Shown here: piece after piece, positions 1-62,367 of the stretch
Position numbering within the stretch: position 1 is the first letter of the stretch
Layout: every line of letters starts with the position of its first letter
NCBI GenBank assembly: GCA_016209895.1
Contig: JACQVH010000053.1
Coordinates: forward strand, 1 to 62,367
Direction of reading: 5' to 3'
Origin: Candidatus Hydrogenedentota bacterium
GTDB taxonomy: Bacteria; Hydrogenedentota; Hydrogenedentia; Hydrogenedentales; SLHB01
Length of the DNA stretch: 62,367 nucleotides
The notes under the pieces: generated by a model
Told to the model about the DNA's origin: nothing
The model's database searches: none
What the model saw: only the letters and a program-made list of their open reading frames with translations
Program-made: the position numbers and the translations under genes

Positions 1-49
1 ATTCTGAGGTGAGCACATTTTCAATTGACATGGTATGGATTCCTTTGCG

Positions 50-140
50 GGGTTCAGGGTTCAGGGTTCGGGGGCGCTTCGCTTGCGGTGGTCTCGGTAT
101 CCGTGTAAATCCCCCGCATCCGTCTAATCCGTGTTCCATT
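50..140. repeat. Short tandem repeats: 3x GGGTTCR heptamer (50-70) and about 4x 9-mer of the (A)ATCCGTNN type (about 99-135)
   Basis: gggttca gggttca gggttcg; atccgtgta aatcccccg catccgtct aatccgtgt. Confidence 0.7.
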
Positions 141-162
141 CAATGCGACGTCATTCCGCCCG

Positions 163-684
163 TTACAGGAAGTTGCGCGCGTCAACGATGTATCCGTTGG
201 TGGCATCGTCCGTATCCTTGATCGAGGTCATGCCTGGCCGCAGGTAGAGCTGGCCCAGGGCGACACAGTTGCTATCCGGATCGGGAGCGGTTGGACTGGC
301 GGCCTCGGTCCCGGTTTTGACCGCTACGTCCCAGGCGTCCAGCCGAGCCTGCACCAAGTCTATGCGCGGATTAGTTGTGGGCGGAGTCACGGCGGTAGTC
401 GCCGTGGCCGCGCCCAACTTGTACGGGAACTGCGAAATGAACGCGTATCCGGGCTTGACCTGAACGGTCAGTCCGGGCGGAGAAGTCGCGGTGACCTTCA
501 GATCGTCGCTGGTGGCATGGCGCACCACGCCATCGCCGCCGCCCCAAGCGAGGCTCAGCAGAAAGTGGATCAGTTCGAGCGCCGCCTCGATCCGGTCGTC
601 CCACGTATTCAGTTTAGACGAGGCGACCGGGCGTTCCGCGTAGTTCCAAGTAGTTTTTGTGTAAGCCTTGCCTAAGATTGCCAT
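163..684 (-). CDS. Phage tail-tip/fibre-base-like protein (173 aa)
   Basis: ATG at 684 with a GGAGG SD. N-terminus YTKTTW..P..SSKLN.WDD.IE and motifs GLTVQVKPGYAF, PRIDLV, G..A..P.AP, LGQLYL resemble siphovirus fibre/baseplate attachment domains. Last gene after Dit and hub. Confidence 0.6.
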   Translation of the reverse strand: MAILGKAYTKTTWNYAERPVASSKLNTWDDRIEAALELIHFLLSLAWGGGDGVVRHATSDDLKVTATSPPGLTVQVKPGYAFISQFPYKLGAATATTAVTPPTTNPRIDLVQARLDAWDVAVKTGTEAASPTAPDPDSNCVALGQLYLRPGMTSIKDTDDATNGYIVDARNFL

Positions 685-724
685 GTTGTCCTCCAAGATG
701 CGGCGATGTTCGCAAAATTTGTGA

Positions 725-2464
725 TCAATCGAGATGGAACTGCAGGTCCAGTCCGACGACCGTGTCATCGAGTCGGAATTGGAAGAAGGTTTCGGGGTCG
801 GGTTGGCTGCGCGTCATGGAATCAATAGGATTCTGCACCGAGCGCAACGGCGACGTGAGTTGTACAGTCGTAACCGCGTGTTTGCCTTCAAACCGGTGCG
901 TAACTTCGCGAACCCGACCCACCAACCTTCCGCGAAAACGGTCATCCCACTCCCCGTCTACTTCCGGCTCGAGCCGGCGTAGCGGGCCGCCGCGCAGTTC
1001 AACGATATCCCCCACCTGCACGGCGCCGTGTCCACGAAAACATACGACGGCGCCGCTCGGTTCCGGGTAGGCCAAGTCCTTCAAAAGTCCTTCAATAAGT
1101 TGGTCGGCATCCAGTTCCGACGAAATCGAGTAAAGCACGAGGTCTCGCGCCCGCTCGCCGTACGTTGCAAGACTCTCTGCAGACTGATACGTCTTCTTGA
1201 CCGCGGCTTCGAGCGGATTCCCTTCGAAATAGATAGTATTGGCGACTTGGGTGGAATCAGAACCGAGCGTCACGCCCATCGCGACCGGGTTGAAGAACCA
1301 GACGTGGTCCGGTTGTTCGGCGCGCCGAAAGCTGACGGCAAGACGCGGGTCCACCGACCAGATGAATCCGTCCGCGGCATAGGCGAGCGCGGTGAGAATT
1401 TCGTACAGACCCGCCGACACATCCAATGCGTTCATTACCACGTCGGTGGCTTCGATCGAATCGTCTTGGGCGCTCGAATAGGAGAGGTAATCCTTCAATT
1501 CCATCTCCGGGACGAGGTAGCGCCCGTCCTCATAAAGGTAAACGTCCGCGTGGCCCAACTCGACCATCGCAGCGTTCAGGCATTTGTCGTCGCCATAGAC
1601 CAGGCCGACGTAGCGCCCGTAGGCGTCCACCCGATTATCGAACTCGCCCACAGAATCCCGGTGTGGGTTCAGTTCGATAAAGTCGATCCCTTCGGAATCC
1701 AGCAACCCTTGAAGCGCGGCCTTTGCTTCGTCGGCGCGCAGCTTATATCCGCTACGCGAGTATTGCGCTTCGGTCCAAGACTCGATCTCCGGGTGGCGAG
1801 TGATAGCATGGGAATTTCGGGAGGTCTCTTCGCAATCAATCATCATTAGACGGAAGTCGGGCCAAGGTTGTCCGTCAATCACCAGGCCTCCAATCGTATC
1901 ACCGTCAATGGCGTAGGCGGCGGAAGCGTCAATCCGCGTTCCCCCCACCCATTGCCCGGCGGAAATACCGCCCACTTCGAGTTCGTTCTCGGCAGTCTTT
2001 CGGGTGAGAAACTTCTGATACTCGCGGGTTGCTCCGTCCGGATACGCCTCGTGTGCGACTCGATAATGCGCCGGACCCAAGGCGGAATTAGTAGCGTGTT
2101 TGACGATCGCGCTGATTTCGGCGTCGCGATAGGCTTGCACTACGGACCTGCTGCCGTCGCGGGGTGGGCGCCCGGCTTCGAACGTCACCACTTCATGAAA
2201 ATGGACGTAGCGGTCGAGGATAAGTTTCCGGGCATCGCTCCATTGCGGGGCCAAACGAGTCACTTTCGCCTCGCAAAACAACGCGCCATTGACCAGCACG
2301 CGAACTCGGTAGGCGGGACCGAGACTGGCAATGGTTCCCGGCAGTATCCCGCGAATCGAGTCGGCCTGGTCGGGTGTGGCGCGTGTAACCTCCAGAAGCG
2401 GCGTCTCGTCAAAATGAGCAATGCGCCGGCCCCAAGTGTCGTACACCTCGATGCGATAATTCAT
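725..2464 (-). CDS. Phage tail hub / Tal-like baseplate protein (about 579 aa)
   Basis: Follows Dit (ATG 2464, 2 nt after the Dit stop; alternative start 2473). C-terminal pattern N.IY..G...S...YG.....I.....A......L...GD.V....V.EV.H is typical of phage hub proteins. Confidence 0.7.
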   Translation of the reverse strand: MNYRIEVYDTWGRRIAHFDETPLLEVTRATPDQADSIRGILPGTIASLGPAYRVRVLVNGALFCEAKVTRLAPQWSDARKLILDRYVHFHEVVTFEAGRPPRDGSRSVVQAYRDAEISAIVKHATNSALGPAHYRVAHEAYPDGATREYQKFLTRKTAENELEVGGISAGQWVGGTRIDASAAYAIDGDTIGGLVIDGQPWPDFRLMMIDCEETSRNSHAITRHPEIESWTEAQYSRSGYKLRADEAKAALQGLLDSEGIDFIELNPHRDSVGEFDNRVDAYGRYVGLVYGDDKCLNAAMVELGHADVYLYEDGRYLVPEMELKDYLSYSSAQDDSIEATDVVMNALDVSAGLYEILTALAYAADGFIWSVDPRLAVSFRRAEQPDHVWFFNPVAMGVTLGSDSTQVANTIYFEGNPLEAAVKKTYQSAESLATYGERARDLVLYSISSELDADQLIEGLLKDLAYPEPSGAVVCFRGHGAVQVGDIVELRGGPLRRLEPEVDGEWDDRFRGRLVGRVREVTHRFEGKHAVTTVQLTSPLRSVQNPIDSMTRSQPDPETFFQFRLDDTVVGLDLQFHLD

Positions 2465-2466
2465 GC

Positions 2467-3153
2467 TCACCACCAGCGGTCGTGAAAGGCTACCGTGACG
2501 CTCGCCGTGTGCGAACTCGCCGCGTCATCCGTGTAGATGAGCGTTGTGCCATCCGGCGCGATTTCGGGAAAGCTCCCCCGGGAATACGGCGTCACGTCGT
2601 CGCCGTCGAGTCGGACTTCCCCCAATGCGCCGTCGAAGACCAAGGTCGCGCCATCGGCCACGATGCCCGAATAACCGATGAGATGGACCCCGTCGCTGAA
2701 ACTGGGATTGACGATTTCCCCGGCGGCCACCAGCGTGATTACGGGACCGGTTGTCGCATTCCCGCCGGACGAGAAGGCGCGAGTTGCGCCCGAGGCCGTG
2801 ATACTCCACACGACGCTTGTAGCTTGTGCGGATTCCTCGAAGGGGTCCTTCGCCAGCAGGCGCAGTTCGAACGAACCCACCAAGGCGGCAGCGGAGACCT
2901 CGCGCGTGAACGCGTCGCGGCGCACCCAAAGACGTCGCCCGGCCCGCAGGGAAAGTTCGGCGGAAAAGTCTTCCTTCGAGGCGGCGTCGAGAATGGCATC
3001 CAGTTCCGCCTCGATGGCCGCCACCGTCGTTTTGCCGAGAACGAGTCCTTCGATTTCGATTCGACGCGCGTCCCGGCCCCCGACCTCCTCGTGTTTTTCG
3101 CGGACCGTGGTATTGGCGTCGTCAAACGTATAGTCGCTGAGCGTGATGGGCAC
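2467..3153 (-). CDS. Distal tail protein (Dit / siphovirus tail family)
   Basis: LLAKDPF motif, GPVITL, LVFDG...V.LDG, GSFPEIAPDGTTLIY match the Dit-type tail family; position fits. Confidence 0.75.
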   Translation of the reverse strand: MPITLSDYTFDDANTTVREKHEEVGGRDARRIEIEGLVLGKTTVAAIEAELDAILDAASKEDFSAELSLRAGRRLWVRRDAFTREVSAAALVGSFELRLLAKDPFEESAQATSVVWSITASGATRAFSSGGNATTGPVITLVAAGEIVNPSFSDGVHLIGYSGIVADGATLVFDGALGEVRLDGDDVTPYSRGSFPEIAPDGTTLIYTDDAASSHTASVTVAFHDRWW

Positions 3154-3155
3154 GG

Positions 3156-3566
3156 TTAGTCTTCTCCGAGTATGGGCTGGCTATCGGTGGCGGAGGCGAT
3201 CGTGTGCGGCGGCACTTCAAGCAGGTAGGGTTCGAGCAGGTACCAGGCCTGCTTTTCGACCAGCGCTGCCACGCTCATCAGCGCGGCAAACCGGCTGCCC
3301 TCTTCGAGACGCTGACTTCCGATGGAGACGCGTTTCTGCTCGGCGGCGTCTTTCCCCGCGATTGACCGGAAGAGGTGCGCTGTCGCCAAGAGCGTCTCCC
3401 CGACCACAATCGCATCTTCCGGCGGGTCCGCGTTGTAGAGCGGGTCCAGGAAACGGAGCAACTCGGTATGAGCGTCCGTAATGCTGGCGTTCACCAGGAC
3501 CGAAGGGACAAGGGTCGTATCGTTCAACTGAAACTTGTCGCGGACGTTTTGTTCCGTCGTAAACAT
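3156..3566 (-). CDS. Head-tail connector/adaptor protein (136 aa)
   Basis: Small, predicted alpha-helical ORF directly downstream of the MCP, with GGAG SD; ends with LLEPY, typical of adaptors. Confidence 0.6.
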   Translation of the reverse strand: MFTTEQNVRDKFQLNDTTLVPSVLVNASITDAHTELLRFLDPLYNADPPEDAIVVGETLLATAHLFRSIAGKDAAEQKRVSIGSQRLEEGSRFAALMSVAALVEKQAWYLLEPYLLEVPPHTIASATDSQPILGED

Positions 3567-3728
3567 CTCGTATCTCCAATTTCCCGGTCATCCGCTCTGG
3601 GCGGGCTCGGGTCTCGAGGATGGGTATGGAACCCAAACCCGAGACCCGAGCGGGGGAGGGGGAAGGATCTTAGCTTCGGTTCTCAGATCGGGAGCATTTC
3701 TCTGAAAACCCAAGCCGGGTCGAAAGAA

Positions 3729-4778
3729 TCAGGTCCAATCGCTTTGAACCACGAGACGCGCCTTCTCGTAGATGATGGCGAAGTCCGTCACCACCGTCAG
3801 ATAGGTGCGGTCCCACTGTTGGTTGATGAGTTTGTCGCTCTCGACCAGCAAGTCCTGCTCGGTGAGCTTCTGCGCCGCATAGCCCGCGTCAAGGATCGTG
3901 AGCTTGTTGGCGGGCTGGTCCACCATCGGGGTCAGGCGCACGCCAAGCGGTGTCGGCAGGTTTCCGGTCTTCGCGAAATCGAACAACGCCGCTTCCTTGA
4001 ACTCATCGAGGTTCAGGATAGTTTGACAGAGGTCCGAATTCGCGAGCAGGTGCGTGGGCGTGAAATAGTGTTCCAGCGTGAGCTTCATGAAGCCTTTGAC
4101 GATGTCGCTGTAGGTCCACGTCCCGGCCGTCGCGGTATTCACCGTGACCGGGGCCGTGCCGCTGCCCGACGAGTCGCCGGAGACCAGGATCAAGGCCAAC
4201 CGCGCGTCGAGGCTGCGGCCCAGGCGCTCGCCGATGCGCTGTAAATGCACGCGCAACATGTCCACCGACATCCGGCGGATCACTTCGTACGACGCGAGCA
4301 CGCCCCGGCCTTTTTTGTCCAACCGGACAATCCGGTCGCCGTAGGTGATCGCCGATTCGGGGATTGCCGCGCCCTCGGCCACACCGCGCAATTCTTCTTC
4401 GTCCGCCGACTCCTGGACGTAGGGAACGTCGTACGCCGTGCCGTCAATGGATTCGTCGCGGATGATCAGTTCCGGATACACCGGTTTCCGTTTCAGCCCG
4501 GCCAACACGGCTTCGCGAACGATGTCCGGGAACAGCCACTTGGTGTTCGGGTCGGTCTGGAAGAAACGGTCCACGGTGATCTTATGGACATCAATGCCGA
4601 ACTCCTGCGCGCAGTAGTCCTCGACGTTGGTCCCGAGGGCGCGGAAAAACTGGAAGTGGCTCAAGCCGAGCGTTTCCAGTGAATCATACAGGACCCGCCC
4701 GCGAATCTGTTGGAGCCGGTCCGCGGTTTGACTCAGGAACGCGATGCGTTCCTTCACTTTCTCGTTGTAGTACGCCAT
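3729..4778 (-). CDS. Major capsid protein, HK97 fold (349 aa)
   Basis: LFPDIVREAV..G, VAEGAAIPESAITYG....RLDKKGRGVLASYEVIRRMSVDML..HLQRIG..LG..LD pattern (E-loop and spine helix); follows the protease and cement genes. Confidence 0.9.
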   Translation of the reverse strand: MAYYNEKVKERIAFLSQTADRLQQIRGRVLYDSLETLGLSHFQFFRALGTNVEDYCAQEFGIDVHKITVDRFFQTDPNTKWLFPDIVREAVLAGLKRKPVYPELIIRDESIDGTAYDVPYVQESADEEELRGVAEGAAIPESAITYGDRIVRLDKKGRGVLASYEVIRRMSVDMLRVHLQRIGERLGRSLDARLALILVSGDSSGSGTAPVTVNTATAGTWTYSDIVKGFMKLTLEHYFTPTHLLANSDLCQTILNLDEFKEAALFDFAKTGNLPTPLGVRLTPMVDQPANKLTILDAGYAAQKLTEQDLLVESDKLINQQWDRTYLTVVTDFAIIYEKARLVVQSDWT

Positions 4779-4791
4779 ACCTTTTCCCTTC

Positions 4792-5172
4792 TTACAGCAG
4801 CACGTGCACTTGGCTGGCTGCGGTATCCACTTTCACGTTGATGCCCCGGCCATTACCCGAAGCCGGCGCTTTGACTTTGCCGTTGGTGGCCGAGGCGACG
4901 ATGCCCTGCGTGCCGTTCACGGCCGGCGCGCTGTCCGTGTACCCGAAGATGCACACGCCGCGAACTTTCACGGGGATTGCCGCGCCATTCTGGTCCGAAT
5001 TCGCCAAGGCCTGGCCGAACACCACGTCCTCGGCGTCGGTGTCGTTGTTCACGATGTACGCGCCGCTCAGCTTGAGCGCGTCGCCGCGCGCAACGTTAAC
5101 CGTCCCGGACGCCGGCAACTGACAAGTGATCACCAGTTCGGTGACGGTGCCTCCGATATCTCCAAAAGCCAT
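4792..5172 (-). CDS. Capsid cement/decoration protein (DUF2190-like, 126 aa)
   Basis: Gly/Ala/Val-rich beta protein (GDALKL, VFGQAL, IPVKVRGV) immediately upstream of the MCP; AAGGAG SD. Confidence 0.7.
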   Translation of the reverse strand: MAFGDIGGTVTELVITCQLPASGTVNVARGDALKLSGAYIVNNDTDAEDVVFGQALANSDQNGAAIPVKVRGVCIFGYTDSAPAVNGTQGIVASATNGKVKAPASGNGRGINVKVDTAASQVHVLL

Positions 5173-5190
5173 GATGGTTTCTCCTTAGTT

Positions 5191-5324
5191 AGTGGTCAGT
5201 GACCAGTGGCCAGTGACCAGGTACTCGTTGCTCATTGCTCATTGCTCATTGCTCATTGCTCGTTGCTCATTGCTCGTTGCTCATTGCTTATTGCTCATTG
5301 CTCATTGCTCGTTGCTCATTGCTT
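5191..5324. repeat. Heptamer tandem array: 4x AGTGRYC, 1x GGTACTC, 14x RTTGCTY
   Basis: Read directly: agtggtc agtgacc agtggcc agtgacc a ggtactc, then (a/g)ttgct(c/t) x14 from 5227 to 5324. Confidence 0.95.
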
Positions 5325-6024
5325 ATTTCTCGCGCAGGATGGCGAAGGCGTCAGCGGCGCGCCCATCGTGGGCCGTGTCCGGCAGAGGTTCGGGACGCGA
5401 TTGCGGACTGGGCGGATACTTGCCGTCGAAGCGCACTTCGAATGCCCGCAATTGGACATGGATTTCCTCGAGGCTCAGCGAATTCAGCGCCTTGCGCCAG
5501 GTCGCCTCGTCAAACGTCATGCCATCCAGTTCCCGGCCCAGACCACAGAGCCGTTCGATCGAGCGCCGGCGCGCGGTCACACCGTCGGCGATGAGACGCG
5601 CCGCGTCTTCGGCCGACGCCTTGAGTTCCTTAAGCGTGTCTCGAATCTCCCGAATACGCTGAATCGGGAGACCCTCGACGCGTTCAACACACAAGCGGCG
5701 CGCGCCGGCGCGGCCCCGAAGCAACACGACGAATCGAGTGGGCGACTTCTCGAGCCAGGTGTAAACACCGGAGTCTTCGCGCACCGCGTCGCCATCCTGG
5801 TCCAGCCAGTGCAAGCCATGCGGAGCCTTCTCCGTAGCCCACGGCCCGTTCTCGAGAGACGATGCGTCCACACGCCATCCCTGCAGATAACCGGCCCGTT
5901 CGAGACGAATGTCCAGGTGCGGCCCGGCCGCGTCGTGATGACGCTGAATTACAAAGCGGCCGTCCGGCTGTCCTTCGGCCACAGATTCGCTCGCGTCAGT
6001 TTCCGATGTGATCTTCCAAAACAT
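5323..6024 (-). CDS. LigD 3'-phosphoesterase-like domain fused to a helical/coiled-coil C-terminus (233 aa), in the scaffold-gene position
   Basis: GRFVIQRHHDAAGPHLDIRLE..GYLQGWRV...ATEKAPH...DSGVY aligns by eye with the PE-domain pattern RFVVQ.H.A..LH.D.RLE.DGVL.SWAV...EDH...WD.G.Y. Confidence 0.65.
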   Translation of the reverse strand: MFWKITSETDASESVAEGQPDGRFVIQRHHDAAGPHLDIRLERAGYLQGWRVDASSLENGPWATEKAPHGLHWLDQDGDAVREDSGVYTWLEKSPTRFVVLLRGRAGARRLCVERVEGLPIQRIREIRDTLKELKASAEDAARLIADGVTARRRSIERLCGLGRELDGMTFDEATWRKALNSLSLEEIHVQLRAFEVRFDGKYPPSPQSRPEPLPDTAHDGRAADAFAILREK

Positions 6025-6035
6025 GTCGTTTTCCT

Positions 6036-6230
6036 TTACGTCTTAAGCAACTGCTGCGCCAGACTCATCACTACCCCCGCCAAATTGGCGACGAGCAGGA
6101 CCACACCCCGCGCCAGCGTAGACTCGAGACTCCGAACGCGCTGCTTCAACTCCTCGATGTCGCCGCTCAAATGCCGAAACTGAATCTCATGAACCAATTC
6201 ATATGGACAATTGCTACGCAAGCGTCTCAT
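6036..6230 (-). CDS. Small coiled-coil plus single-TM protein (64 aa), holin/XhlA-like
   Basis: ATG 6230 with a GGGGA SD; heptad segment IEELKQRVRSLE followed by hydrophobic GVVLLVANLAGVVMSL. Confidence 0.55.
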   Translation of the reverse strand: MRRLRSNCPYELVHEIQFRHLSGDIEELKQRVRSLESTLARGVVLLVANLAGVVMSLAQQLLKT

Positions 6231-6285
6231 GCCATCAATCCCCAATCAGCTTTTCCCAAACTCGTCACTCATTGCTCATTGCTTC

Positions 6286-6975
6286 TTACTCTTCCGCCCA
6301 CCACCGTTTCGACCACACTTCAACCGGCCGGTGATACTCGCTTCGGGCCAGGACCAGCGCCCGGTCCAGCGACAGCGTGCGTTCCTGGGCGATGAAATGC
6401 GTGCCCTGAGAGCCCGCCGGTACGACGGAGCCTTCAATCACTTCCAGGACTCCCCGCATGATGCAGTGACAGGTCGCGTCCGCGTAGGTACGTCCGGGCA
6501 CGTGGTCGCACGTGCGCAGGTCGCGGCTGCAGATGGAACATTCCGGCGTTTGGAACGAGAACCCGATCGAGGTCTCGCGATAGACGCCGCCCTCGATATT
6601 CAAGATGAAATCTTCATTCTCGCGGGTTCGAAGGACGTATACATCCGGTCGCGCGGACACGCGCTCGCCTTCTCGGTGCAATTGACAGCGAAAGAATGTC
6701 CCGCGCGGCAACGACCCGCGCAGATCGTGGCGCTCCATCAATGGCCGACCCGGGACCATCCGGTTGATCTTCTCCAATTCCTCTTCAGGAAATCGGCTGA
6801 AGTGCCGGTCCATTTGGTTGTGGCAAAGGTCAAGGGTAAACACTTCGAACTCTTCGCGCCGCAACGGTCGAAGCGCGAATACGTTGACTTCCTCGACCAC
6901 GGGGTCCGCGTCGTCCCGCGCGCGCATGCCGATCAGCACTCCCTCGTGCCGAAATATGAATGGGTCCAAGTTCAT
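6286..6975 (-). CDS. Prohead (head maturation) protease with Zn-finger insert (229 aa)
   Basis: ATG 6975 with a GAGGAG SD. LCHNQMDRHFSRF, MERH (His), GGVYRETSIGF (Ser), CSIC...C.H.PG..Y....C, IEGSVV (Glu). Confidence 0.85.
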   Translation of the reverse strand: MNLDPFIFRHEGVLIGMRARDDADPVVEEVNVFALRPLRREEFEVFTLDLCHNQMDRHFSRFPEEELEKINRMVPGRPLMERHDLRGSLPRGTFFRCQLHREGERVSARPDVYVLRTRENEDFILNIEGGVYRETSIGFSFQTPECSICSRDLRTCDHVPGRTYADATCHCIMRGVLEVIEGSVVPAGSQGTHFIAQERTLSLDRALVLARSEYHRPVEVWSKRWWAEE

Positions 6976-7056
6976 CTGATTCTTCTCCTCAATTCCTGAA
7001 ATCCGATGATTACCGCTCCGCGTTTCATCCTTCACACTTCATCATTCAGACTTGTC

Positions 7057-8304
7057 TCACCGGCCGATCTCGATTCCCAAGGTCTTCGCCGCCGCCCGCT
7101 GGTCCAGAAACCCTTCGTTGCGCAATTGCACCGCGTTGGCGATCTCCCGGCCCCGGGCCGTGGCTTCCTTCAGCACGTCCACCGTCCGGTTCGCGCGCAT
7201 GTGGACGCGCGCGCGCGCGCTGCCCCACATCAGCGCCAACTCAAAGTTGTACAGGCGTTCGAGGATGCGTTTGACGCTGCGGTTCACGGCTTCCACCTGA
7301 CGGTTGATAATCTCGAACTGCGCCGTGCCATAGGTTTCGGTCGTGCCATAGTTGCGGCCGAGAAGGATCGGCATGAGGTGCATACCCGTGATGATTTGCT
7401 CTTCGATGGCCTTGTGGTTCTCGTAAAATACCTGGGAACGTTGGTCCCCACGGATAAGCTCCACGCTCACGTTATCGTAGGTAACCAAGTTTTGATCCGC
7501 TTCCCGCTTGGTCAATTGGTCCCGGAGTTGCGCGAAATCGCGGTCCTTCCGCTGTGCGTACGCCTCCGCCGATTCACCGCGTTCCTTCGGTTCCGGCGTA
7601 TACTTCGCGTGCAGTTTGGCCCACCCCGCGTTATGCGTCGCTTTGGCCATATCTTCGAGCAGGCGCTGCTGAATCCTCACCACAAACGGGACCGAGCGCA
7701 GCATCGAGCGCCCGTACGGATTGGTGCCGTCCCGATCCAATCCCACGTAGATGAACCGCTCTTTCGGAAGTCGTAGCTCCTTGCCTTCGTGCACCTGGTA
7801 CGGCTGGAGGCCGCCGCCCTCGCGCTTGAATCGCACTGTCCACACGTCCACCGGGACCACGTCGAATATGGACTCCCGGCTCTGCGACAGCACGACCTCG
7901 AGGGCGGCGGCCCCGTAGGTGAAGAGGGAGGTGTAGAAGAGGTCCAGAAGTCCGTCCATGCCGCGGTCGCCGCTGTTCACGCGCGTGTCCAGTTCGCGCA
8001 ACAGCCGCAACGCGCGGTCCCGGGCAATCTCTGAAGAAGGCTCAAGAATCTCGATGTCGTAGCCCGTCTGACATAGACGTTTCCAGGTCCATACTGCATC
8101 CGAAATATCCGGGATGGCATCCCGCAAGAAGCGATAGACTCGAAGCATAAAGAATGGCGTCTCATTCGGGAGGCGCACGAACGCGTCCAAAGAACCTCCA
8201 AGCATGGGGGAATCCTCGGGGCGCGTCACGGTTTGAAACGTCTCCACTCGAACTCCCCGCACTCGGTTTTCCCGCCGTTTACGTTTTCGCCACCACGTCA
8301 TCAT
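7057..8304 (-). CDS. Phage portal protein (about 415 aa)
   Basis: FIYVGLDRDGTNPYGRSMLRS portal-type motif, LFTYGAAALE, I..G..L.P.LLG; first gene of the head module. Confidence 0.85.
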   Translation of the reverse strand: MMTWWRKRKRRENRVRGVRVETFQTVTRPEDSPMLGGSLDAFVRLPNETPFFMLRVYRFLRDAIPDISDAVWTWKRLCQTGYDIEILEPSSEIARDRALRLLRELDTRVNSGDRGMDGLLDLFYTSLFTYGAAALEVVLSQSRESIFDVVPVDVWTVRFKREGGGLQPYQVHEGKELRLPKERFIYVGLDRDGTNPYGRSMLRSVPFVVRIQQRLLEDMAKATHNAGWAKLHAKYTPEPKERGESAEAYAQRKDRDFAQLRDQLTKREADQNLVTYDNVSVELIRGDQRSQVFYENHKAIEEQIITGMHLMPILLGRNYGTTETYGTAQFEIINRQVEAVNRSVKRILERLYNFELALMWGSARARVHMRANRTVDVLKEATARGREIANAVQLRNEGFLDQRAAAKTLGIEIGR

Positions 8305-8446
8305 TCGTCGGCTCTCCCAAGTATCTCTCCATATATATAGCCCCGGCCGTTGCACTCCCCAGTCAAGGCGAGAACGAACGCAACTCTAGGCAGATTCAGG
8401 AGATGGATGCAGTTCGAAGGCCCAAAATGACCCCCTAAATAAATTC

Positions 8447-8475
8447 TTGACAGATTGGCCGTTTATCGCTAATAT
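8447..8475 (+). promoter_or_regulatory. sigma70-type promoter for the pagL-like gene
   Basis: TTGACA (8447-8452), 17-bp spacer, TAATAT (8470-8475). Confidence 0.65.
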
Positions 8476-8539
8476 TCCTACTAAGAACCAGTGGTCGCTG
8501 ACCAATTGATTGGCGTAACCGCCTAGAGGACAATATGTT

Positions 8540-9088
8540 ATGCATCAAAACCTGTATGCTGGATGCCGATTCGCCTTAGGCATGGTGCTCTTCTTGGCTC
8601 TGGGCAGCTCGGCCCAAGCCGGGAGTTTTCAAGACGGACGGCTGCGCCTCGAAATCAACGGCGTCGGCGGAATTTACTCCGGAAAGACGGACCGTTCGGG
8701 CGATTACTACGTGGGCGGCTCCGTCGAGTACGAGTGGGCCGCGTTCAAGAAGGCCTCACTCGGGCTGCGGTTCTATCCCCTGTTCGTTTACCCGGAGCCG
8801 AAGCCGGTGTATGGCGTGGCCGGGGGTGTCACCGCGCGCATTTACAAGAATCAGGAAGAGCGCAATGGTCTCTTTGCGGAAGTGGGCTCCGCGGTGCTGT
8901 GGCACTCGCGCTATTTCAAGGAAAACAATTCCCGCATCAATTTCCTGAGTGAAATCGGCGTCGGCTACCAATTCCCCAAGAACGACTGGCATCTCGCCCT
9001 GAAGTACCACCACATCTCTAATGCCGGCCTCGCTTCCGAAAACGCCGGCATCAACGGTGTCGGCCTGAGCGTCGGATACAAATTCTAA
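8540..9088 (+). CDS. Outer-membrane acyloxyacyl hydrolase / lipid A 3-O-deacylase (PagL family)
   Basis: Signal peptide, alternating beta strands, YHHISNAG...NAGING motif, terminal Phe. Confidence 0.8.
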   Translation: MHQNLYAGCRFALGMVLFLALGSSAQAGSFQDGRLRLEINGVGGIYSGKTDRSGDYYVGGSVEYEWAAFKKASLGLRFYPLFVYPEPKPVYGVAGGVTARIYKNQEERNGLFAEVGSAVLWHSRYFKENNSRINFLSEIGVGYQFPKNDWHLALKYHHISNAGLASENAGINGVGLSVGYKF

Positions 9089-9152
9089 GATCGCCGCGCC
9101 CAGATTGGACACGCCCACCGAACTTCTGCCACCATCCCCGCCATGAATCATA

Positions 9153-9194
9153 AAGCCACCGGTAACCGGCCGCTAGTCACTGGTCACTAGCCAC
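9153..9194. repeat. Mosaic heptamer array (6 units) just upstream of the SSS start codon
   Basis: aagccac cggtaac cggccgc tagtcac tggtcac tagccac. Confidence 0.75.
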
Positions 9195-9199
9195 TACTC

Positions 9200-10897
9200 A
9201 TGCTCGGCATCAGCGCCTGGGACTGGTTTACCCTCTTCCTCTACCTCGTCGGCGTCACCGCGATCGGCGTGTGGTCGGCGCGCAAAGTGCACAACACCAC
9301 CGACTTCTTCATGGCCGGGCGACGCTTCGGCAAGCTCATGATGATCTCCTTCTCCTTCGGCGCCGGCACCAAGGCGGATGACGCGGTCGGTGTGGCCGCG
9401 AAAACGTACGTCAGCGGAATGTCCGGCATTTGGTATCAATGGCTGTGGCTTTTTTGCACGCCCTTCTATTGGCTAATCGCGCCCGTGTTCCGCCGGATGC
9501 GCGCCATCACCACCGGCGACTTCTTCGAGGCGCGATACGGCCCGAGCGTGACCGTCTTGTACGTGCTCGTCGGCATCCTGCAAATTACGGTAAACATCGG
9601 CGTCATGCTGCGCGGCTCGGCCGCCATCATCGAGTCCGTCTCCGGCGGTTCCATTTCCCAAGCTTGGGCCGTAACAATCATGACCGTGTTCTTCGTAATC
9701 TACGGTGTCGCCGGCGGGCTGGGCGCGGCTATCGTCACGGACTTTATTCAGGGCATCCTCACCATCGCGTTTTCCTTTATGGTGCTCCCGATAGCGCTGC
9801 ACGCCGTTGGCGGCATGTCCGGCCTGCGCGGGCAAATTGCGGACCCGCACATGTTCAGCCTGGTCACGCCCGGCGAGATCAATCGGTTCCACATCGTCAT
9901 GCTGGCTATCAACTCGCTGGTCGGGATCGTGACCCAACCCCACATGATGGGCGTGTGCGCGGCGGGTCGCTCGGAAATGAACGGACGCGTCGGCTTCGTC
10001 GGCGGCAATATCATGAAGCGGGTCTGCACCGTGGCCTGGATGCTGACCGGGCTGTGTGCCGTCGTGTTGTATCCCGGTCTCAAAGGTCCGGAAACGGACC
10101 TCGCGTACGGCAAAATGGCCCGCGATATTCTCCCCCAGATCGCGCCCGGCATGGTCGGAATCTTCCTGGCCGGCCTGCTCGCCTCGATTATGTCGTCCTG
10201 TGATGCGTTCATGGTTTCCTCTTCGGGTCTTTTCACGCAGAACATCTATCGGCGCCATCTGGCCCCGAACCGCACGGAGGCGCACTACCTCCAAGTCGGT
10301 CGCGTCGCGTCCGTCGTCATCGTCGCCGGCGGAATCGCTTTTGCGTTCTGGTTCAAGAACGTCGTGCACGGTCTCGAAACATTTTGGAAAATCATGGCCA
10401 TGATGGGTGTCGCCTTCTGGCTGGGACTGTTCTGGCGCCGCATGACGCCCGCCGGCGCCTGGACCGCTACGCTGGTCGCGTTCGCCGTACTGCTGCTCAC
10501 GAGTTCCGCGCCGTTCCAGGAGTTCGCGCGAGAAAAGCTGCCGGCCTGTATGCTGTGGGACGACCGATTCCGCATGTCGTGGCAAATCTTCAGCTATCTG
10601 ACGGCGGCGCTCATCTCAGGCGTCGTCGTTAGCGTCATTACACGGCCGATAGCCAAAGAACGCCTTGACCTGTTTTACCAATGCCTGCATACGCCATGCG
10701 CTCCCGGCGAGCCCGATGTTGCGCCGTTCACACTGCCGCCCGATGTGAAACCCTACCCCGTACGAAAGTTGATCCACCACCCGGATTTCGAAATTCCGTT
10801 CCCGAGCGCGATAAGCGTGCTGGGATTCGTGGTCGTCTGGCTGGTGGTCTTTGTGATGATCGCCTTCGTTTACTGGCTCGCACAACTTGGAGCCTGA
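9200..10897 (+). CDS. Sodium:solute symporter (SSS) family transporter
   Basis: About 13 TM helices; DFFMAGR, GGLGAAIVTDFIQG, LASIMSSCD motifs. Confidence 0.92.
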   Translation: MLGISAWDWFTLFLYLVGVTAIGVWSARKVHNTTDFFMAGRRFGKLMMISFSFGAGTKADDAVGVAAKTYVSGMSGIWYQWLWLFCTPFYWLIAPVFRRMRAITTGDFFEARYGPSVTVLYVLVGILQITVNIGVMLRGSAAIIESVSGGSISQAWAVTIMTVFFVIYGVAGGLGAAIVTDFIQGILTIAFSFMVLPIALHAVGGMSGLRGQIADPHMFSLVTPGEINRFHIVMLAINSLVGIVTQPHMMGVCAAGRSEMNGRVGFVGGNIMKRVCTVAWMLTGLCAVVLYPGLKGPETDLAYGKMARDILPQIAPGMVGIFLAGLLASIMSSCDAFMVSSSGLFTQNIYRRHLAPNRTEAHYLQVGRVASVVIVAGGIAFAFWFKNVVHGLETFWKIMAMMGVAFWLGLFWRRMTPAGAWTATLVAFAVLLLTSSAPFQEFAREKLPACMLWDDRFRMSWQIFSYLTAALISGVVVSVITRPIAKERLDLFYQCLHTPCAPGEPDVAPFTLPPDVKPYPVRKLIHHPDFEIPFPSAISVLGFVVVWLVVFVMIAFVYWLAQLGA

Positions 10898-10941
10898 TTG
10901 CCCAGACCCGCTTCCGATGAAGCCGTAACATTGCCTCATCC

Positions 10942-11031
10942 GCATGACTTGTCCGATTGGTCCGACGTGTCCGACCCGTCAGACTGGTCCGAAAGGTCCG
11001 ACGGGTCAGACTGGTCCGACCGGCCTGACCA
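10942..11031. repeat. 9-mer tandem array, GTC(C/A)GANNN x about 10
   Basis: gtccgattg gtccgacgt gtccgaccc gtcagactg gtccgaaag gtccgacgg gtcagactg gtccgaccg. Confidence 0.9.
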
Positions 11032-11136
11032 CGTCGAATTTGCCATCAGCTCGAACTCTTACTGACAAAGAAGAGTATCCTATGCTCTACGCATCTCCTT
11101 CATAGTAAATAAGTTATAGCTTGTACAAAAAAGCTC

Positions 11137-11165
11137 TTGACACGTGGAGGATAAAACGGTATAAT
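11137..11165 (+). promoter_or_regulatory. Consensus sigma70 promoter of the rrf2-hemerythrin-qnor unit
   Basis: TTGACA (11137-11142), 17-bp spacer, TATAAT (11160-11165); 23 nt upstream of the ATG. Confidence 0.85.
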
Positions 11166-11188
11166 CGCATGTGATTAGAGGCTAAACC

Positions 11189-11611
11189 ATGATCTCAAGA
11201 ACCGCTCTACACGCGATCCGCGCGCTCGTCGCCTTGGCACAACTCCCCGAAGGCACGTACTCGGGTGCGGTCGCCATCGCCAAAGATATCGGTGCACCCG
11301 AGAATTATCTTGGCAAACTGCTTCAAAGCCTGACCAAGGAAGGTCTGGTCATTTCGCAGAAGGGTATGGGCGGTGGATTCCGACTCGCACGGCCAGCACG
11401 CTCGATCTCGCTCTTTCACGTTGTCGAGCCGTTCGACCACGTGAGCCGTTACATCGGGTGTTTCCTGGGACGTGCGAAATGCTCCAGCGAAGCTCCCTGC
11501 ACTGTCCACAACCGCTGGGAACACGTTCGAGACGCGTATTTACAGCTTCTATCCGAGACCACCATTGCGGATTTGCTGAGCCACCGTGAGCTGGAAGTAC
11601 TGGCCGTGTAA
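11189..11611 (+). CDS. Rrf2-family Fe-S transcriptional regulator
   Basis: YLGKLLQSL...GLV.SQKGMGGGFRLA winged HTH; C-terminal C-x6-C-x5-C-xx-H cluster ligands. Confidence 0.92.
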   Translation: MISRTALHAIRALVALAQLPEGTYSGAVAIAKDIGAPENYLGKLLQSLTKEGLVISQKGMGGGFRLARPARSISLFHVVEPFDHVSRYIGCFLGRAKCSSEAPCTVHNRWEHVRDAYLQLLSETTIADLLSHRELEVLAV

Positions 11612-11684
11612 ATTTTTTTGGCGCAAATAAAGATAAAAATATGCTATTGGCCGGAATTGGCCGACAGCGCAAAGGAGAAAAACC

Positions 11685-12323
11685 ATGAACGTCACCACCA
11701 TTCTGAAGAACGAACATCGCGTCATCGAGCAAGTGCTCGTGTGCCTCGAACGCATTGCCCGGGACGCCGCCACCAACCAGAAGTTGGATGGCGCCGCGGC
11801 CAAAGATGCCATCGCATTTTTCCGCAACTTCGCAGACAAATGCCATCACGGGAAAGAAGAAGTTCATCTCTTCCCCGCGTTGGAAGACCGCGGCATGCCC
11901 AAGCAGGGCGGGCCGCTCGGCGTCATGCTCGACGAGCATACCCAGGGCCGCAGCCACGTCCGCGCCATGGACGACGCGATTGACGATGCCGCCAACGGCG
12001 ACTCCGCTGCCATCCAGCAATTCGCGCGGCACGCCCAAGCCTACATCCTCCTGCTCGGCCAGCACATCCACAAAGAGGACCACTGCCTCTTCGCCATGGC
12101 TGATGGACTGTTGTCGGAAGCCGATCAACTGGCGCTCTTGAACACCTTCGAGCACGTCGAGCGCGATGAAATGGGGGAAGGCACACACGAAAAGTTTCAC
12201 GCCATCGCTGATCAGTTGGCGGAAAAATACGGCGTCACCAAGGCCGAGGTCGTAAGTGAAGGCGGACACGCCCCCTTCACCTGCTCGCATCACCAGAAGC
12301 CGGCTCCAGCGGAAACCAACTGA
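11685..12323 (+). CDS. Hemerythrin/HHE cation-binding protein
   Basis: EH, HHGKEE..LFP, EH..GR, HIHKED..LF motifs. Confidence 0.9.
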   Translation: MNVTTILKNEHRVIEQVLVCLERIARDAATNQKLDGAAAKDAIAFFRNFADKCHHGKEEVHLFPALEDRGMPKQGGPLGVMLDEHTQGRSHVRAMDDAIDDAANGDSAAIQQFARHAQAYILLLGQHIHKEDHCLFAMADGLLSEADQLALLNTFEHVERDEMGEGTHEKFHAIADQLAEKYGVTKAEVVSEGGHAPFTCSHHQKPAPAETN

Positions 12324-12373
12324 TCTACGCGAATTGAAATGAAAAGCAACGAGTTCTCAACACTGTCTTATTT

Positions 12374-12513
12374 GTCATTCTGAGCACAGCGAAGAATCTC
12401 ACACACCCTAAACCCAGCCCTCGTGTCATTCTGAGCGCAGCGAAGAATCTCTTACACCTGAGACGTCGGTTTGCAAGACTCCTCGTCCCCTGGAACGTGG
12501 GACTCAGAATGAC
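12374..12513. repeat. REP-like cluster: two direct copies of GTCATTCTGAGCRCAGCGAAGAATCTC plus an inverted partner ending CTCAGAATGAC
   Basis: Copies at 12374-12400 and 12425-12451; inverted half at about 12476-12513. Confidence 0.8.
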
Positions 12514-12539
12514 GCTAGCTAAAGAATGAGAGGAAATTC

Positions 12540-14849
12540 ATGATCAGCAGAGGATTGAAGGCGTTCTTTCTGTTCTCATTGTTCGGCGCCATCGCCATTA
12601 CCTTGGTCGGTGGCTGGTATACCCTCGAAGCCGCGCCGCCGTATCCGACCGAGACGGTGGACGATTCCGGCGCCGTGCTCAGCACCAAAGAGAACCTGCT
12701 CCAAGGCCAGATGGTCTGGCAGAAATACGGCCTGATGGACAACGGTTCGGTCTGGGGCCACGGCACGTATCGCGGAAATGACTACACCGCGACGACACTG
12801 CACCTCATCGGCCAGTTCATGCGGGCGCAATACGCTCAAGAGAAGTTCAACGGTCTTTACGAGAATCTCAGCGATGACCAGGAGGCGGCCGTAGACCGCG
12901 GTGTCATTCAGGAACTAAAGACGAACCGACTGGACCAAGACACTCTACGGTTGAGGCTCACCAAAGCCGAGGCCGTCGCGCTCACACGGGTGCGCGCCCA
13001 TTGGGACCGCGTATTCTCGAAAGGCGACCTGCCGACCGCCGTGTCGCCGAACGTCATCAAGGCCGCCGAAGAGCGGCAAAACCTCGCCGACTTCTTCTTC
13101 TGGACAGCGTGGGCAGCCGGTACGTTGCGCCCCGGAAAGGCACTCACCTACACGAACAATTGGCCGCCGGACCGCAGCGTCGGCAACGAGATTGCCCCCG
13201 AAGCCGTCGTGTGGTCCATCGCTTCCCTGCTCGGCCTGATGGTAGCGCTGGGTGGCGCCATCCTGTTCTTTTTCAAAGGCAACTTCGATAAAGACCTCAC
13301 GGGCATGGAACTCGACGACCGCGTAGGCGAGAAACTGATCAATCTGCCCATCACCTCCAGCCAACGCAAGACCGCCAAGTACTTCCTTGTGGTGATGCTG
13401 CTGTTCTTCCTGCAACTCATGCAGGGCGGGTTGCTCGCCCACTACACGGTGCATCCCGGAGAGTTCTACGGCATCAAGGCCGTCTCCGACCATGTCCCCT
13501 ATAACTGGCCCAAGTCCTGGCACCTTCAACTCGCCATCTTCTGGATCGCCACCGCCTGGGTCGGCGCCGCCATTTACCTCGCGCCGATCGCGGGACGCAA
13601 GGAACCCCGGTGGCAAGGCCTGCTCGTGGACGTTCTGTTCGGGGCCGTCGTATTCGTCGTAGCCGGTTCGCTGCTGGGCAGCTTTCTCGGCGTGAAGGGC
13701 CTCGCCGGAAAACATTGGTTCTGGATCGGCCACCAAGGTTGGGAATTCCTCGAGTCGGGACGGCTCTGGCAGATTCTCCTGCTGGTCGGCCTGGTCATCT
13801 GGCTCTACATCGTGGCGCGCGCCATCATTAGCAACTTTGGTAAAGGCCAGGACCGCTGGGGGACCGTGCCCTTCTATACTTACTCCGCCATTGCTATCGT
13901 TTCGTTCTTCGCGTTCGGCCTTTTCTACTCGCCGCGCACCCACATTACCATCGCCGATTTCTGGCGCTGGTGGGTCGTGCACACCTGGGTAGAAGGCATT
14001 TTCGAGTTCTTCGCCGCCGCCGCGATGGCCTACGTCGTCACCACGCTCGGCCTCGCCCCGAAGCAGAAAGCGCTTCGCGCCGCCTACCTCACCGCCAGCT
14101 TGGCCATGTTCAGCGGCATCATCGGCGTCGGCCACCACTACTACTGGTTCGGCGACCCGGACCTGTGGCTCGCGCTCGGCGGCGTGGTCTCGACCATGGA
14201 GCCCGTGCCCATCATCCTGCTGCTCGTCAAGGTGGCCCTCGACGCGCGCCACTCGCCCGCCGCAAATGAGTCGTTCCCGTATAAGTGGCCCGTGATGTTC
14301 ATGGGCGCTTCGTCGGCGTGGGCGTTCCTCGGCGCGGGCGTGTTCGGTTTCATCATCACGACGCCGATGGTGAATTACTACGAGCACTCGACGTACCTGA
14401 CCATGAACCACGGCCACACCGCGCTGTTCGGCACCTACGGCATGCTGGCCATCGGCCTGATGTTGTTTGCCCTTCGCGGTCTCATCGAGCCGAAGCATTG
14501 GAACAATACGCTCTTGAAACTCGGATTCATCGGCACCAACTTCGGCCTGCTCCTGATGGCCCTCTTCACCCTGATGCCGGTCGGCTTCATGCAGGCGTGG
14601 GACTCCTTCGAAAATGGCCTGTGGCACGCCCGCAGCCCCGAGTTCTACAACCTGCCGCTCGTGAGATTCATCGGCCAGTGGCGTCTCATCCCCGACTTGA
14701 TCATCATCGCTGGCGCGCTCTGCCTGGTCCTGTTTGTGATACGCGCCATGCGACACCTGAAACCCGCGACTGTCGCCGAAGAAGAGCTAATCCTGATCCC
14801 CGACGCCGAGCACAAGCCCGGCAGAATCCCCGCGTCCCGCGCCGCCTAA
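12540..14849 (+). CDS. norB: Quinol-dependent nitric oxide reductase (qNor)
   Basis: GSVWGHG, WWVVHTWVEG.FEFF, GVGHHYYW, STMEPVP, NHGHTALFG, RLIPD; heme, FeB and quinol ligands are retained. Confidence 0.92.
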   Translation: MISRGLKAFFLFSLFGAIAITLVGGWYTLEAAPPYPTETVDDSGAVLSTKENLLQGQMVWQKYGLMDNGSVWGHGTYRGNDYTATTLHLIGQFMRAQYAQEKFNGLYENLSDDQEAAVDRGVIQELKTNRLDQDTLRLRLTKAEAVALTRVRAHWDRVFSKGDLPTAVSPNVIKAAEERQNLADFFFWTAWAAGTLRPGKALTYTNNWPPDRSVGNEIAPEAVVWSIASLLGLMVALGGAILFFFKGNFDKDLTGMELDDRVGEKLINLPITSSQRKTAKYFLVVMLLFFLQLMQGGLLAHYTVHPGEFYGIKAVSDHVPYNWPKSWHLQLAIFWIATAWVGAAIYLAPIAGRKEPRWQGLLVDVLFGAVVFVVAGSLLGSFLGVKGLAGKHWFWIGHQGWEFLESGRLWQILLLVGLVIWLYIVARAIISNFGKGQDRWGTVPFYTYSAIAIVSFFAFGLFYSPRTHITIADFWRWWVVHTWVEGIFEFFAAAAMAYVVTTLGLAPKQKALRAAYLTASLAMFSGIIGVGHHYYWFGDPDLWLALGGVVSTMEPVPIILLLVKVALDARHSPAANESFPYKWPVMFMGASSAWAFLGAGVFGFIITTPMVNYYEHSTYLTMNHGHTALFGTYGMLAIGLMLFALRGLIEPKHWNNTLLKLGFIGTNFGLLLMALFTLMPVGFMQAWDSFENGLWHARSPEFYNLPLVRFIGQWRLIPDLIIIAGALCLVLFVIRAMRHLKPATVAEEELILIPDAEHKPGRIPASRAA

Positions 14850-14884
14850 AGCCTAACTTTCGCAATCTCGACGACGCGTTCGAT

Positions 14885-14950
14885 GTAGCGCCCGCCCTCT
14901 GCGGCGGGCGCAACCCCCAAGCACCCAGGGCGGCCTACCCCAGGCCGCCC
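14885..14950. repeat. GTAG-tagged REP-like hairpin plus a second perfect 10-bp hairpin downstream of qnor
   Basis: GTAG + GCGCCCGCC-ctctgc-GGCGGGCGC (14885-14911); AGGGCGGCCT-accc-AGGCCGCCCT (14927-14950). Confidence 0.7.
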
Positions 14951-15096
14951 TCCGCATTTCTTGGAGCCTCCAATCCCTGGGACTTGTGGTCGCGGCCACC
15001 ATCTCCAAAGCCTAGCCCCTTCGTCATGTTGACCGCACTCGGGGAGGGGACTAGAATCTTTCCTTGGGTCGGCGCTGGGGTGCGGAGGATGTCGCG

Positions 15097-16770
15097 ATGA
15101 AACGGTATAGTTTTGGTACCTTCCTGGTGGATGAATCCAATCGCGAGGCGCTTCAACTCTGCCAGGATATCGCCAATCTTCAACCGGTATCGCCCATGCC
15201 CCTGGTGCTCGTGGGCGACGAAGGTTGCGGCAAGACCCATCTCCTCTACTCGATTGTCAACCGCGTGCGGGCGGCTTCGGGAAGAACCGGACTCGCCTAT
15301 GTAACCGCGCACGATTTTCCGGACCAAGTCCGCGCCCTCATTGACGATCCTTCTCCGGTCGAACGCGCGCCGAACGCCATTCTGCTCGTGGACCAGTTGG
15401 ACCAATTCGTGAATCTCGTCGCCGAACTCGAAGCGGTGGTTCGAATCTTCTTGGAAAACAATCAGTACGTGGTCCTGGCCACCAAGACCCACCCGGGCCG
15501 GCTGACCCGATTAACGCCGCGGTTGCGAAACCTGCTCGCCTCCGGGCGCAATGTGACCATCTTTTCCCAAGATGCGCAGTGCCAACTCGAACTCGCCAAG
15601 CGGGAAGCGCGGCTTGAAGCCGAGGAACGACTCGCCCAACAACAGGAAGAGATCGTGCGGTTGCGAGAAGCGCTAGACCTGAGGCTGAAGGCGGTAGGCC
15701 GCAGGCCGGAGGAAGCGACCATGGCGCGGGTCGAGTCACTCGAGCCGGCGATGCCGCCCCAGGACGAACCCGACATATCGAGCGTGGACTCGATGCGTCG
15801 GGAACTCGAGGCGGAACGGGCGGCGAAGATTCAATCGCAGACGGAGATCGAATGCCTTGAACGCGAATGTGCCGAGCTACGCGGGCAGTTGGAGGCGGCC
15901 CACGCCGAGCGTGACCGCGCCCGTGACCAAGCCGACCGGATGCTCGAACGCGCCGAAAAATTGGTCGCTCTCATCGAGGCCGGCAAGCAACGGTTTGCCG
16001 AGTCGGACCAGCAACAGCGTCGTCACATCCAGGAACTGGAGGCGCTATTTGCGCAGGGCGGCGCGGCCGCCATTTCGGCCGTGGACCTGAATGCGGCGGA
16101 ACGAACGAAACCGGCGGCCGTGGCGGAATGCGAGGAAATCCGTCGCGAAGCCGCGGCCCAAGTCGCCCGCGCCCAGGCCCGGGCCGGGGAGCTCGAAGAA
16201 CGGTTGACTCGGTTGCGCGCGGTATTGAACTTGTCGCGAAGTACCGGAACGCAGGTGGCGGCTCAGCTCGGCGGATTGCATGAACAATTCGCCGCCGCCG
16301 CCGAGACGCTTGCCGAATTGGCGGGCGAGTTGACTTCCGTCGCCCAGGCCGCGGAAGCCGGGCGGCTCGATCCCGAACGCGCCGAGACGTGGGGCCGAGT
16401 CGAGGGGCTTGCCGAATTACTGGGACCGACCACGGACGGTCTTGCCATCGCGACCGTTGGCGCACCCGAACCGGCGCGCGAGGCGACGCGCTTCGAGGCG
16501 CCGTCCGGGAATAGCGGAAACGTGGCGGCGCTTTCCGTTACGGAGCCGGCTGAATTGCCGAGAGACGAGAACCTTGCCGCAGGCCCACAATCAATGCGCA
16601 ATCTGATTGAATCCGAATTGGAGGTGGACGCGATCCGCGCGTCCCCTGACAACGACCGGCTGGTCCTCGATGACCTACACCTATTCGACGCGTTTTCCGT
16701 CCCGGCCGCGCCGGTTCAGCCGTTGCCTAAGCTGAGCTCGTTGCAAGAGGATTCGGACCCATCCATCTAA
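15097..16770 (+). CDS. DnaA/Hda-type AAA+ domain fused to a long coiled coil and acidic tail (557 aa)
   Basis: YSFGTFLVDESNREA, PLVLVGDEGCGKTHLL (Walker A), ILLVDQLDQF (variant Walker B); Glu/Arg/Ala heptads from about aa 170 to 440; no DnaA domain IV. Confidence 0.75.
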   Translation: MKRYSFGTFLVDESNREALQLCQDIANLQPVSPMPLVLVGDEGCGKTHLLYSIVNRVRAASGRTGLAYVTAHDFPDQVRALIDDPSPVERAPNAILLVDQLDQFVNLVAELEAVVRIFLENNQYVVLATKTHPGRLTRLTPRLRNLLASGRNVTIFSQDAQCQLELAKREARLEAEERLAQQQEEIVRLREALDLRLKAVGRRPEEATMARVESLEPAMPPQDEPDISSVDSMRRELEAERAAKIQSQTEIECLERECAELRGQLEAAHAERDRARDQADRMLERAEKLVALIEAGKQRFAESDQQQRRHIQELEALFAQGGAAAISAVDLNAAERTKPAAVAECEEIRREAAAQVARAQARAGELEERLTRLRAVLNLSRSTGTQVAAQLGGLHEQFAAAAETLAELAGELTSVAQAAEAGRLDPERAETWGRVEGLAELLGPTTDGLAIATVGAPEPAREATRFEAPSGNSGNVAALSVTEPAELPRDENLAAGPQSMRNLIESELEVDAIRASPDNDRLVLDDLHLFDAFSVPAAPVQPLPKLSSLQEDSDPSI

Positions 16771-16774
16771 GCGA

Positions 16775-17374
16775 ATGCGAGACTCGAAGGACACTCCCGC
16801 CACGCCCGCCGGCTTTCCTGAGCACATCCTCGAACTGTTTCAGGTCATTCACCCATTAGACCGCATCGCCCGGGCCGGCTACGTCTTGCGCGGGGTGCCG
16901 GAACCCGAATCGGTCGCGGCGCATTCCCATTTCGTGGCGCTACTGACCTTGTTGTTCGTCGAGGAGTATCCGGAGCAATTCAACCACGAGAAGGCGTTGG
17001 CGATGGCCTTGATCCACGACCTGTCCGAGGCCCGCCTCATGGACATTCCCATGCCCAGCAGCATGGCCTATCTTCGCGAGGCCAAAGACGCCGCCGAACA
17101 AGCGATCATTGAAGAGTTGCTGCAGGGATTTCCCCGCCGATTTGCGGAGTACCATCGGGAATTGCTCGCGGCATCCAGTCCGGAGGCAAGACTGGTCCGG
17201 GGACTGGACAAGGCGCAAATGATGGTCAAGGTACTTTGTTACGACCGGGAACATCGGGGGTACTTGGACGAATTCTGGAAGAATCCTCACAACTTCAACG
17301 ACTTCGGCGTGCCGAGCGTTTCCAATCTCTTCGATGCCATCTGTCGGCACGCCGGGCGACCTCGGCCCCAGTAG
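16775..17374 (+). CDS. HD-domain hydrolase (YfbR/HDDC2-like)
   Basis: ESVAAHS, LIHDLSEA..DIP, EARLVRGLDK motifs. Confidence 0.88.
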   Translation: MRDSKDTPATPAGFPEHILELFQVIHPLDRIARAGYVLRGVPEPESVAAHSHFVALLTLLFVEEYPEQFNHEKALAMALIHDLSEARLMDIPMPSSMAYLREAKDAAEQAIIEELLQGFPRRFAEYHRELLAASSPEARLVRGLDKAQMMVKVLCYDREHRGYLDEFWKNPHNFNDFGVPSVSNLFDAICRHAGRPRPQ

Positions 17375-17581
17375 GACTTCTATCGCATCCGCACACTGCC
17401 TTGGACCTTGGTGGACGTGGTGCGCGCTTGAAGCATAAGTTGGCGTTTGCTACTCAGTGACAAAAAATGTCGTTTGCCAACGTGTTTGGTCCAAAAATGT
17501 AGCACTCGAGCCCCGTGCCCAAAAGCCGTGAAAACGTCATAGTATGCTGGAAACAAATGGGTTACAAGTATGCGTCCAGTC

Positions 17582-17597
17582 TTGGCATGGTTGTTGC
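17582..17597 (+). promoter_or_regulatory. sigma54 (-24/-12) promoter upstream of the pilin gene
   Basis: TTGGCA-TGGTTG-TTGC with GG-N10-GC spacing, 82 nt upstream of the pilin ATG; GACA-N5-TGTC palindrome at 17459-17471 is a possible enhancer. Confidence 0.65.
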
Positions 17598-17679
17598 CCA
17601 TTATCTTCGTTGCTGCTTGGCCGAGTGTGCCTGCGCAGCGGTTGGAGTTGGAAAGCCAAACAATTTGGAGGGTATGTGT

Positions 17680-18141
17680 ATGAAGAAGAGTGGTTTCACT
17701 TTGATCGAGTTGATGATTGTGGTGGCGATTATTGCCATCATCGCAGCCATCGCCGTGCCGCAGTTGTTGCGCAACCGAATCACGGCTAACGAAACGTCGG
17801 CACTGGGCGCGATGCGCACCATTGCCACGGCGGAACAGTCGTTTCAATCGGCCGCCCTGCTCGATTCGAACAGTGACGGCCAGGGTGAGTACACGAATCT
17901 CGGGACGCTTTTCGCGCCACCGTCGGGCAGCCCCCCGTTCGTTGACTCACAATTGGGCGGCGGCCTGAAGCACGGCTATACTTTTGTGGCAACGCCGGGT
18001 ACCGCGTCTCCGCCCACGTACTCGGCTACGGGGACTCCTCAAGCCGCCAACCAGGGCATTCGAAACTTCTTCGTAGACGAGAGTGGTGTGGTACGGTTTG
18101 CCAATGGCGCCGCGGCCACCTCTGCTTCGCCTTCGATATAA
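17680..18141 (+). CDS. Type IV pilin-like protein (153 aa)
   Basis: MKKSG|FTLIELMIVVAIIAIIAAIAVP prepilin cleavage/N-methylation motif; GGAGG SD. Confidence 0.9.
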   Translation: MKKSGFTLIELMIVVAIIAIIAAIAVPQLLRNRITANETSALGAMRTIATAEQSFQSAALLDSNSDGQGEYTNLGTLFAPPSGSPPFVDSQLGGGLKHGYTFVATPGTASPPTYSATGTPQAANQGIRNFFVDESGVVRFANGAAATSASPSI

Positions 18142-18166
18142 ACTGACAGTAGTATCCCCATCCAGT

Positions 18167-18203
18167 GCGCGGCGGGCCGTCCAGCCCGCCGCGCGGTTTT
18201 TTT
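18167..18203 (+). terminator. Rho-independent terminator after the pilin gene
   Basis: GCGCGGCGGGC-cgtcca-GCCCGCCGCGC followed by GGTTTTTTT. Confidence 0.85.
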
Positions 18204-20557
18204 CAAGGAAGTTCCGAGTAGGGCGGGCGAAGTCCCGAAACCCTGCTCCAGAGGAAGGCTACGACCGTGACGAGCAGGGCGAGCGAGCTCGCTGCCAGGC
18301 CGAACTTCACGCTGAGCGGCTCATAGCGAAATTCTACGCGCCTTGCCCCCGTCTCCACGCGCACTCCTCGGAGGAATCCCGCAATCGAGTGTACCGGCCG
18401 TTCCGTACCGTCAACGAAGGCCCGCCATCCGGGATAGTTTTGGTCGGTGAGAATCAGTGTGCCGGCCGCGTCAGCCGGTAGAGAAATGACCACCTGATTG
18501 CGCGCGTAGTTCTCGATTACGGCCGGCGAAGCCCGGCCCGCCCGCGCCGCGGTCAACGATTCCAGATCGGGGACGCGGGTATCCGGAACGACGAAGGCGC
18601 GCGGCCACGCGGCGGGATTGCGATACACGGTAAAGTTGCCGGTATTCGTCACTCTTTCGAGCGAGGCCTGCGGGGGCATCGCGCTCGGAGTGGCGAAGAG
18701 TTCACATCCCAAGCCGGCAATTATGTAGTCCACACCAAGCACGTCGAAAGCCTCCTGCGCGTGAGTCTCAAGTCCCAAGCCGCCCCACAGACCCACCGGC
18801 GGAGTCGAGCCCGCGTCGGCGAGCTCAAGGCGGCGCAGGCGGTAGGGCCGGACGAACTCCCAGAAACCGCGAGGCATATACGGCGAGTAGCCGTTGATGC
18901 ACGGCGCGCCCGTTAACGCGCCCAGTTTCGGCACGCGGCGTCCATCCGGCAGGGCAAAATCGGCGTAGATGCGATTCCCGCTCCGGAGATAGGGCCGCAG
19001 ACTATCCGGAATGCCCGGCAGGTCAACTCCTCGTGGCAGATTGACAGCGCGAAGATCGTAGCATAACAACGCGAGACCGACTTGGCCTGCCAGCAGGATC
19101 ACAGGCGTGCCCCGAACTCCCAATCTACACGACGCTCGCACCCGTCCGAGCCACGCGATACCAGCGGCGCCGGCGACCGTGACCAACGCGACCCACGAGG
19201 CGACGTCGGAAACGTACTTGGCCAACGTGAGGACGGCTAGCAGCGCCACGGTCAGGAGGACTAGCAGCCGCAGCCGGACGCATCCGGTCTCATCGGTGCG
19301 CGCCAAGTCTTCGCTCAAACGGTGGGCCCCGATGCCGGCCAGCACGCCCACGGAAAAGACGAAGAAGGGCATGAAGCGCACGGGCGCGCGAAACCAGCCG
19401 CCGGTGGGCGCCCAATAGAGCAACCGGGACGCCCAGGCGCCGTCGCCCATGAGCAGACCGAACAGGAAGACGGCGGAGATGCCGAAGAACACGGCGTCCG
19501 ACCGCCATTTTGTGAGCGCATAAATTGAGGCGAGTAAAGGTACGATGCCGAGGAAATACAGGCTGGGCTCGCCGGCCAGCACCATTATGAGGCGGAGCAA
19601 TTCGCCCGCGTTCTCCACGCCGCCGCGCACGACCTCTTCGTAGGGCAAGGGGCCGGGCGGACGAACGCTCTGCCAAGAGGCTTCCAGAGCCGGGAGGAAC
19701 TGAATCCCGACCAACGCCAGCGCCAGGACACCCGCGGATATCGCCGCCGCTGCACGCGACGCGAAGTCTCGACAGGTTCTTCCATCGGCCCGATGCAAAT
19801 ACAACCTCATCAATCCGTAGGGAACGAGCCACAGCGCCGTGCGCGCAACCACCTCGATCTCGCCGGCCAGGAACTGCAGCGCCAGGACGCCGGCAAGAGC
19901 CAGCGTACGGTGAACGCCGGGACGTTCCAGAAGGCGGTCCGTCAGCAGGAAGATGAGCGGGAGGTATGTGGCGGAACGAAACTCGTCGGGACAAGTCAGC
20001 ATCCGGACGGTCGCCCAGCCGCTGAAGGCGACCGTGGCCCCGCCAAATGCGGCCGACGCCCTCGAGGTTCTCAAGCCGCGGTGCAGGTACAGGTAGGTGA
20101 ATAGCGCCAATGCCGAACCATGAATGAGGGCGCTGACCAAGTGTGCCGTATCCAATGGGAGCAACGCGTAGAGGAGATTCAGCGGGTACAAAGGCCCATA
20201 TTCCATGGTCGCGAGCATGGGCATGCCCGCAAACTCATAGGGGTTCCAAAGGGGCCACTCGCCGTCCTTCAAAGCGTCCAGCGAGAACTGCAGATTCGGG
20301 AGATAGTAGCGAAGCACGTCCCCGACGGCATCGGTGGCTTGGGCCGGCCGGTCCCACCACACACGATACAGCCAGAAGACCGAGAAGGTCAGTATCAGGA
20401 GCAGCGGCGCCAGGCGCTGCAATCTGCTTTGGGACTCGCCGCAACGCGCCCCGTCCGACCGATCGGACCCGTCTGAGGTGTCCGAGGCCAATTCGCGCGC
20501 CGGCTCGCTACCGGGCGGCGCCGGCCGACTGGACCCGCTGGCGCAAATCTCGTTCAA
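18203..20557 (-). CDS. YfhO-family membrane glycosyltransferase (GT-C fold); true start may be TTG 20491 or 20422
   Basis: WPLWNPYEFAGMP, LYPLN, many TM helices; C-terminal LILTDQNYPGWRAFVDG...G..RGV.V..G...V.FRY.P.S signature. Confidence 0.85.
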   Translation of the reverse strand: MNEICASGSSRPAPPGSEPARELASDTSDGSDRSDGARCGESQSRLQRLAPLLLILTFSVFWLYRVWWDRPAQATDAVGDVLRYYLPNLQFSLDALKDGEWPLWNPYEFAGMPMLATMEYGPLYPLNLLYALLPLDTAHLVSALIHGSALALFTYLYLHRGLRTSRASAAFGGATVAFSGWATVRMLTCPDEFRSATYLPLIFLLTDRLLERPGVHRTLALAGVLALQFLAGEIEVVARTALWLVPYGLMRLYLHRADGRTCRDFASRAAAAISAGVLALALVGIQFLPALEASWQSVRPPGPLPYEEVVRGGVENAGELLRLIMVLAGEPSLYFLGIVPLLASIYALTKWRSDAVFFGISAVFLFGLLMGDGAWASRLLYWAPTGGWFRAPVRFMPFFVFSVGVLAGIGAHRLSEDLARTDETGCVRLRLLVLLTVALLAVLTLAKYVSDVASWVALVTVAGAAGIAWLGRVRASCRLGVRGTPVILLAGQVGLALLCYDLRAVNLPRGVDLPGIPDSLRPYLRSGNRIYADFALPDGRRVPKLGALTGAPCINGYSPYMPRGFWEFVRPYRLRRLELADAGSTPPVGLWGGLGLETHAQEAFDVLGVDYIIAGLGCELFATPSAMPPQASLERVTNTGNFTVYRNPAAWPRAFVVPDTRVPDLESLTAARAGRASPAVIENYARNQVVISLPADAAGTLILTDQNYPGWRAFVDGTERPVHSIAGFLRGVRVETGARRVEFRYEPLSVKFGLAASSLALLVTVVAFLWSRVSGLRPPYSELP

Positions 20558-21965
20558 GCTTCGCGATTTCCGACCGATATTGATTGGCCAGCAGCGTCCG
20601 CAGCGTCTCCTCGTCGAGTTGGCGTGCCGATCCGGTAGCGAGGCGCCGGAGGTCGCTTGCCGTGCTGCTGCCGCTGAAGGTTTCCGCGTTGCGCACGAGT
20701 TCGCCCTTGACGTCCCGCATAAGAGTCGCCACGTTGTTCAAACCGGCTCGCGCGGCGTGGTTCTCAGCGGCAAATTCATCGGGGACGCTTTTGTATAAGA
20801 TCTCCACTTGACGGAGCGTAGCCAAAGCTTGCGCGTAATTGCGGCGGAGGCGCTGCTGCTCGGCCTGCGTCTCGAGGGTCTTGGCTTGTTCAATCGCCTG
20901 GCGGGCCGTCTCGAGCCGGGCATCGCGATCCCCAATCATCCGCTGGGCCTCGAGCAGTTTCTCCTGCGCCGCCGCGTGCAACTTGTCCACTTCCGCAGCG
21001 CGCGCAAAGGCGTCCCGGGCTTGTTCGAGCTCGTTGCGGACCAGCGCCTCGTCACCCACGCGCACATAGTAGCCGCTGATCTTCTCGATCACGTCGCGCC
21101 GGTTCGGCTCGGCGGCCACGACCGCCTCGTATTCTTTGATACCCCGATCGAATTCTCCGTATTCGAAAAACATATCGCCGATCCGGTTGCGCAATTCGGG
21201 AGTCTGCGCGGGCATTCCGGCGAGTCGCGCGTACGCGGCGTCAATCTCCTGTCGGTGGTGCCGGGACAAATAGAATTTGAGTGAGTCCACCACGTAGTCG
21301 CGCATCTGGCTGTCCGCGATATTGGCGACCACGACGTTACCGGTCAAGATGGTGTGCCATACGTCCGCCACCGCGTTGACGGAGCGGCTGGCGTCCTCGG
21401 CCAAGGCTGCGCCCGCCACGCCCTTGAATCCGAGACCGGTCTGGTAGTCTTTCACGATCAAGTCTTCGCGGGTCTGCGCCTCGCGCTGCACCCGCGGAAA
21501 ATAAGCGGCCGGCTCGACCTGCCGCCGTGCCGCGGTTTTCAACTCGGTGCGGCCGATGTTTTCCTCGACATCCGCGTAATACAAATTGCGATAGGTCGGA
21601 TTCCCACGCGCCAGCGGCGCGGTCGCCTGCGCGACCAATTTGCCGAGAACGCCGAGCCGGTAGGCGAAATAGGGATCAATCCGTTGCGAGCGCATGGCCT
21701 GAAGCAGATACATCTCGGCCTCGATCGCGCCGGCCGGATCGCGTTCGGCGTCCGGATACTGTACGCGGACCGTCTCTGAGGAAACACTCGCGCCGTTGCG
21801 GAGATCTCGTTCAAGATTGACTAAGGGAATGTTGGCTTCTTTGGAGGTCATGCGAGCGGCCGTCAGCACCACCGCCAACTGCGCCCGCGGCCCCCATGCC
21901 CATCCCGGCAAGCCCAGAAACGCCGTACATAGCAACACCGTTAGAATAGTCGTCCTGGTCTTCAT
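20508..21965 (-). CDS. Secreted protein with a degenerate Zn-PLC/S1-P1-like N-terminal domain and C-terminal TPRs
   Basis: Signal peptide ending A|WGPRAQ; YRLG.LG.LVAQ..AP segment; TPR-like helical repeats from about aa 270. Confidence 0.55.
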   Translation of the reverse strand: MKTRTTILTVLLCTAFLGLPGWAWGPRAQLAVVLTAARMTSKEANIPLVNLERDLRNGASVSSETVRVQYPDAERDPAGAIEAEMYLLQAMRSQRIDPYFAYRLGVLGKLVAQATAPLARGNPTYRNLYYADVEENIGRTELKTAARRQVEPAAYFPRVQREAQTREDLIVKDYQTGLGFKGVAGAALAEDASRSVNAVADVWHTILTGNVVVANIADSQMRDYVVDSLKFYLSRHHRQEIDAAYARLAGMPAQTPELRNRIGDMFFEYGEFDRGIKEYEAVVAAEPNRRDVIEKISGYYVRVGDEALVRNELEQARDAFARAAEVDKLHAAAQEKLLEAQRMIGDRDARLETARQAIEQAKTLETQAEQQRLRRNYAQALATLRQVEILYKSVPDEFAAENHAARAGLNNVATLMRDVKGELVRNAETFSGSSTASDLRRLATGSARQLDEETLRTLLANQYRSEIAKLERDLRQRVQSAGAAR

Positions 21966-23563
21966 GAAGCTTCCCTCCGCGCCGTGCTCAATGACTGCGC
22001 TGAAGGCTCACCTTCCTCGGTGAGCGTCTGTTTCAATTGGGTCACGAGTTGCTCAATCTCTTCTGCGCGGGTGCCGGCCCGGTCCGGACCGACGAGTTCG
22101 AGATAGCGCTCGAGCTCGCGCAGGCCTTCCGAGAAGACCTGTCGCCGAACCAAAAGCAGCCCGCTTTCCAGGTGCGCCGACGCGTACGTCGGGTCCGCCA
22201 CGATTGCCGCTTTGTACGCTTCTTGCGCCTGAGTCGCGTCCCCGGCCGCGGAAAGTACGCGACCACGCAACGTATTTAGTATCGCCGCGTCCGCATCGAG
22301 CTGCTGGGCTCGGTCCAGCGCCTGGCGGGCCCGGTCCGCATTGCCCTGGCCGAGATAGATTTGCGCCGACTGCAGCGCCGCGCGGCCGGCGTAGGGACCG
22401 CCGCCCTGGACCAGCGCCTCGAAGTCCAGCAGGGCTTCCGCCGTCAAACCCTGCGCCTGCAAACACACGGCGCGATAAAAAGCCACGGTCGGATTGGACG
22501 CGCCGCCGGTACCGGCCTGGTTCAAATACTCTTGCGCTTCGCGGAATCGCCCCTCGCCGATAAGAAGCAAGGCCAACCGCGTTGCGGCTTGGGCCGCCAC
22601 GTTGGTTTGACCCCTAATCGCGTCCGCGAGTGTCTGGGAGGCTCCCGCCGTGTCGCCTTTCATGCTCGCCGCCGTGCCGAGTGCGGCCAAGACATCCCCA
22701 TTCCCCGGACTCGCCTGCAACGCCTGCTGGAGATGCTGCGCCGCCGCGGCAAGGTTGTTCCCCAGCGCCTCCGCGATACCAAGACTGAGACGCATTTCGA
22801 CGTTTGCCGAATCCAGCGTCAGGGCCTTCCCCAGGGCTTCGACCTGGCCGGGCAAATCGTCTTTGGTCCCGCGGGCTAATGCGAGCAAATGCCAGGACCG
22901 GGCATCCTGGGGGTTCTGCTTCACCAACCGCTCCAACAGCGCAATTTCCCGGTCCCGGGTACCTTCATTCTTCTGGGCCGCGAGGCATACCACCGCCGAC
23001 AAGGCCGCGTCCGCGTTGTTCGGGTCCAGTTGTGAAGCCGTTTCAAAGGAAGCGGCCGCAGCCGGCAGTTGGTTGGTGGCTAACTGCAGCTTACCCAACT
23101 CGAAGTAAGCCGCGGGATTCGAGGTGTTCTTTGCTACGTAATTCTCCAGAAGGCTGGTAGCTTCGAGAAGCTTTCCATCGGCGCTGAGGCGCATCGCGCG
23201 TTGCACGGGATCTCGACTCATGGTCAACATGGCATAGCCGATTCCGGCAAGCAACAACACGAACAAGGTAGCCGCCGCGCCCACCAGCCACGGCGTTCGA
23301 CTGCCCGCTTGGACCGCCGCGGCGCGTTCCTGCGCCACCTTTTGTCCGGTCAACAAGTTCGTGCCGCAGGCCACGCAAATAATGTCGCTCTCCTGCACCA
23401 GGGCGTGGCAACTGGGACAGGTCTGGCGCCGTTTGCGCTCCCCGACGCCCCGAGGCGCGCCCCCTTTCTGAAGATATCCCCCGCAATGGGGGCAGTTGTC
23501 GAGCTTGGGATCGGCCAGCTTGCCGCAGTACGGACAGTTGATCATCGCCGCCATGCGATTCAC
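21962..23563 (-). CDS. Double zinc-ribbon, single-TM, multi-TPR protein
   Basis: CPYCG..CPHCG and CPSCH..CVACG pairs; TM segment WLVGAAATLFVLLLAGIGYAM; about 10 TPR-like repeats. Confidence 0.85.
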   Translation of the reverse strand: MNRMAAMINCPYCGKLADPKLDNCPHCGGYLQKGGAPRGVGERKRRQTCPSCHALVQESDIICVACGTNLLTGQKVAQERAAAVQAGSRTPWLVGAAATLFVLLLAGIGYAMLTMSRDPVQRAMRLSADGKLLEATSLLENYVAKNTSNPAAYFELGKLQLATNQLPAAAASFETASQLDPNNADAALSAVVCLAAQKNEGTRDREIALLERLVKQNPQDARSWHLLALARGTKDDLPGQVEALGKALTLDSANVEMRLSLGIAEALGNNLAAAAQHLQQALQASPGNGDVLAALGTAASMKGDTAGASQTLADAIRGQTNVAAQAATRLALLLIGEGRFREAQEYLNQAGTGGASNPTVAFYRAVCLQAQGLTAEALLDFEALVQGGGPYAGRAALQSAQIYLGQGNADRARQALDRAQQLDADAAILNTLRGRVLSAAGDATQAQEAYKAAIVADPTYASAHLESGLLLVRRQVFSEGLRELERYLELVGPDRAGTRAEEIEQLVTQLKQTLTEEGEPSAQSLSTARREAS

Positions 23564-23649
23564 CCTACCTTTCTGCGCCTGCGAAACGCGGTCCGAATAA
23601 CGTAGGCTGCGTCAATATTCCAAAAGGATTGTATCATTTGCCCGCCGCG

Positions 23650-23805
23650 CTAGTCCTGCCGGGGAAAAGGCGCCTGACACCCTCGGCAAACGGAAGCGTC
23701 CAGTCCGTTGCGCGCGCCGCACTTGGGACACTTCTTCCAGAAGAGCGCCGGCACGCTGATCAGCAACATAAGTCCAATCACCCCCAGCATGATCGCCAAA
23801 TACAT
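23650..23805 (-). CDS. Small membrane-anchored zinc-ribbon protein (51 aa; below the ORF-track cut-off)
   Basis: Hand translation: MYLAIMLGVIGLMLLISVPALFWKKCPKCGARNGLDASVCRGCQAPFPRQD*. Confidence 0.75.
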   Translation of the reverse strand: MYLAIMLGVIGLMLLISVPALFWKKCPKCGARNGLDASVCRGCQAPFPRQD

Positions 23806-24038
23806 AGTCCGATTCGGGCAAACGCAGGCCCATCCTTTACCCGTTCACGACGCGCCCGAAAAACCGCCGGCACGACACACTCAATTCCTCAAACCCGAGT
23901 GTACCCGCCGCCGTTTTCCCTGAATTGATAATGCTTCGATTGTAGAAAGATTCCGTCCAATCTGTCAACAAACTTCCGCGCCAAATATAAGGCATGGGCA
24001 CGCGCGGTGTTCACACTTGTCGCGCCTTTCTCGAATTT

Positions 24039-25415
24039 CTACAACTCCTTCAGATTGAAATCCTCCACCGTGATACGATCCTTCACCCGCCCGCTGATTC
24101 GGCCGAGGTCAGTTAACGCTTGCGCCACAAGTTTGTCGCCCGCCCCGGCCCCTACATAGGTGGCGACCAGACCGCCATAGCCGCCCGCCGCCGCGCCTTG
24201 CACCGTCGGGAAATACAAGTGGAAACCGTTGGCGTATCCGCACAAAAGCGTATGTGGCACCGCTGATTTCGACTTGAGATCAAGTTGAAATTGGACAAAC
24301 AATTCGCCGGGCATAAACGCCAGGCCAATATCCCGCCCGATCACTAGCGTTACGAGTGGCACCGATAGGTCGGGGGTCAGGACCGACTGCATGGCATCGA
24401 ACCGCGGACCATAAGCGCGCCGGAATACGTCTTGAATATCCGGCCGGGTGAAATCAAAGCGCGTACCGATCTCCACGGCGCTCTCGTAATACGCCAAGAC
24501 CGGCTCCGCCAGGGGCTGGGTCGGTATCGCTTTCAGCGCGGCGAGCACACCGTCGGCGCACTCTTTCCCGACCGCGTGCATGGATTCGATGCCGCCTTCC
24601 GGCAAAGGCGTTTTATCGAGATACGGGTTGATGTCGCCGCAACCCCCTTGCACGTAGAAACATTCGGCTCCGGTCGCCGCTTTAACCAGCCGCGCCATGT
24701 GGCCGGCGAAGTCCGACGTATATTGGACGTTGTCCGCACCGAGGACTACCGGGTGGCAAGCGAAATGGACCAGGGTCGCGAGTGGTTTCCCTTGGGCGTC
24801 GTCGAGTTTGATGAGCGTTGCTTCGTGATCAAGCGGCGAGGTTGGGACGCGCTTCTCATTGCGCCACAGCATGTAACATTCGCCGTCTTTGATCACGCGC
24901 CGGTTGTGGCTGATATCCAGGGTAGCATGGCCAATCCCCACGCGCGCTTCGGTAAGGCGGCCGGCCGCTTCTTCGAGCGCCTCGATAATCCCCTTTTCGA
25001 TACGGAGCACGTGCGGCGCGTCGTCGGACTCCATAATCGGCCCGCCGTGCGTGTGCGTCGCCGAGAAGATGACCTTATCAATTCCCGCCTTCTCGGCTTC
25101 GGCGCGAATGCGCTCCATCACCGGCTCGGTGGGCACACGGCCCAACTCCAACACCACCCACCCGATCGTCCGGTCGGTGTTGCGGAACACGAGCGCCCGC
25201 GCCATCAACGGGTCCAGCACGCCGCTCGACGCTTCCTTGCGGTCGCTATAGCCCCACATCTTCACGCCCGGATCGGGTGTGACCTCGCGCGCGGCGACGC
25301 CGACTAACAACCCATTCATCGCCGCTTTCTCCTCGCTACCCGCGCCCAGCACGCCGGCCATGGCGGTCACGGCCGCCGACGTCTTCAGAAAAGTCCTCCG
25401 CGTCAGTTCTTGCAT
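24039..25415 (-). CDS. Tat-exported neutral/alkaline ceramidase-family hydrolase (458 aa)
   Basis: ATG 25415 with an AGGAGG SD; TRRTFLK Tat motif; DPLMARAL, SATHTHGGP, HFACHP, DF.G, QGGCGDINP, MPGELF motifs. Confidence 0.85.
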   Translation of the reverse strand: MQELTRRTFLKTSAAVTAMAGVLGAGSEEKAAMNGLLVGVAAREVTPDPGVKMWGYSDRKEASSGVLDPLMARALVFRNTDRTIGWVVLELGRVPTEPVMERIRAEAEKAGIDKVIFSATHTHGGPIMESDDAPHVLRIEKGIIEALEEAAGRLTEARVGIGHATLDISHNRRVIKDGECYMLWRNEKRVPTSPLDHEATLIKLDDAQGKPLATLVHFACHPVVLGADNVQYTSDFAGHMARLVKAATGAECFYVQGGCGDINPYLDKTPLPEGGIESMHAVGKECADGVLAALKAIPTQPLAEPVLAYYESAVEIGTRFDFTRPDIQDVFRRAYGPRFDAMQSVLTPDLSVPLVTLVIGRDIGLAFMPGELFVQFQLDLKSKSAVPHTLLCGYANGFHLYFPTVQGAAAGGYGGLVATYVGAGAGDKLVAQALTDLGRISGRVKDRITVEDFNLKEL

Positions 25416-25545
25416 AGACGAGCCTCCTTTCGGAATTTTCGCCGCCATCATACCAGAAGAAAGCAATGCCCGTCGCGCCCCCGATGAACGACCAATAACA
25501 AAGGAAGAAGGGCAGTAACTCGCGCTCGCCGCCCGCAGGGAAGGC

Positions 25546-25930
25546 TGGTCTACAGCCTGCGGCCTACAGCCTCTCTCTCCACTCCCTCCCCGCCTCAGGC
25601 GCATTCCCCAATCCGCAATCCGCGATCCGTCTCCGCCCCTCCCCCCGTCTACGGGGGGAATCAAAGGGGGGGCAATTCCGCACTCCACACTTGTCCGCCT
25701 CTGGAGGATTCCCCACCCCCTTACGCGCACACGACAAACCACGCCCTCGCCAATGGCCTGGTTCGTAGTGACGCCGTCAGGCGTTTTCCGTGAAACGCCT
25801 ACGGTCTACAGCCTGCAGCCTACGGTCTACAGCCTCCAGCCTCTCTCTCCACTCCCTTCCCCGCCCGCAACGCTGTCCCACGAAACGAGCGTTCAACCAC
25901 GAATCATACGAATCAAACGAATTGACCGCA
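25546..25930. repeat. Mixed repeat cluster: (A/G)GYCTRC heptamers in two blocks, GCRATCC heptamers, a CCCCCCGT-CT-ACGGGGGG palindrome, a 24-mer repeat copy and ACGAATCAN 9-mers
   Basis: ggtctac agcctgc ggcctac agcctct (about 25547) is duplicated at about 25797-25845; acgaatcat acgaatcaa acgaattga (25899-25925). Confidence 0.75.
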
Positions 25931-26268
25931 GGGAGATTCCTGCGAAACAAAAAGAGATATCGTCGCCAAATCCGACGGAATTCGCCTAACACGAAGTTCA
26001 GCGAGATTTCCAGGATTGCGGCACGAAGGTGTAGCAACCGGTTGGCGCTGCGGACCGATAGTGGGAACCCCATCTTCCAATCCTTCAGCTATCTCCGGCA
26101 CGACTTCGCACCAGCCGGCGTGCCAGTCGCCGATTGCTCATCTGAACCCGTTTCCCCGCATTTTGACTGCCCATAATCTGTGGCATATATTGCGTTCATC
26201 GGCGACCAATAGAGACCGTTGTGTCGTGCTTTATTCTTCAGGGACGCCGATTAAAGAGGAGGATACAC

Positions 26269-26550
26269 ATGGCGTCCAAGACCGTGAGCTTTACCCACAC
26301 GGGTGTATCCAAGCTCCCCAAAGACAAGCCGGTTATTTGCAAGATTCAAACCGATTCCGGCAAGACAATCTACGTTGGTACGGCAAAGCGCGGACGCGTC
26401 CAAGATCGGATTCTCGAACATCTCACCAACGCCGACGTTGCTGGATCAAAAGTGCAAATCGAGCAGATGCCCTCCATCGAAGACGCTCGCAAGACGGAAC
26501 AAAGGATCATTGCCCGGGTACAACCCAAGTATAATGAACAGGGGAAATGA
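26269..26550 (+). CDS. Stand-alone small GIY-YIG nuclease-family protein (93 aa)
   Basis: ATG 26269 with a GAGGAGG SD; PVICKI..IYVGTA..R..R..EH..E..II....PKYN; the first Tyr of GIY is replaced by Cys. Confidence 0.75.
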   Translation: MASKTVSFTHTGVSKLPKDKPVICKIQTDSGKTIYVGTAKRGRVQDRILEHLTNADVAGSKVQIEQMPSIEDARKTEQRIIARVQPKYNEQGK

Positions 26551-26661
26551 TACCGCTGGTTCCGGTTCAACGGGAATCGTCACTTGCTACACTAAGCACC
26601 AATTCTGCGTATACGATGAACCCGCAAAGATAGCCGCGTTGGTCAGCACATGTTCTCGTAA

Positions 26662-26991
26662 ATGAGTGGGGCGATTATGGCGCCGGATGGGGAAAAAGCA
26701 GACGCAACTACCACACTCTCGGGCCCGCAAAAGGGTGATTTCATAGCGCCGCCGCCGGTCTCGGACACGGACGAGCGTGTGGACGCCGTGCATTACGTGG
26801 GCGACATCGTCGCCGACTTCTTCTGCGGCGGTGGCACGACTGCGGCGGTCGCGCAGCGGTCGGGTCGGCGTTGGATTGCATTTGATCAGTCGCGGGTGGC
26901 CGCGGCCATCACCATGGCGCGAATCGCCTGCAAAGTGCAGGATGACATGGGCGGCGAAGGACTTTGGGCCGGAGAGGTGGACGTAAAGTGA
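26662..26991 (+). pseudogene. C-terminal remnant of an N6/N4 DNA methyltransferase (Mod-like)
   Basis: DIVADFFCGGGTTAAVAQRSGRRWIAFD (SAM-binding motif I) with no catalytic DPPY region upstream. Confidence 0.8.
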
Positions 26992-28187
26992 GTGCTGTTG
27001 CGAGGTTTGAGTGGGTGAATCCAAGCTGTCTCAAGGAAGCCCGAGAACGACTTCGCCTAGCTCGCGAGGACGTCGTCGATCAAGCAAAGCATCTCGGCGA
27101 CGAATACGAGGGGATCACGCCAAGGGCCTTGGAATTGTGGGAGGCAGGTACCAAGGAGCCGGAACTCCGCCACTTGGAGGCGCTTTCGCAGATTTACGTC
27201 TGCCCGGTGGGTTGGTTCTTTCTTCCGAGTGTTCCAGCCGAGCCTTTTGCGCTCGATTTCCGTGGCGTAGCTCCAGGGGCGAAGGTTGGCGGGCGCGGTA
27301 TGCAGACACTTTCAAGATTCCTCGAACTCGCGGACTGGGCCGAGGAGCTGGCGATCCAAACCAGCCAATTCATCGCCACCCGCATCGGACAGACCAGCCT
27401 ACAAGATGAAATGTCCGAACTGGTGGCGGCTGAACGACGAAGACTTGGTTTTGATGCACGTATTCGCTCAACGTGGCATAGCAGCGATGACGCATTCGAT
27501 TGGTGGCGGCATCAAATCGAAGATTTGGGCATTTTCTGCTTTGTAATGCGCTTGCCTACCAGTGAGGTGCGCGGCGCTTCGTACTGGGGTAAGCGTGGAG
27601 CGGCGTTTATCCTGGTCAACAGTGAGGATGCCGAGGCCGCCACTGGACGAACCTTTACACTGCTGCACGAGTACGCGCACCTCATGCTCCACGAGAATCT
27701 CGTATGCGACTTCAGAGGTTCGAAAAACGGTGCCAAAATAGAACGGTTTGCCAACGGATTTGCCGCCGCGATGCTATTGGACCGTTCCGAATTGAGTGCA
27801 AGCCTTAAAGAGCTTGACGCTACCCAGTTTCGAAGCCAATGGGGGGACGCCATGCTGGACCGGATTCGTGAGCCATTCCGAGTCAGCCGTGATGTCGTCG
27901 CCATTTATCTGGAAGAACTCGGACTGGCCCCCAAAGGACTATACAACGAGAGGCGCGGCGTATGGTCAAAACGCAAGGCATTTGGAAGATCTGCCGCTGG
28001 CCGCGTTGGCCGTAATCTGACGGCGCAACGGTTGAGGATGGTCGGAAACACGCTTGCCAAAGTTCTTTCTTCAAAGCAGGCCGAAGCTACCTTGTCCGCT
28101 CTTGACCTTGCAGAAGTCTTGGATGTCAAGGTCGAAAGAGTTCCCGCCGTTCTGCAAGCCTTTAGACACGCTGGAGGCCATGGGTGA
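26988..28187 (+). CDS. XRE-HTH plus ImmA/IrrE metallopeptidase (399 aa)
   Basis: GTG 26988; N-terminal HTH (LKEARE..WEAG..EP..L..L); FTLLHEYAH (HExxH), E.FAN.FAAA.LL. Confidence 0.9.
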   Translation: MSAVARFEWVNPSCLKEARERLRLAREDVVDQAKHLGDEYEGITPRALELWEAGTKEPELRHLEALSQIYVCPVGWFFLPSVPAEPFALDFRGVAPGAKVGGRGMQTLSRFLELADWAEELAIQTSQFIATRIGQTSLQDEMSELVAAERRRLGFDARIRSTWHSSDDAFDWWRHQIEDLGIFCFVMRLPTSEVRGASYWGKRGAAFILVNSEDAEAATGRTFTLLHEYAHLMLHENLVCDFRGSKNGAKIERFANGFAAAMLLDRSELSASLKELDATQFRSQWGDAMLDRIREPFRVSRDVVAIYLEELGLAPKGLYNERRGVWSKRKAFGRSAAGRVGRNLTAQRLRMVGNTLAKVLSSKQAEATLSALDLAEVLDVKVERVPAVLQAFRHAGGHG

Positions 28188-28615
28188 CGGTTGATCACTC
28201 GAACCCGATCTATTGTCTCGACGCGGATGCATTGATCAACATTCAGATGTACTATCCGGAGGCGCTCAAACAACTCAATCGTTATGCCAAAGATGGCAAG
28301 GTCGTAATACCGGAGGGTGTCTACCGGGAGATTTGCCGAAAGAGCGATCGACTAAACACCATGGTGCAGGCTTGGCATGAAAAACATAGCGCGGTCATTC
28401 GGCTTGACACGCCAACGCTTCGTGTGGAATTGGCCCGTATGGAGGGGTCTTACGGCGAGAAAATCAACTTGGGCAAACAGCGGAGGAAGGGTTTTTGGTC
28501 GAGCAGAAGCGGTAAACTTTCAGCGGATTCCCAAGTCGTGGCGGTGTGCAAGATAAACAAGTACATTGCCGTAAGCAACGTCTCAAAGGCCAAGCGTTGC
28601 TCTTCGAGTAGCTGA
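28184..28615 (+). CDS. DUF4411-family PIN-like protein, possibly C-terminally truncated
   Basis: YCLDADALI..YP, IPEGVYREI, SADSQVVA; overlaps the ImmA stop; the C-terminus drifts into a non-conserved tail after IAVSN. Confidence 0.7.
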   Translation: MTVDHSNPIYCLDADALINIQMYYPEALKQLNRYAKDGKVVIPEGVYREICRKSDRLNTMVQAWHEKHSAVIRLDTPTLRVELARMEGSYGEKINLGKQRRKGFWSSRSGKLSADSQVVAVCKINKYIAVSNVSKAKRCSSSS

Positions 28616-28719
28616 CTTATGTTTAATCAATTTGCTCGATATGGAGTGTATCCTGGCCACGGTGTAACAAAAGTCCGTCACCGGGCAAATCTCACTGGGT
28701 TCTCTGCTCACGCGGTCGG

Positions 28720-29140
28720 TCAAACGCCTTGCGCGGGGGGGGTCTCGGGTAGCCACAGGGGTCGAAAAGATTTTCCGCGCTTTAGCTTGGTGACGAGGGC
28801 GATTTGGCCGACGTGTTCGGAGAAGTGGCGTTCGGTTTCGTAGATGGCCGTTAGGCGGGTCACGGGGAAGTCCTGTATCACGAGGGGGTCGGTTAGTTTC
28901 GCAGGGTCCATCGCTTCGATTGTCGACAGGGCCGTCTGAACCGTTTCGTTTATGAGTGAAAGAAGTTCCGCCTTGGTCAGGGCCGGTCGGTCGTCAAACT
29001 CGCGGTGTCGGTCGCGGGCATTGGCGTGTCCTCGGGCGACGGAGGTCATCCATTGGCCGATGTTGCCGCAGAGATGGATGATAAGGTTGCCGATGCTGTT
29101 GCAGCCTTCGGCGGGATGCCACCAGTATACCGGAGCGGGG
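28720..29140 (-). pseudogene. 5'-truncated DinB/DUF1572-family gene
   Basis: WWHP.EGCNSIGNLIIHLCGN..QW, RDRHREF, HFSEHVGQI; no start or N-terminal helix, and the upstream sequence is repeats. Confidence 0.75.
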
Positions 29141-29164
29141 ATTCGTTTTGAACTACTGCGTGTG

Positions 29165-30255
29165 TGACGACGAATCACACGAATCGGACGAATCGGGAAC
29201 GCTGGAACGCCGAAAAACAGCGCGTAGTTTTTTGTAGCGCCGCGGTTTTGGAGTGCGGGCGCTTGCTCCCGCTTTACCTGAGCGAGCTTGCTCGCGACCG
29301 GAGTCATTTGGCTATGGGTACGGGGAGCAAGTTCCCCTTGGAAAAGCGGCAGCAAGCTCCCGCAGTCCAAAGAGTGTGCGTCGGATGATTTGGTGTAAAC
29401 CAAGGTGTAAACCGAAACCGGGTAAACCGGGGACCTTACCCTGAATTTCATGCTCATTACTCGGCGGAGCGCACGCTGTCCGACACCCGAACACCGCCCT
29501 CTTACCCCGGTCAATCCGTTCATCCACGCTGAAGCCTGTCCCGCAACCCAAAGAACACAAAGGACCGCTGCTTCGCGGTAACTCACTCTGCACTTGTCCG
29601 CCTTTGGAGGATTCCGCTCTTGTCCGCCTCTGGAGGATTCCCACAGTCCTCTCTACAGTTTCTGACGAAATTGCAGAGAATCTTTTGCCCTTTTCAAGCG
29701 GCCGCCTGTACTGCAATCTATCGAGTTCTTGTTTTTTTGCGAAGATTTCTTGCGCAAGGTACAGCAAACAAACGTGTTATGACTGGCATTTCTTGGTGCC
29801 CTTCGTGCCTTGGTGGTTCATGCTTTATCCGAATCGCGGCCTTGGCCGCGCGAGGTTCGTTAGTGTCATTCGTGTGATTCGTGGTTACACAAATTTGGTT
29901 GCGGCCTTTGACCGCGCTGGGTAATTTTCGTCCTTTTGGCCTTTATAGCACGCCGAGTGCAACGCCCGGGGCTATATATATAGGGAGACTTTTCATCGTG
30001 GACCGTCAAAAAGCATTCCCGAGACCAGCCGACACTCGGACACGGGGCCATCTGCCTCGGTGTCCGTCCGCTCCGATCCGCGTCGCCCTGTCTCCGTCCA
30101 TGTCCGTCCGTGTCCGTCCACGTTCCATTCTTGGGAGAGAATCCTACAAAAATGTATCACGCTTTTGTACCGATTTTGACCGCTTTTGTACAACTTTGTA
30201 CCGATTTTCACGAAAAATGTCCGGTTTTATACCGCTTTTGTACCGCTTTTTCGCC
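29165..30255. repeat. Repeat-dense non-coding stretch: 9-mer arrays, an inverted REP-like pair, 24-mer copies and a 10-11-mer array
   Basis: acgaatcac acgaatcgg acgaatcgg; TGGAGTGCGGGCGCTTGCTCCCGCTTT ... AAAGCGGCAGCAAGCTCCCGCAGTCCAA (about 29249-29371); two cttgtccgcctYtggaggattcc; (cgcttttgtac)-like units at 30171-30250. Confidence 0.75.
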
Positions 30256-30402
30256 GCAATTCCCCGCCCGCGCGCGGCTTTCCCCCTTACGCCCCAAGTA
30301 CTTACGCGCACCGACGCCCTTTCCGGCCTCCGTCAAGACCCCAAAAATGAGAGATGCGGAATGTCATTTCTTTCCCCCGTGAACACCGGGAAGAAACCGC
30401 GA

Positions 30403-33333
30403 TTATTCGAAGACAAGCTTACCGAATTCGCTGGAGTTGGACGCATCGTCCGCGCGATATGCCCACGACGAAGTTTCCTTTTTGACATTGTTGCGATGTC
30501 GAACGATATTCATTTTCCAGCTTTCGCCCTTCCCTGGCGCTCTCCCCAGCGTCTTGAACGGCACCGCCATTTCCACGGCCCAGCCCGTCCCATAATCCTT
30601 GGTGACCGCTTGCCACTCGCCATCCCATTCCGCGTCGTCGGCGCGGCTGTCGAAGCGAGTCCCCAACGGGTTCACCACGAAACGCACGAGACCTTCACCG
30701 GTATCCAAGAGAAACTCGAGCGACTCCTCGGTCCACACCGGCGCATCGCGCTCTGCCAAACCGGCCGCCATCGTCTTCATACGCGGCTCGCGCGCATACG
30801 CGCCCACGTACAGCGCCTCGGCGGTGCAACAGAGGCGCGCGTTCGTCTGCGCTTCCGCGAACGCCGGCCGGCCGTTCAATACGAATCCGTCCACCTGCGC
30901 CTCCACGGGCCACATTCCTTCCCTGAACGATGCGTCCAACACGGGTGCCGTCAAAGTGCGAGGCGCCGCCGCCGCCGCCGGGCCCTTGAGGGCAGAGAGC
31001 CGTGGATTGCGGAGCACCGCCGCTTCAGCCGGCGCCTCGACGGCAATACGGAGGAACCGAGACCGCACCGGCGAGTCCGGTATTACCGGCGCATGGATGC
31101 CACCGCGTTCCCCCGAAGTCCATTCCTGGACCAAGACATACTCCGCGCCCGTGTCGCTCTTCTCCAGCCGCAGCCGGGCAGCGCCGACGGTCTCGAAGTC
31201 CACGCGACACACGGGTCCGGGCGGTGTCAGCAGGTCATACACGGCCTCCGCCCGCCGCTCCGTGTCATGGAATTCAGGATTTGCGATCACTTCCAGCACC
31301 GCGTGCCCGGACGGAACGCGCAGGACGCGGTAGGGCAACACGTACTCGCCGAAAAGTATCGTCGAGGGGACGAACAGCCCTTTACTTTGGATGGTTTCCA
31401 CAATCTTTTGGATGCGCTCTTCGGTAAGATTCGGATCAAGTTTGGCCTGCGCCTCAACCACGCGTGGCAGTCGGCGTAATAGCGATTCACTCGGCTTGTG
31501 GCGGTAGGCCGCCTCGATCTCGAGATACTCAATGACATTGGCATCGAGTCGCTCGACTTCGCCGGTTTCCAATTCGCCCTCCGGAAGCCGGGCCCGCACG
31601 GTTTCCAGGGCCGTTCGAAATGTCTTCAATTCGTCGGCAGGCGGTATTCCGGCCAGCGTCTGGCGGTTAGTGTGGGCGATTACCGAGGCGCGCAGTTCCT
31701 CGAAGGACGGGCGGTACAAGGACGCGTGGAAGTAATCGTTGAGTCCTTCCGGCCATGCCAACTTGATCATGCGGGTGGACCAGGCCTTCTCCAGCGCGTC
31801 GGACGCCGACTCGATAGAGTCACCGGTACCAGTGCACGTTACGAGCAAACCCGAGTCGGACTTTTCGCTATCGGTAGTCAATTCCTCGCACCAGCGATAG
31901 GTATGCAACGCATTGTCATCGGATACTCCGATAAACTGAAAAGGTAGGCCGCGCGCCCAAGCGAGACTTCCGCTCAGCCCACTCGCCAAGCGGTCTCCAT
32001 TGTCCGGGAGGCTCAAGGTAAGCGCGAGCCGGGTCGAGAGGTCCGCCGCGACGCCGCTCAGATTCAGCCGGCCGCCGTCCATCTCCGGATGCAGAACGTT
32101 TGCCGAAAGCATCAATCGAAGTTCCGGGTTCGCGGCCTTCGCCGCTTTCTCCAAGGCATCCATTGCCTGCGCGAAGACTTCGGCGTTCGCCTTGTCCGCG
32201 CGGAGACAGCGCAAATCGGTATTCAGACGTTCAAGTCGAGCTCCGCCGATGTGTACCCACCGCGGGTCGAGCCAATCCACCACTTGCTTCAGTGCGTGCT
32301 GCCATGCAGCTTTCGTTTCGGGCGCAGTGAGACAGCAGGTTTGGGTTCCGGGCGGCACATAGGAATACGCCACCTCGACGGTCGCCCCATCGGGGATGGC
32401 GCCGCCCTCGACCCGCCGAATCAGGCCGACGCCGCGAGTGGAATCGTAGGGCACTTGGGCGGGGCTGATGTCGAGCGCAAAATCCACGTCCGGAGCAAAG
32501 ACGTGTTCGCCCAACGTGACGAGGACCGGCGACCCTTTGCCGTAAAGCACATTGTGGCGCGGAAACAGCGCCCAGTTATCGCCGGAAAGCTGGACCCGGT
32601 CTATCGCCACGCGCGCCTCCGCCAACTCCGGGCGCTCGCGCAACAACGGCTCACTACCGCCGAGAAGCCCTATCTCGGGCACGGGCTCAATATGATACCG
32701 GCGGGCATCAGCAAATGCGGTCCGCCATTTCTGTTCGGCCTCGGGCGTGGGCTGAAGAAAATCCGGACTTTGGAAGAGGACCATATTGCACCGGAGCTCG
32801 GCCAACTTGCGGAGTTCGCGCTGACCCAGTGGTGTATCGGTGACCACGCCGCGAATCGCAAGGTCCGGTTCGTCCCGAATTCGCGCCTCCGGCAAGGTCA
32901 ACGAAGTCTTGGCCAGTCGGAGAAACGAACGCAGGCCGTAGTACGTTCCGGCCGCGTCTGTACCCGCGATCAGCACGTACCTCCGGCTGATCAGTAGACG
33001 ATACCCCTGGGGTCCAGGTTCCGACAGGTCGGCCAGAACGCGCTTGAGGGCGCGCGTCCGAAAAGAAGCGTGACGCACCACGTCCCCCACGTAGACGGCA
33101 GGCACGTCACGTGAGTACTTTGAGGCCGGGACGACCTTCGGCGCGATGCCTAATTCTTGGAAAGATTCAACGATGACCTCGAGGTCATCAGCGGCGGCGT
33201 TGTCAGACACCACCACCGGGGTGCCGGACTGCAGCTCGAACGCGGCCTCATCGCCGACTTCCACCAACTTGGGCGGCGGCGATAAATCCAGCGCAACGGC
33301 GGCCGCGATCATGAAGCCCGGCAAAAGGAACAC
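30403..33333 (-). CDS. GH20-like multidomain protein (GH20 domain 2, degenerate TIM barrel, C-terminal CBM9-like domain)
   Basis: QGYRL.I....V.IAGTD..G.YYG..SF, I.DEP....RG; HIGGAR in place of HxGGDE; C-terminal LYVG, ESLEFLLD, NPLG..FD, W.VEMA.PF, W.MN..R motifs. Confidence 0.75.
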   Translation of the reverse strand: MFLLPGFMIAAAVALDLSPPPKLVEVGDEAAFELQSGTPVVVSDNAAADDLEVIVESFQELGIAPKVVPASKYSRDVPAVYVGDVVRHASFRTRALKRVLADLSEPGPQGYRLLISRRYVLIAGTDAAGTYYGLRSFLRLAKTSLTLPEARIRDEPDLAIRGVVTDTPLGQRELRKLAELRCNMVLFQSPDFLQPTPEAEQKWRTAFADARRYHIEPVPEIGLLGGSEPLLRERPELAEARVAIDRVQLSGDNWALFPRHNVLYGKGSPVLVTLGEHVFAPDVDFALDISPAQVPYDSTRGVGLIRRVEGGAIPDGATVEVAYSYVPPGTQTCCLTAPETKAAWQHALKQVVDWLDPRWVHIGGARLERLNTDLRCLRADKANAEVFAQAMDALEKAAKAANPELRLMLSANVLHPEMDGGRLNLSGVAADLSTRLALTLSLPDNGDRLASGLSGSLAWARGLPFQFIGVSDDNALHTYRWCEELTTDSEKSDSGLLVTCTGTGDSIESASDALEKAWSTRMIKLAWPEGLNDYFHASLYRPSFEELRASVIAHTNRQTLAGIPPADELKTFRTALETVRARLPEGELETGEVERLDANVIEYLEIEAAYRHKPSESLLRRLPRVVEAQAKLDPNLTEERIQKIVETIQSKGLFVPSTILFGEYVLPYRVLRVPSGHAVLEVIANPEFHDTERRAEAVYDLLTPPGPVCRVDFETVGAARLRLEKSDTGAEYVLVQEWTSGERGGIHAPVIPDSPVRSRFLRIAVEAPAEAAVLRNPRLSALKGPAAAAAPRTLTAPVLDASFREGMWPVEAQVDGFVLNGRPAFAEAQTNARLCCTAEALYVGAYAREPRMKTMAAGLAERDAPVWTEESLEFLLDTGEGLVRFVVNPLGTRFDSRADDAEWDGEWQAVTKDYGTGWAVEMAVPFKTLGRAPGKGESWKMNIVRHRNNVKKETSSWAYRADDASNSSEFGKLVFE

Positions 33334-33348
33334 GCAGAATTCTCCCTA

Positions 33349-33389
33349 GAAAGAAAAGGGATCACGACTCATGCCTTCATCGTGATCCC
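33349..33389 (-). terminator. Rho-independent terminator after the lipoprotein gene, just upstream of the GH20-like start
   Basis: 10-bp stem GGGATCACGA/TCGTGATCCC (33358-33389) followed on the minus strand by TTTTCTTTC. Confidence 0.65.
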
Positions 33390-33428
33390 GCATTGTCTCT
33401 TGAGGCAAGGCTAGCTTGCCCGAAAATC

Positions 33429-33878
33429 CTAGCGCTCGCTGGCTTCCATTCCGCTGATGAGCCAAGCTTCGCCCTCTTTCTTCAACGTCATATAGAGCGA
33501 CGCCGCGCCAAACGCGGCGTCAATGTCCACGGGCGCAACCGTCGCCTGCCCGCCGTCAATCACAGTCTTCGCGTTGGCCATATTGATCTTCGCGTCGTTC
33601 AACTGCCCTTCATTAATGAGGCCGGTTAAGAATCGCTGCATGTCGGCCTTGGTACCCGCTTCGGAGCCGACGAAGCTCTCCGAGATGGTCCCCATCACCT
33701 GGTTCACGTCCTTGGCGACGACGCCCGCTTCCCATTGCGAGAGCGTGTTCTTGATCAGCGCCATGTCGTCGGGGCCTTTGGCCTTCTTAGCGCTCTTGCC
33801 GCCGGTGCTGGCGCAGCCCACGGCCACCACCGCCACGAGAATTCCGATACCGAGTTTCGAGAAAAATGACGTACGCAC
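33429..33878 (-). CDS. Lipoprotein with an NTF2-like/SnoaL fold (149 aa)
   Basis: GTG 33878 with an AAAGGG SD; lipobox VAVG|C; ends LKKEGEAWLISG. Confidence 0.75.
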   Translation of the reverse strand: MRTSFFSKLGIGILVAVVAVGCASTGGKSAKKAKGPDDMALIKNTLSQWEAGVVAKDVNQVMGTISESFVGSEAGTKADMQRFLTGLINEGQLNDAKINMANAKTVIDGGQATVAPVDIDAAFGAASLYMTLKKEGEAWLISGMEASER

Positions 33879-34069
33879 AGTTCTACCCTTTCCTAATTGT
33901 CTTACCACTTCATGCCCAAGAAAGACGCCTCCGCGAGACGAAACGCCCCTAGCATAAACACACCAGGCGGAACGGGTCAAGTGGGGTGTACTCGCTCCAC
34001 TGGAGAGACCAACAGTTGAAAAGCGTCAAGCCGGTTAGGACGGTGGCCAAACGAAGTTTGAGGATCTTA

Positions 34070-35215
34070 TCAGTCTTTGAACGCCTCCACAATTGAACGA
34101 AGCCAAGGTCGCGTCCAGCTCCCATCGTTAGCGCGTTCTTCCATGAATATTTCCAACTCATCGAGCTTCTTCCAGTTGTTGTCCGCCTCTTTAAGTAGTG
34201 CTTTTGCATTGAAATCGGTGGCGTTACATCGGTTTTCAAAATGGGCGAACCAGTACAGATACTGCCTCCAGCTCAGCCCGAGCCATGCGACACCGGGTCG
34301 CTTGTTGATTTGCTCAAGTATTTCCAGTGCGTAAGGATTCCCTAAGCTCGAAGAGGACAACAAGCCCGCCTCTTTCACGCGCATCAAGTCGGACTCTCTC
34401 AGGTAGGCCATCAGGGATTCCTCGAACCAGTAAGGTAATTGACCACCTCCACCTTCTTCGGGTGGTCCGAATCTCGAGGGTGTAAACCTACGGAGATTGT
34501 AGAACTTTCCGCTTGCACAGTCCCTTGCGCCGGCCACTTTCCAAAGGACAACGTCTGAAGCGACGAAAGCCACAAGAGTCCGAATACCTGAACCCTCGAG
34601 GAATCGGATAAGGCGCATCGCGCCCTTCAAATCTTCTGTCTCGTTCAATTCGCGGCGTGGCTCAAGATCCGAAAGCAACGCGAGGAAAACTCTCTGGCAC
34701 TCGCTCCCTGAGACAATTGACGCAATCTCGCCCACTTTGGAATCATTGGAAAGGTCCTCCAAACGCACGAGAACAGTTTGTAGGACCGCGATACCTGTCT
34801 GCTTAATCCTGCTTTGGAGATCGTCCGCTACCTCGCGATTCAAGCAGTAGTAAGATTCCGCGTATACTCGCGGCACTACCGCCGGGGAGCACACGGAGTG
34901 TGGGCGGAATCCCGCGACAGTTGTGATAAGACTTTTGTTGATGTCTTGCCACCAAGCTAAAGCCCTCAGGTCCCCGGTGTCGACATCGTCAGGAAAATAG
35001 TCCCAGCGCACGAGTGTTTCTCTTGCTGAGTTTGGGTAATACAACTGTGGGTCAAAAATCATCTCGAAATTTTCCGACCCGTGCTCCTCCACAATCCCTG
35101 CCGCTTGATCTACCTCGTAATTTACCGGGCTGAGAATAGCTCCCCTATAAGCCGACAATCGATCTTCGGACAGCAAGTTTTGTGAGTCGTGGCCCATCTG
35201 ATGATAGGCAGCCAT
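34070..35215 (-). CDS. Uncharacterised 381-aa protein, putative TIM barrel (T4 beta-protein/sce7725-like by inference)
   Basis: YHQMGH, GAILSP, IFDPQLYYP, ASG.F.NLRRF, GGGG..PY patterns; start coupled to the kinase stop (TAATG). Confidence 0.55.
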   Translation of the reverse strand: MAAYHQMGHDSQNLLSEDRLSAYRGAILSPVNYEVDQAAGIVEEHGSENFEMIFDPQLYYPNSARETLVRWDYFPDDVDTGDLRALAWWQDINKSLITTVAGFRPHSVCSPAVVPRVYAESYYCLNREVADDLQSRIKQTGIAVLQTVLVRLEDLSNDSKVGEIASIVSGSECQRVFLALLSDLEPRRELNETEDLKGAMRLIRFLEGSGIRTLVAFVASDVVLWKVAGARDCASGKFYNLRRFTPSRFGPPEEGGGGQLPYWFEESLMAYLRESDLMRVKEAGLLSSSSLGNPYALEILEQINKRPGVAWLGLSWRQYLYWFAHFENRCNATDFNAKALLKEADNNWKKLDELEIFMEERANDGSWTRPWLRSIVEAFKD

Positions 35216-36075
35216 TACGTGATTCTCTGTTTGGCCCAGGCTTCGTTAAGCTCCCCGGGCAAGCGAAATCTTTCGACTGGCCAAGGCCGGGTCATACGTT
35301 CCAGACAAGGGAGTCCACGGGCGGTGAACTTCGCGAGTATTTCCGCGTTCTGCTTTCCATATGTGGCAACGCGGTGGACCGTCTGGCCGTGAGTTTCTTC
35401 GGCACGAGAATACGGGTGTACACCAAACATTACCTCGCACAGAACAACGCCGAGGGCAAACTGGTCAGTTCGCCAATCAATAAGATGTTTCTTATTCGTC
35501 AGCTGTTCCGGAGCCGCATAGAGTGGCGTCCCAGGACCACGCGATTGCCAAGTTGTAGTAAGTGAAGAAGCTCCGAGGTCGCGAACTAGGCCGAAGTCAA
35601 CCAAAACAGGTGTTTCCCCATCTTGACGAAGCATTATGTTGTCGGGCTTTATGTCTCGATGCACAAGGCGGAGACTCGCTACGTGCAAGACGGCGGAAAT
35701 TAGGTGCGTACCTAGTGCCAGAATCTCGTTTCCACTCAGGCACCCACGCTCTGTAAGCCGAGATGTTAGTGATCCACCCGGAAGGTATTCTTCGACCGTT
35801 TAGTCGTATCGAACACCGTCGAGCTCATGCGTGCTGGCATCGAAAAGCCGGCCAATGTTCGGGTGATTACACCTTTGCAGTGCTTGGATTTCGCGATTTG
35901 TGCGGGGCTCGGACGCCGGCCCTTTGATGACCTTTAGCGCACGAAACTGACCCCCGCCCATTTGCACCTTGAACACGTTCTTGAAAGCGCCTCCACCAAC
36001 GTACTCAATGAACTGTAACTGTCCCGCCGCACAGATCGACTTCGCGGCTTTTTCCAGGTCGGTGTCTACCGGCAA
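35215..36075 (-). pseudogene. Hanks-type Ser/Thr protein kinase interrupted by one in-frame TAA (35800-35802)
   Basis: GGGAFKNVF, ALKVI, REIQAL..CNHPNI, then RYD*TVEEYLPGGSL in the same frame, HRDIKPDN, DFG, GT.LY.APEQ, DQFALG. Confidence 0.88.
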
Positions 36076-36533
36076 GCGCGGTCTCCCTTTCGCGCCTCAG
36101 TAACTGCCAGCTCAGATAGCCATGATTGAACCGGGTTCTGTTTTTTCGAGGGTAGAGCGATTACAATTTCGCCGTTTTCGATGTAGCACATTCCGACCTT
36201 GCGCCGTCCGAAATCATGGTGGAAACGCTGGGCACGCTGGGCGATAGACTTAGGGAGAACGACATAGGAATCATGGGCAAAACACGTGTTTCTGTACGCC
36301 TGCTCCAAGGCTCTTGGCCAATCTGTAAGTTTTGCTTCGAATGCCAGAATGCGACCATCGGGGTCCACGGCAATGACGTCAGTGCGACCCCGAAGATAGC
36401 TGAATTCTCTCACGTGACAAACCTTGCCCCATGGACAGGCTACTGATTCAAGAGCGTTGCAGAAATCAATGACGAGTTGGCTTTCGGATCTGTATATTGG
36501 TTTTACCGTTTCTGTCCCACGATTCTGCGGCAT
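36066..36533 (-). CDS. PD-(D/E)XK nuclease-fold protein (MmcB/sce7726-like)
   Basis: ESQL, REFSYLRGRTDVIAV, AFEAKL.DW..ALEQAY, SYVVLP; stop overlaps the kinase TTG start. Confidence 0.8.
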   Translation of the reverse strand: MPQNRGTETVKPIYRSESQLVIDFCNALESVACPWGKVCHVREFSYLRGRTDVIAVDPDGRILAFEAKLTDWPRALEQAYRNTCFAHDSYVVLPKSIAQRAQRFHHDFGRRKVGMCYIENGEIVIALPSKKQNPVQSWLSELAVTEARKGDRACR

Positions 36534-36570
36534 CTGTTCACCCCGGAGCGCATTTCCTATCTGCGATTAG

Positions 36571-36599
36571 CTTATACACCACAAGAGAATCTAGGTCAA
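36571..36599 (-). promoter_or_regulatory. sigma70-type promoter of the nuclease-kinase-TIM-barrel operon
   Basis: Minus strand TTGACC (36599-36594), 17-bp spacer, TATAAG (36576-36571). Confidence 0.65.
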
Positions 36600-36722
36600 G
36601 AGCCATGAGATCGATTCAGCACCATGTAGCCTCCCCTTGTCGCGCGACCTTGTAGTGAGGGCGAATGCTCGGCTAAGCTAACTAACGTTGGAGATTCTTC
36701 GCAACACTGGAACGAATGTATC

Positions 36723-38297
36723 GTGCCGACGTTGGATTGGATTGGGAAGAAGGCGGTACTGAATCATCATCGGGAGGTGCCGTTCCGTTTGTTGAAGACG
36801 GAACCGAGTCTGTCGGTGGGCGATCCGAATTGCGGGAATCTGTTGGTGCAGGGGGATAATCTGCATGCGCTGAAAGCGTTGCTTCCTTATTACGCGGGGC
36901 AAGTAAAGTGCATCTACATTGATCCACCGTACAACACCGGCAATGAGAATTGGACGTACAATGACGCCGTGAACAGTCCGGAGATGCGGGACTGGTTGGG
37001 GAAAGTCGTCGGGCGCGAAGCGGAGGACTTGTCCCGGCACGACAAATGGCTGTGTATGATGTACCCGCGGCTCTGCTTGTTGCGGCAGTTCCTGCGGGAC
37101 GACGGACTAATCTTCGTTCAAATTGGTCACGAGGAGTCGGCACATCTGAGATTGCTCCTAGATGAGGTATTTGGAACCTTCAGAAACGCGATAGTCGTGC
37201 GAAGAGGAATTAAGAATGTTCAAGCACAATTTGCGACTGTGGATTCATTGGCAAGCGCGCACGATTTGATTTATTGCTACTCTCGACGGCAGGGCCTTCG
37301 CATTCCCAGACTTCAACATGAATTAGGTGATAATGTCGCCGGCAAATGGGACACGTTTTGGCGCGGGACCGACCGGCCCACTATGCGTTACGATCTGTTT
37401 GGAGATAGACCCGAAACAGGACAATGGCGGTGGAAAGAAGAGAGGGCAAGGAGGGCCGTGAGGGCATACGAGGACTACCTGGCCACGTTTTCGCACGATC
37501 ATACGCTCGACGAATACTATGTCAAAATTCTTACAGAACAAGGTGTGGACCTGGATTTTGTGCGGCAAGACGAGAGCGGAACAGTGCAATACTATGTACC
37601 CCCGCGATCTTACAAGATCATCGGCGACGTGTGGATGGATGTGAGTACGTCCGGCACGGTCACTGATTTTCCACATGAGAAACACCTCGAATTGCTTGCG
37701 CGGATTCTGCAATGGGTCACGGGTCCAGAAGATATTATCCTTGACTCATTTGCCGGAAGCGGGTCTACCGCTCATGCGGTTCTCGAACTGAACAAAGCAG
37801 ATGCCGGAAACCGACGCTTCTTGCTTGTTGAAATGGATGAGCAAATCTGCAGGACGGTGACCGCAACACGGATTACGAAGCTCGTATCCGGCGGTACAAC
37901 TGATTTGCCCGGTCTGGACGGCGGATTCCGGTATGCGACCCTTGGCGAGCCGTTGTTCGATGCGAGCGGCAACATCCGGTCCGATGTTGGATTCGCGGAC
38001 TTGGCGGCGCATATCTTTTTCGTGGCGACGGGGGTGCCGTTGCCGAAACGGAAGAATGGCAAGACGCCGCTGCTGGGCGCGCACAATGGGGTAGGGGTTT
38101 ATTTGCTGTACAACGGCATCTTGGGGGATCAGACAAGCAACGGCGGCAACGTGCTGACGCGGGCGGTGTTGGAGCAATTGCCGCCGCATGACGGAACCAA
38201 GGTGATTTATGGGACGGGCTGCCGCATTGGGGCAGACCGGTTGAAGCGAGACAACATCGTGTTCCGGCAGATTCCGTATCACGTGAGGGTGGAGTAG
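36723..38297 (+). CDS. mod: Type III R-M adenine methyltransferase (Mod)
   Basis: MPTLDWIGK, GDNL.ALK.L, CIYIDPPYNTG, IILDSFAGSGST.HAV motifs. Confidence 0.92.
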   Translation: MPTLDWIGKKAVLNHHREVPFRLLKTEPSLSVGDPNCGNLLVQGDNLHALKALLPYYAGQVKCIYIDPPYNTGNENWTYNDAVNSPEMRDWLGKVVGREAEDLSRHDKWLCMMYPRLCLLRQFLRDDGLIFVQIGHEESAHLRLLLDEVFGTFRNAIVVRRGIKNVQAQFATVDSLASAHDLIYCYSRRQGLRIPRLQHELGDNVAGKWDTFWRGTDRPTMRYDLFGDRPETGQWRWKEERARRAVRAYEDYLATFSHDHTLDEYYVKILTEQGVDLDFVRQDESGTVQYYVPPRSYKIIGDVWMDVSTSGTVTDFPHEKHLELLARILQWVTGPEDIILDSFAGSGSTAHAVLELNKADAGNRRFLLVEMDEQICRTVTATRITKLVSGGTTDLPGLDGGFRYATLGEPLFDASGNIRSDVGFADLAAHIFFVATGVPLPKRKNGKTPLLGAHNGVGVYLLYNGILGDQTSNGGNVLTRAVLEQLPPHDGTKVIYGTGCRIGADRLKRDNIVFRQIPYHVRVE

Positions 38298-38344
38298 CCT
38301 TGGGCTATAATGGAATGTAAGCGATTGTCCGCGGAGAACACCCG

Positions 38345-38575
38345 ATGACACTAAAGGAACGAATTGAGATCAAGACGGACGTGCTGGGCGGAAAACCCGT
38401 GGTTCGGGGTACGCGTCTGGCAGTGGAGTTCATCGTTGACTTGCTCGCCGAGGGATGGACCCACGAGCAGATACTGCGCAACTATCCGGGGCTGCAGGAG
38501 GAAGACATTCGCGCCTGCCTGCGCTACGCCGGCGAGATGCTGCGCAGCGAGAAGCTGTACCCGGTTGGAGCCTGA
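38345..38575 (+). CDS. DUF433-family antitoxin
   Basis: LGGKPVVRGTRLAVEFI..LLAEG.T.E.IL..YP.L..EDI.ACL.Y signature. Confidence 0.92.
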   Translation: MTLKERIEIKTDVLGGKPVVRGTRLAVEFIVDLLAEGWTHEQILRNYPGLQEEDIRACLRYAGEMLRSEKLYPVGA

Positions 38576-38578
38576 GGA

Positions 38579-41350
38579 TTGCGGATTCTGGCCAATGAAA
38601 ATATCCCCGGAGACGCGGTGGCTGCGCTGAGGGCGCGGGGGCATGACGTGCTGACACTTAAGGACTATCAGCAAAGGGCGCTCGATTCATTGTCGGCGTA
38701 TTTTGCCGATTGCGCGCGGACGGGGGACGCGGACACGGCCTTCTATGAAGCTACGCGGCGCGAATTCCGGACGGGTATAGCTTTCCAGCCGGTACGAGAA
38801 TTACCGGGTCTGCCTTATGTTTGCCTGCGGATTCCCACCGGCGGCGGCAAGACGCTGATGGCGTGTCATGCGGTATCCATCGCGGCGCGGGACCTCTTAC
38901 ATGCCGATTACCCCGTAGTGCTGTGGCTCGTGCCGTCCAACGCCATCCGCGAGCAGACGCTCAAGGCGCTGCGCGATCGCCATCATCCGTATCGGCAGGC
39001 GCTGGAGGCGACCTGCGGGAGCATCGAGGTGTTGGACGTCGGCGAGGCGCTGTATGTCACCCGCGCAACCTTGGACGCGCAGACGACAATCATCGTCGCC
39101 ACCATGCAGGCGTTCCGCGTGGAAGACACGGTGGGGCGCAAGGTGTACGAGCATAACGGCACCGGCTTGATGTCGCATTTTTCGGGCCTCTTACCTGAAC
39201 AAGAACCGGGTCTCCAACGCGGGGAAGGCGGCTACAAACTGTTTTCTCTGGCAAACGTTCTTCACCTGCGCCGTCCCGTTGTGATTGTGGATGAGGCGCA
39301 TAACGCGCGCACCGGGTTATCGTTTGAAACGCTGGCGCGGTTTAATCCTTCTTGCATTCTGGAATTCACGGCCACGCCGGACCGGGAAAGGAATCCGAGC
39401 AACATTTTGCACAGCGTGTCAGCCGCGGAATTGAAGGCCGAGCACATGATCAAGATGCCGATTCGCCTGGTGACCCGGCTCAATTGGAAGGAGCTTCTGT
39501 CAGACGCGGTATCGTGCCGGGAGAAACTGGAGCGCGCGGCAAATATGGAGCGCCAAGCGACGGGCGAGTACATCCGGCCCATCGTGTTGATACAAGCGGA
39601 AGCGCACAGCAAAGAGCGGCCGACGATCACGGTGGAGACTATTCGGGAATGTTTGCTGGAAGACCATAGAATCCCGGACGAGCAAGTGGCGATTGCGACA
39701 GGGGCCAAGAACGAACTGGACGGCGTGGACGTGCTGAGCGCGGAGTGTCCTATCCGGTTCATCATCACGATGCAGGCGCTGCGCGAGGGTTGGGATTGCC
39801 CCTTTGCGTATGTGCTTTGCAGCGTGGCGGACCTCCGGTCTTCGACGTACGTCGAGCAAATCCTCGGGCGCGTTATGCGACTGCCCAGGGCGGCGGAGAA
39901 AACTCGCGAGGAATTGAATGTGGCGTATGCGTATGCCTCGTCGTCTTATTGGCAAACGGTAGCAAATGCGCTGACCGACGCCCTCGTCAAGGTGTACGGT
40001 TTTGAAAAACAAGATGCCAAGGATTTGATAGTGCCTCCTTCAGAGTACGAGACCGGGTCCCTTATCGAGGAATTTATGGGCACTTACACCGAAGTGCTGA
40101 TTGAAGCGCCGAAAAGCGACCCGCTACCCAGTTGCCTGGAAGGAAAGGTCTCTTTTGATAGCGTGCCCACGAGTAAAGGGGAATCGGTCAACCGGGTCAT
40201 GTACCAAGGCTCGATGTCGGCGGAGGAACGAGAGCTTTTGAAGACGTGTGTCAACTCAGACGCGGATAAGGCGGCCATCGATCGGCTATTCCAGCGGATA
40301 AACCATCCTTCTCAAGTGGGCGAGGGCGGAAGGAAGACTCGGGAGCCGTTCTCGATTCCGATACTCGCGATTAGGCAGGGAACAATCTTCGAGCAATTGG
40401 AAGAGACGCATTTTCTGGATAGGCCGTGGGATTTGGCCCGGTGCGATGCGACCTTGTCTGGGCAAGAGTATTCAACGGAAGCGCCGCAACCTCAAACCGG
40501 GGACATTGACGTTTCGGAAGACGGGGTAGTTAAGGCCCGCTTCATTGCAAATCTACACGATCAGATGGCGTTACTCGTCAGCGAGGACCGATGGTCGGCG
40601 GGCCAGTTGGTGCGATGGCTGGATAGCCACATTCCACACCTGGATATCACGCAGACCGAGTCCGGTGTTTTTCTTACGCGCGCGGTTCAGGGCCTTCTTG
40701 ATAGGAGGGGAATATCGTTGTCCGTCCTGGTACACGACAAGTATCGGCTTAGAACCGCGCTGGACGCGAAAATAGACGGTTACCGGCAAAGCGCTCGGCA
40801 AACCGCTTTCCAGGCGCTGCTCTTGCCGGAGTGTGAGACCCCGCTGGTGGTAACCCATGAGAAGTGCTTTTCGTTCGACCCGACTCAATACCCATTTAGT
40901 CGCCGCTACAAGGGGTCATACGTATTTCGAAAGCACTTCTACGAAGACGTGGGCGATTTGAACAGCGAAGGGGAGGAGTTCGAGTGCGCTCAATTCCTTG
41001 ATAAATTGGAGGAGGTCGAGACGTGGGTGCGGAATCTCGAACGCCGCCCGCACCAATCGTTCTGGCTCCAGACGGCGACAGACCGGTTCTATCCAGACTT
41101 TGTCTGTAAGTTGAAGGACGGCCGGTTTCTGGTAGTGGAGTATAAAGGGGCGTATCTGGCAGAAACGCCGGACAGCCGGGAAAAGCGCGCCCTGGGGGAA
41201 TTGTGGGAAGAACGAAGCAACGGCACGTGTCTATTCGTGATGCAAACGGGGAAGAATTTCGCCGCGATCGAGGCGAAGATTACCGCGGGCAAACCGAAGC
41301 GAAAGGGGCGCGGCGGATATTCGACCGCCGATTTGATCGAAAAAGACTGA
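38579..41350 (+). CDS. res: Type III R-M Res subunit (SF2 helicase plus PD-(D/E)XK nuclease); the first 23 codons derive from a DUF5615 PIN toxin
   Basis: LKDYQ, IPTGGGKT, VDEAH, EFTATP, LREGWD, QILGR..R, FYPDF..VVEYKG; native GTG start at 38648. Confidence 0.9.
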   Translation: MRILANENIPGDAVAALRARGHDVLTLKDYQQRALDSLSAYFADCARTGDADTAFYEATRREFRTGIAFQPVRELPGLPYVCLRIPTGGGKTLMACHAVSIAARDLLHADYPVVLWLVPSNAIREQTLKALRDRHHPYRQALEATCGSIEVLDVGEALYVTRATLDAQTTIIVATMQAFRVEDTVGRKVYEHNGTGLMSHFSGLLPEQEPGLQRGEGGYKLFSLANVLHLRRPVVIVDEAHNARTGLSFETLARFNPSCILEFTATPDRERNPSNILHSVSAAELKAEHMIKMPIRLVTRLNWKELLSDAVSCREKLERAANMERQATGEYIRPIVLIQAEAHSKERPTITVETIRECLLEDHRIPDEQVAIATGAKNELDGVDVLSAECPIRFIITMQALREGWDCPFAYVLCSVADLRSSTYVEQILGRVMRLPRAAEKTREELNVAYAYASSSYWQTVANALTDALVKVYGFEKQDAKDLIVPPSEYETGSLIEEFMGTYTEVLIEAPKSDPLPSCLEGKVSFDSVPTSKGESVNRVMYQGSMSAEERELLKTCVNSDADKAAIDRLFQRINHPSQVGEGGRKTREPFSIPILAIRQGTIFEQLEETHFLDRPWDLARCDATLSGQEYSTEAPQPQTGDIDVSEDGVVKARFIANLHDQMALLVSEDRWSAGQLVRWLDSHIPHLDITQTESGVFLTRAVQGLLDRRGISLSVLVHDKYRLRTALDAKIDGYRQSARQTAFQALLLPECETPLVVTHEKCFSFDPTQYPFSRRYKGSYVFRKHFYEDVGDLNSEGEEFECAQFLDKLEEVETWVRNLERRPHQSFWLQTATDRFYPDFVCKLKDGRFLVVEYKGAYLAETPDSREKRALGELWEERSNGTCLFVMQTGKNFAAIEAKITAGKPKRKGRGGYSTADLIEKD

Positions 41351-41391
41351 CGCCCATTGCGCGAGACCGTGTAGGCGGGCGGGCAAAATCA

Positions 41392-41482
<91 letters not shown>

Positions 41483-41562
41483 GAGGGGCGTGTTCGTTCC
41501 ATGGATGGGACGATTGTTGATGAATTGATTCTAGCAGACGGCGCGGGGAGGTTCCAAGAGTA

Positions 41563-41680
41563 GGGTTCAGGGTCTCGGGTCTCATTGCTAGTTGCGCATT
41601 GCTCGGTACTCGGCGCTCAGTACCCGGTACTCATTGCTCGTTGCTCGTTGCTCATTGCTCCTACTCGGAACTCGGAACTG
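41563..41680. repeat. Mosaic heptamer array: 14 units in unbroken register, one 6-mer, then 2 more units
   Basis: gggttca gggtctc gggtctc attgcta gttgcgc attgctc ggtactc ggcgctc agtaccc ggtactc attgctc gttgctc gttgctc attgctc ctactc ggaactc ggaactg. Confidence 0.92.
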
Positions 41681-41760
41681 ATTCCCATTTGCGGTCGGGC
41701 GCGCAGATGAGTAATCTCTTGGGGTCTTTCGGGGGTGGATGAATCCAAAGGAGTTTTTGA

Positions 41761-44700
41761 ATGGTCTCGCATTTGCTTTCTGAGCTCGCGCAGGGGACGC
41801 CTATACAGAGTTGGCTGATCCTGGGTCCGTTTGTGGTCCGGACGAATGGGCACTTCGAGCGCGAATATCTATACGAACGCGAACGCATCCTGGACGTAGA
41901 CTATCTTGCGGCGGACGGCGGCGAGGCCGCGGTCCGGCCCGAACTCGGCCGGCAGGTCGAGAATCCCGGACTCGGCCCGAAACGGCTGGCGTGGCACGCC
42001 TGCACGGTGGCCAATCTGGATGGGAACCGCATCGCGGGGGACATCATCTATGAGACCGTACAGCGCAATTGCGTGATTTACGCCGCCGCCGTCATCGAGT
42101 CCGAGACGGCGTGTGCGGCGCTGCTCGACGCCGTCCATTCCGGAATGAAAGTGTGGAGGAACGGCGCGCTGGTGGGCAACTATCCGTATGGCCGCGCCAA
42201 GGGCATCCGCACGACGATGCCCAGCACGTTGGTCTCGCTGCAGCCCGGCCGGAATCTCCTACTCATCAAATTCCGCCCCGGCTATATTGCCGACGGCGTG
42301 GACTTCTGCGTCCGCGACGTGACCGTCTCGCCGCTGGTTACGCGACCCGGAATGCCCGTGGCGCTGGGGCGGGTCCGGCCCTTGCCGTATTTCGCCGGCT
42401 CAGTCAAGAATCCGCGACAGGTACTGGAGGCGGCGCTCGTCAATACGTCCGCGGTTGCGATTGACGCTAACGTCGTTCTGGCGTCTGACGAATTGTACGG
42501 CGACGACCGGGGCCAAATCACCTGCGACCCTGGAAGCGTGACGCCGTTGCGACTGTCGTTGCCCACGCCGCCGGAAATGGCCGGAAAACCGGTCCGCGCG
42601 AAATTTCGCGTGTCGGTGGACGGCCAGACCATCGGCGTGCCGCTCGAGTACGAGGCGGCGAGGCCTCCCGAATACGACGGTAGCAGCTTGATGCTCACGG
42701 CCTTCCACTTCGACACGACCTATCACGAGGAACAGCGGGTCTACGCCATGGGCGCGTTCGACGTGGTGCGCCGCTATTGCGAATTGCACCGCAAGGACCC
42801 GAACTTCCGCTCGACGCTCTCGGAAGTGGACTACCTCAAACCCTATTTCGACATGTTCCCGGAGGATCGCGAGACGCTGCTGAAGGTGTTCCGCGAAAAC
42901 CGTTCCAACTCCGACGTCATGTACAATCAACCCAACGAGCAGAACTGCGGGGGCGAGGCCCTGGTCCGGAATTTCCTGTACGGACAGCTCTTTCATGGCC
43001 GCGTGCTCGGTCAAATTTGCCATGCCTACGGCCCCGGCGACGTGTTCGGACATCCGAATCAGTTGTCGCAAATCGCGCGAAAAAGCGGATGTCTCGGCGT
43101 CACGTGGGATAAATACATCTTCAATTTCCCGCCGTTCTTCATGCACTTGGCGCTCGATGGTGTGGGCATTCCGCACAAACGCGGCGAGGCCACCTGGGAA
43201 GACGCGCACGCGATGGGCCTCTCAGTTACCACGGGCGCGATCAGCCAAGACCCGCCCACGGAATGGCACCGGGTGCTGGTTCCCCGGTACCGGCAAGCTA
43301 CGTACCGGGATTTAATGACCGCGATTCGCCGCGAATGCGAAGAAACGGGAGCTCACTTGCCGGTGACCACGCGCGACATGTCCCTCTATCATGCCGCGAC
43401 CGCGATGTCGCGCACCGAACTGAAGATCGGCAATCGCCTTGGCGAAAACGTGCTGATCGCCGCCGAGAAGTTCGCCACCCTCGCGGCGCTCCTGGGCGCG
43501 AAGTATCCGGAAAAGGCGCTCGATAAGGCGTGGCGCCAAATCCTGTGCGGCCAACACCACGATTCGATTACCGGCACCCACAACGAAATCTCGTACGTGG
43601 ACTTGATGAATTCCTACCGGGAAGTCCTCGAACTCGGCACGGACGTGCTTCACCGGTCGCTGGATTTTCTGGGACGCGGGATTGACACGGGCAAAGCGAA
43701 GCATCCGCTGGTGGTTTTCAATTCGCTGGCGTGGGAACGCACCGACGTGGTGCAAGTTACCGTCCGTCCGGACGGCCTGAAGAGATTCGGATTGCGCGAC
43801 CATCTGGGCCACGCCATCCCCTTCGAGGTGGTCTCTCTCGAGCGCGACGCCAAAGGCGGGGTGGCATCCGCAGAAGTTCGTTTCGTCGCGCGAAAACTGC
43901 CGTCGCTGGGCTATCGGGCCTATCAGATTGTGGCGGACACCAAACCGCTGCCGGAATTGAAACTGGGTAACGGCACGGCGATTGAAAATGAGTTCTTTCG
44001 AATCGAAGTGGACCCGCAGCGCGGCGGCGGCATCGTGAGCCTGTACGACAAGAAGGCAAAACGCGAAGTCATTAACGCCAAAGCCGGCCACGTGGGCAAC
44101 GAACTGGCCGTACTGGAAGAAGTGGCTGATCGTGAAGAGACGCAGCATGAGTTCTACACTACTGGATTGAAGATGTTCTCCGGCGAGTATCCCGCCCGCG
44201 TCGAGGTCGAGCGCGGACCGATCAGCGCGACGTTGCGTAGTCGCTACGATCTGAACGAAATCTGCGGCGTCATTCAGGAAATCACCCTTTACAAAGGTGT
44301 AAAACGCCTCGAGTTTCGGACGGTTCTCGTGGATTGGCAGCGCGAGAACTATCTGTTCTGCGTGACCTTCCCAACCACGCTGAAGGGCGCCGTCCCGGTG
44401 TTCGATGAGCGCTTCGGCGTCGTGGCGCGCAACGACAGCCGGGGCTATCTCGACTTCCGAACGCATCAGATGGTGATGTTCAGCGACTGCGGCGTGTATG
44501 CGGCGAACAAATGGATGGAGTACGGTTCGAGCGCGACGCTACAGTTGGGTCGAAACAAATACGCCCTCAGCATGATCGGTCTGATCACGCCGAAGGACGC
44601 GGAGACCTTGAAGGTCGCAGAGGAACTGCAGCGGGTGCTGATTAAGAAGGGCATCACGTGCACGCCGTGGCTTTCGGAAGGCGGACCGCACTGGGGCAGT

Positions 44701-46452
44701 TACGTGTACCACATGGACGAGGACCTGCTCTACACGCGTTTCCGCCTCAGCCTCGGCGTTGGCCGCAACAATGCTTACACGCAGAAAATGCTGCGGGCGC
44801 AGCCGGTCAAGGTGCGGAAAGCGTTTGAACAGCGGCTGAAAGAGCGCGGATTCGCGTATCTATGTGTGAAAGACGGAGACCTTCTCGACAAGAAATGGCC
44901 GGCGCTGCCCGTACTCATCGTGGAAGCGAACACCGTCAGCTCACTCGAAGCGGCGGTCCACCAAATGCTCGAAACTTTCCCCGCCACGGCGCAGATTCGC
45001 CTGCCGGGGGAGGTGGCCGCGACGGGCGAGTCCCACACGGTGGATGATTACGGCGTGGCGATTCTGAATGAGGGCACGTACGCTAACAGCGTCGAGCGCG
45101 GCGGCACGATGTGCATGATGCTGGCCCATACCTGTCGCTGGTACGGCGGGACCAATAACTTTCCCGAAGGCTACCTCGTTCCGGAACACAAGAACCACGT
45201 GTTCCGCTATGCACTGTATCCACATGCCGGCGACTGGCGCGCCGCAAATACGCAGCGGGCGGGACATGAGTTTAATCATCCGCTTCTTGCCCGCGAGACC
45301 GAGCCCACCGGTAAGGCGAGCCTTCCGCCGGAAATGGCGTTTCTTGAAGTCGAACCGAAGAATGTCATCCTTGCGGCAATGAAGCCCTCCGGCAACCCCA
45401 TCGCCGCCTTCGAAATGCGCAACACCTCGGACCCGGCGAAAGGCGTCACCTTGCGAGTCTACGATACGGAAGGCAAAGACGCCGAGGCGCGCATTCGATT
45501 CGCGGGCGGGATCAAGTCGGCGTGGGCCGCGAATTTACTCGAAGAGCGCGATTCGAAGCTACCTGTGCATGACGGCGCGCTCGCGTGCGATGTGCCGGCG
45601 TTCTCCATCGAAACCGTGGGCTTTGTGCCGGGGCCGCTCGGCGCTAAACTGGGCAAAGCGATCCTGGGCGCGGAGGCCGAGCCGGTACAGCCGGTGTGGG
45701 TGCGGTCCTGGGAACACGATGCGGAATCCATGCCGATGGGTTACGAACCGGTGGTGTGCTCGATCAGTCGCGAAGTCAAAGAGGAAGATGACGGCCGCAC
45801 ATTGACACTGAAGTTCAATGCAGTTAATGATTACACGGACGGACCGGTCTCCGGGTCGGCTCGCATGCTGGTCCCATCCGGTTGGCGCGTGGAACCCGAA
45901 GAGATTCGGTTTAATCTGGAACCCCTCGGACATCAGATCACGCCGGTCACCGTGACGCGGCCCGGCGGCGGTGCGGCGGGACAGATCAAACTGCGTTATG
46001 ATTATGACGGTCAACTCTTCCAGGACGTTTTGGAGATCGGCGGCGCGTTCGAACTCGAGATGGAGGCGGAACACCACGACGATGCCATCGTCGTAACGCT
46101 GAAGAATCCCACCACCGACGCGGTGGACGCGGAAGTTTCGATGGTCACACCCTTGGAAACGTGGTCTCGCGGTACGGTCGGCACCTATGCCCTACTGGAT
46201 ATCGTGCCACGCACCCAAGGCGTGAGCATTCCCGCCGGCGAAACCGCACGATTGACTTACAGTGTGAAACCGGCGGCGGATCGGTTCATAATAGACCGAG
46301 CCTCCTACTGGGTGGTGGCGAAGTTGATGTCCAACGGCCGCATTCGACTGAAACGGTGCGACCGACATCCGCCGCGGCGCTTGCAGTCGGCGCGGCAGTG
46401 GCGCGAGCGGCTTCGCATCCGGGCCCGGCAACATTTGGGAGAACGCGTGTAA
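41761..46452 (+). CDS. GH38 alpha-mannosidase-family multidomain glycoside hydrolase (1563 aa)
   Basis: FHFDTTY (HxD), GPGDVFGH (nucleophile), CGQHHDSITGT, VFNSLAWERTD, IENEFFR, LRVYD..G, NLLEE motifs. Confidence 0.9.
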   Translation: MVSHLLSELAQGTPIQSWLILGPFVVRTNGHFEREYLYERERILDVDYLAADGGEAAVRPELGRQVENPGLGPKRLAWHACTVANLDGNRIAGDIIYETVQRNCVIYAAAVIESETACAALLDAVHSGMKVWRNGALVGNYPYGRAKGIRTTMPSTLVSLQPGRNLLLIKFRPGYIADGVDFCVRDVTVSPLVTRPGMPVALGRVRPLPYFAGSVKNPRQVLEAALVNTSAVAIDANVVLASDELYGDDRGQITCDPGSVTPLRLSLPTPPEMAGKPVRAKFRVSVDGQTIGVPLEYEAARPPEYDGSSLMLTAFHFDTTYHEEQRVYAMGAFDVVRRYCELHRKDPNFRSTLSEVDYLKPYFDMFPEDRETLLKVFRENRSNSDVMYNQPNEQNCGGEALVRNFLYGQLFHGRVLGQICHAYGPGDVFGHPNQLSQIARKSGCLGVTWDKYIFNFPPFFMHLALDGVGIPHKRGEATWEDAHAMGLSVTTGAISQDPPTEWHRVLVPRYRQATYRDLMTAIRRECEETGAHLPVTTRDMSLYHAATAMSRTELKIGNRLGENVLIAAEKFATLAALLGAKYPEKALDKAWRQILCGQHHDSITGTHNEISYVDLMNSYREVLELGTDVLHRSLDFLGRGIDTGKAKHPLVVFNSLAWERTDVVQVTVRPDGLKRFGLRDHLGHAIPFEVVSLERDAKGGVASAEVRFVARKLPSLGYRAYQIVADTKPLPELKLGNGTAIENEFFRIEVDPQRGGGIVSLYDKKAKREVINAKAGHVGNELAVLEEVADREETQHEFYTTGLKMFSGEYPARVEVERGPISATLRSRYDLNEICGVIQEITLYKGVKRLEFRTVLVDWQRENYLFCVTFPTTLKGAVPVFDERFGVVARNDSRGYLDFRTHQMVMFSDCGVYAANKWMEYGSSATLQLGRNKYALSMIGLITPKDAETLKVAEELQRVLIKKGITCTPWLSEGGPHWGSYVYHMDEDLLYTRFRLSLGVGRNNAYTQKMLRAQPVKVRKAFEQRLKERGFAYLCVKDGDLLDKKWPALPVLIVEANTVSSLEAAVHQMLETFPATAQIRLPGEVAATGESHTVDDYGVAILNEGTYANSVERGGTMCMMLAHTCRWYGGTNNFPEGYLVPEHKNHVFRYALYPHAGDWRAANTQRAGHEFNHPLLARETEPTGKASLPPEMAFLEVEPKNVILAAMKPSGNPIAAFEMRNTSDPAKGVTLRVYDTEGKDAEARIRFAGGIKSAWAANLLEERDSKLPVHDGALACDVPAFSIETVGFVPGPLGAKLGKAILGAEAEPVQPVWVRSWEHDAESMPMGYEPVVCSISREVKEEDDGRTLTLKFNAVNDYTDGPVSGSARMLVPSGWRVEPEEIRFNLEPLGHQITPVTVTRPGGGAAGQIKLRYDYDGQLFQDVLEIGGAFELEMEAEHHDDAIVVTLKNPTTDAVDAEVSMVTPLETWSRGTVGTYALLDIVPRTQGVSIPAGETARLTYSVKPAADRFIIDRASYWVVAKLMSNGRIRLKRCDRHPPRRLQSARQWRERLRIRARQHLGERV

Positions 46453-46486
46453 GAACGGGAGTGAGCAACTGAGGAAGGGGAACGAC

Positions 46487-47176
46487 ATGATCAACAAAGC
46501 ACTGAAATGCACCATCGCCATCGCCGCGATGTGCGCGGCGGTCGGCGCGGCCTATGCCGACCTCACCGTCTCCGTCAACATCACCGGCACCATCGAGGAA
46601 CTGATACCCATTCTGCAACACCTGAAAGACCTGGGTGTCGGCACCGGAACCGCGGCCGCGTCCGAAGACGCGCTGAAGCTCAACGTCCACAGCATCGCCA
46701 CCGGCGCGACGACCGAAGCGGCGCCCGCGCCTGCGCCCGAAGCCGCGCCGGCGCCGGAACCAGTGTCTGCCATACCACCGGAGCCGCCCAAACCCGCGCT
46801 CGGCCTGCTGAATTTGAAAGCGGAACCGGCGGCGCCAAAACCTGGAGACATCGTCCAGCTCAGCGTACAAGTGAGCGACCCCGACCACAAGATTGACACC
46901 GTGGCGGTAACCGTGACCGGGCCCGAAGGCGACGCCAAAGGCGTGTTTGATCTCTACGACAACGGCACGCACGGCGACGCGACCGCGAACGATGGCCTGT
47001 GGTCCACAAACATCGGCGCTCTCGGCCCGGCGGCACGCGCGGGTGAAACGTACACGCTGATGGTCGTCGCGTATGACGCCAACGGCGATCCGGTGATGAC
47101 CGCCGGTGAAGGCGGCGCCATTATCCCCCTCAAGGCTGAAGCCGGCCTGACCGTTCAGGCCCCAGCCGCCAAATAG
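46487..47176 (+). CDS. Secreted protein with a Pro/Ala linker and a choice-of-anchor-X-like domain
   Basis: Signal peptide; LYDNGTHGDATANDGLWS motif. Confidence 0.7.
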   Translation: MINKALKCTIAIAAMCAAVGAAYADLTVSVNITGTIEELIPILQHLKDLGVGTGTAAASEDALKLNVHSIATGATTEAAPAPAPEAAPAPEPVSAIPPEPPKPALGLLNLKAEPAAPKPGDIVQLSVQVSDPDHKIDTVAVTVTGPEGDAKGVFDLYDNGTHGDATANDGLWSTNIGALGPAARAGETYTLMVVAYDANGDPVMTAGEGGAIIPLKAEAGLTVQAPAAK

Positions 47177-47243
47177 AAGGGTCGGCGCTGAGTTCCATTT
47201 CGCAACATTCCGCCGTCGCAAACCAAACCGGAGAAACTCCCCT

Positions 47244-48668
47244 TCAAGACACGTCGGACGGGTCAGACGCGTCCGTTAGAACTTTCCGGCTGGCAGGTTT
47301 TCCTGAACCACCTTCCAGCCAGCCGCAAAGAAGATACGCACTCAGCGCAGCGGCCAAGGCTACCAAGTACGGACAGGACAGCTCCGCGAGATATTCTCCC
47401 CACAACCATACCGCGGCGCCGACGACCAGTGTCGCGGCAGCACTCAGGACGCCGCCGTAACGCGTGAAGAGGGCAAAGACGACGACGGTGACAATGCCGG
47501 CGCTGCCGAATGCGGAAGCGGCCTCCACCTGCTCGAACACGCTCTCCGCATGCAGCGCCAACACGTAGGCGATGACGCCGAACAAAATCACCCCGGCCCG
47601 CGCCACCATGACCTTCCGTTTCTCGCTGAGACCCGGTATCAGCGGTACGACCAGATTATGCGAGACTAAAGCCGAGGCTGCCAAGAGCGCACTATCCACG
47701 GTCGAGAGAATGGCTGACACCAGCGCGCCCGCGAACAGCACGTACAAGAACGGCGGTAGATAACGCTGGGCGATCATCGGCAACAACTCTTCCGGATCCT
47801 CAAGATTCGGCAGGATCGCAGGGCCGACCAGTCCGACAAATACGGGGAGAAGGCCCACCACGAGATACACGCCGGCCGCAATGAACGTTGCGTTCCGCGC
47901 CGTCTCCCCGGACTTCGCCGCCAAGGTGCGTGAGACCAGTTCCTGCGCCACCACGGAACCCAGGATCGGAATCGCCCAGGATTCGAGCGTGCTGAACACG
48001 AACCCGCTCTCACTTTCCACACGACTGACGCGCGCGGCACTCATCGCCGTCGTAACGCCCCCGAACTCGTCCAGAGAAAACGCGACCGCGCAAAAGACAA
48101 TGACGAGACCAATAATCAACGCGATGCCCTGAATCAGGTCAGTGATGGCGTCGGCGAGCAGACCGCCCGTCACCGTATACAGGATGACGGCGACCGCCGC
48201 CACGGTGATGGCCACGTCCACGCTGATTGCGGAAGAAGCGGAGATGACGTGGCCGAACGCCTTGATCTGCGCGCCCGCCCACATCACCGACGTGGGCGCC
48301 ATCAACAATACGGCCAGACGCTCGACCCCCGGCGAGTAGCGTATGCGGAACAGATCGCCCAACGTCGTCAAGCGCAGACGATACAACGGAATCGCGAAGC
48401 ACGCACCCATTAACAGAAGACAGAACGCATACCCCGCCGGGTCCGACGCCACACCCGCGAATCCGCGTTCGTAAACCCGGCCCGCCGACCCGATGCACGT
48501 CTCGGCCCCGAACCACGTCGCGAAGACGGTCATCGTCGTGATGGCTAACCCCAGACTGCGCCCCGCCAGAAAATAACTGTCCTCGCTGACCATCCGCCGC
48601 GAGACCATCAGCCCGATCAGCAACTGAACGAGGATGTAGCCGAAGAGGCCGACCAGGAGCAGGTTCAT
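47244..48668 (-). CDS. Sodium:solute symporter (SSS) family transporter
   Basis: SYFLAGRSLG, FATWFGAE, GGLLADAITD.IQG, SAILSTVDSALL motifs. Confidence 0.92.
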   Translation of the reverse strand: MNLLLVGLFGYILVQLLIGLMVSRRMVSEDSYFLAGRSLGLAITTMTVFATWFGAETCIGSAGRVYERGFAGVASDPAGYAFCLLLMGACFAIPLYRLRLTTLGDLFRIRYSPGVERLAVLLMAPTSVMWAGAQIKAFGHVISASSAISVDVAITVAAVAVILYTVTGGLLADAITDLIQGIALIIGLVIVFCAVAFSLDEFGGVTTAMSAARVSRVESESGFVFSTLESWAIPILGSVVAQELVSRTLAAKSGETARNATFIAAGVYLVVGLLPVFVGLVGPAILPNLEDPEELLPMIAQRYLPPFLYVLFAGALVSAILSTVDSALLAASALVSHNLVVPLIPGLSEKRKVMVARAGVILFGVIAYVLALHAESVFEQVEAASAFGSAGIVTVVVFALFTRYGGVLSAAATLVVGAAVWLWGEYLAELSCPYLVALAAALSAYLLCGWLEGGSGKPASRKVLTDASDPSDVS

Positions 48669-48698
48669 CGCATTTCCGAATCGCTCACGATTTCGCGG

Positions 48699-48893
48699 TT
48701 AACCTCGTGCTCTCCCACGGCGACGACTCGCTTTGGGCCGGACCAACTTCTTTGGGGGAAGTCGGACCACTTTGTGGCCGGACGCAGATTGGATCGCGCG
48801 CAGGTCGGCGCAGATCGCCGCCAGATCACCACGGAATTTTCGGGTATGCTGCATCCGATATTTCCGGACCTCCGCTACAATGGGGTCTTTCAT
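48699..48893 (-). CDS. Small putative antitoxin paired with the PIN protein
   Basis: MKDPIVAEVRKYR pattern typical of partners following this PIN subfamily; overlaps the PIN stop. Confidence 0.7.
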   Translation of the reverse strand: MKDPIVAEVRKYRMQHTRKFRGDLAAICADLRAIQSASGHKVVRLPPKKLVRPKASRRRGRARG

Positions 48894-49369
48894 TTCCTGC
48901 TCTCCAATAGCTCAGCGGGTGAACAAATTTCGGGGCATACGTATCCTTCATTCTCGACAATCTGTCTAATCATCGTGCGCGTGAACGGGTTATTCAAATG
49001 AGCGAAGTTCCACGTCACAAGCACCTCTATTCCGTTGACCGCCGCGACCGCGATGTGAAGAGCATCTTCGGGATGCTCCTCGGGTATACCGTTGCCGTCC
49101 ACTATCTTTTCCGCGAGAGTCCGCGCGGCGTCATCAACGTCAAGCATCGGAAATGTTCTGATGGCCGCGAGTCGCAACTGGGCTTGATCGGGATTTCCGC
49201 GTCCGGCCTCTTCGTAGACCAGAGCCGAAACATAAGACTCATATTTCCGAGCCAGCCTAGGCCAAAGTTCACGAGTCGCTTGCTGATAAGCCGCAACCAG
49301 AATATCTCGGCTCGATCTCGCGGTAAGATAGCTTACGATAGTGGTCTCAATATAGAGTCGCTTCGCCAT
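48890..49369 (-). CDS. PIN-domain (VapC-like) toxin
   Basis: LYIETTIVSYL, EDALHIAVAA, LVTWNFAHL motifs. Confidence 0.9.
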   Translation of the reverse strand: MAKRLYIETTIVSYLTARSSRDILVAAYQQATRELWPRLARKYESYVSALVYEEAGRGNPDQAQLRLAAIRTFPMLDVDDAARTLAEKIVDGNGIPEEHPEDALHIAVAAVNGIEVLVTWNFAHLNNPFTRTMIRQIVENEGYVCPEICSPAELLESRK

Positions 49370-49506
49370 GCGCACATCGTATCACGTTCCGCCGTTTCGC
49401 CCAAGGACGCGGCGGCAGTTAAGGTCAAAATTCGTCTCAGTGAAGCGGGGTACACATCGGGACCTGCCCACACGACTCATTCCGCATTCCGCACTCCGCA
49501 TTCGTC

Positions 49507-50703
49507 TCATTCCCACGGATATAGTGCCGGTTTTCGGCCGTCCGCTGGCGTGGTGAAAAATTCTTCGGGCGGCGTGGCGAACGTGAATTTCCGGTCGCAG
49601 ACAAATCCGCTCAGCTTGAGTTTACCTTCCGACAACCATTTCAGAATCGTTTCCATCGTCCGGGTAGACGTTCCGCTGGTGCCGATGGTCGCGGCGGCGC
49701 GGTAATGGTTCTGGTCAATGTCCGCCGCGTCCACGGTCTCGTGGGTGCCGCCGAAGCAAGCGCCCACCGCGTAACCGGACCGGTTGTACAATTTGAGCAT
49801 GAGGCGCTGCGCATCCGGGTCGGGGCAGGACGCCACGACGTCGTCGAACAGCTTGCCGCCGGTGAGCTGTTCCATATGTGACACGATTCCGGCTTCGTGC
49901 TGCAGCTTCTCCTCCAGCGGGAGTCCGTCGAGTCTTGGGATAACCACCGTTTCGACGCTCGCGCCGAGCACCCGCTGCACCAGTGCCGCCTTTTCCGCGG
50001 ACCGGACCAACATCAGAACCCGCGCCGCCCCTTCCAGTTTGGCCAAGGCGGCGTAAATCATGCTCACGGTGCCCGAACCGATGACGCAGGTCAGCCCACC
50101 GGGCAAAACTCCGGCGCGGAACTGATGTCGTCCCTCGGCGTCAATCCCGACGGCGTGGGGGGTCGAGAAAACGGACTCGAGCGCACAAGCGGCCGGCTCG
50201 ACGAGCAACGCTTCGAGCGGGTCCACGTGTTCGGGAACGGTCAGGACCGAGCCGGAGCGGATCAGGTCTTCAGGGATGCGCATGTACTGCGAGAACGCGG
50301 CGTTGATGTAAAAGCTGAGGATATTGATCGGCTCGTCCAGGAGCATGAGGCCGTTGCGGTAACGCGCGATCCGGCTTTGCACCGTGACACGCTGACCCGG
50401 CTCGAAGGTGCGGAGTTCAGCCGGAATCGTCTGCCCTTCGAGATAGCCGATACCTTCCGTCAGCGAGGCCACCTCTTTCCCGACCTCGACGATCTCACCC
50501 ACACATTCATGGCCCAGCACTACCGGCGCGTTGCGGTCCACCTTGTAGTGGCCCTTGCGATAGATGGTCTTGTCCGTGCCGCAGCGCCCGCAGACCAGAA
50601 TTTTGACCACGATGTCCCGGGGGCCGCAGTTAACAGTGATATCTTCAACCCGCACATCCCGCGGGGCGTGGTACACATACGCTCGCGATGTATAAGTGGC
50701 CAT
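49507..50703 (-). CDS. Zn-dependent MDR alcohol/sugar dehydrogenase
   Basis: CGTD, VLGHECVG, EPAACA, VIGSG; no 4-Cys structural-Zn lobe. Confidence 0.85.
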   Translation of the reverse strand: MATYTSRAYVYHAPRDVRVEDITVNCGPRDIVVKILVCGRCGTDKTIYRKGHYKVDRNAPVVLGHECVGEIVEVGKEVASLTEGIGYLEGQTIPAELRTFEPGQRVTVQSRIARYRNGLMLLDEPINILSFYINAAFSQYMRIPEDLIRSGSVLTVPEHVDPLEALLVEPAACALESVFSTPHAVGIDAEGRHQFRAGVLPGGLTCVIGSGTVSMIYAALAKLEGAARVLMLVRSAEKAALVQRVLGASVETVVIPRLDGLPLEEKLQHEAGIVSHMEQLTGGKLFDDVVASCPDPDAQRLMLKLYNRSGYAVGACFGGTHETVDAADIDQNHYRAAATIGTSGTSTRTMETILKWLSEGKLKLSGFVCDRKFTFATPPEEFFTTPADGRKPALYPWE

Positions 50704-50713
50704 CGGGCTCCTT

Positions 50714-50874
50714 AGTTGATAGTGGTCAGTGGCTCGTGATTAGTGGCCAGCCTCCAACGCGGCTGGAGAGGGTGCAGACGCAGACAAACTGAGTTTGCCC
50801 GCGCCACCCTGGCCCCGCGCGCCCAGAAGGCCTTTTCACTTTGTACTTTGTACTTTGCACTTTGCACTTCCTAC
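50714..50874. repeat. Two heptamer blocks (AGTGGYY-type 50714-50748; TTTGYAC-type 50833-50874)
   Basis: agttgat agtggtc agtggct cgtgatt agtggcc; ttttcac tttgtac tttgtac tttgcac tttgcac ttcctac. Confidence 0.8.
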
Positions 50875-50955
50875 GTTTCAAGCGATTAAAATGCACTTCC
50901 GCGGTGTTATTAGTGGGGAAAATAAGCCCCATTTGTTGAAGAGGAGAGGTGCGGC

Positions 50956-51726
50956 ATGCTCACACAGGAACAACTGAAATCCTGGGAAGACAACGGTTAC
51001 GTGCGGCTGGGACGGATCATGTCCCGCGAGGAACTGGCGGCCCTTCAACGCCGCATTGACGACATCATGCTCGGTCGCGTGCTGTATCCGGGCATGTTTT
51101 TCCAGTTGGACAGCGACACCGGCGATTATGGCGATCTGTGGAAGCAGCCCCAGGGATATCAAGGGCCGACCTTGAACTATCGTAAGATTCAAGACCTCGA
51201 ACGCGACCCGCTCTTTCTGGCGTACATGCAGCATCCCTTCTTCCGGGGGCTGACGCGACAACTCGTCGGCGAAAACGTCAGTTGTTTTCGGGCCATGTTC
51301 ATGAATAAGCCGGCCAAGAAGGGCACGGTGCTGCCGTATCACCAGGACGGCGGCTCGCAGTGGGAACTGGACCGCGAGCATTTTATTACCGTCTGGACCG
51401 GTCTCGACCCCGCCACCATCGAGAACGGGTGCGTGCAGATCATCCCCGGCAGTCACAAATTGGGTCTCCTGTCCGAGCGCGGGCACACGATCACGCCGGA
51501 ACAGGAAGCACTTCACTGCAAGGAAGAGGATAGCATTTACCTGGAGGCCGACGCGGGCGAATGTTTCCTACTCCACAACTATGTCCTCCACCGTTCGGGC
51601 GTGAATACCATCACCCAATCCCGGCGCGCCTTCAGCGTCGTATACATGGACGCCGAAACCCGCAGCAAAAAGACCGGCGAGCTATTCCCACTCATCTTCG
51701 GTCAAGGCGCCCTCGCGCCGGTCTAG
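50956..51726 (+). CDS. Phytanoyl-CoA dioxygenase family Fe(II)/2OG oxygenase
   Basis: YHQDG (HxD), TVWTGLD.AT.ENGC..I.PGSH, LHRSG.N....RR motifs. Confidence 0.9.
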   Translation: MLTQEQLKSWEDNGYVRLGRIMSREELAALQRRIDDIMLGRVLYPGMFFQLDSDTGDYGDLWKQPQGYQGPTLNYRKIQDLERDPLFLAYMQHPFFRGLTRQLVGENVSCFRAMFMNKPAKKGTVLPYHQDGGSQWELDREHFITVWTGLDPATIENGCVQIIPGSHKLGLLSERGHTITPEQEALHCKEEDSIYLEADAGECFLLHNYVLHRSGVNTITQSRRAFSVVYMDAETRSKKTGELFPLIFGQGALAPV

Positions 51727-51729
51727 CAA

Positions 51730-51956
51730 CAACCACGAAGAAACAAAGGGTGCCGGGCGGTCAAGGCCGCATCCGAAAAGATCAACCACGAAGCGACGAG
51801 TGCGGTAGGCACGCTGTTGAAAGATTCGTTCGTGTGGTTCGTGTAATTCGTGGTTGTTCTTCTTTGGTTGCAGCGAAACCGCGCCGGTTCTTTGTGTTCT
51901 TTGTGCCTTTGTGGTTTAATCCCCATCGGAAATCTTAAATTTCAGATTTGAAATCG
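51730..51956. repeat. 9-mer arrays (TTCGTGNNN, YYCTTTGTG) with an inverted AACCACGAAG partner, plus AT-rich heptamers
   Basis: ttcgtgtgg ttcgtgtaa ttcgtggtt; ttctttgtg ttctttgtg cctttgtgg; ggaaatc ttaaatt tcagatt tgaaatc. Confidence 0.7.
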
Positions 51957-51978
51957 TTGACGGGGTACCAGGGCGCAC

Positions 51979-52860
51979 GTGGCTACGGCTCTCGCTTACC
52001 GATCCAATGCAAAGATTAATCTGTATCTCGACGTATTGGGCCGGCGGCGCGACGGCTATCACAATATCGAGACCATCTTCCAGACCGTAAGCCTCGCCGA
52101 CGAGTTGATCTTCAATGAACTGCGGCACGGCATCACCCTCGAATGCTCGACCCTCGAACTCGAGAGCGGGCCTTCGAATCTCGTGTATCGTGCCGCCGTG
52201 CTGCTCCAGGAACGCACCGGCTGTACCCAAGGCGCCCACATTCAATTGAACAAGCGCATCCCCATCGCCTCCGGACTGGCGGGCGGTTCCGGCGACGCCG
52301 CCACCACGCTCGTCGCCCTGAACCACATGTGGGATTTGGGTCTCGGCCCGGCGCAACTGGCCGCGCTCGCCCGCGAATTAGGCGCCGATGTACCCTATTG
52401 CCTTGTCGGGGGCACGGTCGCGGCCACACGGCGCGGCGAAGAGCTCCAACCCTTGCCGCCGCTGTCCGAAACGTGGCTCGTACTCCTACATCCCGCGCTC
52501 ACCGTGAGCACGAGCCGGGTCTACAACAGTCCCAACCTCGCCTTCAGCGCCGAGCGGCCCTTCGCGGGACGGACTCCCGCCTTTCGCAAGGCCATTCGCG
52601 CAATGGAACGTGGCGACCTCTGTTCGGTGGTGTTCAATCGCATGGACAGCGTCGTCTTCGCCGATCACCCGCAATTGGCGGAGACAAAACAGCGGTTGCT
52701 GGACGCGGGTTGTCTCGCCGCCGGCATGAGTGGCACCGGCCCCACTCTCTTCGGCATTTGCGCCTCCAAAGCCGAAGCCGCGCGCCTTGCCGAAGTCCTG
52801 GCCGGCGACCAGACCACCGTGGTCGCCACCGTCCCCAACGCCATGGAACGCCTGCAATAG
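51979..52860 (+). CDS. ispE: 4-diphosphocytidyl-2-C-methyl-D-erythritol kinase
   Basis: AKINLYLDV.GRR.DGYH.IET, KRIPIASGLAGGS.DAA, LGADVP, MSGTGPT motifs. Confidence 0.95.
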   Translation: MATALAYRSNAKINLYLDVLGRRRDGYHNIETIFQTVSLADELIFNELRHGITLECSTLELESGPSNLVYRAAVLLQERTGCTQGAHIQLNKRIPIASGLAGGSGDAATTLVALNHMWDLGLGPAQLAALARELGADVPYCLVGGTVAATRRGEELQPLPPLSETWLVLLHPALTVSTSRVYNSPNLAFSAERPFAGRTPAFRKAIRAMERGDLCSVVFNRMDSVVFADHPQLAETKQRLLDAGCLAAGMSGTGPTLFGICASKAEAARLAEVLAGDQTTVVATVPNAMERLQ

Positions 52861-52929
52861 CCGAGAAACACTGCGTAACTAGCCGGTTCCGACAAGCCAC
52901 TAAATGTGCGGCCAAGACGAATCTTCAGC

Positions 52930-52983
52930 TTGACAACTCTTACAGAGTGTAGTAGGATGAGTTATCCTACATTTTGTAGGATA
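52930..52983 (+). promoter_or_regulatory. sigma70 promoter overlapped by two BlaI/MecI/CopY-type TACA-N3-TGTA operators
   Basis: TTGACA (52930-52935), 17 bp, TAGGAT (52953-52958); TACA-gag-TGTA (52941-52951); perfect TATCCTACA-ttt-TGTAGGATA (52963-52983). Confidence 0.85.
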
Positions 52984-52993
52984 GATTCAGGGG

Positions 52994-53395
52994 ATGGGAA
53001 TGGTCCGAAAACGTGCCCCGGTCAGCGACTCGGAACTGCAGATCTTGCATGCCCTGTGGAAAGAGGGCCCCGCCACGGTACGCGACGTGAGCACGCGTCT
53101 TGCGCCGCAAAGAAGACCTTGGGCCTATAACACTATCCAAACGCTCTTGAACCGACTGGAAGCGAAAGGTTACGTCAAGGCGGACAAGACCGGATTTGCG
53201 CACACTTATCGCGCGCGCGTGACGCGCGAGAAATTCCTGGCGCAACAGTTGCGGGAGTTGGCAGAGAAAGTATGCGAGGGGACCACCACGCCTCTAGTAG
53301 CGGCCTTCGTACGAAGACACAGATTCAGGCCGGAAGAAATTGCGGAGTTTCGGCGACTGCTTGACGAATTCGACCGCACAAAAGAGAAATCTTAA
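52994..53395 (+). CDS. BlaI/MecI/CopY-family repressor
   Basis: SDSELQILHALW..GP.TVRDV, AYNTIQTLLNRLEAKG motifs. Confidence 0.92.
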   Translation: MGMVRKRAPVSDSELQILHALWKEGPATVRDVSTRLAPQRRPWAYNTIQTLLNRLEAKGYVKADKTGFAHTYRARVTREKFLAQQLRELAEKVCEGTTTPLVAAFVRRHRFRPEEIAEFRRLLDEFDRTKEKS

Positions 53396-53415
53396 AGCAT
53401 TGGAAGGAGCGCCTC

Positions 53416-55881
53416 GTGGGTATGAGTATTGTTTTCCATGCGGCAACGGCAGCGGTACTGGCGAGCTTGGTGGCGGTCACGTGCCGGTGGAGGCAATTTC
53501 GTCCTTCCATTTGCCACGTTATCTGGCTCGTCGTGCTCGTCAAACTAGTCATTCCGCCCGTGCTCTATTGGCCCTGGACGTTGGAAGAAGTGTACTCGAA
53601 TGTCGAACATTTCGGGTCCCTTTATTTGCCAGAGCTGCCGGCGGTGAACTCAAAACCGCACCACGGGACTTCACTTCGAGACACCACACGTCCGGAACCT
53701 GAAAGTCAGCCTGCGACTGGACTGCCGCAGATTCCAGTGGGTTGGACACGACTCTTGTGGATAATCTGGGCAGTTGGCGCACTTAGCGTCGCCGTCCTCC
53801 ACATTTGGCGCTTCCGCCGCGTACACCGCTCACTACGGTTGGCTCAATCGGCCCCCGACTGGATGCAGGCCTGCGCCGTGGAATTGGCAGTCCGGATGGG
53901 TGTGCGTCCGCCGAAAGTACTTGTGATCCCGGGACTATCTACGGTATTCGTAGTGAGTCCTTGGCAACCCAAGATTCTAGTTTCTCGAGAACTGTTAGCA
54001 TGGGTTAAGCGCGAGGAATGGCAAGGGATTCTTGCCCACGAACTGGCGCATCTCAAGCGGCGAGACCTTTGGGTGGGTTGGTTGGAACTGATTGCGGCGT
54101 GTGTGTGGTGGTGGCACCCGGTGTTGCCCTTTATCCGACGGCAACTGCATCACTTTGCGGAATTGGCTTGTGACGCGTGGGTTCTCTGGGCGGTTCCCGG
54201 GCGGGGACGGGGGTACGCTGAGGTCTTGTACCGAATACTTAGCTTGAGTCAACGGCAGCCCAGCACCGTCCCTGTCGTTGGTATGACGTGTGGGCACGCA
54301 GCTCTGGTGAAGACCCGTCTGGCAATGCTGCTCAAAGGCGATACCCCCTGCGTTCTTCCCAAGAAAGCGCTCGCCGCAGTGTGTGCCTTGTTGTTAGTCG
54401 TGCTACCTTCGTGGACAACTGCAACCCCGCCGTCGTCAGAAGCGCCACCGTCGGCAGTATATCCGCGTCAAATTGTGACAGCGACTACTCAGGACGCTCG
54501 GGCAGTTCTGGAAATGCGGTTGTACTTGGTGAGAGATACGATTGCGGGCATCAACAAAGCTCCAAACGTTCCGGGCTTTTTACAACCGGGGATGGCGCTA
54601 CGGGCCCTCTTGGTTAACCCACTGGATTCAAAGCTCTCAATTGACGACGTCCCTCTTACAATGAAAGGCGCAACGTTGCTATGGGGCGGCCAAACAGACC
54701 CGAGCCATCCGAGGATTACTCAGGTGGCGTCGCCGGTTTTCGTTCTGCGACCAGAGGAGGAAGTTTCAATCTCGATGGCCGTCTCCCGAATTGCGCAGAA
54801 ATGGCTTAAAGCTGAGACACCACAGGAGTTGGAACTTGTTTGTACGCCCGATGGCGACGCGCTCCGCCTCCGCTTCGCGCTCAAGAGCGTCCCATCGGGG
54901 GCGACGATATCCACTGAGAAGGATCTCGATCTGAATGATCTTGATCTGAGCGAGGTATGGACCAACCTGATAGTTAAGGCACCGCTTGACACCTGGGAAG
55001 GGGCCGTAGCCGATATTTCGGGATCTCGAAGAAAACTTGTGGGATCATTGTTGATGTTTTGGATACGTCGCCCCTGCGAGAAGGTGGCGCCCCCCGTTGA
55101 ACTGCCGGGCCCCGAGTCTGGTCAATACATGATCAGCCGACACAAACGGGAACCTTATGATCCGCATGATCCGCAACTTCACTTTCGTGCAGAAATGAAA
55201 GTTACAGAAGCCGAGACAACCGACATCGAACACCTGGTAGCCGGACTGGAGCCATTTTCCGGCGCCTCGAAGGCGTCCACCAATATACGAATGTTCCGTA
55301 TTCCGGGCAAGATACAGTGGGACGCGATCTTTGACAAGATGACCACGTACGAAAATAGCGAGTTGCTATCGGCGCCACGCGCGACGTTTTACGGCCGCGT
55401 GCCGCTGAAAATTGTCACGCGTGGGAGTGGAGGACTCAACGGCGGTTCCCTAAATAAGGAATTGCAGGCCTTCAGTGATTCATTGGTCAATTTCCTCGAA
55501 GCGAAGAGACCTCAGGTTCTAGTCGCAGATTGGGCCAATTCCGCTTATCGTGACGAATCATCAGGCCAAACGCGCACTGTCCGTTCGGGCATTTCCTTTG
55601 CCATTTCCGCCAAGAAAATGGGCGATAACGATGTGGTTGACCTCGATTTGTACTACAACTTGAAAGAATTGATTCGTAAACGTACCGGCCACCTTTTCTG
55701 GCGAAGAGAACACTCGCCCAACGTGCTGGAAACTCCTGTCGAAATTCAGATGTCTTACCATCTCGACGACAGAATTTGCTTCATCAGCAAAGCGCGCACT
55801 CCGGATCGGCTTCGATTGATTTTCTTCGTCATGGAACGGATAGCTCCGACCGGCACTCAATTCTTTGAGAGCTCTCAATGA
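53416..55881 (+). CDS. M56 (BlaR1-like) metallopeptidase with a large non-PBP extracytoplasmic domain
   Basis: WL.VL.KL..PP, ILAHELAHLKRRD, WWHP, ELACD, Y...L motifs; C-terminal beta-rich domain. Confidence 0.88.
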   Translation: MGMSIVFHAATAAVLASLVAVTCRWRQFRPSICHVIWLVVLVKLVIPPVLYWPWTLEEVYSNVEHFGSLYLPELPAVNSKPHHGTSLRDTTRPEPESQPATGLPQIPVGWTRLLWIIWAVGALSVAVLHIWRFRRVHRSLRLAQSAPDWMQACAVELAVRMGVRPPKVLVIPGLSTVFVVSPWQPKILVSRELLAWVKREEWQGILAHELAHLKRRDLWVGWLELIAACVWWWHPVLPFIRRQLHHFAELACDAWVLWAVPGRGRGYAEVLYRILSLSQRQPSTVPVVGMTCGHAALVKTRLAMLLKGDTPCVLPKKALAAVCALLLVVLPSWTTATPPSSEAPPSAVYPRQIVTATTQDARAVLEMRLYLVRDTIAGINKAPNVPGFLQPGMALRALLVNPLDSKLSIDDVPLTMKGATLLWGGQTDPSHPRITQVASPVFVLRPEEEVSISMAVSRIAQKWLKAETPQELELVCTPDGDALRLRFALKSVPSGATISTEKDLDLNDLDLSEVWTNLIVKAPLDTWEGAVADISGSRRKLVGSLLMFWIRRPCEKVAPPVELPGPESGQYMISRHKREPYDPHDPQLHFRAEMKVTEAETTDIEHLVAGLEPFSGASKASTNIRMFRIPGKIQWDAIFDKMTTYENSELLSAPRATFYGRVPLKIVTRGSGGLNGGSLNKELQAFSDSLVNFLEAKRPQVLVADWANSAYRDESSGQTRTVRSGISFAISAKKMGDNDVVDLDLYYNLKELIRKRTGHLFWRREHSPNVLETPVEIQMSYHLDDRICFISKARTPDRLRLIFFVMERIAPTGTQFFESSQ

Positions 55882-55917
55882 CACCGGTCTCGGCTTATCA
55901 GGCAGTCAAGGGGTCCG

Positions 55918-56649
55918 TTACGGGTGGGCTGGTCTGTCCGCGGACTCGAAGTACGGGGCGAACATATACTCGACGGCGGCGAGGTTATCTTCAATCGAGT
56001 AAGGCAGTTCCTGGGCGAAGAGGTCGAGCAGGACGATGGCGTTGATGTGGGCGTCGCCGGCCGCGATGCTGCGCAGGCGCTGGGCCAGGCCGACGTTCAC
56101 GGCGTGGACCAAGTCGTAAATCTTACTCAGGCCCGCCAGATCGAGGTCCGCCGCTCCACCGCGTTTCTTGAGGAAATACTGCGCCAATAGATACGCGCCC
56201 GCCGACCGAAAGATCGTCTCGTCCCGCGTTGCGAACGGCAGGTGAAACCGCGCCATCGGTTTCAGCTTCGACAGGATTGGACAGCCGCTCGTGGCCATCT
56301 TGAGGCCAATCAGCGAACTGAGCGCCTTCTGCACCGTGGTCTTGCCGACAATCGTGCGCTCCTTCGTCGTCACGGTCGTTTCCACGCGGGCATAAGACAG
56401 TAATTGGTTGAAATGCTCGACCAAGTCGCTCAGCGACAGCGCGACCGGGCAGTACTGACATTGCTGGGAGTCGAGCGGACAAATCCGGCATTGGTTCACG
56501 TCCAGTCGTGTCCATTCCGGCGGAGATACCGGCGTGGCGCGCACCTGGTCAAGTGTGTGGGCATCCAACTCCACGCGGAATTGCACCTCCGCATTGTTCT
56601 GGTCGGGCCAAAGGAAATGATAGTCAAAGACGATGGTATCGTCAGCCAC
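55918..56649 (-). CDS. DUF6901-family protein with a Cys cluster
   Basis: PEWTRL...QC..CPL......CP, QKALSSL.GL.MATSGCP, MARFHLPFA..DETIFR; GTG 56649 (ORF-track start 56670). Confidence 0.7.
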   Translation of the reverse strand: MADDTIVFDYHFLWPDQNNAEVQFRVELDAHTLDQVRATPVSPPEWTRLDVNQCRICPLDSQQCQYCPVALSLSDLVEHFNQLLSYARVETTVTTKERTIVGKTTVQKALSSLIGLKMATSGCPILSKLKPMARFHLPFATRDETIFRSAGAYLLAQYFLKKRGGAADLDLAGLSKIYDLVHAVNVGLAQRLRSIAAGDAHINAIVLLDLFAQELPYSIEDNLAAVEYMFAPYFESADRPAHP

Positions 56650-56727
56650 TCCTCTTCTCCACTCCCCCAAGCGCTTCGCTGCCGCCCCGTAGTATCTTCA
56701 GCCAGATAACAATTATCAAGGGAAAAC

Positions 56728-56881
56728 CAGTGCCGAGTACCAAGTACCGAGTTCCCAGTTCCGAGTTCCCAGCGACGGGCAACGGGGCACTAGCATCGAG
56801 CAACTATTCACTGGTCACCCGTCACTGGTCAATAGCCACTATCCGCCGGCCACTGGTTACTAGCCACTGGTCACTGACCAC
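56728..56881. repeat. Mosaic heptamer array, 22 units in unbroken 7-nt register
   Basis: cagtgcc gagtacc aagtacc gagttcc cagttcc gagttcc cagcgac gggcaac ggggcac tagcatc gagcaac tattcac tggtcac ccgtcac tggtcaa tagccac tatccgc cggccac tggttac tagccac tggtcac tgaccac. Confidence 0.9.
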
Positions 56882-56931
56882 AAGTGGTTTACCGCCCGCC
56901 GCTAAGTATAATGTAGCAACTCAGACCAGTC

Positions 56932-57663
56932 ATGGATACCCATGTAACGAAACCCTTGGTGTCGGTAGTCGTCCCGTTCTACAACGAGGCGGAGAATGTG
57001 CCTCCGTTGATGGAACGGATTGCGGCCGTGTTCGATCAATTGTCCGGCTACGAGTATGAATGCGTATTTGTGAATGACGGCAGCACGGATGGGACCCGCG
57101 TCCAGTTGGAGAAGCTTCACGCCGCGAATTCCCGCGTGCGCCCCATCCATCTCCTGAGGAACAGCGGCCAGTCCGCGGCGCTGGTGGCGGGTTTGCGCCG
57201 GGCGCGCGGCGAGTTAGTTTTTACGCTCGACGGCGATCTCCAGAACGACCCCTGCGATTTCCCGAAGATGCTCGAATTATTGAAAGAATACGACTGCGTG
57301 TGTGGGTATCGTGCGAACAGGCACGATACGTGGGTGCGGAAAGTCTCGAGTCGCATCGCCAACCGCGTCCGCAATTGGGCGTTGCAAGATGGCATTCGCG
57401 ACGGTGGCTGCGGCGCGAAAGCATTTCGCCGGAAATGCCTCGAGCACATCGTGCCGTTCAATGGCGCGCACCGATTCCTCGCGGTCATGATGCGCAAGGC
57501 CGGCTTTACGATCGTTGAATGTGAGGTAACCCACCATCCGCGAGAGTTCGGGGTCTCAAAGTATGGGATCGGGAACCGGTTGTGGCGCGGCATCTACGAC
57601 CTGATCGGGGTCGGTTGGCTGCGCAAGCGTTACGTTGTCATCCGCGTCGAGGGGGAAGAATAG
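56932..57663 (+). CDS. GT2 polyprenol-phosphate glycosyltransferase (ArnC/DPM1-like)
   Basis: SVVVPFYNEAENV, VNDGSTDGT, RN.GQSAAL, DGDLQNDP, HRF, H.PR..G.SKY motifs. Confidence 0.92.
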   Translation: MDTHVTKPLVSVVVPFYNEAENVPPLMERIAAVFDQLSGYEYECVFVNDGSTDGTRVQLEKLHAANSRVRPIHLLRNSGQSAALVAGLRRARGELVFTLDGDLQNDPCDFPKMLELLKEYDCVCGYRANRHDTWVRKVSSRIANRVRNWALQDGIRDGGCGAKAFRRKCLEHIVPFNGAHRFLAVMMRKAGFTIVECEVTHHPREFGVSKYGIGNRLWRGIYDLIGVGWLRKRYVVIRVEGEE

Positions 57664-57664
57664 G

Positions 57665-58366
57665 ATGACGGATACGACCGGAGCGTCTGCCACGGACATG
57701 CTATGGTTCGCCTTCGGTTTGACGGCGCAAATCGTATTTCAGAGCCGCTTCTACATCCAGTGGCTCGCATCCGAACTCAAACGGAAGAGCGTGGTGCCGG
57801 TGGTGTTCTGGTACTTGAGCAGCGCCGGATCGATCATGCTGCTCATCTACGCAGTGCACGACCAGTCGCCAATCGGCGCCCTCGGCCAGAGCCTGAATAT
57901 CGTCATCTATTCACGAAACCTCATCCACATCTGGCGTGACCAAGGCCGATTGACTCAGCGGATGCGTCACGGCGTGCACGCTGGCGCCGCCCTAATCGCG
58001 ATGTTTGCCTTGTTGGCCGTCGCCCACATCTGGTGGCGCGAGTATCATCTCACCCGCGAGATGACCCGGAAGGAGGCCACCCAGGTATGGGTATGGCTGG
58101 CGGTGGGTTTGATTGGTCAGGGACTCTTCGCGGGTCGTTTCATCATTCAGTGGATTGCAACCGAAATCCGGCGGAAAAGCGTGTTTCCCACCGCCTTCTG
58201 GCATCTCAGTATGGTGGCAAGTTTGCTGCAACTGGCCTGCTTCCTTCAGCGCACCGAGTGGATTTTCGCGCTCGGCATGGTCGCCGGGTTGTTCATCTAC
58301 GCGCGTAACTTGTGGTTCATTTACCGGCACCGCGCTGCGCCCGAAGGCGCTCCGTTGCCGGAGTAA
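57665..58366 (+). CDS. Tandem lipid-A-disaccharide-synthase N-terminal (LAB_N) domain membrane protein
   Basis: Two repeats of G...F..RF..QW.A.E..RKSV.P..FW..S. Confidence 0.88.
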   Translation: MTDTTGASATDMLWFAFGLTAQIVFQSRFYIQWLASELKRKSVVPVVFWYLSSAGSIMLLIYAVHDQSPIGALGQSLNIVIYSRNLIHIWRDQGRLTQRMRHGVHAGAALIAMFALLAVAHIWWREYHLTREMTRKEATQVWVWLAVGLIGQGLFAGRFIIQWIATEIRRKSVFPTAFWHLSMVASLLQLACFLQRTEWIFALGMVAGLFIYARNLWFIYRHRAAPEGAPLPE

Positions 58367-58378
58367 GTCGAGCCGGCG

Positions 58379-60238
58379 ATGATCCCAGTCAAATATCAAC
58401 TCCCGGCGCTGCTGGCGCTGGCGATGGTGCTCTTCTCGGCCAATATCGGCGGATACGACCTCTGGCCGGAAGACCAGCCGCGCTTCGGCGAAGTCGCACG
58501 AGAAATGCTTCAGTCCGGCGATGGCTTGGTGCTGCGCGTCAACGGCCAGCCGTATCGCGAAAAACCGCCGCTGCTGTTTTGGCTGATCGCGCTCGTGTCC
58601 CGCCCCTTCGGCGATGTCACCGAATTCACCGCCCGCGTGCCCGTGGTCGTGGCGGGGGCGATAACGGTGGCTATGACCTACCTGCTGGCGGCCCGGCTTT
58701 ACGGTCCGCGTGTGGCATTCTGGGCCGCGCTCCTGCTCATGACCAACTGGCGCTTCTGGTGGCAGGCTCGCTCCGTTCAGACGGACATGATTCTCACCGC
58801 ATGCCTCGCGGGGTTCCTCTACGCGTTCTGGCGAAGGCATGAAACCAAGGACATAAAGTGGCTGATTGCGATGTACGCCTGCGTCACCGCGGCGCTCTAC
58901 GCGAAAGGCCCGCCGGGACTGGTATTCGCGTTGCTGCTGGTCTTCGCCTTCTACTGGAAGCAACCGGAAGAACGTCGCGCCACGCACCCCTGGATCGGTA
59001 CCGCGGTGGCCGTGCTGGGCATCGGTCTCTGGTTCATACCGGCATACCTGGCCCAGAGTTCCGGCCCGCCCGAAGCTGCCGAAACTGCGGCCGCCGCGAA
59101 TGTCTTCCGCCAAACCATCGGTCGCTTCTTCCTCGGCGTCAGTAAAGCGCAACCGCCCTGGTATTACCTCGGAACGCTACCGATGGATTGGCTGCCTTGG
59201 TCGCTGTTCTTGCCGTGGACGCTGCCCTGGGTATGGCAACGCCGCCGCGAAGGCAAAGCCATGCGCCTATTGTTGTGCTGGACACTCCCCGCGTTCGTCT
59301 TTTTTTCCATCTCGATCGGGAAACGCGCCTTGTATCTTTTGCCGATCTCACCGGCGCTCGCGATTCTGATCGCCCGCAGTCTGTTGGACCTGATGGAAGT
59401 TGACCGCACAACCTTGCGCGTGAGGACGGCCGCAACCTGGGGCATACTTCTCACGGTCCTGGCCGTGCTGCCGGTGGCCATTCAAGTCAAGTACCCACTG
59501 GATTGGAACCTCGCATTGGTCGCATTCTCGCTCTGCGCCCTGGTTATGGCCGCGTATATGCTGTTTCGTACCGGGACAACGGACATGTCCAGGCTGCCTA
59601 CGGCCGTGGCCGGGCAAGTGTGCATCTTGACGCTCCTCTGCGCCTACGGCATGTTCCCGGCCATCAATCCTCACAAATCGGCGCGGTATTTCTGCGAGCC
59701 GCTCCGAAAGCTGTCGGACGCCGGGCAATCGTACCGTCTTTATTCGCTCGGTTTCTCCCGCGAGGAGTATGTTTTTTACAGCAAGCATTTCCATACGCCG
59801 GTACTAACGGATTTGCTCGAGGTCCCGGGCATACCGGGTCTGACGCCGACGCAAATGGCGCGCCAACAACGAGAAATCCGCGAAGTAATCACCCGTGCCG
59901 TCGAGGAGGTACCCATCGAAGCCTTGGCAGCGGTTAACGACGAAGAACTGAGACGGCTGCAGACCGCTTTGCATACAGCGGTCAAAAAGAAGGACGTAAG
60001 AGACCACGTCGCCCAAGCCATCGAGCGGGCCTTTGAACACGCTATCGGGTCATTCGCGGCCGAATTCGAGCGGCCCGACCCCGCATTCCTGTTCGTCCAG
60101 GAAGAAGACTGGCGCTGGATTCTCGCCCTACATCCGAGGGTGAGAAACTATAGGCTAATCCACGTCAAACAGGTCGGCCGCCGCGAGGTTCTGCTTCTCG
60201 CCAACGAATCCGGCGCAAAGCTATACTCACCGCCATAA
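58379..60238 (+). CDS. ArnT-like GT-C glycosyltransferase
   Basis: DQPRFGEVAREM, EKPPLLFW, KGPPG, QPPWYY, K...YLLP motifs. Confidence 0.9.
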   Translation: MIPVKYQLPALLALAMVLFSANIGGYDLWPEDQPRFGEVAREMLQSGDGLVLRVNGQPYREKPPLLFWLIALVSRPFGDVTEFTARVPVVVAGAITVAMTYLLAARLYGPRVAFWAALLLMTNWRFWWQARSVQTDMILTACLAGFLYAFWRRHETKDIKWLIAMYACVTAALYAKGPPGLVFALLLVFAFYWKQPEERRATHPWIGTAVAVLGIGLWFIPAYLAQSSGPPEAAETAAAANVFRQTIGRFFLGVSKAQPPWYYLGTLPMDWLPWSLFLPWTLPWVWQRRREGKAMRLLLCWTLPAFVFFSISIGKRALYLLPISPALAILIARSLLDLMEVDRTTLRVRTAATWGILLTVLAVLPVAIQVKYPLDWNLALVAFSLCALVMAAYMLFRTGTTDMSRLPTAVAGQVCILTLLCAYGMFPAINPHKSARYFCEPLRKLSDAGQSYRLYSLGFSREEYVFYSKHFHTPVLTDLLEVPGIPGLTPTQMARQQREIREVITRAVEEVPIEALAAVNDEELRRLQTALHTAVKKKDVRDHVAQAIERAFEHAIGSFAAEFERPDPAFLFVQEEDWRWILALHPRVRNYRLIHVKQVGRREVLLLANESGAKLYSPP

Positions 60239-62367
60239 ATGAATCCGCATGCTCACAAGGCGACGTTCATTCCGTTCGTGGCAATTCTAGCGGTACTCCT
60301 TTTGCCGCATCACGTCCGCGCCACGGCCTCCGAACCGGTCACACTCTATTACTGGGGTTGGGACAGCGACGTGCTGGGCATGGACGTGATCCAGGAGTTC
60401 GAGCGGATGCACGACGGCCGTGATGGCAAGCCCCCCATCAAAGTCATCATGGGCCAATCGGCGGTGTGGAGCAAGGACAGCGACTTTCAGCGCCTGCTAT
60501 GCGGCGTGGTCGGCGGCGATCCTCCTGACGTAGTGTGGTACGGGCGCAATTCGACCGTGGCCTGGGCCTCGCGCGGCGCTTTTTTGTCCCTGCAACCGTT
60601 TCTCGAGCGCGATCTCGCGGAACGAACCAACGATCCGCTGACCCTGCGTAAAGAGATGTTCTGGGACCACTGCTGGACCGAAGCCAGTTACAACGGCGAG
60701 TTGTACTCCCTGCCGGCGGATACCGACGTCCGCGTGCTTTTCTATAACCTCGATGTCTTCGAAAAACATGCCGACGCCCTCAAAGCCCTCGGTTGCGTAG
60801 ACCCGAAGGACCCCACCCGCGTCGGTCCGCCGCAGACCTGGGACCAGCTCCGCGAATGCGTGAAGCTCCTATCCAAGTTCGACACGCGAGGACGGCTCCA
60901 GGACGTGGGTTACATTCCCAATTACGGAAACGCCTGGTTGTGCCTGTATGCCTGGCTCAACGGCGGCGAGTTCCTCAGTCCGGACGGACGAACCTGCACC
61001 ATGAATTCACCGCCCGTTGTGGACGCCCTCGCCTACATGACCGAACTCTATGACCTGATGGGCGGCGTCGAGCAGGTCCGCGCCTTCGAGACCTCCCTGC
61101 CGCTCGCCGATCTGGACCCGTTTATGACGGGTCGAGTGGCCATGAAGATTGACGTGGACGGCTTCATGAGCTACGTGGCTTGGATGCGGCGCGACATGCG
61201 CTTCGGTGTAGCCTTGCCGCCGGCCCCTGCCGGGAAACCGTCGGTGAGTTGGTCGGGCGGCTGGTCGTGGGTAATCCCGAAGAATAGCAAGCATCCGGAA
61301 GAGGCGTGGGAATTCGTCAAGTTCATGGCGTCCCGCAAGGCATACCAAATTCGCAACGACGCCATGGCCCAAATTACGCGCGCCAACGGCCGGCTCTTCG
61401 TCCCGCAAATCAGCGCGCGCCGTGATATTGCGGAATGGGCGATGGAACACTATCTCTACAGCGATCCCACCATCGAAGACAAATTCAAGGAAGGGATGCG
61501 GGTCTGCCTCGAGGCCTTGCCGCGCGCGCGGTTCCGACCACTCTCACCAGTGGGCCAACTCTGGTGGAACGAACACGTCAGCGCCATGGACGCCGGACTC
61601 TATAAGAAATACGACCCGAATGACATTCGACGCAACGCGCAACTGGCGCTGGACCGCGGCACCGCCGTCGTCCAAGCCGAACTCGACCGCATCTACCAGC
61701 CAAAACCGTACCCGGTGCTACGGTGGCAACCAATCGTGCTCGCTTACTTGGTCATCGTGGCCGTCGCTTCCCTCATGCTCTACCTATATTTCGACCGCAG
61801 GATGCAGGCGCGCGGCTACTTCCGAAAGGAATTTCGCGCCGGCTACACCTTCGCGTCGCCGTGGTTCATCGGATTCGTAATCTTCGGTGGCGGCCCCATT
61901 CTCTTTTCCCTCATCATGAGCTTCTGCGACTACGACGTATTCACCGCGCCCAAGTTCGTCGGCCTCGAGAACTACACCACACTTCTCACCGACGACCCGC
62001 TCTTCTACAAGTCTCTTTGGAACACCATATTTATGGTCATCGGCGTTCCGCTCGGCATGGCCGTGAGCCTGGCCATCGCCGTGTTGCTGAACTACCAGAT
62101 TCGCGGCATCGCCGTGTACCGCACGTTCTTCTATCTGCCCGCGATCATGCCCGCCGTCGCCGCCTCGATCCTCTGGATTTGGATATTCAATCCGCACCAA
62201 GGCATCTTAAACATGCTCCTGGGCAAAATCGGCATCGCGGGCCCGGCGTGGTTGCAAGACACGAATTGGTCGAAGCCGGCATTGATCGTGATGGGGCTGT
62301 GGGGCGCGGGCGGCGGCATGATCGTTTGGTTGGCGGGTCTCAAGGGAATCAGCGAATCGTACTATGA
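60239..62367 (+). CDS. Fused sugar ABC transporter solute-binding protein plus MalF-type permease (partial; runs off the window)
   Basis: Hand translation from ATG 60239: signal peptide, GGDPPDVV, LYSLP.D.DV..LFYN, GGWSWVIP, then ASPW.IGF, FVGLENY, SLWNT, FYLP, P.WL, AGLKGI; same frame at all spot checks, absent from the ORF track because there is no stop in the window. Confidence 0.88.
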   Translation, partial: MNPHAHKATFIPFVAILAVLLLPHHVRATASEPVTLYYWGWDSDVLGMDVIQEFERMHDGRDGKPPIKVIMGQSAVWSKDSDFQRLLCGVVGGDPPDVVWYGRNSTVAWASRGAFLSLQPFLERDLAERTNDPLTLRKEMFWDHCWTEASYNGELYSLPADTDVRVLFYNLDVFEKHADALKALGCVDPKDPTRVGPPQTWDQLRECVKLLSKFDTRGRLQDVGYIPNYGNAWLCLYAWLNGGEFLSPDGRTCTMNSPPVVDALAYMTELYDLMGGVEQVRAFETSLPLADLDPFMTGRVAMKIDVDGFMSYVAWMRRDMRFGVALPPAPAGKPSVSWSGGWSWVIPKNSKHPEEAWEFVKFMASRKAYQIRNDAMAQITRANGRLFVPQISARRDIAEWAMEHYLYSDPTIEDKFKEGMRVCLEALPRARFRPLSPVGQLWWNEHVSAMDAGLYKKYDPNDIRRNAQLALDRGTAVVQAELDRIYQPKPYPVLRWQPIVLAYLVIVAVASLMLYLYFDRRMQARGYFRKEFRAGYTFASPWFIGFVIFGGGPILFSLIMSFCDYDVFTAPKFVGLENYTTLLTDDPLFYKSLWNTIFMVIGVPLGMAVSLAIAVLLNYQIRGIAVYRTFFYLPAIMPAVAASILWIWIFNPHQGILNMLLGKIGIAGPAWLQDTNWSKPALIVMGLWGAGGGMIVWLAGLKGISESYY

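Follow-up and report, generated by a model that had tools for sequence, protein, structure and literature searches.

A tube-less phage capsid and tail-tip operon conserved in Hydrogenedentota seems to specify a host-owned virus-like particle of a kind not yet described

Known domesticated phage particles are of a few types: GTAs, whose heads, tails and terminases are complete; tailocins and injection systems, which have no head; and encapsulins, which have no portal. In siphoviruses and RcGTA-type GTAs the terminase lies before the portal and the tube and tape measure (TMP) genes lie between adaptor and Dit; the Dit and hub genes of RcGTA are at the distal end of its cluster, as in the locus analyzed here. 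Capsid-forming PICIs keep integrase, a regulatory and replication module and a small terminase of their own, and are without Dit and hub. Known GTAs are inherited vertically, and their accessory and lysis genes lie outside the core head-tail cluster, at separate loci (PMC11841831). The Hydrogenedentota cluster matched none of the known domesticated-particle types, and no description of the system was found in the searchable literature. These bacteria keep a phage-derived capsid and tail-tip operon, tube-less and with no DNA-packaging motor nearby, and its product seems to be a virus-like particle, owned by the host and not described before.

The window analyzed was a whole contig of 62,367 bp, with the cluster near its left end. 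Ten intact ORFs spanning 163-8304, all co-oriented on the minus strand and each with a GGAG-like Shine-Dalgarno motif ahead of it, were found as the initial annotation had described them (Table 1). All ten genes were real, but the list was incomplete: a further conserved gene, g12, begins at position 31 and is cut by the contig end, and in relatives g11 and a variable gene, gX, occur additionally. The two junctions on which that annotation relied agreed in their coordinates, with the g07 stop codon (3156-3158) and the Dit start (3153) separated by 2 nt, and the portal start (8304) separated by 235 bp from a divergent gene, of the PagL family, at 8540. In all loci, g07 was the sole gene separating the major capsid protein (MCP) from Dit. 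Of 43 loci, 16 had GTGCAA[CT] at 51-99 nt upstream of the portal start and 17 had it within 200 nt, against an expected count of 0.024 per 200 nt; judged by sequence, the longer GTGCAAC-N8 motif is a candidate dedicated promoter or operator.

Table 1. Coordinates, lengths and family matches (E values) of features in the window.
Feature	Positions	Strand	Length	Description
GTGCAAC-N8-CTATATATAT	8331..8355	(-)		Conserved upstream motif, 51 nt before portal start
g01	7057..8304	(-)	415 aa	Portal protein; PF06074 Portal_Mu 1.5e-9, phrog_3753 4.7e-51
g02	6286..6975	(-)	229 aa	ATG start; alternative GTG at 7035 gives 249 aa
g03	6036..6245	(-)	64-69 aa	Small tail-anchored membrane protein; Cys pair, coiled coil, C-terminal TM helix
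g04	5323..6024	(-)	233 aa	LigD-type 3'-phosphoesterase (PE) N-terminal, helical C-terminal half
g04 PE domain	about 5695..5967			Residues about 20-110
g05	4792..5172	(-)	126 aa	Small virion protein at head-decoration gene position; phrog_4588 'virion structural protein' 1.5e-9
g06	3729..4778	(-)	349 aa	HK97-fold MCP; PF25209 1.7e-13, phrog_3922 5.1e-51
g07	3156..3566	(-)	136 aa	Four-helix protein, extended C-terminal tail
g08	2467..3153	(-)	228 aa	Distal tail protein Dit; phrog_33 9.4e-13, PF22768 SPP1_Dit 3.3e-4
g09	725..2464	(-)	579 aa	Baseplate hub; gp27/Mu gp44/VgrG fold with inserted SNase
g09 SNase insertion	1505..1927			Residues about 180-320
g10	163..684	(-)	173 aa	Fibre/receptor-binding-like protein; phrog_9534 5.6e-10, phrog_20556 'baseplate protein' 4.3e-8, residues 78-187
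g12 (start)	1..31	(-)		Cut by contig end; ATG at 31, 'MSIENVLTSE'

No terminase, tail tube, chaperone, TMP or integrase gene was found in the cluster itself, in its surroundings (10 kb on either side) in 74 related genomes, or in the remaining 54 kb of the window. TerL, tube and TMP were also absent within 10 kb on either side in two contigs (787 kb and 562 kb), and were not recovered by tblastn over 1.17 Mb. The missing terminase before the portal, and the missing tube and TMP between adaptor and Dit, as first reported for this contig, were observed also across the 10 kb surroundings of 74 loci. A tail, terminase and integrase module lying just left of the window edge, which would have refuted the initial annotation, was not found in orthologous loci, where one or two small genes (g11, g12) are followed by host genes. 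To our knowledge, every characterized portal-bearing capsid requires a terminase to package DNA. A terminase encoded elsewhere in the genome is favoured, only loci, flanks and window having been searched.

The cluster was complete and colinear in 39 of the 43 loci long enough to hold it, from different Hydrogenedentota species, and protein lengths were almost fixed (g10, 173 aa in nearly all loci; g05, 126-128 aa in most and 123-124 aa in a few divergent ones). It was split in two loci (L013 and L024), and one (L034) was without g10. For close pairs, dN/dS was 0.04-0.19 in every gene, and so not near 1; the strongest constraint among genes with several close pairs was on the MCP (0.05), followed by the portal (median 0.077). 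Mean column identity of the MCP was 79% over 31 species. Host genes flanked the cluster, and were observed on both sides in orthologous contigs of up to 7.9 Mb. Cluster identity correlated with the identity of flanking host genes (Pearson 0.63-0.997), as expected of host-congruent divergence. The expectation of shared chromosomal neighbours held within sub-clades, where the same host genes were retained, but not across the whole phylum, since the chromosomal position differed between distant lineages. More than 300 hub clusters were recovered at 55-64% identity, and all named ones were Hydrogenedentes; gene order has stayed intact while identity within the family has fallen to about 40-50%. 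Each genome assembly yielded just one locus (copy number was not directly assessed). Synteny, dN/dS and host-tracking divergence support the proposal of a domesticated particle system kept by its host: the cluster is vertically inherited and not a prophage remnant, while its cargo and function have not been shown.

The MCP formed one isolated family, with a single 50%-identity cluster beyond which identity dropped from 62% to ≤35% (1.84 billion representatives). In IMG/VR the cluster was represented by two fragments alone, with next matches at ≤29% identity. The nearest capsid relatives were complete siphophages, TerL, tube and TMP included, and because they show TerL ahead of the portal, and connectors, tube, chaperones and TMP behind the MCP, the siphophage ancestral layout that had been assumed is correct. 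In two such siphophages (IMG/VR contig L088 and Logan contig L126) the portal, a g02-like gene and the MCP were homologous at 24-35% identity and in the same order. Unlike in the cluster, TerL precedes the portal in these phages, and they carry four to five connectors, a major tail/tube protein, chaperones, and a TMP of 1247-1721 aa; no homologues of g04, g05 or g07-g10 were detectable in them.

Gene labels given at the outset were supported for the portal, MCP, Dit, hub and PE, but those of protease, cement and adaptor are positional only. The g02 product matched phrog_16951 (1.8e-30), a family of unknown function, shares homology with the N-terminal half of the gene that separates portal from MCP in the related siphophages, and had no match in Pfam, NCBIfam or PDB. 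His58, His83, Ser136 (TSIGF) and C146/C149/C156/H158 were invariant in 39/39 sequences; g02 may be a prohead protease bearing a Cys3-His zinc ribbon, a function inferred and a label taken from position. For g05, supported as a small virion protein, no PDB sequence match was obtained. The g03 protein, with 'LKxRVxxLExTLxRGVxLLVANLxGV' conserved across loci, had no Pfam match and a single weak match, to holin phrog_689 (E 0.024). The start of g12 matched the N-terminus of a family conserved downstream of g10 in 45 loci, which in relatives is about 122 aa with an N-terminal TM helix and a charged helical domain; g12 is a candidate holin-like lysis or membrane protein, and g11 of many relatives a candidate LAS-type peptidase. 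As g02, g03, g11 and g12 were without significant family assignment, the 'protease' and 'lysis' roles are merely inferred.

Two genes encode enzyme-like domains. The g04 profile matched LigD-PE structures (3p43, 1.9e-7; 3p4h, 1.9e-5) and TIGR02777 LigD_PE_dom (2.7e-5, under the curated cut-off of the family), and H29, H36, D38, R40 and H69 were invariant in 47/47 sequences. With homology and the His, His, Asp, Arg, His set both present, which satisfies the criteria of the superfamily, g04 is by sequence a member of the LigD-type 3'-phosphoesterase superfamily, its enzyme activity being inferred; the five residues correspond to the metal-binding and catalytic set of LigD. The C-terminal half is helical and conserved, and the gene sits at the scaffolding-protein position. 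An AF2 model of the hub matched 3d37 in Foldseek (1e-10), and also 3cdd, 1wru, T5 pb3 and 80alpha, with VgrG and eCIS spikes among the top structural matches. Its inserted domain matched PF00565 (2.7e-5; 25 bits against a cut-off of 21) and SNase in PDB (5e-7). Hub residues D189, R205, D210, E213 and R284 are the equivalents of SNase D21, R35, D40, E43 and R87, so that the insertion satisfies the staphylococcal nuclease family criteria (fold homology, Ca2+ ligands, base E43, and R35/R87). These equivalents were complete in 61/67 hub orthologues, the window included, and because the set was broken in 5-6/67, nuclease activity appears dispensable in some lineages. The Dit profile also matched SPP1 gp19.1 (2x8k, 6.8e-6). 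The AF2 model of g07 (pLDDT 82) had no significant match in PDB or BFVD, the best BFVD entry (E 0.04) and a 'head-to-tail adaptor' entry (E 0.34) both being non-significant; g07 is a head-to-tail adaptor candidate by position only.

The reading we favour, at a probability of only about 0.45, is that the cluster is a domesticated remnant of a siphophage structural module that builds a short-tailed, GTA-like particle with its terminase encoded elsewhere; function and DNA cargo are inferred. The module would have lost terminase, most connectors, tail tube, chaperones and TMP. In the inferred assembly order, the HK97-fold capsid (MCP, portal, candidate protease and g05) would form around g04, whose helical C-terminal half may act as scaffold or targeting element; the dodecameric g07 adaptor candidate would dock straight onto a hexameric Dit ring, a trimeric hub would close that ring to give a 12-6-3 symmetry sequence, and the short fibre g10 would complete the particle, with the hub displaying a Ca2+-type staphylococcal nuclease. 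Physical joining of the head to Dit and hub is likewise inferred, not shown, and we know of no solved precedent to cite for a direct adaptor-Dit junction. Particles would be released through an inferred lysis by g03 and g12, with the g11 peptidase candidate in many relatives. The terminase from elsewhere in the genome would package host DNA through the portal, for delivery to neighbouring cells. Staphylococcal nuclease leaves 3'-phosphate ends and 3'-phosphoesterase removes 3'-phosphates; in the roles inferred for the two enzymes, the tip nuclease would serve to remove extracellular DNA or to process DNA on the cell surface, and repair of 3'-phosphate ends would fall to the encapsidated phosphoesterase. 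Counting against this reading, no terminase was located in loci, flanks or window, g07 was without a significant structural match to adaptors, and there are no particle, DNA-content or expression data. The same holds for the lack of family assignments for g02, g03, g11 and g12, the broken nuclease set in 5-6/67 hubs, the chromosomal position that varies among distant lineages, the two split loci and the locus without g10.

A terminase-independent particle without DNA, serving as an enzyme-delivery or killing device and not a gene carrier, is possible though on balance unlikely. Here g04 would be loaded encapsulin-fashion via its scaffold-like C-terminal half, the stub of Dit, hub and fibre would dock to cells or matrix, and the hub nuclease would be a matrix-DNA depolymerase or a bacteriocin-like warhead. 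The absence of terminase from cluster, 74 flanks and window fits such a device, as do an enzyme domain fused at the scaffold position with all catalytic residues invariant, and a VgrG/gp27 hub fold that bears effector domains in T6SS and eCIS spikes. SNase-type enzymes require Ca2+, and the domain would therefore be harmless within the producer cell. However, the portal, whose known role is DNA passage, is strongly constrained; there is no sheath, tube or TMP to push a spike through an envelope, and no apparent immunity gene; and loss of the active site in 5-6 of 67 lineages that otherwise kept the hub is a poor fit with a nuclease payload. Rather doubtful, too, is a specific form of terminase-independent, tube-less particle, in which a portal-bearing capsid encloses a DNA-end-repair enzyme and is plugged by a nuclease-displaying stub of Dit and hub; nuclease and 3'-phosphoesterase would then form a particle-tied DNA-processing pathway, a domestication unlike GTAs, tailocins, eCIS and encapsulins.

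A satellite resembling capsid-forming PICIs, making its own heads and tail tip and borrowing terminase and missing parts from a helper phage, would account for capsid genes without terminase or full tail, and for the two fragments catalogued in IMG/VR as viral contigs. We consider it very improbable, since no integrase, replication or excision genes lay within 10 kb of any locus (nor did integrase or replication genes recur in flanks), no tRNA-att context was seen, a single locus was recovered per assembly, divergence tracked host flanks, no close phage relative could serve as helper, and Dit and hub are present; a capsid-forming PICI or satellite was rejected. Least credible of all is an ordinary rearranged prophage with other modules elsewhere, or a functionless decaying remnant. 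The two split loci are in keeping with it, and the window alone cannot exclude it because it ends 31 nt into the next gene. It is largely refuted by the host genes on both sides in the long orthologous contigs, by intact genes of fixed length under the purifying dN/dS given above, and by an order kept despite about 40-50% identity, a divergence that a remnant would not survive. A functional or defective siphovirus prophage was rejected as a candidate (terminase, tube, TMP and integrase absent nearby; intact, phylum-wide conservation).

Conservation of the cluster extends over an entire phylum, which is uncultured and frequent in sediments, sludge and digesters. Were DNA transferred, it would represent a phylum-level GTA family beyond the few known lineages, and a siphophage tail would be reducible to its tip; were it not, a portal-bearing capsid would have been put to a new use. 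With a tip nuclease and a proposed encapsidated 3'-phosphoesterase, the biochemistry is directly testable.

Among known systems, podovirus tails (P22 gp4-gp10-gp26; T7 gp11-gp12) share a head with a very short tail, a likeness of predicted architecture only. Their adaptor is 12-fold, the ring 6-fold and the tip 3-fold; the cluster differs in its siphophage-type Dit and gp27-type hub, in place of nozzle or needle proteins, and no ejection or internal core proteins were recognized in it. Encapsulins are alike in their shell of HK97 fold, in which an enzyme may be enclosed through a fused targeting or scaffold segment (inferred for g04), but are without the portal, protease (a candidate here), Dit, hub and fibre of the cluster; an encapsulin nanocompartment was rejected on the presence of portal, Dit, hub and fibre, the cargo-like g04 being a mere resemblance. 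Evolved VgrG and eCIS spikes with effector domains resemble the cluster in a gp27/VgrG-fold hub that carries an enzymatic (nuclease) domain. In the cluster, however, the nuclease is an internal insertion and not a C-terminal extension, the hub is linked to capsid genes, and sheath, tube and baseplate wedge genes are missing; a tailocin or extracellular contractile injection system was rejected (MCP and portal present; no tube, sheath or TMP).

GTAs (RcGTA-type of Alphaproteobacteria; BaGTA, VSH-1, Dd1, VTA) are by general definition particles that take up essentially random host DNA, by headful packaging with a terminase (TerL, usually also TerS), and carry it into recipient cells. The cluster differs in its phylum, in having no TerS/TerL, stopper, terminator, tube, chaperones or TMP, and in its hub-inserted nuclease and its 3'-phosphoesterase in the scaffold place; it resembles phage head genes only distantly and generically, no GTA-specific family was among its Pfam or NCBIfam matches, and DNA packaging and transfer have not been demonstrated for it. 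An RcGTA-type GTA was rejected, with seven functions of its head-tail cluster (terminase, portal, protease, MCP, adaptor, head closure, terminator, tube, chaperones, TMP, Dit, hub, peptidase and megatron) missing and an MCP at ≤35% to anything else (there was no direct RcGTA sequence comparison). Shared with GTAs are a chromosome-fixed, phage-derived structural cluster, vertical inheritance, purifying selection, and the absence of replication and lysogeny genes, by which the general genomic criterion for a GTA is fulfilled.

The gene cluster is interpreted as a domesticated particle-forming operon, with a probability of about 0.85. The window is a complete contig (62,367 bp), on the minus strand of which ten close-packed ORFs run from 8304 to 163. 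All ten ORFs of the initial annotation were located, co-oriented and each preceded by a GGAG-like ribosome-binding motif, and both of its spacings were exact: the stop of the 136-aa ORF g07 (3156-3158) lies 2 nt from the GTG start at 3153, and the divergent gene of the PagL family (8540) is 235 bp away from the portal start at 8304. The frame that opens after the tenth gene (MSIENVLTSE) is the N-terminus of g12, a conserved gene downstream of the cluster in relatives, so the operon comprises at least 11 genes here and its own end is not visible in the window. The public gene call for the hub (725-2464; database entry P0002) is an annotation start-site error: it covers only 373 aa (64%) of an open and conserved 579-aa frame. 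The motif GTGCAA[CT] with a TATA-rich box was found 51-99 nt before the portal start in 16/43 loci and within 200 nt in 17/43, against an expected motif count of 0.024 per 200 nt. We regard it as a candidate for a promoter or regulator site dedicated to the operon, and could assign neither a sigma factor nor a regulator to it.

Features located in the window and in related loci, with supporting matches (E values)
Feature	Position	Strand	Remarks
Portal (g01)			PF06074, 1.5e-9; phrog_3753, 4.7e-51; well supported
Major capsid protein, MCP (g06)			PF25209, 1.7e-13; phrog_3922, 5.1e-51; well supported
Dit (g08)			phrog_33, 9.4e-13; 31-orthologue profile vs SPP1 Dit gp19.1 (2x8k), 6.8e-6; well supported
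g12 start	ATG at 31	minus	131-nt spacer after tenth gene; frame exits contig
Candidate promoter/regulator site	8331-8355	minus	GTGCAA[CT], then TATA-rich box after ~8-12 nt
gX, variable gene of relatives, between g02 and g03	L009 4236-5888; L036 848-2716; L008 5156-6376; L033 4619-6280; L024 6300-7232; others
Heptanucleotide tandem arrays, cluster spacers	5197-5331; 6268-6283; 46-73
Heptanucleotide tandem arrays, spacers elsewhere in window	41628-41662; 49476-49503; 50838-50869
IrrE/M78 peptidase gene	26964-28187		lower-GC stretch
DNA methylase	36723-38297		lower-GC stretch
ResIII helicase	38579-41350		lower-GC stretch
tRNA-Ser(CGA)	41392-41482		after methylase and helicase genes

Among the labels proposed earlier, portal, MCP, Dit and hub were supported, 'protease' (g02) is an inference only, and 'cement' (g05) and 'adaptor' (g07) rest on position alone. 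In related siphophages, the gene lying between portal and MCP has an N-terminal half homologous to g02, which belongs to a family of unknown function (phrog_16951, 1.8e-30) and carries invariant His, His and Ser (TSIGF) residues and a Cys3-His ribbon; Pfam, NCBIfam and PDB gave no match. For g05 the sole match was to a PHROG annotated as 'virion structural protein' (1.5e-9). The AlphaFold2 model of g07 was confident (pLDDT 82; four helices and an extended C-terminal tail), and its fold search in PDB and BFVD returned nothing significant. g03 is a tail-anchored membrane protein of 64-69 aa with a conserved coiled coil; an XhlA-like assignment had no HMM support and was rejected. Against Pfam, NCBIfam, PHROGs and PDB sequences, g02, g03, g05, g07, g10 and the accessory genes g11, g12 and gX mostly gave no significant match or only PHROGs of unknown function. 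The N-terminal region of the fibre-like g10 recurs in baseplate and virion proteins of phages (phrog_9534, 5.6e-10; phrog_20556, 4.3e-8).

The hub sequence (g09) matched no hub families, and the phage collection held no phage relative of it except S. aureus thermonuclease. The top matches of its AlphaFold2 model (pLDDT 67) were hubs of the gp27/Mu gp44/VgrG type (3d37, E = 1e-10; 3cdd; 1wru; T5 pb3; 80alpha). A staphylococcal-nuclease (SNase) domain lies within the hub at about residues 180-320 (PF00565, 25 bits, over cut-off; hub profile vs SNase structures, 5e-7), with D189, R205, D210, E213 and R284 aligned with the SNase catalytic residues D21, R35, D40, E43 and R87. The catalytic set is intact in 61/67 hub orthologues, the window included. 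It is broken in the hubs of loci L060, L061, L063, L065 and L069, where R or A stands in place of D21, and E43 is replaced by S in three hubs and lies in a gap in L061; locus L002 has His for the final Arg (R87). The remainder of the hub is kept where the set is broken, and nuclease activity appears to be dispensable in part of the phylum. The second enzyme, g04 (233 aa, in the scaffolding position), has an N-terminal LigD-type 3'-phosphoesterase domain (profile vs 3p43, 1.9e-7, and 3p4h, 1.9e-5; TIGR02777, 2.7e-5); H29, H36, D38, R40 and H69 are invariant (47/47), and the last 95 residues are conserved but match no assigned family. SNase-type cleavage leaves 3'-phosphate ends and LigD phosphoesterase domains strip 3'-phosphates, so both enzymes could share one pathway. 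Because the nuclease site was lost in some lineages and the phosphoesterase site in none, g04 is read as a core component and the nuclease as an accessory tip enzyme, which by analogy with the depolymerases on other tail tips would clear extracellular DNA.

Retention by the host had been proposed in the initial annotation, with conserved synteny, shared chromosomal neighbours and purifying selection as expected signatures. Gene order was fixed, the ten genes being colinear in 41/41 loci holding them. Hub homologues fall into over 300 clusters (55-64% identity), almost all with a length of exactly 579 aa; wherever a name is informative, it is Candidatus Hydrogenedentes. A one-genome-per-species scan gave 74 loci, of which almost all belong to MAGs of Hydrogenedentota and which include two closed chromosomes; the cluster was complete in 39 of the 43 loci with enough sequence, with a median span of 8.5 kb from portal start to g10 stop. 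On a 787-kb contig it is flanked by the unrelated host genes NrdD and DinB, and on a 562-kb contig by a host sulfatase and TPR protein and by a melibiase. Many cluster-bearing MAGs are labelled Nitrospirales/Nitrospiraceae, and single ones Bathyarchaeia, Rhodothermaeota or Planctomycetota (record titles of L005, L009, L010, L018-L020, L022, L027, L031, L008 and L077). 'Nitrospirales' L020 and the Hydrogenedentales MAG L023 share 81% cluster identity and 78% host-flank identity, and several 'Nitrospirales' labels are evidently wrong; this indicates, on sequence similarity, mislabelling or misbinning and not a wider distribution, and MAG taxon labels are partly unreliable.

When all flanking ORFs were clustered, g12 (45 loci), g11 (29 loci, ~160 aa) and gX were the only recurrent additions, the remaining recurrent families being polysaccharide-synthesis and other host genes. 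g11 and gX are both absent from the window. A motif of g11 (SxHxxGGxAxD ... HxH) was read by eye as that of a putative LAS/M15-type peptidase, a reading backed only by weak endolysin PHROG matches (E = 0.02-0.03). gX (267-622 aa, about one third of loci) has a signal-peptide-like N-terminus, a conserved PRYLEELRIGGGYGD motif and variable C-termini, some matching CBM_4_9 (2e-4) or Phage_depo_C (0.004), and may be a receptor-binding or depolymerase component. In L013 and L024 the 7 kb ahead of g05 lack the portal-to-g04 half, so that lineage has either a split cluster or only half of it; g05 of L024 is immediately preceded by a gX-like gene. In L034 (closed chromosome OY782877.1; 11682-12618) g10 is missing and g11 and g12 directly follow the hub. 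An IS (DDE_Tnp_1 transposase, 1.7e-16) lies between MCP and g07 in L063 (7446-8537) and disrupts no gene. In L003/L007 (~4830-5580) g02 is only 119 aa (48% coverage), a frameshift or assembly error.

Purifying selection was evident in all ten genes (median dN/dS 0.04-0.19); only close pairs with unsaturated dS were used, and distant pairs were excluded as unreliable because dS was saturated. Shared neighbours were found only in part: the same host genes adjoin the cluster within two sub-clades, but its position varies across the phylum. Within these sub-clades cluster identity correlated with adjacent host-protein identity (Pearson 0.63-0.997, Spearman 0.56-0.94), a pattern of vertical co-inheritance. 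The MCP had at most 33% identity to the phage collection; IMG/VR held only two short fragments of its own cluster (next matches ≤29%), and 1.84 billion 50%-identity representatives held one full-length sequence and fragments (≥62%), then none above 35%. By these comparisons the MCP family stands isolated. Its closest relatives come from ordinary siphophages, which differ in having TerL upstream of the portal and, after the MCP, 4-5 connector genes, a tube/major tail protein, chaperones and a tape measure (1247-1721 aa), and in lacking homologues of g04, g05 and g07-g10. Conservation, selection, host co-divergence and the siphophage relatives together identify the cluster as an old reduced siphophage module retained by the host lineage.

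Outside the cluster, the remaining 54 kb of the window carry genes for, among others, transporters, NorB, glycosidases and a type III restriction-modification pair. GC is lower (0.53-0.57) at 26000-41500, a stretch that probably represents a defence or type III restriction-modification island. A defence-island reading of the cluster itself was dropped because PADLOC gave no defence-system match for any of the ten proteins. A 568-aa ORF (15064-16770) has the DnaA ATPase domain as its sole match (PF00308, 2.5e-16, residues 13-162); the N- and C-terminal domains of DnaA were not recognised in it, and it may encode a DnaA-like ATPase with a different function. The largest heptanucleotide array (GCAATGA, 15.4 copies, minus strand) occupies the g04-g05 spacer. 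Arrays of this kind also occur elsewhere in the window and, with other repeat units, in spacers of related loci (L071, L042, L025 and L051), so they were rejected as a regulatory feature of the operon; they look genome-wide, not cluster-specific, and are reminiscent of cyanobacterial STRR repeats.

The cluster combines genes for a capsid, a single small gene and genes for Dit, hub and fibre with two embedded nucleic-acid enzymes and membrane/lysis-like small genes at and inside it. In the working proposed for the domesticated particle, g02 would process the procapsid, and the C-terminal half of g04 would be a scaffold or targeting segment, which would bring the phosphoesterase inside the procapsid. 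g07 would form a ring on the portal that binds Dit directly, implying a 12-6-3 symmetry sequence as in podovirus tails; release would be by lysis via g03, g11 and g12.

The absence of terminase, tube and tape-measure genes near the cluster, claimed in the initial annotation, was upheld: TerL, tube and tape-measure proteins of the nearest phages had no match in 1.17 Mb of cluster loci and the window, and the flanks are host genes. The GTA-like reading in full, in which the particle carries DNA and the terminase is encoded elsewhere, needs packaging genes at another locus; GTAs with accessory genes at other loci are known (PMC11841831), and this reading is held tentatively, at somewhat under even odds. 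A terminase-independent particle, enzyme-bearing or killing, would need no such locus and would accommodate the embedded enzymes; the nuclease site is nevertheless lost in some lineages, and we regard this as unlikely without setting it aside. A satellite would share the possession of capsid genes. Tested against defining features, the cluster fails as a prophage, capsid-forming PICI, encapsulin or tailocin; a satellite and a rearranged prophage or remnant are both very improbable.

No published description of such a cluster was found in the full-text literature (Hydrogenedentes GTA/capsid/portal, thermonuclease hub, terminase-less domesticated capsids). The domesticated operon is most like a GTA in evolutionary status. 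Its gene content and homology exclude it from the RcGTA type, and of the general GTA definition only the evolutionary criterion has been shown to hold. It is classed among domesticated phage-derived particles, and should no terminase exist, it could well represent a distinct kind of particle.

Follow-up and report, generated by a model that had tools for sequence, protein, structure and literature searches.

The window analysed here (the whole stretch of DNA, 62,367 nucleotides) carries a minus-strand cluster of phage-like genes, arranged in the order portal, protease-like p249, p69, a gene encoding a 233-aa protein, decoration-like p126 and major capsid protein (MCP), with further structural genes beyond (Table 1). 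The 233-aa gene is an intact ORF with an ATG start, and its stop codon occupies positions 5323–5325. The CTCATTG array fills the spacer between this gene and p126 and lies outside the protein; read depth and contig breaks place an assembly join on it. Promoter and terminator scans gave scores no better than those of shuffled sequences, and the sequencing runs containing the 233-aa gene are DNA metagenomes only. Ten ORFs of medium size in other parts of the window are cellular.

Table 1 Features of the capsid module and of the 233-aa gene in the window.
Feature	Position	Strand	Evidence
Portal protein	7057..8355	-	Pfam Portal_Mu 1.5e-9; phrog_3753 4.7e-51
p249, prohead-protease-like, without scaffold extension	6286..7035	-	phrog_16951 1.8e-30
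p69, small conserved protein directly upstream of the 233-aa gene	6036..6245	-	ORF; same position in many loci
Two-domain protein (PE-like N-domain and orphan helical C-terminal domain)	5323..6024	-	ORF calling, AF2 pLDDT 90
N-terminal domain, aa 1–116, divergent LigD 3'-phosphoesterase-type beta-barrel, eight predicted strands	5677..6024	-	PDB profile, Foldseek, out-of-family HMM matches
Hairpin, aa 22–43 (GRFVIQRHHDAAGPHLDIRLER), with H29, H36, D38, R40, E42	5896..5961	-	Alignment with MbaPE
aa 69–73 (HGLHW): H69, phosphate-binding His equivalent; W73, in the catalytic-site Tyr position	5806..5820	-	Alignment with MbaPE
C-terminal four-helix domain, aa 117–233	5326..5676	-	Invariant residues, AF2 pLDDT 89
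Heptamer array (CTCATTG) x15	5224..5331	.	TRF; read depth and contig breaks
p126, small virion structural protein, decoration-like	4792..5172	-	phrog_4588 1.5e-9
Major capsid protein (HK97-type)	3729..4778	-	Pfam Phage_capsid_4 1.7e-13; phrog_3922 5e-51
p136, conserved small protein, head-completion/adaptor position	3156..3566	-	Position only; conserved in loci
Dit-like distal tail protein	2467..3153	-	phrog_33 9.4e-13; Pfam SPP1_Dit 3.3e-4, below cut-off
p582, hub-like protein with internal SNase domain	725..2473	-	Pfam SNase 2.7e-5
p201, virion/baseplate-like structural protein	163..768	-	phrog_9534, phrog_20556, others

The portal is 54–81% identical across loci. In p249, the invariant residues are H103, S156 and a Zn-ribbon-like C166/C169/C176/H178 set, from which the putative catalytic residues are assigned by motif only. 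The Flavonifractor phage Cormatin has a p249 homologue, flanked by the portal and MCP genes, that carries the annotation 'major head and protease protein'. Neither the p249 nor the p126 profile found a match in the PDB, and the protease assignment therefore draws only on motifs, position and phage annotation. In phage MT835769 a p126-homologous 117-aa gene has the protease on one side and the MCP on the other, and residues 1–348 of the MCP align end to end with the 343-aa MCP of the same phage; our MCP lacks a long delta domain. p69 combines a coiled-coil-like N-terminal part with a hydrophobic C-terminal helix and has no family match in Pfam or PHROGs, nor has p136 in Pfam, PHROGs or NCBIfam. 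The hub-like p582 contains a staphylococcal-nuclease (SNase) domain at residues ~183–317 (1523–1927), which matches PDB thermonucleases at E-values down to ~1e-7 and keeps the equivalents of D19, D21, R35, D40, E43 and R87 in 40–44 of 44 homologues. Homologues of p201 are 172–173 aa long, so translation probably begins at the internal ATG at 681. In other species, the segment from protease to MCP accepts unrelated inserted genes; these variable inserts and the last genes of the module have no match in Pfam or PHROGs.

The module, which runs from the portal to the baseplate-like gene over ~8–10 kb, is collinear in ~80 Hydrogenedentota species and is under purifying selection. The 233-aa gene itself is present in 92 GTDB species, nearly all labelled Hydrogenedentota, and also lies inside the module in a distant lineage where the protein is 38% identical. 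Module and flanks co-diverge: flank genes are common to 20 of 25 species pairs at MCP identity of at least 85%, compared with 12 of 769 pairs below 80%. Estimates of dN/dS fall between 0.035 and 0.34 in 68 of the 70 module gene pairs, the exceptions being p126 at 0.42 and 0.61. For the 233-aa gene the values are 0.055–0.215 (eight species pairs), or 0.07–0.27 for the N-domain and 0.04–0.24 for the C-terminal domain. The flanks examined contain no integrase, replication or lysogeny genes, and searching up to 10 kb from the module revealed no gene for a terminase, integrase, tube or tape measure. Searches by tblastn with Cormatin TerL and TerS and with the ORF in the TerL position of the unannotated MT835769 found no match in 87 loci (1.2 Mb) or in the window; sheath and tube queries were likewise without match in all loci and the window. 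The phage-like gene set is a chromosomal heirloom of the phylum Hydrogenedentota. The original prediction placed the gene in a capsid module; this module is not that of an ordinary prophage, being vertically inherited, Hydrogenedentota-wide and, as far as these searches reach, without a terminase. We found no literature on such a module in this phylum.

The original prediction concerned the 233-aa protein, and the ORF does hold the sequence on which it was based, RFVIQRHHDAAGPHLDIRLE ... ATEKAPHGLHW. We identified 244 homologues of ~230 aa each, none of which carries a precomputed Pfam domain (0/244); the 233-aa protein scored nothing above threshold against Pfam, PHROGs and NCBIfam. A scan of 2.9 million viral contigs in IMG/VR detected no relative, Foldseek against viral predicted structures (BFVD) returned no match at E <= 1e-3, and tblastn against 50,697 GenBank phage records left the protein unmatched even at E = 1. 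A literature search combining LigD, phosphoesterase, phage and capsid found no paper. Thus, no phage counterpart of the fusion described below was found in these collections, and none in the literature.

Sequence profiles and structure prediction assign residues ~1–116 to a divergent member of the LigD 3'-phosphoesterase (PE) superfamily, and this assignment holds. When the single sequence was compared with the PDB by phmmer, the top three matches were all PE structures (3p43, E = 0.0045; 3p4h, 0.0051; 5dmp, 0.077). A profile of 34 homologues improved the E-values to 4.1e-6 and 3.4e-5, and its five best PDB matches were again all PEs (3p43, 3p4h, 5dmp, 2lj6 and 3n9b). The AlphaFold2 (AF2) model of the 233-aa protein, with a pLDDT of 90, places eight strands within residues 2–116. 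Submitted to Foldseek, this model matched PE structures in the top seven PDB positions (E = 4e-6 to 9e-5, probability 1.00), with target TM scores of 0.61–0.64 for the archaeal minimal PEs; the PE beta-barrel first proposed for the N-terminal half is backed by both profile and predicted fold. Among 1.84 billion proteins, HMM matches outside the family are stand-alone PEs and proteins of LigD size, and they cover profile positions ~23–118 only. Pfam LigD_N was matched by all eight of the out-of-family proteins tested, seven of them above the gathering score. The 233-aa protein falls below the cut-offs of both Pfam PF13298 LigD_N (16.4 versus 31.1 bits) and TIGR02777 (24 versus 144 bits). Taken together, the similarity of the N-domain to LigD PE exceeds chance.

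The LigD phosphoesterase domain is a DNA-break repair tool with many stand-alone relatives. In contrast to the NHEJ setting of the superfamily, its partners (Ku and the LigD ligase and polymerase domains) are absent from the 233-aa protein, and none was found among the module neighbours in the window or in loci L001, L002, L004 and L087, where the neighbours are capsid-module genes and unrelated cellular genes. Many stand-alone PEs are likewise without such an association, and NHEJ is therefore not a defining feature of the superfamily.

The N-domain resembles the stand-alone minimised archaeal PEs (CkoPE, 117 aa, 3p4h; MbaPE, 3p43) and PaePE (3n9b/2lj6) in size and in its predicted eight-stranded barrel. 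Residues H29, H36, D38, R40, H69 and W73 align with MbaPE H36, H42, D44, R46, H78 and Y82, so that five catalytic positions are identical and the sixth is Trp; H29, H36 and D38 are, by this alignment, the equivalents of the metal triad. In PaePE, two His and an Asp (H42, H48 and D50) coordinate Mn2+, and an Arg and a His (R52 and H84) bind phosphate. Also shared with these enzymes are a Gln/His two residues ahead of the first His and a Glu after the Arg. The 74 species-level homologues keep H29 and H36 in 72 cases each and D38, R40, H69 and W73 in 73 each, with all six retained in 72. Alignment and conservation therefore support the view that the His/His/Asp triad, the Arg and the downstream His have been retained and that Trp stands in place of Tyr88, with W73 invariant (73/74). 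The predicted His-x5-His spacing proved incorrect, as the family shows His-x6-His. H29 is the conserved metal-ligand His, and the neighbouring H30 is not, its position being occupied by various residues (R/H/T/C/N/V) across the family; this gives a family motif of H-x6-H-x-D-x-R.

[quoted passage not shown] A conserved M-[FY]-W strand at the N-terminus probably takes the place of the lost last strand. The change from Tyr to Trp need not abolish catalysis, since a Tyr-to-Ala mutant of CkoPE still gave 23% substrate conversion, compared with >90% for the wild type (PMC3082917). Judged by its sequence, the N-domain is apparently an active copy of a DNA-end-cleaning domain.

Unlike the archaeal PEs and PaePE, the 233-aa protein is fused to an orphan helical domain and is encoded in a capsid module without an NHEJ partner. 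The fused domain is predicted to form helices at residues 121–133, 138–170, 173–180, 185–202 and 219–231. It carries two conserved motifs, DGxTARRRAIERLCGLGRELDG and LRAYEVRFDxKYPP, beyond which come a Pro-rich linker and, at the very end, an amphipathic helix (AxAILRE). Searched alone against the PDB, it gave no sequence-profile match and a best Foldseek E-value of 2.3, and an HMM search of 1.84 billion proteins detected no relatives outside its own family. The tail of ~115 aa had been described as amphipathic helices: it is indeed predicted to be helical by AF2, but it is a strongly conserved orphan domain and not a generic amphipathic scaffold.

The original prediction depended on homologues conserving the triad, which nearly all do; a few lineages do not. 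In the P0139/L083 and P0156 lineages, which have lost the catalytic residues, identity to the window protein is 19–23% in the N-domain and 52–68% in the C-terminal domain. The collapse of N-domain identity once the catalytic residues go suggests that the active site is what constrains this domain, and the persistence of 52–68% identity in the other half points to a separate function that is indispensable to the module. The two domains are independent of each other.

The 233-aa gene occupies the scaffold slot of the capsid module. It lies between the protease-like gene and the decoration-like and MCP genes, as proposed at the outset, and a survey of this placement shows a fixed gene order in ~80 loci; it invariably sits between p69 and p126 across ~80 species. 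By hhalign, p249 matches a 312-aa protein of the uncultured phage MT835769 with 99.5% probability. The phage protein bears an additional charged helical C-terminal extension of ~120 aa that is missing from p249, and a separate scaffold-like protein is therefore expected at this slot. The 233-aa family does not itself align with the phage protease-plus-extension protein (hhalign probability 0.1%). Phage scaffolds and protease-scaffold fusions (lambda C/Nu3 type; MT835769) share with the 233-aa protein the slot between prohead protease and decoration protein or MCP, a helical C-terminal half with a flexible linker and short terminal helix, and an MCP without a long delta domain. The scaffold-type features of our protein are predictions (helices at 121–202, linker, terminal helix at 219–231), and no similarity to scaffolds was found in sequence or fold; it also differs from scaffolds in having an enzyme domain and in being far better conserved.

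Several phage enzymes travel in the head, including the T4 internal proteins and Alt, which use a capsid-targeting sequence, and the P1 Dar proteins; head proteins of the MuF/SPP1 gp7 family are fused to toxin domains. None is homologous to the 233-aa protein. The likeness is purely conceptual, in that an enzymatic domain has a partner segment that delivers it to the procapsid and so lets it accompany the nucleic acid being packaged, and we know of no PE-family phosphoesterase carried in a phage head. In encapsulin systems an HK97-fold shell lacks portal, protease and tail genes and takes up cargo through a terminal loading peptide; we rejected an encapsulin cargo reading because the module does have portal, protease-like, Dit-like and hub-like genes, all of them conserved. 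At the level of the module, the closest parallel is with gene transfer agents of the RcGTA type, which resemble it in collinear structural genes (here in ~80–90 species of one phylum), purifying selection on all genes, co-diverging flanks and a lack of nearby integrase, replication and lysogeny genes. Unlike these agents, the Hydrogenedentota cluster spans just 8–10 kb, and terminase, tail tube and tape-measure genes were not found in or near it.

The reading that we find best, although we put it at somewhat short of probable, is that the C-terminal domain serves to bring a working phosphoesterase into the procapsid. The N-terminal 116 residues are a minimised, divergent PE that, going by its residues, most likely still binds a soft metal (Mn2+) through H29, H36 and D38 and hydrolyses a 3'-terminal phosphoester through R40 and H69. 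The C-terminal 117 residues would attach to the shell during assembly, through MCP and/or portal, and so do the job of the scaffold slot, nucleating or joining the procapsid core and carrying the enzyme inside. The phage-derived module would then build a particle from portal, protease, 233-aa protein, decoration-like protein, MCP, adaptor, Dit and SNase-bearing hub, in which the enzyme may act on particle-associated nucleic-acid 3' ends. A candidate substrate is the 3'-phosphate end of the kind left by an SNase-type nuclease, given the SNase domain conserved in the same module. SNase leaves 3'-phosphates and PE removes them; the pairing of the two here is one of co-occurrence in a single module only. 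Several observations count against this reading: searches of 87 loci and the window detected no terminase near the module, the catalytic residues are missing from a few lineages, the protein falls below the Pfam and TIGRFAM cut-offs, the surroundings of the active site are altered as described above, and the C-terminal domain appears, from profile searches and its predicted fold, unlike any known scaffold or capsid-targeting element, with stronger conservation and a more globular form than scaffolds usually show.

That same unlikeness to scaffolds would suit an accessory enzyme, co-expressed with the module but never in the particle, with a cytoplasmic PE-like domain and a C-terminal domain that docks or regulates some other partner. 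Such an enzyme might prepare or repair DNA ends of material packaged without a linked terminase, or repair 3'-phosphate or cyclic-phosphate damage. Conserved active-site residues and purifying selection are consistent with this, unusual DNA processing is conceivable where no terminase lies nearby, and other species have unrelated genes inserted between protease and MCP. We nevertheless consider it rather unlikely. In contrast to those variable inserts, the gene keeps its p69-p126 position throughout ~80 species; MCP and protease both fail to provide the scaffold that the module requires; and catalytically dead lineages retain the C-terminal domain, which fits assembly better than an enzyme adaptor. 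Those dead lineages, whose modules are apparently intact as far as the contigs reach, agree with a pure scaffold or structural core, in which the PE barrel was co-opted for oligomerisation or spacing and the conserved His, Asp and Arg serve metal-dependent folding or protein contacts instead of catalysis. Location in the scaffold slot, deletion of the loop beside the active site and replacement of the Tyr all point the same way. This seems improbable, however, as the five strictly essential catalytic residues are invariant across 34–74 homologues at ~50% overall identity, very few other positions of the N-domain share this invariance, and the drift of the whole N-domain to ~20% identity upon catalytic loss is the pattern of an enzyme and not that of a spacer. 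Finally, scores below the curated family thresholds are the sole support for a host NHEJ or DNA-repair gene that happens to sit beside prophage genes, or for a chance motif match. We regard this as highly improbable and reject it on synteny and fold: the gene lies inside the module in all ~80 species and in the 38%-identical lineage whatever the flanks, the loci L001, L002, L004 and L087 have no Ku, ligase or polymerase domain among the neighbours, and the fold and profile matches are specific to PE.

A member of the PE superfamily has thus become a fixed component of a capsid-assembly module, fused to a domain without relatives, and its catalytic residues are held across a whole phylum. Were it packaged, it would stand for a novel class of enzymes carried by virions and for a novel type of scaffold construction. 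Should the module produce particles, Hydrogenedentota, a little-known phylum without cultured members, would harbour a domesticated phage element that has not been described before, bearing two conserved enzymes that act on nucleic acids. A bolder picture, to which we give only a small chance, is that the whole phylum vertically inherits a phage-derived particle system without a linked terminase, whose capsid is built around the end-healing scaffold-like enzyme and whose baseplate hub bears the SNase. The two enzymes would work on one particle as a 'cut and heal' pair, serving to take up or transfer DNA or to attack other cells. If true, a domesticated phage machine of a new kind would have been found, carrying the first virion-borne PE enzyme.

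The resemblance of the N-terminal domain (N-domain, aa 1-116) of the PE-like protein to LigD 3'-phosphoesterases (PEs) is real. The protein scores below the Pfam and TIGRFAM cut-offs, and a PDB search with the single sequence ranked three PE structures first, though at no better than E ~0.005. When a profile of 34 homologues was used, the stand-alone archaeal enzymes MbaPE (3p43) and CkoPE (3p4h) were matched at 4.1e-6 and 3.4e-5, respectively, and the best five hits were all PE structures. The AF2 model (pLDDT 90) has eight strands within aa 2-116, followed by helices. For this model Foldseek likewise filled the first seven PDB places with PE structures (E = 4e-6 to 9e-5, probability 1.00), with triphosphate-tunnel and lipocalin barrels ranking after them at much weaker scores. 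Searched with an HMM, 1.84 billion representative proteins yielded the protein's own family as 55 clusters at E <= 1e-10; next came stand-alone proteins of ~120 aa and proteins of 600-800 aa, matched only at profile positions ~23-118. All eight out-of-family matches tested had a Pfam LigD_N match, with seven exceeding the gathering score. With PE structures leading both the profile and the Foldseek searches, the original prediction of a LigD PE-like domain holds, and the fold and chemistry of the N-domain belong to a known superfamily.

In the HMM alignment H29, H36, D38, R40, H69 and W73 align with MbaPE H36, H42, D44, R46, H78 and Y82, the residues that define the PE active site (PMC3082917; PMC3300020). 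They are retained in 72, 72, 73, 73, 73 and 73, respectively, of 74 non-redundant homologues from species-representative genomes. The metal triad, Arg and downstream His of the original prediction are therefore present in nearly all of these homologues, but the proposed His-x5-His spacing is not: it fits the window sequence alone, through H30, a position that varies among homologues. Since the conserved ligand is H29, the family hairpin is one residue longer. In the AF2 model H29 and H36 lie on strands flanking a two-residue turn (32-33), each three residues away, and would thus face each other across the hairpin. W73 replaces the canonical Tyr, as had been proposed; the corresponding Tyr-to-Ala variant of CkoPE kept 23% substrate conversion, compared with >90% for the wild type (PMC3082917). 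In further contrast to canonical PEs, the protein lacks ~10 residues of the active-site-adjacent beta4-beta5 loop as well as the Trp-bearing last strand. This last barrel strand is probably replaced by an N-terminal one (aa 1-9) of the conserved pattern M-[FY]-W-x-[IV], which other PEs do not have; such a replacement would amount to a permutation-like rearrangement of the barrel.

The remainder of the protein had been described as amphipathic helices, but these are not of a generic kind: residues 117-233 carry the invariant motifs DG..AR.....R...LG.EL....F and LR..E.RFD and fold confidently alone (pLDDT 89; helices at 5-17, 22-54, 57-64 and 69-86 in domain numbering), after which the same model has a Pro-rich linker, at low confidence, and a terminal helix. 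No relatives of this C-terminal domain were found in the PDB, by sequence or by fold, or outside its own family among the 1.84 billion proteins. The two domains evolve independently. P0139 and P0156, representatives of 50%-identity clusters with wrecked active sites (locus L083 being the genomic example), share 19-23% identity with the window protein in the N-domain versus 52-68% in the C-terminal domain. A third representative, P0129, has lost both metal-ligand His residues with less drift (43% and 62% identity, respectively). For eight closer species pairs, dN/dS was 0.07-0.27 in the N-domain and 0.04-0.24 in the C-terminal domain. We take these patterns to mean that, wherever the active site survives, selection maintains the N-domain as an enzyme, and that the C-terminal domain serves another purpose, one that no lineage gives up.

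The PE-like gene is an intact ORF of 233 aa with an ATG start, holding the motifs quoted in the original prediction. It is a member of a co-oriented gene run from portal to baseplate or virion-like protein.

Features of the window, with positions, strand where assigned, and matches or remarks
Feature	Position	Remarks
p201, baseplate or virion-like protein		end of gene run, after p582
p582, 582-aa hub-like protein	725-2473 (-)	after Dit-like gene; SNase domain ~1523-1927
Dit-like protein		after p136
p136, 136-aa protein		after MCP
Major capsid protein (MCP)	3729-4778	Phage_capsid_4; phrog_3922 5e-51
p126, 126-aa virion structural protein	4792-5172	phrog_4588
(CTCATTG) x15 array	5224-5331	starts at PE-like stop codon, fills spacer to p126
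PE-like protein	5323-6024 (-)	between p69 and p126; N-terminal strand 5998-6024 (-)
p69, 69-aa protein	6036-6245 (-)	directly upstream of PE-like gene
p249, 249-aa protease-like protein	6286-7035 (-)	phrog_16951
Portal	7057-8355	Portal_Mu 1.5e-9; phrog_3753 4.7e-51
Cellular genes	8540 onward	
Tandem repeat, 9-bp (27-bp), GACTGGTCC x8	10946-11020	just 3' of sodium:solute-symporter-like ORF
IrrE-like M78 peptidase domain protein and N6/N4 DNA methylase	26964-28187 and 36723-38297	may be part of another mobile or defence region
Smaller (CTCATTG) array copy	41630-41657	

The placement in a scaffold slot is supported by the neighbours. H103 and S156 of p249, which lie within HK97-protease-like motifs, are invariant. 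An invariant Zn-ribbon-like cluster (C166-x2-C169 ... C176-x-H178), shared with its phage homologues, is inserted after the putative catalytic Ser. The homologue in Flavonifractor phage Cormatin, encoded between portal and MCP, carries the annotation 'major head and protease protein'. That of uncultured phage MT835769 (hhalign 99.5%) is 312 aa long: to the p249 core it adds a C-terminal extension of ~120 aa, helical and highly charged, such as occurs in protease-scaffold fusions. Downstream lie a p126-like gene and the gene for an MCP of 343 aa, which can be aligned with the window MCP from end to end. With no such extension on p249 and no long delta domain in the window MCP, a scaffold encoded separately is to be expected at the p69/PE-like position. 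The C-terminal domain showed no homology to the MT835769 extension. No family match was found for the small, conserved p69, which looks like a coiled coil in its N-terminal part and has a hydrophobic helix of 20 residues at its C-terminus; it could provide the second half of a scaffold function, or could instead be a membrane protein.

A heptamer array, not found in the 89 related loci, makes up the 150-bp spacer that separates the PE-like gene from p126. Its depth in the source groundwater metagenomes (~700-2000x versus ~8x for the flanks) and the short contigs that break at it indicate a widely dispersed simple repeat. The PE-like/p126 adjacency spans this array, which lies on the assembly join; the same order nevertheless occurs in ~80 other genomes.

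The p582 SNase domain keeps equivalents of D19, D21, R35, D40, E43 and R87 in 40-44 of 44 homologues. SNase-type nucleases leave 3'-phosphates, which PE enzymes remove; p582 products would carry the PE substrate, and the conservation of both within one module may point to a partnership.

In the mechanism that we tentatively favour as the most likely, the protein would be drawn to the growing shell by its C-terminal domain and terminal helix, to play a scaffold-like or core part there. Recruitment would place an active, Mn-dependent 3'-phosphoesterase inside the particle to act on nucleic-acid 3' ends. We regard it as unlikely that the protein is instead a cytoplasmic enzyme, co-expressed with the module and not packaged. 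That the PE barrel was co-opted purely as structure seems more improbable still. Given the synteny and the fold, we reject the readings of a bystander repair gene and of a chance match. Within the reach of the searches, the fusion partner, genomic role and host element that accompany this PE-like domain are undescribed.

The PE-like protein has 244 homologues of ~230 aa, annotated as hypothetical, in Hydrogenedentes MAGs on contigs of up to 4 Mb. Scanning one genome per GTDB species turned it up in 92 of them, almost all with a Hydrogenedentota label. Gene order is collinear in 84 loci (portal, p249, (p69), PE-like, p126, MCP, p136, Dit, p582 and p201), with 54-82% identity to the window for portal and MCP and 38-61% for the PE-like protein; portal to p201 spans 7.8-10.4 kb in 41 complete copies. 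In other species the module is interrupted at fixed points by inserted genes. Those located between protease and p69 encode a 550-aa secreted repeat protein and a 137-aa protein (L015, 7696-9775), a 459-aa protein (L087, 7271-8650) or a 245-aa protein (L002, 8302-9039). Between p126 and MCP, L087 (10727-13544) has an NYN nuclease paired with an AAA_15 ATPase, both encoded on the opposite strand, and in L002 (12255-13346) an IS transposase separates MCP from p136; beyond these three, the inserted genes had no PHROG or Pfam match. Ordinary cellular genes, not the same ones in distant species, flank the module; these flanks are shared by 20 of 25 species pairs with MCP identity >=85% versus 12 of 769 pairs <80%, as expected of a resident, vertically inherited locus. 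Of the 70 gene-pair dN/dS estimates obtained, 68 fell within 0.035-0.34; the other two, both for p126, were 0.42 and 0.61. No integrase, terminase, tube, sheath or tape-measure genes were found within 10 kb of the module or elsewhere in the 62-kb window; packaging machinery, if any, is encoded elsewhere or not known. PHROGs, BFVD, IMG/VR and GenBank phages held no counterpart of the PE-like protein. Given this vertical inheritance, the purifying-range dN/dS and the absence of integrase, terminase and tube genes and of a phage counterpart, the module looks like a domesticated, phage-derived element of these bacteria, GTA-like in its evolution.

What the first reader, a model, noticed from the sequence alone, without database searches (positions are those of the whole stretch)
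34070..36599. Candidate undescribed three-gene defence operon: PD-(D/E)XK nuclease - Ser/Thr kinase - putative TIM-barrel protein
Seen: own sigma70 promoter (TTGACC-17-TATAAG), overlapping or coupled junctions (36066/36075; TAATG at 35215), lower GC, divergent from a type III R-M locus next to a tRNA. Established: Hanks kinases act in abortive infection (Stk2, PglW/BREX, TerY-P), and sce7726-like nucleases co-occur with beta-protein-like TIM barrels in conflict loci. This exact trio is not a system I can name. Inference: the TIM barrel senses or is phosphorylated, and the kinase switches the nuclease or causes arrest.
Basis: partly seen in the sequence, partly recalled or inferred. Interest (0 to 1): 0.75.

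Follow-up and report, generated by a model that had tools for sequence, protein, structure and literature searches.

The report
Unnamed mobile nuclease–kinase–TIM-barrel gene cassette
The three genes are a real, tightly conserved and so far unnamed cassette (small nuclease, protein kinase, new TIM-barrel enzyme) scattered by horizontal transfer across at least 15 bacterial phyla and onto an archaeal plasmid; it is probably a defence or conflict module, but the copy in this window is broken by a stop codon in the kinase.

Summary
On the minus strand lie a 155-aa PD-(D/E)XK nuclease (36533..36066), a Hanks-type Ser/Thr kinase (36075..35215) and a 381-aa TIM-barrel protein (35215..34070). The junctions overlap and GC is lower than in the flanks. 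The operon runs divergently from a type III R-M locus next to tRNA-Ser.

The kinase is a pseudogene: Tyr92 has become TAA, and two independent assemblies show the same stop.

The trio recurs in the same order in about 63 of 71 genome loci from at least 15 phyla. It also sits on a Polaromonas plasmid and, in divergent form, on a haloarchaeal plasmid. Among 705 flanking ORFs none recurs in more than 3 loci, so the cassette has exactly three genes. The three proteins co-evolve (Mantel r 0.76–0.83). None was found in phage collections.

The nuclease and the TIM barrel match nothing in Pfam, NCBIfam (2026), PADLOC 2.0 or PHROGs. Literature searches found no description of the trio.

Flanks are variable. 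Some hold R-M, Abi, MADS, integrase, IS or ICE genes.

A defence role is plausible but unproven (about 0.55). The mechanism is inferred: a kinase-gated enzyme pair, possibly acting through a conserved RRx[T/S] loop on the barrel.

The parts
36571..36599 (-). Promoter-like hexamers TTGACC (36599..36594), 17-nt spacer, TATAAG (36576..36571), about 38 nt upstream of the gene A ATG. A GGGGTGA Shine-Dalgarno-like motif precedes the ATG.
   Evidence: Read directly. Not called by the consensus scan because the -10 lacks the final T. Unverified.
36066..36533 (-). Gene A: 155-aa stand-alone PD-(D/E)XK nuclease with catalytic E43, D52, E66-x-K68 and Q78. ORF intact.
   Evidence: 31-sequence alignment with invariant motif; AF2 pLDDT 93.5; Foldseek: 3dnx E 5e-7, TM 0.65/0.69; NucS/EndoMS, SfsA, Exo5, Cas4, Card1/Can2. 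No Pfam, NCBIfam, PADLOC or PHROG family.
35215..36075 (-). Gene K: Hanks-type Ser/Thr protein kinase, 286 codons, with no sensor domain. It is a pseudogene in this window. The TTG start overlaps the end of gene A by 10 nt.
   Evidence: Pkinase 6e-35; PADLOC mad6 6e-41, PD-T4-6 1e-35, kinase domain only; catalytic motifs conserved in 63 homologues.
35800..35802 (-). In-frame TAA (Tyr92->stop) that cuts the kinase after the N-lobe.
   Evidence: Present in contigs of two independent runs. The column is Y/F/V in homologues and Tyr in the nearest relative.
34070..35215 (-). Gene C: 381-aa (beta/alpha)8 TIM-barrel enzyme of an unannotated family, with a C-terminal Trp/Arg-rich helical domain. Near-invariant residues lie at the C-terminal ends of the strands (Q6-G8-H9, S29-P30-N32, D55-Q57-Y59, S110-P111, R187-E189, D221-K226, G236-K237-N240). 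A disordered lid loop at 240-258 carries RRx[T/S]..R and GGGQ. The start shares one base with the kinase stop (TAATG).
   Evidence: 1203 homologues, all 'hypothetical', no Pfam; 761 clusters at 50% identity.
33926..33940 (-). Terminator-like hairpin plus T-tract about 130 nt downstream of the gene C stop.
   Evidence: Consensus match only; the number of such sites is not above shuffles.
36723..41350 (+). Context, not part of the cassette: divergent type III R-M. Mod 36723-38297; DUF433 38345-38575; Res 38579-41350, whose first ~34 codons look like a DUF5615 remnant.
   Evidence: Type III R-M is not a recurrent neighbour in other loci.
41392..41482 (-). Context: tRNA-Ser(CGA) bounding the ~7.4-kb lower-GC island (about 34000-41400) that holds the cassette and the R-M.
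   Evidence: No att-like direct repeat was found.

Best explanation
The locus is one copy of a self-contained, horizontally mobile three-enzyme cassette. The gene order is a small PD-(D/E)XK nuclease (A), a stand-alone Hanks-type Ser/Thr kinase (K) and a new TIM-barrel enzyme family (C), all translationally coupled.

Shown. The three genes are inherited together as a unit. Nothing else is required. All three keep catalytic-looking residues. The cassette is rare and patchy across phyla and is carried by cells, ICEs and plasmids, not by phages.

Inferred. It is a conflict (anti-phage or anti-MGE, abortive-infection-type) module. The three proteins probably form a complex. Because none of them is hypervariable, the cue is probably a conserved signal such as invader DNA structures or ends, or a nucleotide. 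That cue activates the kinase. The kinase then switches on its partner enzymes, most likely by phosphorylating the flexible RRx[T/S] lid loop over the active site of the TIM barrel and possibly other targets. The barrel is lined with Arg, Lys, Asp and His, which suggests a phosphorylated or nucleotide substrate. The barrel and the nuclease would then stop replication.

In this window the module is dead or crippled, because the kinase carries a Tyr92->TAA nonsense mutation.
For: Unit. A-K-C in the same order occurs in about 63 of 71 genome loci from at least 15 phyla; the exceptions are contig ends, two permuted loci and a few decayed copies. Stop/start overlaps of -1 or -4 nt, or gaps of a few nt, are the rule. 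Among 705 flanking ORFs none recurs in more than 3 loci, and no small ORF recurs except a clade-specific RHH-like gene. Pairwise-identity matrices of A, K and C correlate at r 0.76-0.83, Mantel p 0.001.

Active enzymes. Catalytic motifs are invariant in A and K. Near-invariant polar residues sit at the barrel mouth of C.

Mobility and conflict flavour.
- 71 hits among 185,579 species genomes.
- Present on Polaromonas plasmid pPNAP03 and, in divergent form, on a haloarchaeal plasmid.
- Inside an ICE with relaxase, TraG, ParA and ArdC.
- Next to an MmeI-type MTase, a PLD-SNF2 helicase and two integrases.
- Next to AAA_13 plus a transposase and next to IS110.
- Here, next to type III R-M, DUF433 and tRNA-Ser in a lower-GC island.
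- The 148 nearest neighbours include integrases x3, AbiEi/AbiEii, AbiD, type I REase, dCTP deaminase, HNH, mad3 x2, mad8 x2 and PDC-M71A.
- A tRNA lies directly beside the cassette in 4 of 60 loci.

Natural knock-outs. This window has K nonsense with A and C intact. L044 has C split by an IS256-like transposase with A and K intact. L068 has C truncated with K intact. L019 has K truncated and A lost. This gain-and-loss turnover is typical of costly accessory immunity genes.

Loop idea. Residues 240-258 of C have pLDDT 45-49. Across 238 sequences they carry R242 (236/238), R243 (230), T/S245 (217) and R248 (236). The kinase's best solved relatives are basophilic CaMK, PAK, RSK and SGK kinases.
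Against: No experiment supports a defence role. Most immediate neighbours are ordinary housekeeping genes that each occur once, and several loci show no defence or MGE gene within 10 kb. I could not compute an enrichment against a proper genomic background.

All three proteins evolve at similar, moderate rates (mean pairwise identity 40/42/44%). There is no fast-evolving sensor surface, which is unusual for phage-protein-sensing systems.

The kinase's similarity to PD-T4-6 and mad6 is no better than to generic Pkinase or PknB, so it carries no functional information.

The RRx[T/S] loop could simply be a substrate-phosphate-binding lid. T245 is V or A in a few members and D in the archaeal one. 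The chemistry of the TIM barrel is unknown, because structural matches are generic (TMq 0.35-0.5).
Confidence: 0.55

Rival explanations
1. Toxin-antitoxin or addiction module that stabilises mobile elements. One enzyme (the nuclease or the kinase) is a toxin, and a partner keeps it in check by modification, as in type VII TA systems where the antitoxin phosphorylates or adenylylates the toxin.
For: Compact, translationally coupled and mobile, found on plasmids and an ICE. Kinase toxins and nuclease toxins are well known (established knowledge: HipA, type VII TA). A divergent RHH-like regulator is present in the proteobacterial branch.
Against: Natural knock-outs argue against an obligatory antidote. 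The kinase is lost here with A and C intact. C is destroyed in L044 and L068 with A and K intact. Three full-size enzymes with conserved active sites is atypical for TA pairs. Only one bacterial plasmid in 72,556 carries it.
Confidence: 0.12
2. Accessory DNA-repair, damage-tolerance or DNA-modification module. A NucS/MmcB-like nuclease and a TIM-barrel enzyme act on DNA or nucleotides (AP-endonuclease-IV-like, DERA-like or TGT/DpdA-like base exchange), under kinase control.
For: The best structural match of gene A is 3dnx, followed by the repair nuclease NucS/EndoMS. Gene C matches include deoxyribose-phosphate aldolase, AP endonuclease family 2 and, at full length, tRNA-guanine transglycosylase (TMq 0.51), as well as phage TGT-like proteins. 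The even evolutionary rates of the three proteins fit a housekeeping-like chemistry.
Against: The distribution is extremely sporadic (71 of 185,579 species) with completely variable flanks. It associates with MGEs. There is no Pfam TGT, AP_endonuc_2 or DeoC hit even at E<=1. The TGT zinc motif is absent from the alignment. No modification-type partners (methylase, ParB-like DpdB and so on) recur.
Confidence: 0.15
3. Ordinary signalling or metabolic operon: a sugar-phosphate TIM-barrel enzyme regulated by a Ser/Thr kinase, with no role in genetic conflict.
For: The best Foldseek hits are metabolic barrels (PdxJ, HpaI/HpcH and DERA aldolases, TIM). Many neighbours are metabolic genes.
Against: An obligate partner with an intact PD-(D/E)XK nuclease motif. 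No conserved metabolic neighbours at all. Patchy cross-phylum and cross-domain spread, and presence on an ICE and on plasmids.
Confidence: 0.06

Closest known systems
PD-T4-6 (E. coli single-gene Ser/Thr-kinase defence; PMC9519451) and Stk2 of Staphylococcus epidermidis (Depardieu 2016, from memory)
   Same: A eukaryotic-like (Hanks) kinase with all catalytic motifs. PADLOC PD-T4-6 models match at E 1e-35. Kinase-driven abortive infection is the best available analogy for how this cassette works.
   Different: Those are single-gene systems. Here the kinase is a bare catalytic domain that is never found without the nuclease and the TIM barrel. The similarity is no greater than to generic Pkinase or PknB.
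MADS (methylation-associated defence system), kinase Mad6
   Same: Mad6 is the best PADLOC hit of the kinase (6e-41, kinase domain only). mad3 and mad8 homologues lie beside the cassette in two other loci.
   Different: The NCBIfam MAD6 score is 83.9 bits against a cut-off of 460. Mad6 is about 610-660 aa against 286 aa here. No other mad genes are in the window, and A and C match no mad model.
gop-beta-cII of satellite phage P4
   Same: A three-gene module. Its cII/sce7726 protein shares a D..E-x-K motif that hhalign lines up with the motif of gene A. P4 annotation confirmed.
   Different: No detectable homology. Gene C against PF14350 gives nothing at E<=1 while P4 beta gives 4e-56. Profile-profile probability is 0.18%. 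Gene A against cII gives probability 0.5%, and there is no NCBIfam sce7726 hit. P4 has gop and no kinase.
tRNA-guanine transglycosylase / DpdA-type TIM barrels
   Same: The best full-length structural superposition of gene C (7b2i_C, TMq 0.51). Several phage TGT-like proteins appear among the BFVD hits.
   Different: E-values are only about 1e-3 with rmsd 8 A. There is no Pfam TGT hit, no Zn-binding Cys/His cluster in the alignment, and no Dpd partners.
NucS/EndoMS, Cas4/Exo5-type and SPO1766 (PDB 3dnx) PD-(D/E)XK nucleases
   Same: Fold and catalytic constellation of gene A.
   Different: Gene A is a minimal 140-155-aa domain. It lacks the NucS N-terminal domain and the Cas4/Exo5 Fe-S cysteines. 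Sequence profiles do not connect the families.

Membership tests
Hanks-type protein kinase (Pfam PF00069 Pkinase) | Profile score above the gathering cut-off, and the catalytic motifs: beta3 Lys, alphaC Glu, HRD..N, DFG and APE. | tested here: met
   121.3 bits against a cut-off of 31.7. ALK, REI, HRDIKPDN, DFG and PE are conserved in 63 homologues. The window copy is truncated by TAA.
PD-(D/E)XK nuclease superfamily (gene A) | alpha-beta-beta-beta-alpha-beta core carrying D ... (D/E)-x-K. | tested here: met
   AF2 pLDDT 93.5. Foldseek hits to 3dnx, NucS, SfsA, Exo5, Cas4 and Card1. E43, D52, E66 and K68 are invariant in 31 sequences. Nuclease activity itself was not tested.
TIM (beta/alpha)8 barrel (gene C) | Eight alternating beta/alpha units closing a barrel, with conserved residues at the C-terminal ends of the strands. 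| tested here: met
   AF2 pLDDT 87, pTM 0.88, eight beta/alpha units. 60 PDB TIM-barrel hits at E<=1e-3. Conserved residues follow each strand.
Beta_protein (PF14350; P4 beta) | Match to the family profile. | tested here: not met
   No hit at E<=1 for the window protein or for five divergent or archaeal members, while the positive control P4 beta gives 4e-56. hhalign A1 against A4 gives probability 0.18%.
sce7726 family (P4 cII) | Match to the NCBIfam model, or profile similarity to cII. | tested here: not met
   No NCBIfam hit for gene A at E<=1. hhalign A2 against P4 cII gives probability 0.5% over 48 columns around D..ExK only.
PD-T4-6 | Single-gene system consisting of a Ser/Thr kinase protein. 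| tested here: not met
   The HMM matches (1e-35), but the kinase here is an obligate member of a three-gene unit and the match is generic kinase similarity.
MADS / Mad6 | NCBIfam NF047741 score of at least 460 bits, and the presence of the other mad genes. | tested here: not met
   83.9 bits. A and C hit no PADLOC mad model.
BREX type 2 PglW | NF033442 score of at least 990 bits, a large multidomain protein, and BREX partners. | tested here: not met
   65 bits. The protein is 286 aa, and there is no PglX/PglZ in the window.
TGT / DpdA | TGT profile match, catalytic Asp pair and a Zn-binding subdomain. | tested here: not met
   No Pfam TGT hit at E<=1. No CxCxxC..H motif in alignment A1. Only fold-level resemblance, TMq 0.51 at rmsd 8 A.
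Anti-phage defence system (generic) | Protects cells from phage, and is enriched next to known defence genes. | tested here: inconclusive
   A minority of neighbourhoods hold R-M, Abi, MADS, integrase, IS or ICE genes. Others hold none. No background-controlled enrichment could be done. The phenotype is not testable with these tools.

The most novel reading that the evidence does not exclude
A previously undescribed, cross-domain (Bacteria plus haloarchaeal plasmid) immune module. A bare Hanks kinase gates a new TIM-barrel enzyme family by phosphorylating a conserved RRx[T/S] lid loop. Together with a minimal PD-(D/E)XK nuclease this triggers abortive infection. The barrel's chemistry (nucleotide or metabolite depletion, or action on DNA) would be new to bacterial immunity.
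Probability: 0.2. Interest if true: 0.8.

Novelty: new variant of a known kind. Interest (0 to 1): 0.65.

Why it matters
If it is a defence system, it would add a rare example of phosphorylation-based immune signalling in prokaryotes. It would have three enzymatic parts, two of which belong to families with no annotation anywhere: more than 1,200 gene C proteins are all 'hypothetical'. It would also give that TIM-barrel family (761 clusters at 50% identity) a first functional context.

The cassette is small (about 2.5 kb), self-contained and present in cultured strains (Burkholderia arboris, Polaromonas naphthalenivorans, Undibacterium terreum, Rubrobacter marinus), so the hypothesis can be tested directly.

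For this particular genome the practical message is that the copy is inactivated.

Tried and rejected
- Island borders: no att-like direct repeat of the tRNA-Ser end between 33300 and 41700, so the borders are defined only by GC content.
- P4 beta / sce7726 homology: rejected.
- PDB sequence searches: gene C gives one marginal hit (CutA, E 0.006). Gene A gives only E~1 noise, including the C-terminus of an 866-aa 'protein kinase domain-containing protein' (8w7l). Neither is significant and neither was used.
- Deep profile search: the gene C profile against 1.84 billion representatives returned only the family itself in the 150 rows shown, so no bridge to a known family was found.
- Gene-caller 'truncated kinase' in L075-77: an artefact, since the ORF is intact.
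- Apparent frameshifts in L037, L047 and L065: these are in MAGs whose MFD names made me suspect (not checked) long-read assembly, and so indel errors, so I did not count them as decay.
- Exact-protein look-up of the window's gene C: not on record.
- Phage carriage: none in GenBank phages, IMG/VR or PHROGs.
- Literature: CapK/CapS (a GHKL-type kinase, PMC13373217), DefensePredictor systems (PMC13092281), the Dnd reappraisal (PMC10853773) and the PD-T4-6 papers do not describe this trio.
- Rfam: only the tRNA.
- Promoter and terminator scans: not above shuffles.
Full report
**What is in the window**

Three ORFs lie head to tail on the minus strand between 36533 and 34070.

- Gene A (36533..36066) encodes 155 aa.
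- Gene K (36075..35215) starts at a TTG that overlaps the end of A by 10 nt. The closest relative has an ATG at the same place.
- Gene C (35215..34070) encodes 381 aa. Its ATG shares one base with the kinase stop (TAATG).

Gene K contains a single in-frame TAA at 35800-35802. Contigs from two independent groundwater-metagenome runs cover that site without any difference. In 63 homologous kinases the column is Tyr (23), Phe (16) or Val (11). The nearest relative reads ...GVQYDYTIEEF... where the window reads ...GVRYD*TVEEY.... The stop is therefore a real TAY->TAA nonsense mutation, and the kinase in this genome is a pseudogene. A and C remain open.

GC is 0.51-0.55 across the operon and the adjacent methylase, against 0.59-0.66 outside. 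The divergent neighbours are a type III R-M: Mod with N6_N4_Mtase, a DUF433 gene, and Res with ResIII. tRNA-Ser(CGA) follows at 41392-41482. Beyond these lie ordinary chromosomal genes such as GH20-like and GH38 glycosidases and a symporter. The cassette and the R-M thus form a lower-GC island of about 7.4 kb next to a tRNA. I found no att-type repeat.

The hexamers TTGACC-17-TATAAG are present exactly as described. The consensus scan does not accept them because the -10 lacks the final T, and such sites are not enriched over shuffles. I treat the promoter as unverified.

**What the three proteins are**

K is a canonical Hanks-type kinase (Pkinase E 6e-35). It has the beta3 Lys, alphaC Glu, HRDIKPDN, DFG and PE motifs, all conserved through the family. 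It has no sensor or regulatory domain. Its similarity to the defence kinases mad6 and PD-T4-6 in PADLOC is no stronger than to generic Pkinase or PknB, so it says nothing about function.

A has no hit in Pfam, NCBIfam, PADLOC or PHROGs. An alignment of 31 homologues shows invariant E43, D52, E66-x-K68 and Q78. The AlphaFold model (pLDDT 93.5) matches PD-(D/E)XK nucleases. The best hit is the structural-genomics protein SPO1766 (3dnx, E 5e-7, TM 0.65/0.69), followed by NucS/EndoMS, SfsA, Exo5, Cas4 and Card1/Can2.

C also has no family anywhere. More than 1,200 homologues of a uniform ~380 aa are all called 'hypothetical', and they fall into 761 clusters at 50% identity. The model (pLDDT 87, pTM 0.88) is an eight-fold beta/alpha barrel followed by a Trp/Arg-rich helical domain. 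Foldseek finds only generic TIM barrels: PdxJ, HpaI and DERA aldolases, and AP endonuclease 2, at E about 1e-4 and TMq about 0.35. The best full-length superposition is tRNA-guanine transglycosylase (TMq 0.51), and some phage TGT-like proteins also appear.

Near-invariant polar residues follow every strand of the barrel: QxGH, SPxN, DPQxY, SP, RRE, D..WK and GK..N. That is the signature of an enzyme, and the many Arg and Lys residues suggest a phosphorylated substrate. The only low-confidence segment is residues 240-258. It carries R242 (236 of 238 sequences), R243 (230), T/S245 (217), R248 (236) and a GGGQ turn.

**Is the trio a unit?**

Yes. A pattern scan of one genome per species (185,579 species) found 71 loci encoding a C homologue. 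tblastn with A and K shows the A-K-C order immediately upstream in about 63 of them. The exceptions are as follows.

- Contig ends.
- Two permuted loci (C-A-K; L011 and L012).
- One locus with A inverted downstream (L015).
- A few decayed copies.

Stop/start overlaps of 1 or 4 nt, or gaps of a few nt, are the rule.

The hosts span Planctomycetota, Chloroflexota, Acidobacteriota, Actinomycetota, Armatimonadota, Myxococcota, Desulfobacterota, Verrucomicrobiota, Bacillota, Bacteroidota, Ignavibacteriota, Nitrospirota, Pseudomonadota and candidate phyla. The cassette is also on Polaromonas naphthalenivorans plasmid pPNAP03, where RefSeq annotates 'serine/threonine-protein kinase' plus 'hypothetical protein'. 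A divergent version sits on a Natribaculum (haloarchaeal) plasmid, followed there by a metallophosphoesterase.

Clustering 705 flanking ORFs of at least 100 aa found none that recurs in more than 3 loci. Small ORFs gave only one recurrent gene: a 65-78-aa RHH-like gene, divergently transcribed, restricted to seven proteobacterial loci. The identity matrices of A, K and C are strongly correlated (r 0.76-0.83, Mantel p 0.001), with similar mean identities of 40, 42 and 44%. The cassette is therefore exactly three genes that travel and evolve together.

**Context and likely role**

The cassette is absent from 50,697 phage records, 2.9 million IMG/VR contigs and PHROGs. It belongs to cells and their conjugative or integrative elements.

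Annotated neighbourhoods are heterogeneous.

- An ICE with relaxase, TraG, ParA, RepB and ArdC.
- An MmeI-type methyltransferase plus a PLD-SNF2 helicase between two integrases.
- AAA_13 plus a transposase, and IS110.
- The type III R-M, DUF433 and tRNA here.
- Loci with nothing suggestive.

Of the 148 nearest neighbours across 69 loci, most are single-occurrence housekeeping families. The set also includes integrases (3), AAA_21 (2), AbiEi/AbiEii, AbiD, a type I REase, a dCTP deaminase, HNH, mad3 (2), mad8 (2), PDC-M71A and PbeA. A tRNA abuts the cassette in 4 of 60 loci. This is the picture of a mobile accessory module with some defence-island affinity. It is not a proof of defence, and I could not compute a background-controlled enrichment.

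Natural knock-outs are informative.

- This window has lost K while keeping A and C.
- L044 has C split by an IS256-like transposase with A and K intact.
- L068 has C truncated with K intact.
- L019 has K truncated and A lost.

No single component behaves as an indispensable antidote. That weakens a simple toxin-antitoxin reading. It fits an inducible system that is costly and often lost.

**Mechanism (inferred)**

The best-supported model is a three-enzyme complex in which the bare kinase is the switch. None of the proteins is hypervariable, so the trigger is probably a conserved cue (DNA ends or structures sensed by the nuclease, or a nucleotide bound by the barrel) rather than a fast-evolving phage protein.

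The disordered, near-invariant RRx[T/S] loop over the barrel mouth is a candidate phospho-acceptor. The kinase's closest solved relatives are basophilic CaMK, PAK, RSK and SGK kinases, and the archaeal homologue has Asp at that position. The same loop could equally be a phosphate-binding lid.

Output would be DNA cleavage by A, conversion of an essential phosphorylated metabolite or nucleic acid by C, or both. My estimates are as follows.

- A conserved mobile three-gene unit: about 0.95.
- A defence or conflict function: about 0.55.
- The specific loop-phosphorylation mechanism: about 0.2.

**Comparison with known systems**

RefSeq calls P4 beta a 'beta family protein' and cII a 'sce7726 family protein'. 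This was tested and not met.

- P4 beta scores 4e-56 on PF14350, whereas no C-family member, including divergent and archaeal ones, scores at E<=1.
- Profile-profile comparison of the two families gives probability 0.18%.
- A against cII aligns only the generic D..ExK motif (probability 0.5%).

Mad6, PglW and PknB equivalog cut-offs are missed by large margins. PD-T4-6 is a single-gene system, unlike this obligate trio. TGT/DpdA is at most a fold-level resemblance.

Full-text searches for kinase, nuclease and TIM-barrel defence systems found nothing matching. That includes the DefensePredictor, CapK/CapS and Dnd-reappraisal papers. The searches cover open-access text only, so a description elsewhere cannot be excluded.

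**Verdict**

I rate it a new variant of a known kind, namely kinase-containing conflict cassettes. Two of its component families are unannotated. The local copy is a pseudogene. Interest 0.65.

Noticed in passing
window 38345-38660: A DUF433 gene (38345-38575) is followed by an ORF whose first ~34 codons match the N-terminus of DUF5615, the usual PIN-like partner of DUF433. The ORF then runs straight into the type III Res helicase. It looks like a truncated DUF433/DUF5615 toxin-antitoxin pair wedged between mod and res, or a mis-extended res start.
   Followed up: partly
window 29587-30249: A stretch of about 800 nt without a convincing gene holds several short repeat families. One is five overlapping copies of a TGTACCGnTTT-type motif at 10-11-nt (helical) spacing at 30166-30249. 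Others are GTCCGTCC-type repeats at 30048-30119 and a 26-nt tandem pair at 29587-29638. The function is unknown.
   Followed up: no
window 26964-28187: A 407-aa protein with an IrrE/ImmA-type Peptidase_M78 domain, a regulator type common on mobile elements and next to defence genes, lies about 6 kb from the cassette.
   Followed up: no
L046 6419-6631; also L049, L050, L055, L057, L058, L066 (about 6330-6660): In the proteobacterial branch only, a 65-78-aa gene is divergently transcribed just upstream of gene A. Its strand-helix-helix pattern (…LVQLTLPVEVDAALE…SKSEVVVTLL…) suggests a ribbon-helix-helix regulator of the cassette.
   Followed up: partly
L079 5420-8887 (Natribaculum breve plasmid CP095393): A divergent archaeal version of the trio: a 230-aa A-like protein, a 285-aa kinase and a 400-aa C-like protein (22% identity). 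It is followed immediately by a 229-aa calcineurin-like metallophosphoesterase, a possible reset phosphatase. The C-like protein has Asp where bacteria have T/S245.
   Followed up: partly
L044 8845-10071: Gene C of a Promineifilaceae genome is split by a 408-aa IS256/mutator-type transposase gene, while genes A and K stay intact. In L068, gene C ends after ~131 residues and unrelated high-GC DNA follows.
   Followed up: yes
L082/L083 7700-20700: Here the cassette sits inside an integrative or conjugative element with RepB primase, ParA, relaxase, ArdC/PolyVal metallopeptidase, TraG coupling protein and SSB.
   Followed up: no
L016 9361-9434; L026 6450-6525; L033 6094-6175; L050 6016-6092: A tRNA gene (Ala, Glu, Leu or Arg) lies within ~200-650 nt of the cassette in 4 of 60 loci. 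About one would be expected by chance. This echoes the tRNA-Ser next to the island in the window.
   Followed up: partly
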